Source: Myxococcota bacterium (GTDB lineage Bacteria > Myxococcota > JACRCW01). Taken from it: 35,431 nucleotides of DNA. The notes under the pieces were generated by a model. That model saw only the letters and a list, made by a program, of their open reading frames with translations. It did not search any database and was not told the origin of the DNA. Made by a program: the position numbers and the translations under genes. The stretch is from assembly GCA_040752415.1 (NCBI GenBank), contig JBFMGU010000104.1:1-35431 (forward strand), in the 5' to 3' direction. Positions 1 to 35,431 of this stretch are shown here, piece after piece (position 1 is the first letter of the stretch; each line of letters begins with the position of its first letter).

Positions 1-295
1 GCGTCTGGCCGGGGAGGATGGGGCCGCTGGGCTGCGGAGCGGGCTTCGCCGTTCCGGGCGGAGGCGTCTGGCCGGGTAGCACCGGCGCGCCCTTGGGCGG
101 CGGAGGCTTGGTGGCGGTGGGAGGAGGCGGATTGCTCGGCGGCAGCGGCGGAGGGGTCTGCCCCGGCGGCGGCGTCTGCCCCGGCGGCGGATTGGCCGGC
201 GGAGCGCCCTGTGCCAGGGCCACTGCGCCAGAGAGGGACAGCACCAGACTCCACACGACGCGACGTGTACCGACGCCCGCCATCTTTGACTCCAT
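1..295 (-). CDS. Pro-rich exported protein, N-terminal part only (runs off window start)
   Basis: Not in ORF track; manual translation from ATG 295 (alt. 283): MESKMAGVGTRRVVWSLVLSLSGAVALAQGAPPANPPPGQTPPPGQTPPPLPP... signal-peptide-like A-L-A cleavage site followed by PGQT-containing Pro-rich repeats; no stop before position 1. Confidence 0.75.
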   Translation of the reverse strand, partial: MESKMAGVGTRRVVWSLVLSLSGAVALAQGAPPANPPPGQTPPPGQTPPPLPPSNPPPPTATKPPPPKGAPVLPGQTPPPGTAKPAPQPSGPILPGQT

Positions 296-409
296 ACGTT
301 TGCAGGGAAGCCCACCCCGGGGTGCTGCAACGCGACGCCCGCGCTCTAGCCCGCGAATGCCGTGCCCTTCAAGGCCGATCCGACATTTGTTGGCCCCGCG
401 TGGCGTCCG

Positions 410-1492
410 TCACAACGGGTCCACGCCGTGACCCGCGGTGACCGGGTGCAGGTCCAGGGCTGGCCCCCGCTCCAGGAAACCCCCGCGCAACGGCGCGTCC
501 ACCATCCAGCGCGGCGTGTCCAGGTCCACGAACGAGAACCCGCCCATCCCCGCCGCCAGGCACGCGCTCGTGGTCATGGCCAGCTGCGTCTCCACCATGC
601 CGCCGATCATCAGGCCCAGCCCGTGCGCGCGCGCCACCGTGATGAGCTCCAGCGCGTCCACCAGGCCGGACTTCATGATCTTGATGTTGACCACGTTGGC
701 CGCCTTCTCGGCGACGACCCGGTGCAGGTCGGCCAGGGAGCCCACGCTCTCGTCGGCGGCCACTGGCACACCGGCGCGCTCGGTGACCTCCCGCATGCCG
801 CGCAGGTCGTTGCGGGCCAGCGGCTGCTCGAACAGCACCACGCGACCGCCCGCGCCCCGGATGGCGTCCAGCAGGGCGAAGACCTCCGCGGGGCTCTTCA
901 TGCCGGCGTTGGCGTCCAGCAGCAGGCCGCACTGCGGGGCCGCGGAGAGCACCGCCACCGCGCGCTCCACGTCCTCCTCCAACGGCACGCCGCCCACCTT
1001 GAGCTTGATGACGTGGAACCCCTCGCGCTCAATCCGCGCCGCGGCCCTGCGCGCGTGCTCCACGGTGCCGGTGGTGATGGTCATGTCGGTGACCAGGCCG
1101 GTGGCGGCGCCCCCAAAGAAGACCCACAGCGGGATGCGGTGGTGACGGGTGAGCGCGTCCAGCATGGCCGTCTCCACGGCGCAGCGCGCGCTGGCGGAGC
1201 GGGGCAGCAGCTGCTTGAGCACCGGGGCAATGGAGCGCCACGCGCGCACGTCCAGGCCGTGCAGCTGCGGGATGGCCGCCTCCAGCTCCGCGCGGGCCAA
1301 GGCACGGGTCTCGCCGTTGACGGCGGGGAACGGTGCTGCTTCGCCGTGGCCGCGCGTGCCGTCGTCCAGCGTGAGGGTGACCAGCAGGTTCTCGGCGCGC
1401 GTCTGGGCGCCGGTGGCAATACCAAAGGGCTCGGTGAGCGCCACGTCCAGGTCGGTGAGGGATACGGCTTGGATTCTCGTTGGGTGTCCCAC
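410..1492 (-). CDS. Dipeptide epimerase (L-Ala-D/L-Glu epimerase, enolase superfamily MLE subgroup)
   Basis: PFGIATG, GHGEAAP, KLKVG, DANAG, FEQP, ADES, NIKIMKSG, GGMVET, DLD motifs. Confidence 0.9.
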   Translation of the reverse strand: MGHPTRIQAVSLTDLDVALTEPFGIATGAQTRAENLLVTLTLDDGTRGHGEAAPFPAVNGETRALARAELEAAIPQLHGLDVRAWRSIAPVLKQLLPRSASARCAVETAMLDALTRHHRIPLWVFFGGAATGLVTDMTITTGTVEHARRAAARIEREGFHVIKLKVGGVPLEEDVERAVAVLSAAPQCGLLLDANAGMKSPAEVFALLDAIRGAGGRVVLFEQPLARNDLRGMREVTERAGVPVAADESVGSLADLHRVVAEKAANVVNIKIMKSGLVDALELITVARAHGLGLMIGGMVETQLAMTTSACLAAGMGGFSFVDLDTPRWMVDAPLRGGFLERGPALDLHPVTAGHGVDPL

Positions 1493-1532
1493 GAACCTAC
1501 TCCCGCCCGGATTCCCCGACGTCGCCCGAGGC

Positions 1533-2669
1533 TCAGTACACTTCGATCTCGTTGAGGTGCAGCCAGTTCTTGCCCTGGTGGCTGAGCCGCACGTACCGCG
1601 CCGAATGCGGCTCGAAGCGCGGCTTCCACACCTGGAAGGTCGCCGTGACCTTGCCCAGCGTCTCGAACGTCTTGCCGTCCTCGCTGACCTGCAGGGCCAG
1701 GGGCACCGCGCGCTCCGAGCAGCAGTCGGTGCGGTTGTAGACGTGCACCTCGTGGATGGTGAACACCTCTCCCAGGTCCACCGTGACCCAGTTGAGGTCG
1801 GCGTTGGCGGTGCAGAAGCCCATGATGCTGCGGTCGCCGTCCACCACCTTCCTGGGGTCGGGGAAGCCGGGGTCCGGGTTGAGCTTGCTGGTGGTCACCG
1901 GACGGTTCAGCGCCAGGTTGGTGCCCGGCGCCGGTCCGCGCGTGAGCAGCGCCAGGGAAGGAGACGCGAGCAACGCCGCCGTCAGCAGGAAGCGCCAGGC
2001 CCGACGGAGGCGCACCAGGCGCGGTCGCAGCGAGGCGGCCTCCAGCGGGTCCAGGAGCACGCCCACCAGGCCGTGCAGCGCCAGCGCCTGCTCCGCCGCC
2101 TGACGCGAGCCCAACGCCGCGTCGTTGCCCTGCTCCACGACGTCAAACGCCCCCCGCGCCAGCCGCAGCGCCGCCGCGCCCTGCTCCCGCATGCCCCGCT
2201 GCACCTGCGGCATCCGCTCCAACAACGAGAACACCGTGGGCACCGCCCAGATGGCGGGCAGTGGTTGCGCGGCGTGCTGCAGGCGTGCCCGCAGGGCCCA
2301 CAGCACGGCGTCGCGCAGCAGCGCCAACTCCTGCATGCGCCGCGTCGACGTCGTCGCCGGCCCCTGCGCGCCCAGCTGCGTGGCGGCGTTCCAGGCGTCC
2401 TTGGCGGCGCGGTATTCCTGCCACCCGGGTGCGTCGGGGCCAAAGGCCGGGCGACGGGGCGGCGTGAGCTCGTCGTGGAAGAGGTAGAGGCGGCGCAGGA
2501 AGCGGACCAGCGCACCGTCACCCGCGGGCGGAGGCGGCACGGGGCGCACCGGCGGCTTGCCGCGCGGCGGAGGCGCACCGGTGACCGACACCGCGGCTCC
2601 CGGCTCAACCTCCGACCGCCCATCCATCTCCACCACCTGCGCGTGCTGCGTCGTCATCCCGTCACTCAA
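1533..2669 (-). CDS. Membrane-anchored F5/8 type C / F-type lectin-like domain protein
   Basis: Helical N-region, one TM segment after RRAWR, C-terminal NLALNRPVTTS...WVTVDLG...VYNRTDCCSER...ARYVRL...LHLNEIEVY; start uncertain (TTG 2669 or ATG 2657). Confidence 0.85.
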   Translation of the reverse strand: MSDGMTTQHAQVVEMDGRSEVEPGAAVSVTGAPPPRGKPPVRPVPPPPAGDGALVRFLRRLYLFHDELTPPRRPAFGPDAPGWQEYRAAKDAWNAATQLGAQGPATTSTRRMQELALLRDAVLWALRARLQHAAQPLPAIWAVPTVFSLLERMPQVQRGMREQGAAALRLARGAFDVVEQGNDAALGSRQAAEQALALHGLVGVLLDPLEAASLRPRLVRLRRAWRFLLTAALLASPSLALLTRGPAPGTNLALNRPVTTSKLNPDPGFPDPRKVVDGDRSIMGFCTANADLNWVTVDLGEVFTIHEVHVYNRTDCCSERAVPLALQVSEDGKTFETLGKVTATFQVWKPRFEPHSARYVRLSHQGKNWLHLNEIEVY

Positions 2670-3583
2670 TACACTTCAACTTCGTTGAGATGGAGGTGAT
2701 TTCTTCCCAGCAGGCGGAGTCGGACGTGGCGGGCCCGCACGGGCTCGAAGCGGTGCTTCCACACGTCAAAGACGTCCTGCCGCTTGGCCACCTCCCGCCA
2801 GCTCCGGCCGTCCTCGCTCACTTCCACCGCCAACGGGATGGCGCGCTCGGAGCAGCAGTCGGACCGATTGTAGACGTGGACCTCGCGCACCGACTGCACC
2901 GCACCCAGGTCGACCTGGACCCACGGCCGGTCCTCGTTGTTGGTGCAGAAGCCCATGACGTCGAGAACACCGTCCACCACCCCCGCGCGACCCGGGTGCG
3001 GCGGGAACTCGCTGCTGGTGGTCACTGGCCGGCCCCGCGCCAGGTTGGGCCCCCGACCCACGCGCGGCGCCTGCGAGATGGCCACCGTCACCACGACGGA
3101 GATCGCCGCCAGCCAGCGCAGTCTCCGTCGGAGCCTCAGGCCGCGCGGGCGCAACAACGTCTGCTGCAAGGGCGCCAGCATGGAGGTTGCGAAAGCGTGC
3201 AGCAGGGCGAGCTGCGCCGCGCGTTCCTCGTCGGTGGGGGCGGGGTGCTGCAGGGCGGCACGGACCGCGCGCAGGTCGCCCGGGGCGTCCGGGAAATGCT
3301 GCTCCAGCTCCGCCAGCAGCTGCTCCATCCCCACACCCGACGACGTCACCCGGCCATGCCACGCCAGTCGCGCGCGCGCCGCGGTTCGGGTGCCGGCGTG
3401 CACCAGCAGCAGCGCTTCCGCCACGCCAGAGGCGGGATGGAGGGCGCTTCGCGGGTGGAGTCCCAGGAGGGCCGCGGCGGAGAGCGTGCCCTGCGCCTCA
3501 CGCATCAGGTCCTCCCACGACCACGCCATCTCCGCCGGTGCGGGTTGTGCTGCGGGAGCAGAAGGCTGGATGGACACGTCCAT
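2666..3583 (-). CDS. Membrane-anchored F5/8 type C / F-type lectin-like domain protein (paralog of neighbour)
   Basis: TM segment then NLARGRPVTTSS...WVQVDLG...VYNRSDCCSER...LHLNEVEVY; abuts/overlaps the downstream paralog. Confidence 0.85.
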   Translation of the reverse strand: MDVSIQPSAPAAQPAPAEMAWSWEDLMREAQGTLSAAALLGLHPRSALHPASGVAEALLLVHAGTRTAARARLAWHGRVTSSGVGMEQLLAELEQHFPDAPGDLRAVRAALQHPAPTDEERAAQLALLHAFATSMLAPLQQTLLRPRGLRLRRRLRWLAAISVVVTVAISQAPRVGRGPNLARGRPVTTSSEFPPHPGRAGVVDGVLDVMGFCTNNEDRPWVQVDLGAVQSVREVHVYNRSDCCSERAIPLAVEVSEDGRSWREVAKRQDVFDVWKHRFEPVRARHVRLRLLGRNHLHLNEVEVY

Positions 3584-3595
3584 GGTGGTCCCCCT

Positions 3596-5170
3596 TCACA
3601 CCTGCGTGCTGGTCACATCCTGCGCGTTGGCGGGAAGCGGCTCCGGCGAGCCATCCTGTGCGGGCGGCGCCACCACGGGCGCTTCCGACGCCACCACCGG
3701 CTCCGCCGACGTCAGCGGCAGCACCACGCGCGGAATCTCCGGCATCACCAACGCCTGACGCGCCGGGTGCAGCCGCCACCACAGCCACACCGCGCCCGCG
3801 CCCCACAGGCCCAGGTAGCAGAAGAACGCCGTGAGCCGCTCCCAGCCGAAGAAGAAGGTGAACGCGTTGCGCATGGGTCCTGGGCCGTTGCCCAGCAGCG
3901 TGGGGAAGACCACCTTGCGGAACGGGTCGGGGATGTTGTCGGCGGCCAGCGAGTTGCTGAGGCACGCCGCCAGCATCAGCACCGCGGAGAGCAGACCCAG
4001 CGCGCTGAAAACGCCCGGCGCCACCCGCACCGCCGGCACCAACAGCAGCACCGCGAAGGGAAGCGCGTTGGTGAGGTAGCGCGGGCCAATGCAATAGCCA
4101 CCTTCCGCCCACGGCGAGGCGCTGGTGATGGCCAGGTAGGTCACCACGCCCAGCGCCGCGGTGATGAGGTCGGAGCGCACCTGCCGTTCCTTGCGCAGAT
4201 TCTCCAGGCCCAGGAGCACCAACGCAAACACCGGCGTGGCGTAGAGGATCCCGCGGAAGGGCTGCACGGTGAGGTCCACCAGGCGCTGCAGGCTGGGGAG
4301 CTCCCACGCCGGCACCGCGGCCAGCACCGGCGCCAGCACCTTCTTGCTGTAGGGGTGGATGAAGATGCTGTCGAAGCAGGCCCAGTTGTAGAGCAGGAGC
4401 AGCGCCGCCGGGCCCGCGCCGGCCAGCGCCCAGATGCCCAGCACCCGCAGGCTCAGCCGCGTGCGCCACATCAGCCACAACGTCCACAGCAGCACCGCCA
4501 CGGCGATGAAGAAGTCCGCGCTCACCGCCACGCCCATGGCCACGCCCGCCAGGTACAGCCGGCTGGTGCGCGGGCGCGTGGGGTTGTCCTCCAGCTCCAG
4601 TGCGCTGAGGCACATGCCAATGGTGAAGAACGCCGCCGCGGTCTGGTGACCAAAGAACATCACCGAATACGGAAACGCCAGGCTGCCGAAGGCCCACGCG
4701 CCACACACCGCGAACGACCAGCCCGGCGTCAGCCCGTAACGTCGCTGCAGCAGGCGCCACAGCAGCGCAATGGCAAACAGCGTGGGAATGATGGAGGCCA
4801 CCGCGTTGGAGATGTACTCCGCGGTGTCGCGGCTCATGCCGGAATCCGGGTTCCAGCCCAGCGCGCGCGTGATGCGGTACTGCAGCCAGTAGAACGGAAT
4901 GGCCATGAACGCCGGGCCGGGCGCTTTGTTGGAGTAGTGATGCCCGTTGTAGACCGCCAGGTCACCGGTCACGTTGCGCTTGGCAATCTCGTCGACGGTG
5001 AGCGTGCCGTGCTCCACCACGGAGAACACCACTGACATGCGCGACCACATGTTCCACGCCGAGAGCCCCGCGGTGATGGTCAGGTAGGTGAACGCCACCA
5101 GCGTCAGGAAGCCCGCCAATTCCAGGCGGTGCCGGCGCGCCGGCGCGGAGGGAATCACCTGCGGTTGCAT
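3596..5170 (-). CDS. Polytopic membrane protein, putative GT-C fold glycosyltransferase
   Basis: More than 10 hydrophobic segments; first external loop with GDLAVYNGHHYSNKAPG; late W-x-x-G...GPRYL motif; located in a sugar-nucleotide cluster. Confidence 0.65.
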   Translation of the reverse strand: MQPQVIPSAPARRHRLELAGFLTLVAFTYLTITAGLSAWNMWSRMSVVFSVVEHGTLTVDEIAKRNVTGDLAVYNGHHYSNKAPGPAFMAIPFYWLQYRITRALGWNPDSGMSRDTAEYISNAVASIIPTLFAIALLWRLLQRRYGLTPGWSFAVCGAWAFGSLAFPYSVMFFGHQTAAAFFTIGMCLSALELEDNPTRPRTSRLYLAGVAMGVAVSADFFIAVAVLLWTLWLMWRTRLSLRVLGIWALAGAGPAALLLLYNWACFDSIFIHPYSKKVLAPVLAAVPAWELPSLQRLVDLTVQPFRGILYATPVFALVLLGLENLRKERQVRSDLITAALGVVTYLAITSASPWAEGGYCIGPRYLTNALPFAVLLLVPAVRVAPGVFSALGLLSAVLMLAACLSNSLAADNIPDPFRKVVFPTLLGNGPGPMRNAFTFFFGWERLTAFFCYLGLWGAGAVWLWWRLHPARQALVMPEIPRVVLPLTSAEPVVASEAPVVAPPAQDGSPEPLPANAQDVTSTQV

Positions 5171-5207
5171 GGCGTGACTCGTGGGTGGCTCTTCCGTCGG
5201 GATGGCG

Positions 5208-5816
5208 TCAACGCGGGTGGTTCCGCGCCTCCTCCGACCAGGTCATGGCGAGGAACTGCGTGATGAGGTGCATGGTGGCCTGGTGCATGTCCTCGGCAAT
5301 GCCGTAGTTCTCGATGGGGATGTGCAGCACGTGGTCGGCCAGCTCCTTGAGCGCGCCACCCTTGAAGCCCACGAACGCCACCGTGGTCAGCCCGCGCGCC
5401 TTGGCCTTCTTGCACGCATTCACCACGTTGGGGCTGTTGCCGCTGGAGCTGATGAGCAGCACCACGTCGCCGGGGCGCGCGTAGTAGTCCACCTGCTTCT
5501 CGAACACGCTGTCAAAGCCGATGTCATTGCCCAGCGCGGTGACCATGGAGCCGTTGGCCGAGAGGCTGCGGCTCATCAGCACCGGGTGGCCGGCCACGCA
5601 GGTGCCCTTGGTGGCGTCGCACTCCAGGTGGTTGGCAATGGCCGCGCTGCCACCGTTCCCCGCCACCAGCACCTGGTTGCCGCGCGCCCGTGCGTCGGCG
5701 AGCACCTGGGTGATCTTCGCCATGGACTCCACGTCCCAGGAACGGACCATGGCGATGAAACGCTCCTGGTAGTTCTTGGCGAATTCCAGGAAGGCCTGCT
5801 GCATGCTGCTCATCAC
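5208..5816 (-). CDS. gmhA: Sedoheptulose-7-phosphate isomerase (SIS domain)
   Basis: GNGGSAA, TALGNDIGFDSVFEKQV, ISSSGNSPNV, GFKGG, YGIAEDMH motifs; start overlaps the GT2 stop. Confidence 0.85.
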   Translation of the reverse strand: MMSSMQQAFLEFAKNYQERFIAMVRSWDVESMAKITQVLADARARGNQVLVAGNGGSAAIANHLECDATKGTCVAGHPVLMSRSLSANGSMVTALGNDIGFDSVFEKQVDYYARPGDVVLLISSSGNSPNVVNACKKAKARGLTTVAFVGFKGGALKELADHVLHIPIENYGIAEDMHQATMHLITQFLAMTWSEEARNHPR

Positions 5817-6631
5817 TGCACCGGGTCGCGCTTGGGCACGGGGGTCTGCACGGGGCTCTGCGGCGACGTGGGAGCGTGGACGTCACGCACCGCCGCCGCG
5901 GTGTCCGCGCCGGCAAAGCGCTTGGGCTTGGGACGGAGCATGGCCTTGAACTGCCGCTCCACGCCCAGCTTCATCAGCGCCAGCCAGGTCAGGTTCTCCA
6001 CGCCCACGCGCCACGGCGCCAGCTTGGTCTCGCCCAGACGCTCGGCGTAGCGGATGTGGTACTCGCAGTAGCGCGGGCCCAGCGCCTCCATGGCGCGCAG
6101 CTTGATCTCCTCGGAGAAGTTCCAGCTGTCGCTGACCAGGTCCAGCTGCACCCACGCCTCCCGACGCATGGCCCACATGCCGCTGAGCACGTCCTCGATG
6201 TCGCGCATCCACAGCGCGCTGGCGGCCAGGCTGATGACCTTGTTCCCGAACTTGTTCCGGGGGCGCATGCTGCCGCTGTCCTCCAGCGGGAAGCGGGAGC
6301 AGGACACGAACAGCATGTCCTTCTGCAGCATGTACGTGAGGATGTCGGGGAGCGCGCCCAGCGGGTAGGTCCCGTCGCCATCCGCGCTGACCAGGATGTC
6401 CCCCTTGGCGGCGTTGAAGCCGGTCTTGAAGGCCCTGCCGTAGCCGCGACGCGTCTCGGTGATGACGCGGGCGCCGTTGGCGCGGGCAATGTCCGCGGTG
6501 CCATCCGACGACAACGCGTCCACCACCACCACCTCATCCACCAGCGAGGGCACGGTGCGCAGGGTGTAGGCAATCCCCTTGGCTTCGTTCCAGGTGGGGA
6601 TGATCACGGAGACGGAAAGGCCTTCAAACAT
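5813..6631 (-). CDS. GT2 glycosyltransferase, polyprenol/dolichol-phosphate sugar synthase-like
   Basis: VIIPTWNEA, VVVDALSSDGT, RRGYG, DGDGTYP, SRF, DVLSGM, YAERLGETKL. Confidence 0.88.
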   Translation of the reverse strand: MFEGLSVSVIIPTWNEAKGIAYTLRTVPSLVDEVVVVDALSSDGTADIARANGARVITETRRGYGRAFKTGFNAAKGDILVSADGDGTYPLGALPDILTYMLQKDMLFVSCSRFPLEDSGSMRPRNKFGNKVISLAASALWMRDIEDVLSGMWAMRREAWVQLDLVSDSWNFSEEIKLRAMEALGPRYCEYHIRYAERLGETKLAPWRVGVENLTWLALMKLGVERQFKAMLRPKPKRFAGADTAAAVRDVHAPTSPQSPVQTPVPKRDPVQ

Positions 6632-6697
6632 CGGGAGTTCCCCCGGGTCCTAGGGTTCACTGGAGGCGCGCAGCCATCCCACACGCCCACGAGCATT

Positions 6698-7351
6698 TCA
6701 AGCGTTGGCGCCGGAGACGGGCGGCACCGGATCGAGCGGCTCCAGGCGCGCCACGAACTGCAGCTCGGACGGCGCCAGGATGGACCAGGGCAGGTGGTGG
6801 ATCTTGAAGGGCCACTCCAGGGCGGCAATGCGTGCGCGCGCCTGGTCCACCATCTGCGTCCACTGGCTGGGCGTGAAGTACGTCCCGCGCACGTGCACCG
6901 AGGCCGACGCGTTGCCGGCCATGTCCAGCACCAGCAGCAGCTTCTCGCTCACCGGGCCAAAGGCGAAGTGGTCCTTCACCACCACGCAGCGACGCGCCAC
7001 GCGCACGCACTCGCCCAGCAGGCGGCCGGGGTTGCCGGCGTGGTGGAGCACGTCGGAGATGGTGACGGCGTCAAAGGTCTTGTCGGGGAAGGGCAGGTTC
7101 TCGCCGTCGAACGGGGTGATGGGGATGAACTGGTCGGGGCGGATCTGGATTTCCACGCCGCGCACGTCGGTGGCGCCCACCAGCTCTCCCAGCATGCGGG
7201 CGGTGGAGCCGTCACCGCAGCCCACGTCGAGAATGGATTGCGCCTGGCCGATCTGGCGGGCCAATCCCTGGGCCACGCGCTGGTTTCGCGGCTCATAGAC
7301 CTGGGAGCGGTGCACCGAGAAGATGGCCTGCTTGAGCAGATTCGCAACCAT
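6698..7351 (-). CDS. Class I SAM-dependent methyltransferase
   Basis: ILDVGCGDG, LPFPDKTFDAV, DVLHH; start moved to ATG 7351, preceded by GGAGG. Confidence 0.88.
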   Translation of the reverse strand: MVANLLKQAIFSVHRSQVYEPRNQRVAQGLARQIGQAQSILDVGCGDGSTARMLGELVGATDVRGVEIQIRPDQFIPITPFDGENLPFPDKTFDAVTISDVLHHAGNPGRLLGECVRVARRCVVVKDHFAFGPVSEKLLLVLDMAGNASASVHVRGTYFTPSQWTQMVDQARARIAALEWPFKIHHLPWSILAPSELQFVARLEPLDPVPPVSGANA

Positions 7352-7711
7352 GGGGACCTCCATGCGGGGCCGCCCGCCTAGCACACCACCCGCAGCGGGG
7401 CGACCCCTCCCGCATCCCAGGTGACGCCATCAAGCCTGGCAGAAACCGAACGGCCTGCTCTGCGTCCAGCTCGAGCACGGAGGGGTTCCCATCACATGGT
7501 GTCGGCCCGCACCCCGGAGCGCTCCGGGGTCGAGCTACCGCGGCCCCTCTGCCCCTGGCCGCGAAGGGACAGTCCATGTCGTGTGGCCTTCGTGTTGTCT
7601 CGAACCTTTCCGCACAAGGGCGAAGGGATGAAGCGCCCGGACGTATGGGCTGCACAGGTTTGCTCGCCCATGAGCCCCCCGATAGTGTCGCGACTCACCG
7701 GGAGGGCCGAA

Positions 7712-8584
7712 ATGAACACGACGTTTCACTTCGCCATGGTATCCGCGGCCCTGACGCTCCTGCCATCTTGCCCCGTCGGACATCCTCTCCCGATTGGTGA
7801 ATCCGAGGGAAGCAATGTCCGCCGGCGGGAATCGCCATCCTCCAGCACCAACACGAGCAGCTCCGGTGGAGCGTCGTCTTCGTCGTCGTCCGCGTCGGTT
7901 TCGACGTCTTACACCTCGACATCTTCGTCTTCGTCTTCGTCTTCAGGAGGCACCTCCTCTTCGGAGGTGGGCCCCCAAGGATGCGCAGACGGCGAGCGCG
8001 AGATGTTTCGAAGCATCAGTTTCTATCCGCGTATTGCGGGTTGTGGCGGCGGCTTCCAGGTCCCGGGGATCCACGACGAGGCAGCCCCCACCTGCGGCCG
8101 CGAGGCAGGCGATGATGGGACCCGCCCCGACGGGGAGGGATGCAGCGCGGGTGACCTCTGCGCCGAAGGGTGGCACGTGTGTCGCAGCGAGAACGAAGTC
8201 GCCCAGATCATCGGCAGCGCCTGCCGTGGCGCGACGGACGCCGAAGGCGCGGTCTTCTACGCGACCAGGCAAAGCGGCACCGGGTGTGGCAACTGCGCCA
8301 TGGGTACAGACTCGACCTGTAGTCGACCTGATGACTGTCGGCGCGGTTGTGCGGACACCGCCGTGACGACGAACGACGTCTTCGGCTGCGGCACCCTGGG
8401 TGCGCAACCCACGCCAACCCAGTGTGGGGTGCTCAACCGCTCCTGCGACGACCTCTGCTCTGGTCTCGTGTGGCCATGGCAGTGCAGCGGCCAGGCTGGC
8501 GAACCGACTCCCGAGGACCGCGAGTCCCTCATCATCGTGAAACCAGGGCCCGAGGCCGGCGGCGTGCTGTGTTGCCGGGATTGA
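7712..8584 (+). CDS. Cys-rich putative lipoprotein with Ser-rich linker
   Basis: GGAGG at 7701, ATG 7712; hydrophobic leader ending LLPSC; poly-Ser linker; Cys-rich domain GCADGERE...GGVLCCRD. Confidence 0.75.
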   Translation: MNTTFHFAMVSAALTLLPSCPVGHPLPIGESEGSNVRRRESPSSSTNTSSSGGASSSSSSASVSTSYTSTSSSSSSSSGGTSSSEVGPQGCADGEREMFRSISFYPRIAGCGGGFQVPGIHDEAAPTCGREAGDDGTRPDGEGCSAGDLCAEGWHVCRSENEVAQIIGSACRGATDAEGAVFYATRQSGTGCGNCAMGTDSTCSRPDDCRRGCADTAVTTNDVFGCGTLGAQPTPTQCGVLNRSCDDLCSGLVWPWQCSGQAGEPTPEDRESLIIVKPGPEAGGVLCCRD

Positions 8585-8608
8585 CGTGACGTTGACACGC
8601 AGGTGGTG

Positions 8609-9598
8609 TCACATGTCCTCGGACATATAGACCACCTTCGCGCCACCGCGATCCAGCCTCAGCGGCAACTCCTGCTGCGCATTGAGCGCCTCACGGATGG
8701 CCGGCTGAACCTCGGGCGCCGCCGCCACGAGGAGGAACCCGCCGCCGCCCGCCCCCAGCAGCTTCCCGCCCCACGCGCCCGCCTCCATGGCCTTGCGGTA
8801 CATCTCGTCGATGTGGGGGTTGCTGATGCCGCTGGAGATGCTGCGCTTGAGCTCCCACGCCTGGTGCAGCAGCTTCCCGAACGCCGCCACGTTGTCCGCC
8901 TCGAGGAGCCCCTTGGCCTCGTGGGCCATCTCCACCATGCGCTGGACGGTCTTGAACTTCTCGGCGTCCGTCATGAGCGCCTTCTTCTGCTCACTAAGCA
9001 CCTGCGAAGCGCTGCGCTGCTCGCCTGTGTAGAACATGAGCAGGCTCGCCTGCAGCGCGGCGCGCGTGGCCTGGGTGATGACCAGCGGCGCCACGTCGAC
9101 GGTGTCGTCGGGGAAGAAGCGGATGAAGTTCAGGCCGCCGTACGCGCTGGCATACTGGTCCTGCTTCCCAATGGGCGCGCCCAGGTCCTCGATCTCGATC
9201 TCCGACGCGGTCCGGGCCAGGTACTCCACGGTGGCGTGCTTGCCGAGGTACCCGCTCATCAGGTTGAGCAGCCCCACCGTGAACGCGCTGGAGGAACCCA
9301 ACCCGGTCCCCGCCGGCACATCCGCCGTGCTGGTGATCTCGACGCCACCGTTGATACCCATGCGCTCCAGCACTCGCTTGACGATGGGATGCCGGATCTC
9401 CTCGACGGACTTGGCCAGCTCGGAGTGGGAGTACTTGATGTGGATGGACTTCGTGTCGAAATAGGGATGCGCGGAGAGGTACATGTACTTGTCGATGGAC
9501 GTCGACAGCACGGCTCCCGGGCTCTTGCGGTAGAACGCGGCGAGGTCGCTTCCGCCTCCGAAGAAGCTGACGCGGAACGGAGTGCGGGTGATGATCAT
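8609..9598 (-). CDS. hddA: GHMP kinase, D-glycero-alpha-D-manno-heptose-7-phosphate kinase
   Basis: TPFRVSFFGGGSD, PAGTGLGSSS, GKQDQYASAYGG, GGKLLGAGGGGF. Confidence 0.9.
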   Translation of the reverse strand: MIITRTPFRVSFFGGGSDLAAFYRKSPGAVLSTSIDKYMYLSAHPYFDTKSIHIKYSHSELAKSVEEIRHPIVKRVLERMGINGGVEITSTADVPAGTGLGSSSAFTVGLLNLMSGYLGKHATVEYLARTASEIEIEDLGAPIGKQDQYASAYGGLNFIRFFPDDTVDVAPLVITQATRAALQASLLMFYTGEQRSASQVLSEQKKALMTDAEKFKTVQRMVEMAHEAKGLLEADNVAAFGKLLHQAWELKRSISSGISNPHIDEMYRKAMEAGAWGGKLLGAGGGGFLLVAAAPEVQPAIREALNAQQELPLRLDRGGAKVVYMSEDM

Positions 9599-11484
9599 GC
9601 AACCCCCTGGATCCTGAGCTGGCCATCCAAAGCCAGGTGAAGCGTGGCCAATCCCAAGGTGCTTGCCACGGTGTCATGCTCCTCGGCGCGACCATCCACC
9701 GCCGCGTCGATCTCCGACGGAGCGAGTCCCTTCCACACGTAGAACGCCCGCCGCCTCTCCCGCAGCGCCTCCGCATCCGCGCGCATCACCACCTTGAGCG
9801 CGCCCGGCACATCCAACGCGTGCGCCAAGAGGCCATCCACGACGAGGACGCCCTTGCCGCTCCACTGCACCACGGCGCTGGCGGCGCGCTCGCGCGTGAC
9901 GGGGTTGTATCCCGGCATCAGCACCGGCTCGCACGTCGCAAGTCGCGCCACGGCCTCACGCGTGTCCTCGAAACGGATGCGTTCCCTGAGCGTGCTGTCT
10001 ACCTTCCTCGTCGACGCGGGCTGGATGTAGCGGTCCAGGCTCACGTGCAGCACGGGGATGCCCAGCGTCTGCAGTCGGAGCCGAAGCGCGTTGGCCGCCA
10101 CGGTCTTCCCGCTGCGTGAGCCGCCACCAATGAGCACCACGCGCGCACTCCGTGCCTCCTCGAGGAACGGGTCCCAGCTCGGCGCGGTGTCCAGCATCAG
10201 GCCCACCGCCTGCGCCAGGTCCTGCAGCAGTGGAATCTCCGGCGCCAGGGGATGCTTCCCGTCCTTGCACGCCACGCCGGTCATCACGCCCACGGGCAGC
10301 ACTCCCGCCGCGCGCGCCGCCAGCATGTCGGTGGTGCGGTCACCGACGAAGATGCTTGCCCTGCGGTCGACGCCGAGGGCGGCTTCCGCCTGGAAGATGA
10401 GCCCCGGCTGCGGTTTGCGACAGTTGCACGGGACCTTCAGCTCCACGCGCTCCTGCGGGTAACCGCGGTCCGGGTGGTGCGGACAGGTGAAGATGTCGTC
10501 GAGCCACGCGCCACCTTCGCCGAGCTTACCCTCCATGTAGCGGTGCAGCTCGTGCAGTCCGTCCTCGGTGATGTCACCGCGCGCCACCACGGGCTGGTTG
10601 GTGCAGCAGACGGAGAGCACGCGCGCCTTGTTGAGCCGCGTGATGGCCTCGACCACGCCCGGCATGACGACGAGCTTGTCCTTCCGCGTGAGGAACGGCT
10701 CCTCCTGGATGAGCACGCCATCGCGGTCCATGAGCACGGCGGGCCGCGGCGTGGACCGACGCATGCTCGCTGGCACGCCCGAGCGCAGGTCTCCCTCCAC
10801 CTTCTGCAGGCGCGTCAGCGTGCCCATGTCCTTGAGGTATTCCGCGGACCGGTACGCCAGCAGCCGCTTTCCCGACGACACCAACGCGGGGAACACGTCA
10901 CGCGCGAAGTCCCGCGGCTTTCCGTCGGCGGGAATCTCCGCGAGCAGGCGCTTCTCCAGCACGTACAGCGCGGCATTGCACAGCGCGCCGGCCTCGGGAC
11001 CCGCGTGGTCCTCCTTGCGCACCATCCGCTCAATGACGCCGTGCCGGTTGGTGACGACGCGGTCGCTGTCCATGGGATGGTCATTGGGATGCACCAGCAG
11101 CGTGGCCAGTCCTTCCCCCGCGAGGTGCGCCTGCCAGAACAACCCGATGTCCACATCCGCGAGCACGTCCCCGTACACGACGAGGAAGCGGTCCTTGAGC
11201 AGGTGCTCGGCCGCCTTCACCGCGCCCGCGGTGCCCAGCGGGGAGGTCTCCACGGAGTAGCGGATGCGCACGCCATGGCGTTCCCCGTGGCCCATCACTT
11301 CTTCCACGTAGGCGGCGCGGTACGCGGTGAGCAGCACCACGTCGTCGACGCCCTGGGGCGCAAGCCAGCCCAGGATGTGATCCAGCAGCGGCACGCCGCA
11401 GATCTTGACCAGGGGCTTCGGCGGCGCTTCGGCGTCCTGGCTAAGCCGCGTGCCCTTCCCGCCGGCTAGGATGACCGCCTGCAT
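9595..11484 (-). CDS. Three-domain fusion: HddC-like nucleotidyltransferase + GmhB-like HAD-IIIA phosphatase + P-loop (uridine-kinase-like) domain
   Basis: ILAGGKGTRL...PKPL...LGTAG...YGD; DRDGV, TNQP, CPHHP...CNCRKP, VGDR; C-terminal GGGSRSGKT, SLDRY, VVDG. Confidence 0.88.
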   Translation of the reverse strand: MQAVILAGGKGTRLSQDAEAPPKPLVKICGVPLLDHILGWLAPQGVDDVVLLTAYRAAYVEEVMGHGERHGVRIRYSVETSPLGTAGAVKAAEHLLKDRFLVVYGDVLADVDIGLFWQAHLAGEGLATLLVHPNDHPMDSDRVVTNRHGVIERMVRKEDHAGPEAGALCNAALYVLEKRLLAEIPADGKPRDFARDVFPALVSSGKRLLAYRSAEYLKDMGTLTRLQKVEGDLRSGVPASMRRSTPRPAVLMDRDGVLIQEEPFLTRKDKLVVMPGVVEAITRLNKARVLSVCCTNQPVVARGDITEDGLHELHRYMEGKLGEGGAWLDDIFTCPHHPDRGYPQERVELKVPCNCRKPQPGLIFQAEAALGVDRRASIFVGDRTTDMLAARAAGVLPVGVMTGVACKDGKHPLAPEIPLLQDLAQAVGLMLDTAPSWDPFLEEARSARVVLIGGGSRSGKTVAANALRLRLQTLGIPVLHVSLDRYIQPASTRKVDSTLRERIRFEDTREAVARLATCEPVLMPGYNPVTRERAASAVVQWSGKGVLVVDGLLAHALDVPGALKVVMRADAEALRERRRAFYVWKGLAPSEIDAAVDGRAEEHDTVASTLGLATLHLALDGQLRIQGVA

Positions 11485-12416
11485 GCTTCCACCTCGGCGG
11501 TGACGGCGGCCTGCACGGCCTGGTTGCTGTTCATGCGCGGCTTCCAGCCCAAAGCGCGGATGCGGCTCGTATCATAGGCGAACTTAGGAACGTCACCCGG
11601 CCAACCGCGGTCCCCGCTCCCGTACTCGATGACGGCGTCCTGGAACCCGAGCGTGGCGCGCACCATCTCTGCAATCTCGCGCACCGTGGTCGCGCCCTCT
11701 CCGGCCACGTTGTAGACGGCCAGCGGATTGGCGGGATGGGACACGCCGGTGAAGATGGCGTCGAGCAGGTCGTCGACGTGGAGGTACGGCTTGAGCTGGG
11801 TGCCGTTCCCCAGGACGGAAAGCTTCTTCTTGTCGCGGTGCAGGCGCCGCACGAAGTCATAGACCGCCCCGTGCGTGAGGTTGGGACCCACCACGTTGGG
11901 GAAGCGGAACACCCACGCGCGCATGTTGAACAGGTGGCTATACGCGCTGAGGTACGCCTCGCTGGCGAGCTTGGAGGCGCCGTACAGCGAGATGGGCTGC
12001 AGCGGCCCGTGCTCCTCGCGCAGTTGTCCGTCGGCCTCACCGTAGATGGCGCTGGTGGAGGCGAAGACCACCTCCTTGGACTCCGCGCGACGCATCGCAT
12101 CCAGCACGTGGAAGGTGGTGAGGAAGGTCTTGTGCAGGTCGGTGCGCGTGTCCTTGGTGCCGGCCTGGATGTCGCTGTTGGCGGCCATGTGGAAGACGCG
12201 CTGGGGCTTGAGCGTGACCACCAGCTCGGCGAAGGCGGGCGTGAGAATGTCCATCTCCGTGACGGTGAGCCGCTTGTTGCCAGCGTGCTGCGCCAGGTTC
12301 ACCCGACGTCCCAGGGAGAAATCGTCGACGACGTGGACTTCGTCGCCCGCATCCAACAGCCGGCCCACCATCCGCGAGCCGATGAAACCCGCACCACCCG
12401 TCACGAGGATCTTCAC
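11466..12416 (-). CDS. NAD-dependent epimerase/dehydratase (extended SDR)
   Basis: TGGAGFIG, STSAIYGE, YGASK, RFPNVVGP, GWPGDVP. Confidence 0.92.
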   Translation of the reverse strand: MKILVTGGAGFIGSRMVGRLLDAGDEVHVVDDFSLGRRVNLAQHAGNKRLTVTEMDILTPAFAELVVTLKPQRVFHMAANSDIQAGTKDTRTDLHKTFLTTFHVLDAMRRAESKEVVFASTSAIYGEADGQLREEHGPLQPISLYGASKLASEAYLSAYSHLFNMRAWVFRFPNVVGPNLTHGAVYDFVRRLHRDKKKLSVLGNGTQLKPYLHVDDLLDAIFTGVSHPANPLAVYNVAGEGATTVREIAEMVRATLGFQDAVIEYGSGDRGWPGDVPKFAYDTSRIRALGWKPRMNSNQAVQAAVTAEVEACRRSS

Positions 12417-12530
12417 GGTTGCGCTCCCGCAGTTCTTCCTGGGCGTGGCGCGTTATCACGAAGGCCTGGCGCCTGCACGGGTCGTTCGCGCTGTTCCTTG
12501 CCAGGTTTGCCTCATCGCGGGCAGAGGAAC

Positions 12531-12818
12531 TCAGTCCTCGTCGCCATAGATGTGGGCGCGCGTGATGATCGGCCCGCCAACGTTGACGGTGCGGAGCCTT
12601 GGTTCGGGGTCGATCACGTCGCGGCTGTAAACCGGTGGACCACCTTGGATGCTCACCGTGTGTAGCTTTAGGGGTGGCCGGGGCTTCGTCTCCCGCGCGA
12701 GCTCCTGCTCCAGGATGTGCTTGACCTCGCTCTGGACGCTCCGATGGTTGCGCATGGCCCGTGCGCGCAGCGCCTCAAGGAGTCCTTCGTCCAACTCGCC
12801 AATGCTCAGCTCGGGCAT
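12531..12818 (-). CDS. FitA/Arc-like ribbon-helix-helix protein (antitoxin-like)
   Basis: MPELSIGELDEGLLEALRARAMRNHRSVQSEVKHIL matches the FitA-type RHH pattern. Confidence 0.8.
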   Translation of the reverse strand: MPELSIGELDEGLLEALRARAMRNHRSVQSEVKHILEQELARETKPRPPLKLHTVSIQGGPPVYSRDVIDPEPRLRTVNVGGPIITRAHIYGDED

Positions 12819-12831
12819 GGCTTGATCCTAG

Positions 12832-14331
12832 TCATTCCCCGGCCGCGCCGCCATCCGGCTGGCTCACGGGCAACGTGAACGAGACCACGTTCCCCGGTAC
12901 GTTCGCCGCCAACGCCACGTGCTCCGGCAGCCCCTGCTCCCCCGTCACGCCCTCACCCAGCCAATGAGCCGGCGCCACCGCGAGCGAGAGCGCCCCCTCC
13001 TTCAGCTCCGCCAGCGTCTCGCCCGCGCGCACCGTCGCACCCTTCTGCACGCGCCAGCCCTTCGCTCCGCGGTAACGCGTGAACACCGCATCCACGCCCG
13101 GCGTACACGCGCTCCCCGTCGGGTGATGCAGCAGGACCACCTCGTCCTCCGTCGCGCGCACCACGCACCCGTCGGCCACCGCGCGCACCGTGAGCGGCTG
13201 TCCTCCCGTGGCGCGCAGCTCCAGATCCGCCACCACCGAGGGAAGCACCAGCACCCCACCCTCCACCGCCGCCGCGCGCGAGAGGCTCTTCACCTCCACC
13301 GGCACGTCGTCACCATGCACCGGGAGGGAGAGCGTCCAGCTCATGCTCGGCCGACTCTCGTAACGCATGGTGCTGGCGCGCGGCGTGACCTGTTCGCGCG
13401 GGACGTCGCAGAGGTAGCCAATGGCGTCGACCCGCATGCCGGCGATGATCCGCATCCCGCGCGCAAACGGCGTGGGCGTGGTGGTCTCCGTCTCCGCGCA
13501 GCGGAACCGTTGCCCCTGCTCCGAGGGGAAACCAGCCTCCAGCACGCGTGTCACCGGTCGCGCCGCGTCGGTGAACGAGCCGCATTTGAACTTGAGCCCG
13601 ATGAGCACGGTGTACGCAGCCCACGGCCCCAGCGTGGCTTCCCCGTCGGCAAGCAGCGCTTCGCCGGGAGGACACTGCACCATCTCCCACGCGCTCTTGT
13701 TGTCCTCGCCCCACGGTGAGCCCTGCGCGGAGGCCTCGGGCAACCCCGGCTCCGTCCGACACAACGGCGCCAGCTGCGCAATGGACCGCCCCGGTCGGTC
13801 CTTCCGGTACTTGATGCCCGTCTGGAACATGTGCGGCGGACACACCGCGGCGTTGTCGAAGGCGCCGCTGGGCCCACCCGCCATGAAGCGACGATGGCTG
13901 TACTCCCCGCGCGCTTCCTCGTCGGAGGGAAGGGTCTTGGCCACCTCGCCCACCTCGGCGGGGCGGGTCTTCCGGATCCAGTCGGGGTTGTTGCGGTGCT
14001 TCCGGATGTCGTAGCGGCCCAGGTACTCCCCGTCGGCGGCGCGACGATCCGGGTTCCGCCCGTCGTCACGCGCGTACTCGCTGCGGTCGCTCAGCACCTT
14101 GAGGTAGGCCACGTCGGTGTTGGCGTTGGGTCGCAGCGCGTAGAGCACGGTGGGCCCGTCGGGGGCCTGCGGGTCGCGGTACTCGCGGTACTCCACGTGC
14201 TGCCCGTCCACCTCGCTGGCCAGGCGGCTGCGCCCGGTCCACTGGTCCGGGGCCTGACAGCCCAGCGCCATCATGACCAGGAGCGCGCAAAGGCCCTGCC
14301 GGCCGGGTTGTGGCTTGAGCTGAACGGTCAT
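12832..14331 (-). CDS. Putative lipoprotein with central three-repeat Cys-bounded (beta-prism-like) domain
   Basis: Lipobox-like MALGC; three repeats CPP..TGI..IAQLAPLC / CPPGEA..LIGLKFKC / CAET..RGM..VDAIGYLC. Confidence 0.65.
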   Translation of the reverse strand: MTVQLKPQPGRQGLCALLVMMALGCQAPDQWTGRSRLASEVDGQHVEYREYRDPQAPDGPTVLYALRPNANTDVAYLKVLSDRSEYARDDGRNPDRRAADGEYLGRYDIRKHRNNPDWIRKTRPAEVGEVAKTLPSDEEARGEYSHRRFMAGGPSGAFDNAAVCPPHMFQTGIKYRKDRPGRSIAQLAPLCRTEPGLPEASAQGSPWGEDNKSAWEMVQCPPGEALLADGEATLGPWAAYTVLIGLKFKCGSFTDAARPVTRVLEAGFPSEQGQRFRCAETETTTPTPFARGMRIIAGMRVDAIGYLCDVPREQVTPRASTMRYESRPSMSWTLSLPVHGDDVPVEVKSLSRAAAVEGGVLVLPSVVADLELRATGGQPLTVRAVADGCVVRATEDEVVLLHHPTGSACTPGVDAVFTRYRGAKGWRVQKGATVRAGETLAELKEGALSLAVAPAHWLGEGVTGEQGLPEHVALAANVPGNVVSFTLPVSQPDGGAAGE

Positions 14332-14460
14332 GGCTCCCCGACGGGATGTGGGACGGCGCCGCTCTTAGCACGCCACCGTGCTCCGCGGTGAGGCCGGTGG
14401 GTTTGTGCAGCGCGCCGGGGTGACCGTGCTAGCGTCGCCGGCCCGGGAGTGGACCCACCG

Positions 14461-15825
14461 ATGAAGACCCGCCTTGCATTCAAGATTGCCTTCCTGCAGG
14501 CCGTCACCGTGTCGCTGTCCCTGTTCCTGTTCACGGTGTCCGACTTCCTCTTCGACACCGGCGGGCTGCGGGTGGTCGCCTTCGTGGTGCCGCTGGTCAT
14601 CGTCAGTGGGCTCTTCACCTGGTCGTACGTCAGCATGCTCAGCAAGAACATGCAGAACCTGGCCTCCACCGCCAGCCACATCACCCAGGGCGACCTCTCC
14701 ACGCTGGTGCGCTTTGACCAGCCCAGCAGGTACCCCGATGAGGTGGACCAGGTGGCCGAGAGCATCAACACCATGCTCCAGAACCTGCGTGAGCTGGTGA
14801 GCCACCTGCAGAAGACCGCGCGCAACGTGGCCGAGAACGCCACCCGCCTCTCCAAGGCCGCCGAGAACGTCAACACCTCCGCGGAAGGCGTGTCCAAGTC
14901 CATTGCCGTCATCCGTCGTGGCGCCGAGCTGCAGAACGAGCTGGTCAACAAAGCCAACCGCCTCATCAACGAGCTGTCCGCCGGCATCGAGCGCACTGCC
15001 CAGGCCGCCCAGGACGCCGCGCGCGCCGCCGCGGAGACGCACACCGCCGCAAGAACCGGTACCGAGGTGGCCAACCTCGCTGTCGACAAGCTGCAGGAGG
15101 TGTTCCGCCGCGTGGAGCAGGCATCCAAGCGCGTGTTCGCCTTCGGCGAGAAGAGCCAGGCCATCGGCAAGATCGTCGAGGTGATCACCAAGATCAGCCA
15201 GCAGACCAACCTGCTTGCGCTCAACGCCACCATCGAGGCCGCGCGCGCCGGTGAGTACGGTCGCGGCTTTGCGGTGGTTGCCGACGAGGTGCGCAAGCTT
15301 GCGGAGTCCTCCGGCAAGAGCGCCGAGCAGATCACCGTGCTGGTCAGCGACATTGCCAAGGACAGTGAGAGCGCCGTGATCGGTATGCGCGACGGTACCC
15401 GCGAGCTGAACGCCTCCCGCGAGGACCTGGCGTCCATCATCCACAGCCTGGAGGGCATTGTGGAGTCCGCCCTGCGCGGCGCGGAGAAGGCGGAGCAGAT
15501 TGCCCGCACCAGCCAGGGTCAGCTGGCCGGCTCTTTGGAGATGGTGAAGGCCATCAACAACATCCAGGACGTGGCCAAGCAGAACATGCAGGCCACCGTG
15601 GAGGTCAGCCGCGTCACCGCCGACCAGTCCAAGAGCATGGAGGAGATGGCCTCCAGCGCGCTGGAGATGAGCAACCTCTCGCTCGAGCTGGAGCACGTGG
15701 TCAGCCGCTTCCGCCTGGGCTCCACGCCGCCCACCGCCTCCAGCAGCGGCGGCGCCCCCGCGGGCTCCCCCACCCCCGGCAACCGCTCCACCGTCCCGCC
15801 CTCCAACGAGCGCGTCCCCGCCTGA
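14461..15825 (+). CDS. difA: Methyl-accepting chemotaxis protein lacking a periplasmic sensor domain, DifA-like
   Basis: Two TMs with a very short loop, HAMP (ITQGDLS...DEVDQV), signalling core [46 protein letters not shown] and FRLG segments recalled from M. xanthus DifA (symbol tentative). Confidence 0.8.
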
Positions 15826-15985
15826 AGTTTCCGCGGGTCCGGATCCGTTCCCCGTCGTCAGCTCCCTCGCGTTTCCGCTGCGGCTGGGCTACTTCCCGGG
15901 CTTCGGGACGCAACTTTTGTCCCCTCCCTGCCGATGTAGGTGTCCTCCACACCCTTCTGGCACCAGATCCCTTCGGAGACAGTTC

Positions 15986-17725
15986 ATGCCCACCATTCGC
16001 GACCGGCAGCTCTCGAACGTCTACTCCGCCCTGGAGGCCCAGCGTCGTCTGGACCCCAACGTGAAGATCGACACCAGCAACATGGTGAAGCTGCTGGCCA
16101 CCGTGGCGGACAGCTGGAAGGGCAGCGCGTCCACCATGGAGGGCAAGCTGAACCGCGCGGGCATCACCCGTGAGGAGCAGGTGGAGCTGGTCAAGGCGGG
16201 GATGAGCGCCAACGAGAAGAAGGACCTGGAGGCCATCCTGGACGGCGGCAGCGTGCCCATGGCCGACGAGGTCAAGCGCTTCCTGGAGCAGGTGCTGGGT
16301 CGCCAGGAGGTGGGTCCCTCCGACGGCAGCCTGCGCATCACCGGCAACCAGGCAGGCGGCGTGCTTTCCGGCGTGGCCAAGGCGGGCTCGCAGATTGAGG
16401 TCATCAACCTCTCCACCACGCCGAACAAGCGCCTCCACACCGACGACACCTTCGCGCTGGCCACCGCGGGCGCCGACGGGAAGTTCTCCGGCACCATGGA
16501 CATGAAGGAGGGCGACATCATCCGCATGCGCGCCCGCGACGCCAGTGGCAACGTGGGCAACTGGGTCACGCTGCGTGCCACCGGCATGGGCGTGGATACG
16601 CGCAACGCGGAAGTGGCGCTGTTCCGCTTTGGTCTGACCGCCGACGCCGCCACTGGCAAGGTGGACGTGGTGAACATCAACGCCAGCCGCCAGATCAGCG
16701 AGCCCGGCGCCAAGATCCAGTTCGTCAACGAGCGCACCGGGGAGAAGACGGTGGTCACCCTCAACGAGGAGGGCACCTTCCCCGCGGGCCTCAAGGTCAA
16801 CGGCAAGGCCGGCGACAACTTCTCCATCCGCGCCTCCGACGGGCGCAACAACACGGACTTCAGCCAGGAAGTGGGCAAGGTGACCGTGCCGGGCGCGGGT
16901 GGTGGCACCGGCGGCGTGGACCTCCCCGACCCCAAGCTGCACAAGGATGAGCTGAACGCCGACGGCACGCCGCGCTTCCAGACCAAGCGCTTCACCGGTC
17001 CGCTGTTCAAGGACGGCGCCAAGCCGGAGGACGTCAAGCAGGGCCAGATTGGCGACTGCTACCTGCCCAGCGCGGTGGCGGCCCTGGCGCGCAGCCATCC
17101 CGAGGTCCTGCAGTCCATCATCAAGGACAACGGCAACGGCACGTACACGGTGACCTTCAAGGAGCAGGACTGGCGCAGCGGCGGCTTCAAGGACAAGCAG
17201 GTGACCGTCGACGGCGACCTGTACGCGCGCTCCTGGGGCGGCCCGCTCTACGGCTCCTCCGCCGGCGACACGAGCGAGCGCGGCATGGAGATGTGGTGGC
17301 CCATCTTCGAGAAGGCCTACGCGCAGTGGCAGGGCAGCTACGACACCATTGGCAACGGCGGCGTCTCCTCGGAGGTGTTCGAGGCGGTGCTGGGCCGTCA
17401 CTCCGACGACATGTACGGCCTGGGCTACCAGAGCGCGGACAAGATCTGGAACAAGATCAAGACCAGCATCGACAAGGGGATGCCGGTGAGCGCCGGCACG
17501 CATGGTGAGTCGGAGAGCTCGCGGTACACCAACACGGGCGTGTATGCGAACCACAGCTACAGCGTGCTGGGCTACGAGGAGAAGAACGGCGAGCGCTACG
17601 TCAAGCTGCGCAACCCGTGGGGTGAGAGCGAGCCGTTCCCCGGCGACGGAAGGAACGACGGCATCTTCAGCCTGAAGCTCGCGGACTTCCAGAAGCTCTA
17701 CCAGAGCATCTACACCGTGCGCTGA
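15986..17725 (+). CDS. Calpain-like cysteine protease (peptidase C2) with two Ig-like repeats
   Basis: QGQIGDCY (Cys), NHSYSV (His), LRNPWG (Asn), WWPIFEKAYA; start set at ATG 15986 after GGAG. Confidence 0.88.
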   Translation: MPTIRDRQLSNVYSALEAQRRLDPNVKIDTSNMVKLLATVADSWKGSASTMEGKLNRAGITREEQVELVKAGMSANEKKDLEAILDGGSVPMADEVKRFLEQVLGRQEVGPSDGSLRITGNQAGGVLSGVAKAGSQIEVINLSTTPNKRLHTDDTFALATAGADGKFSGTMDMKEGDIIRMRARDASGNVGNWVTLRATGMGVDTRNAEVALFRFGLTADAATGKVDVVNINASRQISEPGAKIQFVNERTGEKTVVTLNEEGTFPAGLKVNGKAGDNFSIRASDGRNNTDFSQEVGKVTVPGAGGGTGGVDLPDPKLHKDELNADGTPRFQTKRFTGPLFKDGAKPEDVKQGQIGDCYLPSAVAALARSHPEVLQSIIKDNGNGTYTVTFKEQDWRSGGFKDKQVTVDGDLYARSWGGPLYGSSAGDTSERGMEMWWPIFEKAYAQWQGSYDTIGNGGVSSEVFEAVLGRHSDDMYGLGYQSADKIWNKIKTSIDKGMPVSAGTHGESESSRYTNTGVYANHSYSVLGYEEKNGERYVKLRNPWGESEPFPGDGRNDGIFSLKLADFQKLYQSIYTVR

Positions 17726-17832
17726 GCACCATGCTGAATCGCTTCACACTCGCGGCCGGTGCACTGATGGTGGGTGCGCTGGCCGCGCGTGCTTCTCCGC
17801 CTGTCTTTTCCGTCGTCACGCTTGGAGTCCCC

Positions 17833-18204
17833 ATGGCCATCCCTCCCGAACCCATCCAGGAACTGCTGCCCCAGGCCACCCTCATCGTGGAGGCCCAGGT
17901 CAGCGAGGTGATCTCCACCGACGCGTTCCCACCGCAACCCAAGGCCAAGCCCGGCGCCACCAGCGTGCCCGGCAAGACGCCGAAGCAGGTGGTGAAGCTG
18001 AAGATCACCCGCGTCATCAAGGGCAACGCCAGCGGCGAGATCACGGTGACCAAACCGGAGGGGCACTACATGTTGTCCGTTGGCAACAAGGGCCCGTTCC
18101 TGCTGAAGGATGACCAGCCCAACCCGGTGATCATCGGCCGGTACGGACCGGACACGTACACCGTGCAGAGCATCGAGCACACGCTCAAGCAGCTCGCGAA
18201 GTAG
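17833..18204 (+). CDS. Small hypothetical protein downstream of calpain-like protease
   Basis: Host-like codon usage from ATG 17833 (GGAG upstream); alternative start 17731 would add a signal-peptide-like leader. Confidence 0.7.
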   Translation: MAIPPEPIQELLPQATLIVEAQVSEVISTDAFPPQPKAKPGATSVPGKTPKQVVKLKITRVIKGNASGEITVTKPEGHYMLSVGNKGPFLLKDDQPNPVIIGRYGPDTYTVQSIEHTLKQLAK

Positions 18205-18209
18205 TCCTC

Positions 18210-19110
18210 GATGACGACGGAAAACCTGTCCACCGCCGCCACGGAGCGCCCATTCAGCGCGACGAGACAGCGGCCAGCAATGTAGGGGCTGCCCGTTGCC
18301 GGTAACGCGTGAACGGTGAAGGTGGCCGGCAATGGTCAGCCCCGAGCCGCGCTGTCATGACGACGGAAAACGGCACGCGATGCGACCGGACCGACCGATT
18401 CAGCGCGTTGGAGAACCGGCCTGCAATGTAGGGGCTGCCCGTTGCCGGCACCGCGTGAACGGTGAAGGTGGCCGGCAATGGTCAGCCCCGGGCCCAGCGG
18501 TTCGTGACGACGGGAATTGGTCTGCAACATCGGCCCAGCGGCTCATGACGCCGGAAACCGGCCCGCAATATGGGACTTGGGCGAGCTGCGTCGACCGGTG
18601 AAGAACGTTGTGCGGTGGCAGCGGTTCGTCAGTCGGATCGAGCGACCCAAACGAGGGCCCCAAGTGTCGTCGATGATGCAGCTCGGAAGCCGCAGCATGC
18701 AGCCAGTTTCCGTCATCATGAATCGCTGGGCCCGGGGCTGACCGCTGCCGGCCACTTCACCGTTCACGCGGTACCGGCAACGGGCAGCCCCTACATTGCA
18801 GGCCGGTTCTCCAGCGCGCTGAATCGGTCGGTCCGGTCGCATCGCGTGCCGTTTTCCGTCGTCATGACGGCGCAGCCCCGGGGCTGACCATTGCCGGCCA
18901 CCTTCACCATTCACGCGTTACCGGCAACGGGCAGCCCCTACATTGCTGGCCGCTGTGTCGTCGCGATGAACAGGTCGGTCGTCGCGGACCGGTTTGCCGT
19001 CGCCATGACAGCGTGGCCCGGGGCTGACCATTGCCGGCCACCTTCACCGTTCACGCGTTACCGGCAACGGGCAGCCCCTACATGCTGGCCGCTTCTCCGT
19101 CGTGGTGATG
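18210..19110. repeat. REP/BIME-like composite element with five ~68-bp GTAG-hairpin cores
   Basis: Core GCAATGTAGGGGCTGCCCGTTGCCGG..CCGGCAATGGTCAGCCCCG at 18277-18344(+), 18423-18490(+), 18733-18799(-), 18879-18946(-), 19019-19085(-); 18258-18526 and 18698-18965 are near-perfect inverted arms. Confidence 0.9.
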
Positions 19111-19128
19111 AACCGTTGTGCGATGGCA

Positions 19129-20547
19129 TCAGTAGAAGCCCAACACCGGGTCCAGGATGGTGCGCGCCACGCTGCCCCATGGGCGCGCCGCCTCCGCGCT
19201 GGCGGGGTCCACCAGCTCCGTGCTCTTGGCCACCGCGTAGTCAAAGAACGCCCGACACTCCGCCGCCAGCTTGGGGTCCTCGATCTCGTAGTGCATCTCG
19301 TCGTTGGCCGCCGACGACGGCACGTTCAGGTTGTGCGACCCGAAGAACACCGTGTTGTCCACGATCATCAGCTTCAGGTGCATGAACCACCACGGGCTGG
19401 TCCTGCGGAACTTGTGCACCTGCATGCCGTGCTTGGTCAGGTCCGCGATGTCATTGATGCTGGCCAGGTACGCCATGGTGGTGATGGGCGGCGCCACCAG
19501 CTCCCCGTTGGTCAGCATGCTCACCTTGGCGCCACGCTCGCGCGCCTCGATCACCGCCTGCTTCAAGCGCGGATGCAGGATGGCGTACATCGACGTGAAA
19601 CGGACCTCGCTGCCCGCTCCGGCGGTGGACAGACGCGCCACCGCAGCGTCGATGACCGGGTCCTTGAGTTGACGCAGGCGCTTCTCGAAGATCCACGGCT
19701 TGTCGGCGGCGCCGGGGGCCAGCTGCGCCATCTGCCGGACGAAGTCGTAGTGCAACAGCCGTCCCCGACGTCCCGCCTCCGTGGTCAACGTCTGCGGCGG
19801 CGGCTGGTGCAGCCAGATGATGAGCCCGGCCAGCTCCTCCTTGCCCTTCTCGTCCAAGCGGGCCTTCTCGTTGGGGAGCCACTGCGTGACCTGGCGCGGC
19901 GTGCGCTCGCTCCTTCGGAACGTGGGCGTGTGGATCTCTCCGCCCGCCTTGGCGGCCGCCAGCAGCTCCTCGAACGCCGTCTGCGACTGGTCCACCAACG
20001 CGCCCTTCATGGCGAACGCGCTGTCAATCCACCCCAGCGAGCCCTCCGCGTGCCCGCGCCCCGTCGTCAACGCCCAGTGGCGGTCCACGATCATGATCTT
20101 GCCGTGGATGCCGTCGCTGGGGTGCCAACCGCTGCGCGCCACCGCAATGGGTGACCCGAACACCACGTACTCGATGGGCACCGCGGTGGGCGGGTTGGTG
20201 GTGTAGCTGGGCGACTCATTGAACGGGTGCGTCAGGTACTGGAAGAACCAGTGGGTGATGATGCGCACCTTGACGCCGCGGTCCGCCGCCTCACGCAGCG
20301 CGCTGAGCACGGGGAGGCCCACGGCCTCGTCGTCACCCTGCTCGTAGATGACCACGTCAATGCTCTCGCGAGCCTGGCGGATCATGTACAGGCGGAGCTG
20401 CAGCTCAACGCGCGGGTCGGGAATGAACTTGAGGTCATCCCCCAGCGGCACCCACGGGTAGGCCCCCGCGTGTGCGGGAAGGACGGCGCCGGCGGTCAGC
20501 AGCAGTGCCAACCCCAGGCTCGCCATTCCTCGTCGCAGACCCGCCAT
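19129..20547 (-). CDS. Exported phospholipase D superfamily protein (two HKD motifs)
   Basis: HGKIMIVD and HLKLMIVD..FFGSHNLN; EAADRGVKVRI; signal-peptide-like LGLALLLTAGAVLPAHA; start uncertain (20526/20547/20613). Confidence 0.85.
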   Translation of the reverse strand: MAGLRRGMASLGLALLLTAGAVLPAHAGAYPWVPLGDDLKFIPDPRVELQLRLYMIRQARESIDVVIYEQGDDEAVGLPVLSALREAADRGVKVRIITHWFFQYLTHPFNESPSYTTNPPTAVPIEYVVFGSPIAVARSGWHPSDGIHGKIMIVDRHWALTTGRGHAEGSLGWIDSAFAMKGALVDQSQTAFEELLAAAKAGGEIHTPTFRRSERTPRQVTQWLPNEKARLDEKGKEELAGLIIWLHQPPPQTLTTEAGRRGRLLHYDFVRQMAQLAPGAADKPWIFEKRLRQLKDPVIDAAVARLSTAGAGSEVRFTSMYAILHPRLKQAVIEARERGAKVSMLTNGELVAPPITTMAYLASINDIADLTKHGMQVHKFRRTSPWWFMHLKLMIVDNTVFFGSHNLNVPSSAANDEMHYEIEDPKLAAECRAFFDYAVAKSTELVDPASAEAARPWGSVARTILDPVLGFY

Positions 20548-20693
20548 CCCGTGCATCCGTTGTGCTCCAGCTGCCATGCCTAGCCGTTGCCACGCGTCCG
20601 CGCCACCGCCCACGCGACGGGCGCCTCAACCGGCGCGCAGGATATTCAGGACGGGAGATCGGTCAAGCCCGACGAGCGCTCACGGCCCAGGCG

Positions 20694-21632
20694 TCACGCC
20701 GCCAACGGCTCGGCGTCTCCGGACAGCGCGCTCGGTGCCCCGCCGGATGCCACCTTCTCCGACGTCACCAGGTGGGCCACCTCCGGCTCCAGCGTGCCCT
20801 TCACGCTGGCCGGGTCCAGCAGGTGAAGGATGTGCGCGGTGCGCCGGGGCAGCAGGCTCCAGTGCAGCGTGGGCTTCTCGTGGTGGGCGGCGTGGTGGCC
20901 GATGTTGAACGTGAAGCGGTTGAAGGCGCGGCCCAGGATGGTGTGGCTTCCGTCGTAGTGGGAGGTGCTCTTCACGTCGAGGTGGTGGTCGTAGGAGACC
21001 ATCCACACCGTGTAGCCGGCAATGACGTCGGGGACGAGGATGAACCAGAAGAACGCCCACGGGTTCACCATCGCCAGCGCGCCGCACAACACCGTGGCCA
21101 CCACGAGATGCGTCACCAGCTTGGGCAGGTGATTCCCGCGCCCCAGCGCCCGCTCCTGGCGCGCAATGCGGATGGCGTCGCGGATGATGGTGAGGTTGCC
21201 CACCACGCAGTAGCGCCAGCGCGGCATGGGCTTGCCGGTGCGCGGGTCGATGATCGACGCCGGGTCGAGCGCGGGCGTGAGGTAGTGGCGGTGATGCCCG
21301 CGCGCGTGCTGCAGCTCCCACAGCGATGTCACGTAGCCGGTCATCAGCGCGAGCTGCAGGTCGTAGACGTGGTTGGGCCAGCGGCGCCAGAACGCTGGCA
21401 GGTGCCCCTGGTTGTGCTGCAGGTAGGGACAGCTGCTGCGCAGGAAGAACACCGGGATGGCCAGCAGCACCTGGCCCCACAGCGGCAGCTCGACGAGGAA
21501 CGGCACCAGCGAGAGCAACAGCGTGGCCTGCACCCACAGGAGCGGGATGACGTCGATGTTGTAGCGGAGGAGGCCCTTGCGACGGGAAGCTTGCCGCTCA
21601 CGGGAGGCGAGCAGCGCGGGAGACAACGACAT
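20694..21632 (-). CDS. Membrane fatty acid desaturase family protein
   Basis: His boxes HNQGH, HARGHH, HHAAHH; SYDHH; TM segments; start 21632 or 21674. Confidence 0.85.
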   Translation of the reverse strand: MSLSPALLASRERQASRRKGLLRYNIDVIPLLWVQATLLLSLVPFLVELPLWGQVLLAIPVFFLRSSCPYLQHNQGHLPAFWRRWPNHVYDLQLALMTGYVTSLWELQHARGHHRHYLTPALDPASIIDPRTGKPMPRWRYCVVGNLTIIRDAIRIARQERALGRGNHLPKLVTHLVVATVLCGALAMVNPWAFFWFILVPDVIAGYTVWMVSYDHHLDVKSTSHYDGSHTILGRAFNRFTFNIGHHAAHHEKPTLHWSLLPRRTAHILHLLDPASVKGTLEPEVAHLVTSEKVASGGAPSALSGDAEPLAA

Positions 21633-21698
21633 GAACACCCTTTGGAAAGCGTGACTTCCCAAGGGTTGGCCCACGCACCGTCATGAACGTGTCACGCT

Positions 21699-21911
21699 TC
21701 ACTGCGGCTTACGGATTTTAGCCTCGACTTCGTCGCGGTGCGTGGCCAGGAACTCGTCCACGGCGGCCTCGGTGAGCTCCAGGTCCTCGAGCACGCCCTG
21801 GTAGAGCAGCTGGAACCCGGGCGAGTCGCCTTCGCGCTTGTTCTCGAACGTGGCCTTGAGCACGGCCGCGCCCATCAACCGCTCCTCCAGCGTCTTCTGC
21901 TTCTTGGCCAT
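21699..21911 (-). CDS. Small (70 aa) helical hypothetical protein
   Basis: MAKKQKTLEERL...; ATG 10 bp after the eutL stop with GGAG RBS; typical codon usage. Confidence 0.7.
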   Translation of the reverse strand: MAKKQKTLEERLMGAAVLKATFENKREGDSPGFQLLYQGVLEDLELTEAAVDEFLATHRDEVEAKIRKPQ

Positions 21912-21921
21912 GGGACGCTCC

Positions 21922-22635
21922 TCAGCGACGCAGCCGCTCCGGCCTCCGCGCACCCGCCATGGGAGCGTTGGCCACCGAGCGCACGCCTTCCGCGAACGCC
22001 GCCGCCGCGGCCTCCACCTCGGCCAGCGTGCCGACGAGATAGGCACCGCCGAAGTTCGTCTCGCTGGGCGGCGGGATGTGCTTGGCCAGCCGCACGTTGG
22101 CGGCCTTCAACGCCAGGTCCAGCGCCAACACGCTCTCCAGCGGCGGCGCAATGAGATACGCCATGGGGTCCCCGACGGGAATGCCCGCCTGCGGCGCCAG
22201 GTACCGTCCTGTCTCGCTGATGATGTGCGCGAAGAACGCGGGTTGGTTGTCGCCCTCGTAGGCGTGGAAGCAGATGGATTCCTGCAGCGCCTCACGCAGG
22301 GCCCAGAGGCCTTCCGCCACGTCGTCAGGTTGACGCCCGGCCAGGATGCCCAGGATCTCACCGGAGTACGGACCGGAGGCGTGCTTGGACCCGGCGTAGA
22401 AGCTCTTGGCAAACACCACGTCGACTTCGGCGTACTTCGTGGCGTGGTCCAGGGCCACGTACATGGCGTCGTCCTGGTCACAGGTCACCAGGCCCGCGGA
22501 GGTGTGGCGCTCCGGGTCCAGGCCCAACGCCTTGGCGAGCTGCGCGTCGACGACGTCAATGTGGCGACACGCCAGCACCTTGGGGCGCAACGGCACCAAC
22601 CCGGGCACCAGCTCGGCAATGCGACGCGCGCTCAT
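21922..22635 (-). CDS. eutL: Ethanolamine utilization microcompartment shell protein EutL (BMC-T)
   Basis: DQDDAMYVALDHATK, KSFYAG..HASGPYSGE, MAYLIAPPLE, PPSETNFGG; ATGA overlap with the eutC stop. Confidence 0.92.
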   Translation of the reverse strand: MSARRIAELVPGLVPLRPKVLACRHIDVVDAQLAKALGLDPERHTSAGLVTCDQDDAMYVALDHATKYAEVDVVFAKSFYAGSKHASGPYSGEILGILAGRQPDDVAEGLWALREALQESICFHAYEGDNQPAFFAHIISETGRYLAPQAGIPVGDPMAYLIAPPLESVLALDLALKAANVRLAKHIPPPSETNFGGAYLVGTLAEVEAAAAAFAEGVRSVANAPMAGARRPERLRR

Positions 22636-23510
22636 TTGCCACTCCGCGTGAGGTGCACACCGCCACCGCCGGCCGCGAAGGTGCGCTTGAGCAAGGTGGC
22701 ACACTCGTGCGCCGCCTCGACGGGCGGGATGCCCAGGGGACGGATGTTGGAGATGCAGTCCTTCTCCGCGTTGTCCTGGCCCAGCTTGGGGCCGTACGCG
22801 GTGTAGATGGACAGGCTGTCGCCGGTGCCGAGTCCCGGTCGCTCCCCGACGAGAATCACGGTGGCCTTGGCCCCCAGGATGACGCCAATCTCATCCTGCA
22901 CACCCACGCGCGCATGCTGCACGAACACCGGCTTGCCAACCTTGAAACCCTGCGCCTGCAGCGCGGAGACGAGCGCGGGCACCAGCGCGGGACCGTTGTG
23001 CTCCAGCGCCCACGCGCTGAGTCCGTCGCCGCAGATGACCACCACGTCGGCGCCGCGGGTTCCCTCGCGCTCCAGCTTGGCGCGACTCTCGTCGTCCAGG
23101 CGGCGGCCCTGGTCGGGGTAGAGCAGGAACTCCGCGTGGTCCTTGCAGCGCGTCTTCAGCTCCACGCATCCCAGCTGCTTGGGCAGCGCCGGTGGCACCG
23201 TGCTGTGCACCGCGTCCAGCGCAATCGCGTGCTCGGCGCGCAGGCCCACGTAGACGTGCGTGAGGTAGCGCGTGCCGGTGCGCCCCTGCGCCAGTCGCGC
23301 CGGGGTGGAGGCCTTGAGTGCGCGCAGCTCCTCGTCGTCAAACGGCGTGGTGCGCGGGACCGCGCGCGGCTTGCACACCGCGTCTCCCGGCGGAGGCTCG
23401 GGGGGAGGAGGCACGCCTTTTCCGGGGAGCACGCCGCCAACCTCCTCGGTCAGCATCTCCCGCAACACCTCGCGCACCACGGATTCCAGCAGCGCCTTGT
23501 CCAGCATCAC
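22632..23510 (-). CDS. eutC: Ethanolamine ammonia-lyase small subunit
   Basis: STPARLAQGRTG, PDQGRRL, DGLS, ARVGVQDEIG, VGERPGL, CISNI. Confidence 0.95.
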   Translation of the reverse strand: MMLDKALLESVVREVLREMLTEEVGGVLPGKGVPPPPEPPPGDAVCKPRAVPRTTPFDDEELRALKASTPARLAQGRTGTRYLTHVYVGLRAEHAIALDAVHSTVPPALPKQLGCVELKTRCKDHAEFLLYPDQGRRLDDESRAKLEREGTRGADVVVICGDGLSAWALEHNGPALVPALVSALQAQGFKVGKPVFVQHARVGVQDEIGVILGAKATVILVGERPGLGTGDSLSIYTAYGPKLGQDNAEKDCISNIRPLGIPPVEAAHECATLLKRTFAAGGGGVHLTRSGK

Positions 23511-23523
23511 GCCCTCCCGAGGT

Positions 23524-24897
23524 TCAGCCGTCGCCGTGGGCGAAGATGGACGCGTCGCCGGCGCGCTTGGTGAGTCTGCCGTTGCGCCACAAGCCCAGCT
23601 CCTCCATCCACGCCTCGAACTCCGGCGCGGGACGGAAGCCCAACAGCTCGCGCAGTGCCGCGTTGTTGTGGAAGGAGGTGGTCTGGTAGTTCAGCATGAC
23701 GTCGTCACCCATGGGGATGCCCATGAGGTAGTTCACGCCCGCCGTGCCCAGCAGGATCTCCAGGTTCTCCTGGTCGTTCTGGTCCGCCTCGGCGTGGTTG
23801 GTGTAGCAGGCGTCGCAGCCCATGGAGATGCCGCTGAGCTTCCCCATGAAGTGATCCTCCAGGCCGGCGCGCGTGATCTCCTTGCCGTTGCGCAGGTACT
23901 CCGGACCAATGAATCCCACGACGGAATTCACGAGGAACGGCTTGTACCGACGAGCCAGCCCGTAGGCGCGCGCCTCCATGGTGACCTGGTCGGTGTCGTG
24001 GTGCGCGTTGGCGGAGAGCGCGGTGCCCTGCCCCGTCTCGAAGTACATGACGTTGGGGCCCTTGGCCGTCCCCTCGCGGCGCGTGAGGTCGTACGCCTCG
24101 TCGAGCAGCTTCACCGAGATGCCGAAGTTGCGGTTGGCGCCCTCACTGCCGGCAATGGACTGGAACATCAGGTCCAGCGGCGCGCCCTGCTCCATGGCCT
24201 TCATCTGCACGGTGAGATGGCTGAGCACGCAGTTCTGCGTGGGCACGCGCACCCGGCGCATGAAGTCCTTCACGCCCTTGAGGATGTCGACGGTGCCCTG
24301 CACGCTGCCGGTGGCGGGGTTGACGCCAATCACCGCGTCGCCGTTGCCAAAGCTGAGCCCGTCCTTCACCGCGGCCAGCACGCCCTGCACGTCGTCGCGC
24401 GGGTGGTTGGGCTGCAGGCGGGAGCTGATGCGACCGGGCAGGCCCAGCGTGTTGTTGCACCGGACCACCACGCGGATCTTCCGCCCCGCGCTCACCAGGT
24501 CCATGTTGCTCATCAGCTTGGCCACGCCGGCCACCATCTCCGGGGTGAGGCCGGGGCTGACCTCCAGCACGTCGTCACCGGTGGTGTCGGCGTCCAGGAT
24601 CCACTCCCGCAGCTGGCCCACCGTCCACCCGCACACCCTGGAGAACGCGCGCGCATCCAGGGAATCCTCGACGACACGCGTCACCTCGTCCTGCTCGTAG
24701 GGCACCGAGGGATTCTCGCGCAGGTCCTTGAGCGTGAGGTTGGCCAGCACCCACTTGGCCGCCGCCATCTCGCGCATGGAGCGCGGCGCCAGGCCGGCCT
24801 GCACGTCGCCACTGCGCGGCTCATTGGCACGCGCCAGGACCTCCTTGACGGAGCGGAACGTGAAATTCTCGCCAAAGAGCGTGGTGGAGAGCTTCAT
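23524..24897 (-). CDS. eutB: Ethanolamine ammonia-lyase large subunit
   Basis: RSGD, RLQPNHP, GDAVIGVNP, MYFETGQG, VVGFIGPEY, GLEDHFMGKL, CYTNH, DDVMLNYQTTSFH. Confidence 0.97.
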   Translation of the reverse strand: MKLSTTLFGENFTFRSVKEVLARANEPRSGDVQAGLAPRSMREMAAAKWVLANLTLKDLRENPSVPYEQDEVTRVVEDSLDARAFSRVCGWTVGQLREWILDADTTGDDVLEVSPGLTPEMVAGVAKLMSNMDLVSAGRKIRVVVRCNNTLGLPGRISSRLQPNHPRDDVQGVLAAVKDGLSFGNGDAVIGVNPATGSVQGTVDILKGVKDFMRRVRVPTQNCVLSHLTVQMKAMEQGAPLDLMFQSIAGSEGANRNFGISVKLLDEAYDLTRREGTAKGPNVMYFETGQGTALSANAHHDTDQVTMEARAYGLARRYKPFLVNSVVGFIGPEYLRNGKEITRAGLEDHFMGKLSGISMGCDACYTNHAEADQNDQENLEILLGTAGVNYLMGIPMGDDVMLNYQTTSFHNNAALRELLGFRPAPEFEAWMEELGLWRNGRLTKRAGDASIFAHGDG

Positions 24898-25001
24898 GGA
24901 CGGGCTTCATCTAGCGCAGCGTGTTGCCCCCGCGCCACCCCGCGCGCACGCCGCCAGGTGCTTGGACGCCGCCGCCACATGCGCGAAACTGCGCCCAGCC
25001 C

Positions 25002-25823
25002 ATGCTCCCGGTGCGCCGTCTCCACCACCCCCTTCTGCTGCTCCTGTTGCTGGCCGCAAGCCCGGTGCGCGCGGCGGGGAAACCCATCCTGGCGGTGCTG
25101 CCGCTCGACGCTGCCGCGGGCGTGGACCGCGCCCAGGCCCAGCTGTTCACGGAGCCACTGGTCCAGGAGCTGCGCGACAGCCGCGCCTTCACCCGCGTGG
25201 TGACGCCCCAGGAGCTGGCCGCGCTCATGCCGCCGGAACAACAGGCCCAGCTCCTCCGCTGCGCGCAGGACGAGTGCGCCGTGGTGGACCTGGACCTCGC
25301 CGGCGCGCTCGGGGCCTCGCATCTCCTCGTGGGCAACGTGGGGCGGCTGGATGACGTCTGGCTCTTGAACGTGAAGCTGCTGGAGCTGTCGACGTCACTG
25401 GTGGTGGGCTCCGTCTCGGAACGTGTGACCGGTCCCGCATCCGCGCTGCTGGACGCCATCCGTCCCGCGGTGCGCAAGCTGCTGCAGCAGGGCGGCTTCG
25501 CCGTGGCCCCCAAGCGCGACGGAGGACCACTCAAACGCACCGACATCCAGGGTGGCGCGCTCGGCGTGCTGGGCCTGGGCGCGGCCATCTCGTCGACGCT
25601 GGCGGCGGGGGCGGCGGTGCTGTGGGTGGTTGCGGTGCTGCGGTTTCCGCTCTTTGTGGCGCTTCTGCCACCGCTCTCCGCGCAGGCTTCCGATCCCGAG
25701 TTCTACGCGAACCGCTACGGCGGGGCCGTGCTGCTGGCGGGAGCGTCTGGCATCCTCGTCCTGCTCGCGGTGGCGAGCCTGGCCGTGGGAGGTTCCGTGG
25801 CGGTCCTGGGGAGGTTCCGGTGA
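25002..25823 (+). CDS. Exported/membrane protein with TolB-N/CsgG-like N-terminal domain
   Basis: Signal peptide to PVRA; LAVLPL..., C-x4-C...LAGALGASHLLVGNVGRL pattern; two C-terminal TM helices. Confidence 0.7.
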   Translation: MLPVRRLHHPLLLLLLLAASPVRAAGKPILAVLPLDAAAGVDRAQAQLFTEPLVQELRDSRAFTRVVTPQELAALMPPEQQAQLLRCAQDECAVVDLDLAGALGASHLLVGNVGRLDDVWLLNVKLLELSTSLVVGSVSERVTGPASALLDAIRPAVRKLLQQGGFAVAPKRDGGPLKRTDIQGGALGVLGLGAAISSTLAAGAAVLWVVAVLRFPLFVALLPPLSAQASDPEFYANRYGGAVLLAGASGILVLLAVASLAVGGSVAVLGRFR

Positions 25824-27277
25824 AGAACGCGTGGCTGACCAGCCTGGTCGCGCTGCTGCTCTCCGTCGGAGGATGCAAGGAGACCGCGTGCAACTCCGAC
25901 GCGGACTGTCCCGGCGACTACACCTGCGTGGTCGGCTCCTGCTCAGCGGCGGGCACGTTGGAGGCCAGCTCCACCTCGGGCGGCGGACAATCCTCGTCGT
26001 CATCCAGCAGTAGCTCCTCGAGCGCGGGCACCACGTCCAGCTCCGGCACCGTCTCCAGCACGTCCAACCCCGGAAGCACCAGCACCGTCTCCTCCACCAG
26101 CTCCGGCGTCATCACCACCACGTCCAGCACCGGATCCTCCTCGTCGGGAGCCAGCAGCTCCGCGGCGACAACGAGCGCATCCGCGGCCACGTCCACGGCC
26201 AGCACCACGGGTGGAACGTCCACGTCGTCCAACGTGGCCTCGTCGTCCAGCGGCGCGCTCTCCACGTCGTCGTCCACCGGTTCCTCGTCGTCCTCCAGCT
26301 CCTCCGGCGGCGTGCCCGACGCGGGCGCTCCGGATGCCGCATGCGCGCAGCCCGAGTCCTGCGCCAATCCCGGTGTCGACAACGACTGCGACGGAAACAC
26401 CACCGAGCTGGAGAACGGCATCCCCGCCGGAGGCACCTGCGTGGCGGGCCAGGGCATCTGCGCGCCGGGCATCTACCAGTGCGCGGATGGCGGAGTGATC
26501 TGCCAGCGGACCGTTTCGCCGGGGACCGAGAGCTGTTCCAACCAGGGCACCGACGACGACTGCGACGGTGATACCACCGAGATCGCCGACGGAGTCCACG
26601 CGGGCGACTCGTGCAGCACCGGGCTGGCCGCACCGTGCGGAACGGGCACCACGGTGTGTGAGAACGGCTCCTTCAAGTGTCAGTCCCCCGCGGGCAACGC
26701 CGAGACGTGCGACAATGCCGGCGTCGACGACAACTGCGACGGCACCACGGACAACATCCCCAACCTTGGCGAGGGGTGCAACACGGGCAACTACGGCATC
26801 TGCGCCTTTGGCACCAGGCAGTGCGACGCCTTCTATGGCGAAGTCTGCTCGCAGACCTACGCGCCGGACACCGAGGCCTGCGGCAACTACGGTACCGACG
26901 ACGACTGCGACGGCGACGAGTACGAGATCAGCGACGGGATCCACTGGTACGACAGCTGCGCGTGCAGCGGCGCCACCTACGCGTGCCAGGGTAGCTACCT
27001 GTACTGCGACTTTGGCGCGCAGCAGCCTCCGTCGGAAACCTGCAACGGCGCCGACGACAACTGCGACGGGCAGACCGACGAATCCAGTTGCGCCAACCAA
27101 CTCGCCTGCTTCTACAACAACGCCTATGGCGGCTACGAGTGCGGTTGCTACAGCCTCTACCAATGCAACGGAAGCGGGAACTCCGGCAGCGACGTCGCGT
27201 GTGACAGCGGCCGGTGCAAGTGCAACGGAACGACCTGCGCGGCGGGACAGATCTGTGTCAACCGGCAGTGCTCATGA
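25820..27277 (+). CDS. Cys-rich lipoprotein with Ser/Thr linker and repeated DxDCDG putative metal-binding motifs
   Basis: GTG start overlapping upstream stop; lipobox SVGGC; ~100 aa S/T linker; five E-x-C...D[ND][DN]CDG repeats. Confidence 0.85.
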   Translation: MKNAWLTSLVALLLSVGGCKETACNSDADCPGDYTCVVGSCSAAGTLEASSTSGGGQSSSSSSSSSSSAGTTSSSGTVSSTSNPGSTSTVSSTSSGVITTTSSTGSSSSGASSSAATTSASAATSTASTTGGTSTSSNVASSSSGALSTSSSTGSSSSSSSSGGVPDAGAPDAACAQPESCANPGVDNDCDGNTTELENGIPAGGTCVAGQGICAPGIYQCADGGVICQRTVSPGTESCSNQGTDDDCDGDTTEIADGVHAGDSCSTGLAAPCGTGTTVCENGSFKCQSPAGNAETCDNAGVDDNCDGTTDNIPNLGEGCNTGNYGICAFGTRQCDAFYGEVCSQTYAPDTEACGNYGTDDDCDGDEYEISDGIHWYDSCACSGATYACQGSYLYCDFGAQQPPSETCNGADDNCDGQTDESSCANQLACFYNNAYGGYECGCYSLYQCNGSGNSGSDVACDSGRCKCNGTTCAAGQICVNRQCS

Positions 27278-27294
27278 ACGACTGACGCGCGCCC

Positions 27295-29238
27295 TCAACG
27301 CTGCCGCGCAATGTGCTCACCCAGGCGCAACGCCAGCGCCATGATGGTGACCTGCGGATTGACGCCCAGGCTGCTCGGCACCGCGGCCCCGTCGGCCACA
27401 TAGAGCCCCGTGCGACCGTGCACCTCGCCGTTCACGTTGCACACGCCCTCGTCGGGATCCTCGCTCATGCGCGCGGTGCCCAGCGGGTGGAACGCGCTGA
27501 GCTCCACGTCCTCCGCGCCAAAGCGGTAGTTCTGCAACGCGCGCAGCTCCTGGGCGTTGTGCACCTCCGGGAAGCTCGCCAGCGGCGTCAGCACCGTCTT
27601 GGCGCCGGCGGCCAGGAAGATCTCCGCCACCATGGACACGCCCTTGCGGAAGCGTTCCATTTCGTATTCGCCGGGCGTGTAGAACGGCACCACGTCGTTG
27701 CCATTCATGAGCAGGAACCCGTTGGGGTTGTCCTTCACCATGAGCCCGTACGTGGCCAGGCGGTCGTACTGCTCCATCACCGCGGTGTGATGCGCGCCGA
27801 CGTACGGAATGGCCACCGCGCCCACGCTCGGCGGAACAAACGCGCCCTCGAACTTGATGCCATCCAACCCCGGCGCGTCGACACCCAGGCTCTGCGGCAC
27901 GCCCTCCCAACCGCGGATCATCTCGTCCATCAGCGCCATGCACTTGGTGGCCGGGTGCAGCGTCATGTGCTTACCCAGCCCCGGACCGCGCACGCCGGAC
28001 CGCTTGAGCAGCGCGGGCGTGTGCAACGTCCCCGCCGCCACCACCACGTGCGGAGCGCGCACCGTCACCCGTGGACCGTTGCCATGTCCTCGCCCCTCCA
28101 CTCCCACGGCGCGACGTCCCTCCATGCGCACGCGCTGCACCTCCACGTTGCACAACAGCGTGGCGCCCAGCTCGGTGGCCATGGGCAGCCAGCTCTCGTT
28201 CGCGCTGCGCTTGGCGCCCGTGGGACAGCCGAAGCAGCAAATGCCGCTCCCCTCGCAGCCCGGCCCGTTCCGCGGCAGCGGATACGGCGAATAGCCCAGC
28301 TTGCGCGCGCCCCGCGCCACCACCTCGCCGCACTTGCCCAGGTACTGCTCGGGCACCGGCGCAATGGCCAGCACATGCTCCACTTCCTCGAAGTGCGGAC
28401 GAAGCGCTTCCTCACTGAGCTCGGTGAGGCCGCGGGACCAGCGCCACTGCTCCAGCACGCTCGTCGGGGTGCGGAAGCAGGTGCCGCTGTTGATCGTCGT
28501 GGTGCCGCCCGCCACGCGGCCAATGGGCAGCAGGATGCCCGGCACACCCAGCGCAATGGTGACGCCGTCGTCGCGGTACATGAGGCGCGTCATGTCCAGC
28601 GCGTGCCCGGTGAACTGTCCGCGTGCCACGAACGGGCCATCCTCCAGGATCACCACCTTCATGCCCTTGCGCGCGAGCGCATAGGCCGCCGCCGCACCAC
28701 CCGCGCCGCTGCCCACCACCACCGCGTCGGCGTCCAGGGAGATGTCGCCCTCGTCACGTCGGACGTTGCGTGCGTTGCGCGGTGGCGTCGTCGGTGCGTC
28801 GGCGCGCGGCTTGGGAGCGCGGAAGTCCAGCGCCCCGTTGATGCGCGGGTGCCCATAGAAGACGATGAAGAGGAGCGTGGTGGCGCCGCGCAGCAGGGCG
28901 CGCGCGATGAAGAACGGGCTGTCGTGCCACGCGTGCACGTAGGCGGCTTGTTTCTCGTCGGAGAGGCGGGAGAACGGGCGCATCCCGAACCCCGGCAGCA
29001 GGCTGCACAGCTCCAGCACCCACAACAGCACGCGGTAGCCCAGCAGGAACCGCTTGCGTCCCGACGTGAGGAATTGGTCCAGGCTGTCAATGAGCCCGCT
29101 GTCCTCGACGGTGAGACCGAATCGCTGACTGGGCGCAATGACGTGGCGGGCCAGCGCCAGCGCAATCTGACGTTCCCGCGCGGACAATCCTTCCGACGTC
29201 GTCTGGGGCTTCTCATGGACCTGGGCGAGTGCGGACAT
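27295..29238 (-). CDS. GMC family oxidoreductase with N-terminal extension
   Basis: VVGSGAGG, GGTTTINSG, C-x-GSG-x-CCFGCP, LHP, FHPLGTARM, GVNPQVTI. Confidence 0.92.
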   Translation of the reverse strand: MSALAQVHEKPQTTSEGLSARERQIALALARHVIAPSQRFGLTVEDSGLIDSLDQFLTSGRKRFLLGYRVLLWVLELCSLLPGFGMRPFSRLSDEKQAAYVHAWHDSPFFIARALLRGATTLLFIVFYGHPRINGALDFRAPKPRADAPTTPPRNARNVRRDEGDISLDADAVVVGSGAGGAAAAYALARKGMKVVILEDGPFVARGQFTGHALDMTRLMYRDDGVTIALGVPGILLPIGRVAGGTTTINSGTCFRTPTSVLEQWRWSRGLTELSEEALRPHFEEVEHVLAIAPVPEQYLGKCGEVVARGARKLGYSPYPLPRNGPGCEGSGICCFGCPTGAKRSANESWLPMATELGATLLCNVEVQRVRMEGRRAVGVEGRGHGNGPRVTVRAPHVVVAAGTLHTPALLKRSGVRGPGLGKHMTLHPATKCMALMDEMIRGWEGVPQSLGVDAPGLDGIKFEGAFVPPSVGAVAIPYVGAHHTAVMEQYDRLATYGLMVKDNPNGFLLMNGNDVVPFYTPGEYEMERFRKGVSMVAEIFLAAGAKTVLTPLASFPEVHNAQELRALQNYRFGAEDVELSAFHPLGTARMSEDPDEGVCNVNGEVHGRTGLYVADGAAVPSSLGVNPQVTIMALALRLGEHIARQR

Positions 29239-29281
29239 GCCGTTGGCCTACAGGTACGCGCACGTGGCGGTCAAACGGTGC

Positions 29282-31678
29282 TCAGCGTGCGTAGGCGCTG
29301 ACGCAAACAGTGCGGCCGTCCAGCACCACCGTGATGAGGCCATCCTCGTCGGTGCGCCAGATGTCCACGCCGTGCTCGGCCAGGCGACGTACCACGTCGG
29401 GATGTGGGAAGCCCCACGGGTTGCCCGCGCCCACGCCCATCAGCGCATGCCGCGGCTGCACCGCCTCCAGCAGAACCTCCGACGTGGACGTGATGCTCCC
29501 GTGGTGCGGCACCTTGAGCACGTCCGCACGCAGGCGTTCCCGCACCGGCCCCTCCGTCAACATGCGCTCGGCCTCCACCTCGACGTCGCCGGGGAACAAC
29601 ACGCGCGTGCTTCCATGGCTGATGCGCACCACCAGGGAATTGTCATTCTCGTCGAGCTCGGGGAAGAAGCGCGGGGCCTCGGGTCCGTCGCGTGCAGGGA
29701 AAGGGTGCAGCACCTCAAACGTCGCGCCGCCCAACTCCACCGTCGCCACGTGGGCGCCCGCGGGCGGCTCCGGCGTCACCACCCGCGTGCCAACCTCCTT
29801 CACCGTCGTCATCAGCTCCTGGAACTTCGGGTGTCGGGAGGCCTGGCCGTTCCACCACAGCTCCTCGGGCCGCAGCTCCTTCACCAGCGTGATGAGGCCA
29901 TTCATGTGGTCCGGGTGCGGGTGGCTCAGGATCATGAGTCGCAATCGCTGCACGCCGAGCCGCTTCAGGATGGGCAACATCACCGTGCGCCCCGGGTCCA
30001 CCTCGGAGATGAACGACCCGCCGGCATCGATCACGACGGTCTCCCCGCTCGGCAACGTCACAATCGCGCCGTCGCCCTGCCCCACCGGTGCCATGAGGAC
30101 GCGCAGGTTCCCGTCGTGGCGCGGGGGAATGAACGCCACCGCCAGGCTCAAGCCCACCACGCCCAGGCCTGCGCCCACCGCCCACCGTCGTCCCACCGCG
30201 CACAACAACGCCCCGCCCAATCCCGTCGCCACCGCCCACGAAGGAGGCGGAGGCACCTCCAACGTCGCGCCGGGAAGCTGCGCGAACACGACGCACAGAT
30301 CGTGCAGCGCCATGCTCACCGCGCCGGAGGCCTTCACCAGCCACGCCAGGTCCAGCGCGGTGCCCAGCAACGTCGCCACCACCACGGCGGGAAGTGCGAT
30401 TCCTCCCACCGGTACCAGCACCACGTTGCTGAGCGCTGCCCACGGCGCCACGCGACCGAACAGGTGCGCCACCAGCGGCGTCGTCGCCACCACGGCGGCC
30501 ACCGACGTTGCCAGCGTGGCCAGCAGCATGACACCGACGCGCGGCGACTTCTCCGTCGGTGCCATGCTCTCCGCGAGCCCCGGCGCAATCAGCGCCAGCG
30601 AGAGCACCGAGAGGAACGAGAGCAGGAACCCGGCGTCATTCACCGCGCGCGGCTCCAGCGCCAACATGATGAGCGCGCCCGCTCCCAGCGTCTGCACCAC
30701 GGCGCCTTTGCGTCGGATGAGCACGCCCACCATCACCGCCACGGCCATCCACGCCGAGCGCATCACCGACGCCGCGCCGCCCGCGTAGAGCGCGTAGAGG
30801 AAGATCGCTGGGACACACAGCACCGCCGCGGCCGGGCCGGGGTCCCCCAGCGTCAACAGCCACGACGCGCGCCCCCACAACCAGCGGACCAACGCGTACA
30901 ACAGGGCCGCCAGCAGCGTGGCCTGCAACCCGCTCACCGCGAGGAGGTGCGACGCACCCGCGTCGTCGAACACCTTGCGCAGCTCCGGCGTCATGATCGC
31001 GCTGTCACCGAGCACGAACGCCTCGGTGAGCGCCGCCGCGTCGTCGGGAAGCGTGCTGCGGATGAGCACCCGCGTGGCGCGACGCGCGCGCGTCACGACA
31101 TCGACTTCGTCTCCGACGATGGCGAGGTCCAGCTCGTCGTGGATGCTGCCGGTGAGGTCCACGCCCTTGGAGCCCAGGCTCGCTTTGGCGTCGTGGTCGC
31201 CGGGGAAGCGGGAGGTGTGCGGCGCGTGCAGGTGCGCGCGGAAGGCCACGCGGGAGCCTTCGGGTGGCGGTCGCAGCGTGATGGGCAGGCGCAGCACGGT
31301 GCGCGCGGGGAACTGCGTGGCGCCCTCGTCGCTCACCGCGCTCTCGAGTCGCACCAGGATGCGCGCCGGGTGCTCCTCCTGCAGCACGCGCTCCACCACA
31401 CCCACCCAGCGCATGGCGTCCACCGCGGAGAGCTCCTGCGCGTGCTTCACCTGCTCCCTCGCCGAGGATTCCGTCGCTGCGCGGTTGGCGGCGCCCGCCA
31501 CCAGGAACGCGCATCCCCACGTCACCGCGCGCAACGTGAACGGCCCGCGCAGCGCCACGACGCCGAGCGCCGCCAGGGAGGCCAGCCACGGCCACGGTGC
31601 GCCCACGCTGAGCGCGGAGCCCGCGGCAAACATGGCGGCCAGCCACAACAGCGGCGCGTGGAACGCGGATCCCGTCAC
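29282..31678 (-). CDS. comEC: DNA internalization competence protein ComEC/Rec2
   Basis: HLLAVSG, SVMRS, GFLLSF competence domain; C-terminal MBL with VGQGD, SHPHPDH, NDNSLV, PHHGS, WRTD. Confidence 0.93.
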   Translation of the reverse strand: MTGSAFHAPLLWLAAMFAAGSALSVGAPWPWLASLAALGVVALRGPFTLRAVTWGCAFLVAGAANRAATESSAREQVKHAQELSAVDAMRWVGVVERVLQEEHPARILVRLESAVSDEGATQFPARTVLRLPITLRPPPEGSRVAFRAHLHAPHTSRFPGDHDAKASLGSKGVDLTGSIHDELDLAIVGDEVDVVTRARRATRVLIRSTLPDDAAALTEAFVLGDSAIMTPELRKVFDDAGASHLLAVSGLQATLLAALLYALVRWLWGRASWLLTLGDPGPAAAVLCVPAIFLYALYAGGAASVMRSAWMAVAVMVGVLIRRKGAVVQTLGAGALIMLALEPRAVNDAGFLLSFLSVLSLALIAPGLAESMAPTEKSPRVGVMLLATLATSVAAVVATTPLVAHLFGRVAPWAALSNVVLVPVGGIALPAVVVATLLGTALDLAWLVKASGAVSMALHDLCVVFAQLPGATLEVPPPPSWAVATGLGGALLCAVGRRWAVGAGLGVVGLSLAVAFIPPRHDGNLRVLMAPVGQGDGAIVTLPSGETVVIDAGGSFISEVDPGRTVMLPILKRLGVQRLRLMILSHPHPDHMNGLITLVKELRPEELWWNGQASRHPKFQELMTTVKEVGTRVVTPEPPAGAHVATVELGGATFEVLHPFPARDGPEAPRFFPELDENDNSLVVRISHGSTRVLFPGDVEVEAERMLTEGPVRERLRADVLKVPHHGSITSTSEVLLEAVQPRHALMGVGAGNPWGFPHPDVVRRLAEHGVDIWRTDEDGLITVVLDGRTVCVSAYAR

Positions 31679-31757
31679 GACGCGCGCACCCTAGCTTGTC
31701 CGGGTGCTCGGGCGTCCAGCGTTGCTCGCGGGTGGGCGCGTCGACAAAGATGGCGCC

Positions 31758-32300
31758 ATGCCCCTGCCTCCCTGGCCGCAGCTCGGCGAAATCTCGGACC
31801 GCGCGCAATCCGTGCTCGGCGGGGAGGTGACGCTGCATCACCCACCCACGAGCGCGCTGTGGCAGGTGGGCTTTGCGTCCCAGTTCGAGCTCGTGATCCG
31901 GGAGGACGGACAGCTGCACCGCGGTGGTCGTGACCCCCATTGCGCGCCGGTGCTGCTCTGGGCCCACCTGCGCTGCGCGGCGCTCAACAACGCGCTTGGC
32001 TCCGACCTGGACCTCCTGCTCAAGGCGGAGCCCACCATCTCCGTCGTCGACGTGTGGGATCGTCGCCGCGGCGCCCTGTGCGACCACGCGCGCACCCGGG
32101 AAGTGCTCTCCCGCGCCCGGGTGGAGGCGCCGGTGGTGGCCCTGCTGGGCGAGGTGCGCACGCTGGCGGAGTTGACCACGCGCACGGTGGCGTTGGGCGC
32201 GCCGGGTTCCCTCGTCGAGCTGCGACGGGAAGAAGGCGGCGTGGTGGTGGCGCGTGCGCACCTGCGCGTGGGGAGTGCCCGGACCCGGGAGCTGGGTTGA
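31758..32300 (+). CDS. Hypothetical protein resembling a degenerate RNA ligase (Rnl2/PF09414-like) fold
   Basis: Ligase-like segments LGGEV, W-A-H..L..ALG, DVWDR, LAEL, RREEGGVVVARA but no KxDG; stop overlaps fdhD start (TGATG). Confidence 0.55.
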   Translation: MPLPPWPQLGEISDRAQSVLGGEVTLHHPPTSALWQVGFASQFELVIREDGQLHRGGRDPHCAPVLLWAHLRCAALNNALGSDLDLLLKAEPTISVVDVWDRRRGALCDHARTREVLSRARVEAPVVALLGEVRTLAELTTRTVALGAPGSLVELRREEGGVVVARAHLRVGSARTRELG

Positions 32301-33103
32301 TGCAGACGCGCCAGGTCCAGCGTCGTCGCTACACCGGCGCGGAGGTGCACGAGGAGCAGGACCTCGTCGCGGTGGAGGAGCCGCTGGAGATCCGCTTGCG
32401 TGGCCGCGCGGTGGTGGTGCTGTTACGCACGCCCGGCCGCGACGAGGACCTGGCCCTGGGCTTCTGCATCACCGAGGGCCTGCTCCCTCCCGACGTGGGC
32501 GAGGTGGACGTCCGCCCCTGCGAGAACACGCCCGCCGAGGCGCAAGGCAACGTCGTCGAGGTTTTTCCGCCGGCGGGACTGCAGCCCGACTTCTCCCGTC
32601 ACGCGCAACCGCGTTACTCCAACAGCGCGTGCGGCGTGTGCGGCACCGCCACGTTGGACAACCTCCTCCGCAACACACCCGCGCTGCAGGACGCACGCAC
32701 CGCCACCCTCGACGAGCTGCGCCACGCTCCCGACGTGCTCCTCTCCCAGCAGCCCGCCTTCCGCGCCACCGGCGGCCTGCACGCCGCGGGACTCATCGAC
32801 GACACGGGCGCCATGTGTTGCGTGCGTGAGGACGTGGGGCGGCACAACGCCACGGACAAGACGCTGGGCGCGTGGGCGCTGGAGCGTCCCGGACCGGTGC
32901 GGCCGCGGGTCCTCGTGGTGAGCTCGCGCGCGGGCTTCGAGATCGTGGAGAAGGCGCACGTGGCGCGGGTGCCCGTCGTGGTGTGCGTGGGGGCGCCCAC
33001 GTCGTTGGCGGTGGAGACGGCGCAGCGGGCGGGACTGACGTTGTGCGCTTTCGCCGCGCGCGGCGGAATCAGCGTGTATTCACATCCGCAGCGCGTGCGT
33101 TGA
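32300..33103 (+). CDS. fdhD: Formate dehydrogenase accessory sulfurtransferase
   Basis: VAVEEPLEI, RTPG.DEDLALGF..TEG, SACGVCG, TGGLHAA, REDVGRHNA.DK, APTSLA. Confidence 0.95.
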   Translation: MQTRQVQRRRYTGAEVHEEQDLVAVEEPLEIRLRGRAVVVLLRTPGRDEDLALGFCITEGLLPPDVGEVDVRPCENTPAEAQGNVVEVFPPAGLQPDFSRHAQPRYSNSACGVCGTATLDNLLRNTPALQDARTATLDELRHAPDVLLSQQPAFRATGGLHAAGLIDDTGAMCCVREDVGRHNATDKTLGAWALERPGPVRPRVLVVSSRAGFEIVEKAHVARVPVVVCVGAPTSLAVETAQRAGLTLCAFAARGGISVYSHPQRVR

Positions 33104-33131
33104 GGTCGCGCAGCCGCTACGGTCCTGCGCC

Positions 33132-34991
33132 ATGCGCGTTCTTCGCCTGGCCCTCCCCACCCTGCTCCTCCTCGCCGCGTGCCCCACCGACCCCGGTCCC
33201 AGTCCCGGCACCGGTTCGACGTCGTCGGGTGGCGGCGGGGGCAGCACGTCGTCGGGCGGGAGCGGTTCTTCCACCAGCTCGGGCGGTAGCAGCAGCGGGC
33301 AGCAGATTGAGCTGGGCGCATTGTGTCGGGAGCTGCGGGACGGATACCGGCGCGCGGTGCTGCGCACGGTCAACCGCTGCGGCGCCGCCTACCTCGACGA
33401 GGACCTCGAGCGCCTGCGCCCCGTGGGCTGGGACCCGCACGTCTCCAGCACCATCAGCACCGCGCAGAGCAACCTCCTCGCCGCCACCTGTGACCAGTTC
33501 GGCAACCTGCGCGTGTATATCGACCACATCACGCAGAGCATTGACCGTGGCCGCGTGACCTATGACCCCATCGCCGCGTTCAAGTGTCGTGAGGCCTCCA
33601 GCCAACCCAACCTGGCGCAGCGCGACCGCCCACCCTTCCAGTCCGGCACCTTCAACCTGGAGGGCGTGCAGCTCCCCGACGTGTGCAACGAGGTCTTCCA
33701 CGGTCTCGTCGAGGAGGGCGGGGAGTGTGAGCTGACGCATGAGTGCCAGGCCGGCCTGTTCTGTCGTCCCACGCGCGACGATGGAACCGGCGCGGTGTGC
33801 AAGCGCAAGGTCGCGCTGGGCGGCGCGTGCGACGGTCGCGACGAGTGCGAGGGCGACGGCTTCTGCGAGAACGCGGCCTGTCGCGCGCCGCTGGGCAACG
33901 GGGAGAGCTGCCTGGATCCCTACGGCTACACGCTCCCGTGCGGGCCGGGCTTCGTGTGTTCCAACGGCACCTGCAACCCGTATGGCGACGTGGGCGCGTT
34001 GTGCGGCAGCGCCGGCGCGCCGTGCAAGATCGGGCTGGTGTGTGCGCGCAGCGGCAACGGCGTGGATCGTTGTGCCAACCCGATTGCGCAGGGCGGTGAG
34101 TGCGACAATGACACGCAGTGTGCGGACTGCTTGCGCTGCGGCGTGGGCGGCAGCTGTGAGCCGTACCTGATGTTCGGCGAGGGATGCAGCAAGGACGCCG
34201 ATGCGTGCGGCCCGGGCCTGCGCTGCTCCGACGCGAGCCTGTGCGAGGTGGTGCCGCGTGAGGAGGAGCCGTGTCGGGTGGCGTACACGCCCAGCGGCAG
34301 CAGCCAGGGGGACTGCATGTTCATGGACAACTTCTGCCAGCGCGCCAGCGACGACGCGGAGACCGGCACCTGCAAGCCCTTCAGTGCGCAGCTGGGCGAG
34401 CCGTGCGGCTATGCCTCCGACGTGTACCCCTCATGCGGCCAGGGCTACTGCGACAGCACCGAGCGCGGCAGCTGCGTTCGTGCGGCGCGGCTGGGAGAAG
34501 CGTGCACGTCGTGGGGCGGAGAGGAGCCCCCGTGCGACCACGGCTACTGTCGGATCACGGACACCGACGGCGGCACCCTGGGAACGTGCGAGGGCCTGCC
34601 GAACATCGGCGAGCCGTGTGGCACGGGGCAGGACCAGGCGCCCTATTGCCAGACGGGTTTCTGCAAGCGCCTGCTCGACGCGCCCACGGGCACCTGCGCG
34701 GCGCTGCCGGACATCGGCGAGCCGTGCGGCACGGAGAGTCACCTCGCGAGCTATTGCGTGTACGGCGTGTGTTTGATGGCGCCGGAGGCCACGGAGGGCG
34801 AGTGTGGCTACCAGGTTCCGGCCGGCTCACCGTGCCAGTACGACGAGCAGTGCGAGACCTACTACTGCGACCCGCACATCAACCGCTGCATCACGCTGGG
34901 CCAGAGCTGCCAGGGCTGCACGCGATTCGAGCCGGTGCTGTTCATCCTCAGCCTGGGCTTGGTGTACCGCCGCGCCCGTCGGCAACGCTGA
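33132..34991 (+). CDS. Cys-rich repeat lipoprotein with MYXO-CTERM-like C-terminal anchor
   Basis: Lipobox LLLAAC; Gly/Ser linker; many GEPC...C..G.YC repeats; C-terminus SCQGC-hydrophobic-RRARRQR. Confidence 0.85.
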   Translation: MRVLRLALPTLLLLAACPTDPGPSPGTGSTSSGGGGGSTSSGGSGSSTSSGGSSSGQQIELGALCRELRDGYRRAVLRTVNRCGAAYLDEDLERLRPVGWDPHVSSTISTAQSNLLAATCDQFGNLRVYIDHITQSIDRGRVTYDPIAAFKCREASSQPNLAQRDRPPFQSGTFNLEGVQLPDVCNEVFHGLVEEGGECELTHECQAGLFCRPTRDDGTGAVCKRKVALGGACDGRDECEGDGFCENAACRAPLGNGESCLDPYGYTLPCGPGFVCSNGTCNPYGDVGALCGSAGAPCKIGLVCARSGNGVDRCANPIAQGGECDNDTQCADCLRCGVGGSCEPYLMFGEGCSKDADACGPGLRCSDASLCEVVPREEEPCRVAYTPSGSSQGDCMFMDNFCQRASDDAETGTCKPFSAQLGEPCGYASDVYPSCGQGYCDSTERGSCVRAARLGEACTSWGGEEPPCDHGYCRITDTDGGTLGTCEGLPNIGEPCGTGQDQAPYCQTGFCKRLLDAPTGTCAALPDIGEPCGTESHLASYCVYGVCLMAPEATEGECGYQVPAGSPCQYDEQCETYYCDPHINRCITLGQSCQGCTRFEPVLFILSLGLVYRRARRQR

Positions 34992-35067
34992 AGCGCGCGG
35001 GGAGGCGCCTGCAAAGGGGGGAGAGCTGGCCAGCAGAGTGCCCGGCGGCGTTGCGAGCACGTCGTGA

Positions 35068-35326
35068 GCTTTTGCAGGCGAGGTGGGGTGCCTTTGCAGG
35101 CAACCGCGGAGCCCTTGCAAGCAAGGTGGGGCGCCTTTGCAGGCAACCGCGGAGCCCTTGCAAGCAAGGTGGGGAGCCCTTGCAAGCAAGGTGGGGAGCC
35201 CTTGCAAGCAAGGTGGGGAGCCTTTGCAGGCACACCGGGAGCCCTTGCGAGCAGGGTGGGAAGCCTTTGCAGACACGCCGCGAGCCCTTGCAAGCAGGGT
35301 GGGAAGCCCTTTGCAGGCACGGGGGA
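35068..35326 (+). repeat. Tandem array of twelve 21/22-bp units of two subtypes
   Basis: A: GCCTTTGCAGGCAACCGCGGA (21 bp); B: GCCCTTGCAAGCAAGGTGGGGA (22 bp); order b-A-B-A-B-B-B-A-B-A-B-A. Confidence 0.92.
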
Positions 35327-35431
35327 AGCGGATCGGCAAGGGGCCATTGAGCCTAGGGTTGCCTTTTCCCCCTCCCTCTCCGCCTCCCCCTCCCCCTCCC
35401 CTCTTTTTTTCTCCCTCTCGCAGGACGTCAG

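Follow-up and report, generated by a model that had tools for sequence, protein, structure and literature searches.

A GDP-heptose gene cluster with a DPMS-like GT2 and a GT-C fold protein: a candidate lipid-carrier heptosylation system

Within a 35,431-nt stretch of DNA (the window), genes for GDP-heptose synthesis lie together with genes for a sugar epimerase, a methyltransferase, a DPMS-like GT2 and a membrane protein, P0001, that has the GT-C fold. A first-pass annotation had read this arrangement as a candidate lipid-carrier heptosylation system, and the reading is supported: checks of the GT-C fold, of GT2 kinship and of synteny did not refute it. On balance, we favor a route in which the heptose, activated as GDP-heptose and probably 4-epimerised and methylated, is loaded onto polyprenyl phosphate and from there reaches an acceptor outside the cytoplasm. 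To our knowledge, neither a lipid-carrier transfer route for heptoses nor polyprenyl-phosphate-heptose has been described.

Organization of the cluster

The genes that had been named are all present on the minus strand where they had been placed, with the GC3-rich codon pattern typical of real genes. The gene for a GalE-type SDR (11466..12416) overlaps by 19 nt a three-domain fusion gene (9595..11484), whose stop overlaps the start of an HddA-like kinase gene (8609..9598) by 4 nt. A methyltransferase gene (6698..7384) is followed by that of the GT2 (5813..6631), and, as had been claimed, the TGA stop of the latter overlaps (4 nt) the GTG/ATG start of gmhA (5208..5816). The gmhA stop lies 37 nt from the start of the P0001 gene (3596..5170), which in turn ends 12 nt before the first of two discoidin-domain genes (2666..3583); the second (1533..2669) overlaps the first by 4 nt.

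An ORF on the plus strand divides the cluster into two transcription units. It encodes a Ser-rich, Cys-rich lipoprotein-like product (about 7700..8584, within ORF 7421-8584), in which an internal Met is followed by a lipobox-like LLPSC, and it has no Pfam or NCBIfam match. Its GC3 is below that of its neighbors and it is absent from the colinear cluster of a related genome, G281; it may be outside the system. This ORF, the P-loop domain and the sub-cut-off heptose matches described below, and the two discoidin paralogues are features beyond those in the first-pass annotation.

The interruption by the plus-strand ORF is what one might expect if the genes were neighbors by chance, not one functional system, and the P0001 family and the discoidin proteins are indeed not conserved beside heptose genes in relatives. 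However, the other genes all run in one direction, with ends that overlap or nearly abut, the G281 cluster is colinear at 57-73% identity, and the same gene classes occur together in independent metagenome contigs. We therefore regard chance association as very improbable.

Pfam scans of the remaining large, GC3-rich ORFs of the window detected neither Wzx or Wzy nor an ABC exporter, and no additional glycosyltransferase, as had been observed; an initiating phosphoglycosyltransferase was likewise not found. A flippase gene (GtrA, ArnE/F, MATE) was not found within 1533-12416 when ORFs of at least 70 aa with at least two hydrophobic segments were scanned; the only matches were the P0001 gene and a short frame on the plus strand (7801-8112), which falls in the region of the lipoprotein-like ORF.

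Heptose-pathway and tailoring enzymes

A GmhA isomerase, a GHMP-type HddA kinase, a GmhB phosphatase and an HddC guanylyltransferase are all encoded within 5208-11484, and searches of Pfam and NCBIfam recover each of these domains, together with the SDR epimerase and the methyltransferase that had also been recognized. The GmhA-like sedoheptulose-7-phosphate isomerase matches Pfam SIS_2 (72.1 bits) and TIGR00441 (6.4e-32; 110.7 bits against a 209-bit cut-off). The HddA-like GHMP sugar kinase (heptose-7-phosphate 1-kinase) matches Pfam GHMP_kinases_N and _C, and its top NCBIfam match is HddA (4.3e-49; 167.8 bits against a 600-bit cut-off). The fusion protein (Pfam NTP_transferase, Hydrolase_like and AAA_18) consists of an HddC-like guanylyltransferase (residues 1-240), a GmhB-like heptose-1,7-bisphosphate phosphatase (about 247-430) and a P-loop kinase-like domain (about 440-629) that has only weak AAA_18 and uridine-kinase matches. 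In NCBIfam, the fusion matches man1P guanylyltransferase (8.9e-47), GmhB (2.6e-39; 134.6 bits against a cut-off of 178) and HddC (3.6e-22; 79.1 against 300); in the PDB, it matches GmhB 2gmw (3.9e-26) and 5xhw, a nucleotidyltransferase of the Yersinia 6-deoxy-manno-heptose pathway (4.9e-19). Judged by these scores, the GmhA, HddA, GmhB and HddC matches are homologues of the right classes rather than certified equivalogs.

The SDR (Pfam Epimerase, 164.6 bits) has its best PDB matches in 3ehe (8.1e-69), 8rdg (2.3e-66), 3icp and 3aw9. Three of these, 3ehe, 8rdg and 3aw9, are described as GDP-sugar 4-epimerases in PMC12171764. By sequence the SDR groups with GDP-sugar 4-epimerases, and GDP-heptose is its probable substrate. 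The methyltransferase is a class I SAM enzyme of the MetW/Methyltransf_11 type (Pfam Methyltransf_11, 53.2 bits) and a candidate sugar O-methyltransferase. A methyltransferase also lies beside the GT2 in G281, at 65% identity, and is present in the related loci L122, L123 and L125.

The source genome is that of a soil-type myxobacterium. In its 96.8%-complete assembly, the gmhA of the cluster is the sole GmhA-like gene found. Elsewhere in the genome, a gene for an HldE-type kinase (345.8 bits, above the cut-off) adjoins a GT9 gene, and there are four more GT9 matches; thus, part of the heptose flux may serve LPS.

The GT2 enzyme

The GT2 matches PF00535 with 80.7 bits, against a cut-off of 23.3 bits. 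Its similarity is greatest to polyprenol-phosphate glycosyltransferases (Dol-P hexose transferase, AglJ and the P. furiosus DPMS), which favors its assignment to the polyprenol-phosphate type. The NCBIfam search ranks the haloarchaeal Dol-P hexose transferase first (4e-34; the match spans positions 3-200 of its 213-position profile), with AglJ (4e-32), PpgS (5e-11) and ArnC (1e-4) behind it. All of these are under the equivalog cut-offs, and those to the dolichyl/polyprenyl-phosphate hexose synthases are far below (117.5 against 375 bits and 111.7 against 325 bits). A profile of the GT2 clade finds the PDB entry 5mlz, PfDPMS, at 4.2e-18 over residues 2-219, then ArnC (5.8e-10) and GtrB (8.8e-6). 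The DXD motif, D84-G-D86, is invariant in a four-member alignment of the clade.

A Kyte-Doolittle scan detects no hydrophobic segment or TM helix in the GT2, unlike in GtrB, ArnC and PfDPMS. Ppm1 and human DPM1 are likewise not known to have TM helices, and the size of the 213-position haloarchaeal Dol-P hexose transferase model leaves no room for them. Thus, TM helices are not universal among polyprenol-phosphate GT2 enzymes.

The missing membrane helix would also suit an enzyme that uses GDP-heptose on a non-polyprenyl, cytoplasmic acceptor, either a small phosphorylated molecule, as GpgS and MpgS do, or a growing lipid-linked glycan; P0001 would then act on another donor, or as a polymerase or ligase. 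Consistent with this, glucosyl-/mannosyl-3-phosphoglycerate synthases (GpgS/MpgS) are further matches of the GT2, over its N-terminal half (about 1e-12 to 1e-14), and the adjacent methyltransferase recalls methylated polysaccharide pathways, in which a methyltransferase is encoded next to a GpgS-like enzyme. However, the GpgS matches end near residue 94-120, whereas Dol-P hexose transferase, AglJ and DPMS match more strongly, over the entire catalytic domain and the helices after it (residues 2-219). Furthermore, seven of eight related clusters have a GT-C-like partner, a recurrence difficult to account for unless the donor is a lipid-phosphate-sugar, and the initiating phosphoglycosyltransferase, Wzx/Wzy and ABC exporter were not found in the window. 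A non-polyprenyl acceptor thus seems quite improbable.

The membrane protein P0001

P0001 (524 aa) had been proposed to be GT-C-like, and AF2 modelling, Foldseek and VIA-align agree that it folds as a GT-C. Its model has a pLDDT of 90.7 and a pTM of 0.89, and the top 24 Foldseek matches are all GT-C. The VIA-align comparison with ArnT (5f15) gives a Z of 23.5 and an rmsd of 4.0 over 344 aligned residues, at 11-12% identity; ALG12 (Z 22.4), AglB (Z 20.1) and Pmt (Z 20.0) are other matches. Entries 1-49 are all GT-C or GT-C-like (PIG-U), and the next entry falls to Z 4.5. P0001 has neither a large periplasmic domain nor a sizeable periplasmic C-terminal domain.

Four residues, D70, K82, P84 and R364, are invariant among 44 P0001 homologues. 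The AF2 model places D70 in the outer loop that comes first, bounded by helices 60-64 and 85-103, a position that suggests a catalytic role. P0001 belongs to no curated GT-C family (PMT_2/ArnT, GT87, STT3): at E<=1, Pfam gives only DUF7103 (0.05), while NCBIfam gives the LA_3751/LA_3752 putative glycosyltransferase at 45.3 bits, against a 200-bit cut-off, and a sequence search of the PDB gives nothing relevant. One homologue (P0029) has a precomputed GT87 match. GT-C enzymes use lipid-phosphate-linked donors and, by analogy, P0001 would use a polyprenyl-phosphate-linked sugar; we propose it as an extracytoplasmic heptosyltransferase.

Next to the P0001 gene, 2666..3583 encodes a single-pass membrane protein in which an N-terminal domain and one hydrophobic stretch (about residues 155-170) precede a C-terminal, extracytoplasmic F5/8 type C (discoidin) domain (PF22633, 64.6 bits; PF00754, 58.5 bits). 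Its paralogue, encoded by 1533..2669, has the same architecture (PF22633, 60.9 bits). Relatives of these proteins were not found beside GT-C or GT2 homologues elsewhere; the two are possible acceptor-binding partners.

Linkage to heptose genes and to GT-C partners

In a GT2 tree of 110 rows (FastTree only, with related genomes that are not independent), the window GT2 falls in a clade of 13 with an SH-like support of 99. Heptose genes are nearby in nine of the ten clade members with usable context: eight (G000, G281, G021, L119, L122, L123, L125 and L126) lie beside GmhA/HddA, and in G348 the heptose genes are 14 kb from the GT2. Of the rest, L124 has no heptose genes in 8 kb, and the contigs of the other three are too short for a verdict. 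None of the sister clade of 17 is heptose-linked, seven of which have at least 6 kb of context, and only 2 of 80 rows outside both clades are. Of 401 genomes sampled from the phylum, 50 have HddA, yet all four genomes with a close relative of the GT2 have HddA within 15 kb of it; thus, the clustering is more than chance would give. The heptose cassette is kept in both G281 and G021.

The synteny check gave a divided result for P0001. Heptose genes, the GT2, sometimes a methyltransferase, and some GT-C do occur together: seven of the eight heptose-linked relatives with context have a GT-C-like membrane protein, by neighbor gene calls and TM counts that are crude (our own scripts). However, these proteins come from differing families and are not orthologous to P0001, and none of 79 other loci of the P0001 family has GmhA or HddA within about 10 kb. 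The two halves of the cluster are thus linked by enzyme class, not by orthologue. The partner in G281 has a confirmed GT-C fold (Pmt4, Z 18.4); those in G348 are two PMT_2 proteins (33.3 and 28.8 bits), that in L122 is GT87 (42.8 bits), and that in G021 is PMT_2 (25.5 bits, slightly under the 26.1 cut-off). In L126, a pair of multi-TM ORFs show homology to the protein of G021 at E about 1e-8, and L123 has a P0001-like 10-TM ORF (hhalign probability 82.6%, E 9.6e-6). The exception is L125, whose 10 kb of upstream sequence shows no multi-TM gene. Linkage of this GT2 clade to heptose genes, and also to genes for GT-C proteins, is conserved. Directly downstream of the P0001 orthologues L002 and L003, which are among the closest three, a GT2-methyltransferase fusion is encoded, so GT-C, GT2 and methyltransferase recur as a set; in the genome of one of the three (G403), HddA was not found anywhere.

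This set, present without nearby heptose genes, could point to an ordinary polyprenyl-phosphate-hexose relay (mannose, glucose or similar) that the heptose genes merely adjoin while feeding Leloir heptosyltransferases elsewhere, for example those of the LPS core. The named relatives of the GT2 all use hexose or pentose donors, and the sole GmhA-like gene, with an HldE-type kinase and GT9 genes elsewhere, may serve LPS. Yet the heptose tie marks this GT2 clade (9 of 10 informative members) rather than DPMS-like GT2 enzymes at large, with 0 of 7 in the sister clade, and gmhA is translationally coupled to the GT2 gene and sits between it and the GT-C gene. Moreover, the product of the HddA/HddC branch is the GDP-alpha form, and ADP-heptose is the known donor of GT9 enzymes. 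Known GDP-heptose pathways hand GDP-heptose to Leloir glycosyltransferases. Of six other GDP-heptose cassettes of the phylum, five have GT4/GT2 Leloir enzymes, one has an ABC-2/Wzt exporter, and none has a Pfam GT-C match. In contrast, the cassette has no Leloir glycosyltransferase beside it in the window, in G281 or among the scanned ORFs of the G021 cluster. The difference from the usual direct transfer of NDP-heptose, to which the first-pass annotation had drawn attention, is thus real, and we consider a hexose relay unlikely.

Comparison with known systems

The window shares its four heptose enzyme classes with known GDP-heptose pathways, down to the match of its nucleotidyltransferase to Yersinia 5xhw. 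It differs in the fusion of HddC and GmhB to an extra P-loop domain, in having only a GDP-sugar 4-epimerase-like SDR and a methyltransferase for tailoring, and in having only a DPMS-like GT2 and a GT-C as transferases.

The ArnC/ArnT system, which transfers 4-amino-arabinose from undecaprenyl phosphate to lipid A, resembles the window in that a single locus combines a dedicated nucleotide-sugar pathway with a GT2 and a GT-C. By structure, P0001 is closest to ArnT, and ArnC is a detectable relative of the GT2. However, P0001 has no Pfam PMT_2/ArnT match, the window pathway is for heptose and not UDP-Ara4N, and no ArnE/F homologues are present. Over its whole catalytic domain, the GT2 has its best sequence matches among the dolichyl/polyprenyl-phosphate hexose synthases (5mlz, Haloferax AglJ, the haloarchaeal Dol-P hexose transferase, mycobacterial Ppm1/PpgS), with the DXD kept. 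It differs from them in belonging to its own heptose-tied clade, and its donor would be GDP-heptose, not GDP-mannose or a UDP-hexose.

In three-component systems (such as GtrA/GtrB/GtrC, for O-antigen glucosylation), a cytoplasmic synthase makes a polyprenyl-monophosphate sugar that a GT-C uses outside. The Citrobacter youngae example, as given in PMC11127046, consists of a polyprenyl-phosphoribose synthase, a MATE flippase and a GT136 GT-C. An auxiliary epimerase diversifies the sugar, much as the window SDR might. In the Citrobacter system, a carbohydrate-binding module aids substrate binding and so parallels the discoidin proteins, although the window domains are on separate single-pass membrane proteins and are not fused to the GT-C. 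The window also differs in that the cluster scan yielded no gene for a GtrA, ArnE/F or MATE flippase, its GT2 is without TM helices, and its sugar would be a GDP-heptose-derived heptose, which none of these systems uses.

Proposed pathway and implications

In the lipid-carrier route that we favor, the heptose-pathway gene set would make an activated seven-carbon sugar (GDP-heptose), in which the GalE-type SDR probably inverts C4. The GT2, a proposed polyprenyl-phosphate heptose synthase, would take the heptose off GDP and load it onto undecaprenyl (polyprenyl) phosphate on the inner side of the membrane, and the methyltransferase may O-methylate the heptose while it is nucleotide-bound or once it is lipid-bound. 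A putative flippase would turn the lipid-linked heptose outward. The ArnT-like GT-C could then hand it on to an acceptor in the envelope, be it lipid A/core, another glycan or a protein, which the two membrane-anchored discoidin-domain proteins may help to hold.

For the wider family, we judge the chances about even that polyprenyl-phosphate-heptose is a real lipid-linked donor, made from GDP-heptose by a dedicated clade of DPMS-like GT2 enzymes and consumed by GT-C proteins of at least four unrelated families (P0001-, PMT_2-, GT87- and G281-type), which, both in Myxococcota and among uncultured bacteria of soil and sediment, would have been recruited independently to the same heptose-GT2-methyltransferase cassette. 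The three-component glycosylation scheme is known; heptose as its sugar would be new. If this is true, a 4-epimerised and/or O-methylated heptose would be added extracytoplasmically to an envelope acceptor.

Organization of the heptose cluster

The contig that makes up the window (C7 of an 11.0 Mb assembly in 520 contigs, 96.8% complete and ~69% G+C) carries its heptose genes on the minus strand. Because spurious ORFs are plentiful at this base composition, genes were chosen by codon-position G+C and then checked against Pfam and NCBIfam. A gene for a GalE-type member of the SDR family (11466-12416) overlaps by 19 nt a gene for a 629-aa fusion protein (9595-11484), in which a nucleotidyltransferase resembling HddC is joined to a HAD phosphatase resembling GmhB and to a P-loop (AAA_18) domain; this gene in turn overlaps by 4 nt that of an HddA-like GHMP kinase (8609-9598). 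Farther along lie a class I methyltransferase (6698-7384) and a GT2 glycosyltransferase of 272 aa (5813-6631), whose gene overlaps by 4 nt that of a GmhA-like SIS protein (5208-5816). A 37-nt gap separates gmhA from the gene for a multi-span membrane protein of 524 aa, P0001 (3596-5170), and a 12-nt gap separates the latter from the first of two tandem discoidin genes (2666-3583 and 1533-2669), which overlap each other by 4 nt and appear to be co-transcribed with the P0001 gene. Between the HddA and methyltransferase genes, a 1.2-kb stretch with a Ser/Cys-rich, lipoprotein-like ORF on the plus strand (about 7700-8584; full ORF 7421-8584) divides the cluster into two parts. The ORF contains a lipobox-like LLPSC and a long linker rich in Ser, and its C-terminal part is Cys-rich; its GC3 is below that of the neighbouring genes, no family match was found for it, and it is absent from the colinear cluster of a related genome, G281 (G-numbers denote sampled genomes of the phylum, with G000 that of the window; L-numbers denote fetched loci).

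Among the remaining large ORFs of the window with high GC3, Pfam recognized an enolase-superfamily enzyme, a methyl-accepting chemotaxis protein (MCP), a calpain-like protease, a PLD-family protein, a desaturase, EutBC, a GMC oxidoreductase, and ComEC; no additional glycosyltransferase turned up in these scans, nor did a Wzx, a Wzy, or an ABC exporter. The gene set described in the first-pass annotation is thus confirmed, including the lack of an exporter or other glycosyltransferase in the scanned ORFs. The protease (15917-17725, plus strand) is a secreted-type protein with Big_6 (bacterial Ig) and calpain-family cysteine protease (106.9 bits) domains, and it adjoins the chemotaxis protein (14449-15825, plus strand); both seem to stand apart from the glycosylation cluster.

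Heptose pathway enzymes and a probable epimerase

None of the pathway proteins reaches its NCBIfam equivalog cut-off, so each can be placed in the expected enzyme class by homology but is not certified as an equivalog: the GmhA-like protein matches TIGR00441 (6.4e-32), the HddA-like kinase NF049969 (4.3e-49), the GmhB domain NF006506 (2.6e-39) and PDB 2gmw (3.9e-26), and the HddC-like domain a mannose-1-phosphate guanylyltransferase model (8.9e-47) and PDB 5xhw, a Yersinia 6-deoxy-manno-heptose pathway protein (4.9e-19). The P-loop domain of the fusion (residues 440-629, window 9595-10167) has a Walker A sequence, GGGSRSGKT, and weak matches to AAA_18 (28.4 bits) and uridine kinase (E 0.2). 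Since tblastn alignments reach it in at least 10 other genomes of the phylum (L215-L224), this kinase-like domain is a conserved part of the local GDP-heptose cassette.

The best solved relatives of the SDR in a PDB search are 3ehe (8.1e-69), 8rdg (2.3e-66), 3icp, and 3aw9; PMC12171764 gives 3ehe, 8rdg, and 3aw9 as GDP-sugar 4-epimerases. A 4,6-dehydratase, which would point to a 6-deoxy-heptose route, was considered and dropped, as dehydratases match at ~1e-23 versus 1e-54 to 1e-69 for 4-epimerases. Consequently, GDP-sugar 4-epimerase is the preferred assignment for the SDR, and it is consistent with a GDP-linked heptose.

The window gmhA is the sole GmhA-like gene found in its genome. Elsewhere the genome encodes a heptose kinase domain of the HldE type (345.8 bits, above the NCBIfam cut-off) adjoining a GT9 gene, together with four further GT9 matches (HldE/GT9 genes on contigs C66, C90, C145, C179, and C219). 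Thus, GmhA may also feed an ADP-heptose/LPS branch: either the window gmhA serves LPS as well, or a second copy of the gene is unassembled.

The membrane protein has a GT-C fold

Sequence searches with P0001 gave no Pfam match, only chance matches in the PDB, and a sub-threshold NCBIfam match to the Leptospira LA_3751/LA_3752 putative glycosyltransferase family. The P0001 family has few members, 58 at E up to 1e-5 in a search of 5.8 billion clusters. Four residues (D70, K82, P84, and R364) do not vary across 44 aligned members, and the AlphaFold2 model made from this alignment reaches a mean pLDDT of 90.7. In Foldseek the first 24 PDB matches of the model are all GT-C enzymes. In VIA-align it matches ArnT (5f15, Z 23.5), ALG12 (Z 22.4), AglB (Z 20.1), and Pmt1-Pmt2 (Z 20.0) over about 330-360 residues each at about 4 Å; GT-C proteins and the GT-C-like PIG-U fill the first 49 places of the ranking, after which Z falls to 4.5. 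Hence the protein that the first-pass annotation had called GT-C-like is modelled with the GT-C fold. In GT-C enzymes the catalytic acid sits in the first outer loop, and D70 lies in the first outer loop of the model. The C-terminus of P0001 is a disordered tail, and the modelled protein is without a large periplasmic domain.

A heptose-linked clade of GT2 enzymes

The window GT2 has a GT2 domain in which D84-G-D86 is invariant. In NCBIfam it scores best against a dolichyl-phosphate hexose transferase of haloarchaea (4e-34, covering positions 3-200 of a 213-position profile) and against AglJ (4e-32); PpgS and ArnC come next. A profile of its four closest relatives matches the P. furiosus dolichyl-phosphate mannose synthase (DPMS) at 4.2e-18 over residues 2-219, a span that takes in the catalytic domain as well as the helices that follow, and also ArnC (5.8e-10) and GtrB (8.8e-6). 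Glucosyl-3-phosphoglycerate synthases match over the first 94-120 residues only. No hydrophobic helix or membrane anchor was found in the 272-aa protein.

GT2 matches at E up to 1e-20 are present in 35 of 401 sampled genomes of the phylum, and just three are close relatives: G281 (71%), G021 (49%), and G348 (45%). In G281 the SDR, fusion, HddA, methyltransferase, GT2, and GmhA form a colinear set at 57-73% identity; in G021 the GT2, SDR, HddC-GmhB, and HddA are together, with GmhA 3 kb off; and in G348 the heptose genes are on the GT2's contig, 14 kb away. HddA is found in 50/401 genomes, so its presence in all four genomes with a close GT2 is well above background, although the relatives are not independent.

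A metagenome scan added 80 further GT2 loci, and a FastTree tree was made of 110 sequences, after removal of three duplicates of the loci L116-L118 and of any HSP covering <170 residues of the query. The window GT2 and 12 others form a clade with an SH-like support of 99. Of these 13 members, eight adjoin GmhA/HddA (G000, G281, G021, L119, L122, L123, L125, and L126), and a ninth, G348, has its heptose genes at 14 kb; three are on contigs under 6 kb, and L124 has no heptose genes in 8.2 kb. The sister clade of 17, seven of which have 6 kb or more of context, contains no heptose-linked member, and the remaining 80 rows of the tree contain two (L146 and L161). Thus, the heptose association is a property of this GT2 clade and not of DPMS-like GT2s generally. 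It is the main argument for a heptose nucleotide as the GT2 donor, which we infer from genomic linkage.

GT-C partners in related clusters

Using simple custom scripts for gene calling and TM counts in the relatives, a GT-C-like partner was found in seven of the eight clusters with context (window included), and in four (G000, G281, G348, and L122) it is confirmed by fold or Pfam threshold. In G281 (L116 14192-16591) a 470-residue membrane domain lies in frame before the SDR with no stop between. Its model (pLDDT 89.9) matches Pmt4 (Z 18.4) and ArnT (Z 15.5), all 50 of the matches listed are GT-C or PIG-U, and one homologue has a GT87 Pfam match. In G348, two genes divergent from the heptose genes match PMT_2 at 33.3 and 28.8 bits, against a cut-off of 26.1. 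In L122, a GT87 gene scoring 42.8 bits separates the SDR from the GT2, and there is also an 11-TM ORF. In G021 a PMT_2-like gene scores just below the cut-off (25.5 bits) and a second ORF has 8 TM; in L126 a pair of multi-TM ORFs shows homology to the G021 protein (E about 1e-8). A 10-TM ORF of L123, truncated by the contig end, is a distant P0001 relative (hhalign probability 82.6%, E 9.6e-6), and the alignment takes in the D-x-x-Y-x-G motif region. For L125, whose contig stops just past the GT2, no multi-TM ORF was found in 10 kb upstream. No homology of the P0001 family to the G281 and G021 membrane proteins was found by hhalign (probabilities 0.6%, 0.2%, and 31.6%), which gave 1.5% for the G281 family profile against the L122 GT87 protein, and the GT-C partners are therefore handled as different families.

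Two of these clusters have features of their own. The G281 reading frame may encode a 799-aa GT-C-epimerase fusion, of which the public annotation has only a 396-aa SDR (P0070); if real, such a fusion would place the epimerase at the membrane. In G348 a transaldolase/FSA-family gene (L243 11459-12169) adjoins HddC-GmhB and the two PMT_2 genes. Transaldolase can provide sedoheptulose 7-phosphate, and the gene would fit a dedicated supply of this precursor.

Six other GDP-heptose cassettes of the phylum, each with 10 kb of flank, served as a comparison set. Five (G085, G097, G200, G296, and G168) have GT4 and/or GT2 (Glyco_transf_7C) enzymes, the sixth (G163) has an ABC-2/Wzt exporter, and no Pfam GT-C match was found in any of them. 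The phylum therefore apparently uses GDP-heptose in two ways, and from its gene content the window seems to belong to the unusual one.

P0001 relatives outside heptose clusters

A scan of one genome per species gave 408 stretches related to P0001, of which the best 79 were kept as loci. In none of these 79 was GmhA/HddA found within about 10 kb, and neighbour clustering (crude gene caller, plus or minus 5 kb) found no sugar-nucleotide pathway. Weak matches to a nucleotidyltransferase domain near 13 of the 79 were rejected as heptose genes; they are GlgC-type genes adjoining a starch/glycogen synthase-family (Glyco_transf_5) gene. Beside distant members in 35 of the 79 loci (L008-L078) there is a large sulfatase/alkaline-phosphatase-family gene, usually upstream and on the opposite strand, in hosts that are mostly Kofleriaceae and other Myxococcota MAGs. 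This arrangement hints at a different, conserved role for the sulfatase-linked branch.

The three closest P0001 orthologues (49-53% identity) come from Rokubacteria and Acidobacteriota MAGs. For two of them, L002 and L003, the next gene downstream (11280-12863 and 11383-12897, respectively) encodes a fusion of a GT2 with a MetW-like methyltransferase, and L047 has the same kind of fusion (11578-14973). The GT2 half matches the window GT2 with 29% identity over residues 7-214 (E 2e-11), and the methyltransferase half matches the window methyltransferase weakly (E 2e-6 to 4e-6). Thus, the combination of GT-C, DPMS-like GT2, and methyltransferase recurs without heptose genes. By Rosetta-stone-type reasoning, the fused genes are a hint that GT2 and methyltransferase may share one substrate. 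HddA-like genes are present elsewhere in two of the three genomes holding these orthologues, and none was found in the third.

Proposed mechanism and significance

In the proposed scheme, the four pathway activities would generate GDP-heptose, which the SDR would probably epimerise at C4. The GT2 would then pass the heptose to polyprenyl phosphate, the methyltransferase would modify it, and the GT-C would attach the flipped sugar to an acceptor in the envelope. A search of the cluster for a GtrA-like flippase ORF found none. The lipid-carrier delivery of heptose put forward in the first-pass annotation is supported by the GT-C fold, the GT2 relatives, and the clade linkage, but is not proven; on balance we lean slightly towards a route from the GT2 through polyprenyl phosphate to the GT-C.

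The discoidin paralogues (1533-3583) each cross the membrane once, at their single hydrophobic segment; the N-terminal domain lies in the cytoplasm, and the F5/8 type C domain at the C-terminus faces outward. In the Citrobacter pentofuranose system, according to PMC11127046, a CBM on the GT-C participates in substrate binding. In the window, by contrast, the carbohydrate-binding domains are on the separate discoidin proteins and the GT-C has no such domain; speculatively, the discoidin proteins could replace the missing periplasmic/CBM domain. No counterpart of the discoidin genes was found beside GT-C or GT2 relatives in the related clusters.

To our knowledge, bacteria incorporate heptoses into their glycans with soluble Leloir glycosyltransferases, the donors being ADP- or GDP-heptose. 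In a literature search with subscription journals outside its coverage, no paper on a polyprenyl-, undecaprenyl-, decaprenyl-, or dolichol-phosphate heptose was found, and the matches listed made no mention of GDP-heptose with a GT-C or polyprenol; among the matches listed, no title or abstract described a heptose system with three-component, GtrB, or periplasmic glycosylation. The system extends the established three-component scheme and introduces no new principle. The source organism is uncultured and known from a MAG-type genome; with the four pathway enzymes of the cluster as a source of the nucleotide sugar, the system is open to direct testing. If true, the lipid-carrier route would add a new sugar class to the polyprenyl-phosphate donors, the GT2 clade could be used as a bioinformatic marker, and a function would be assigned to a GT-C family that is without a Pfam model (58 proteins; 408 genome matches).
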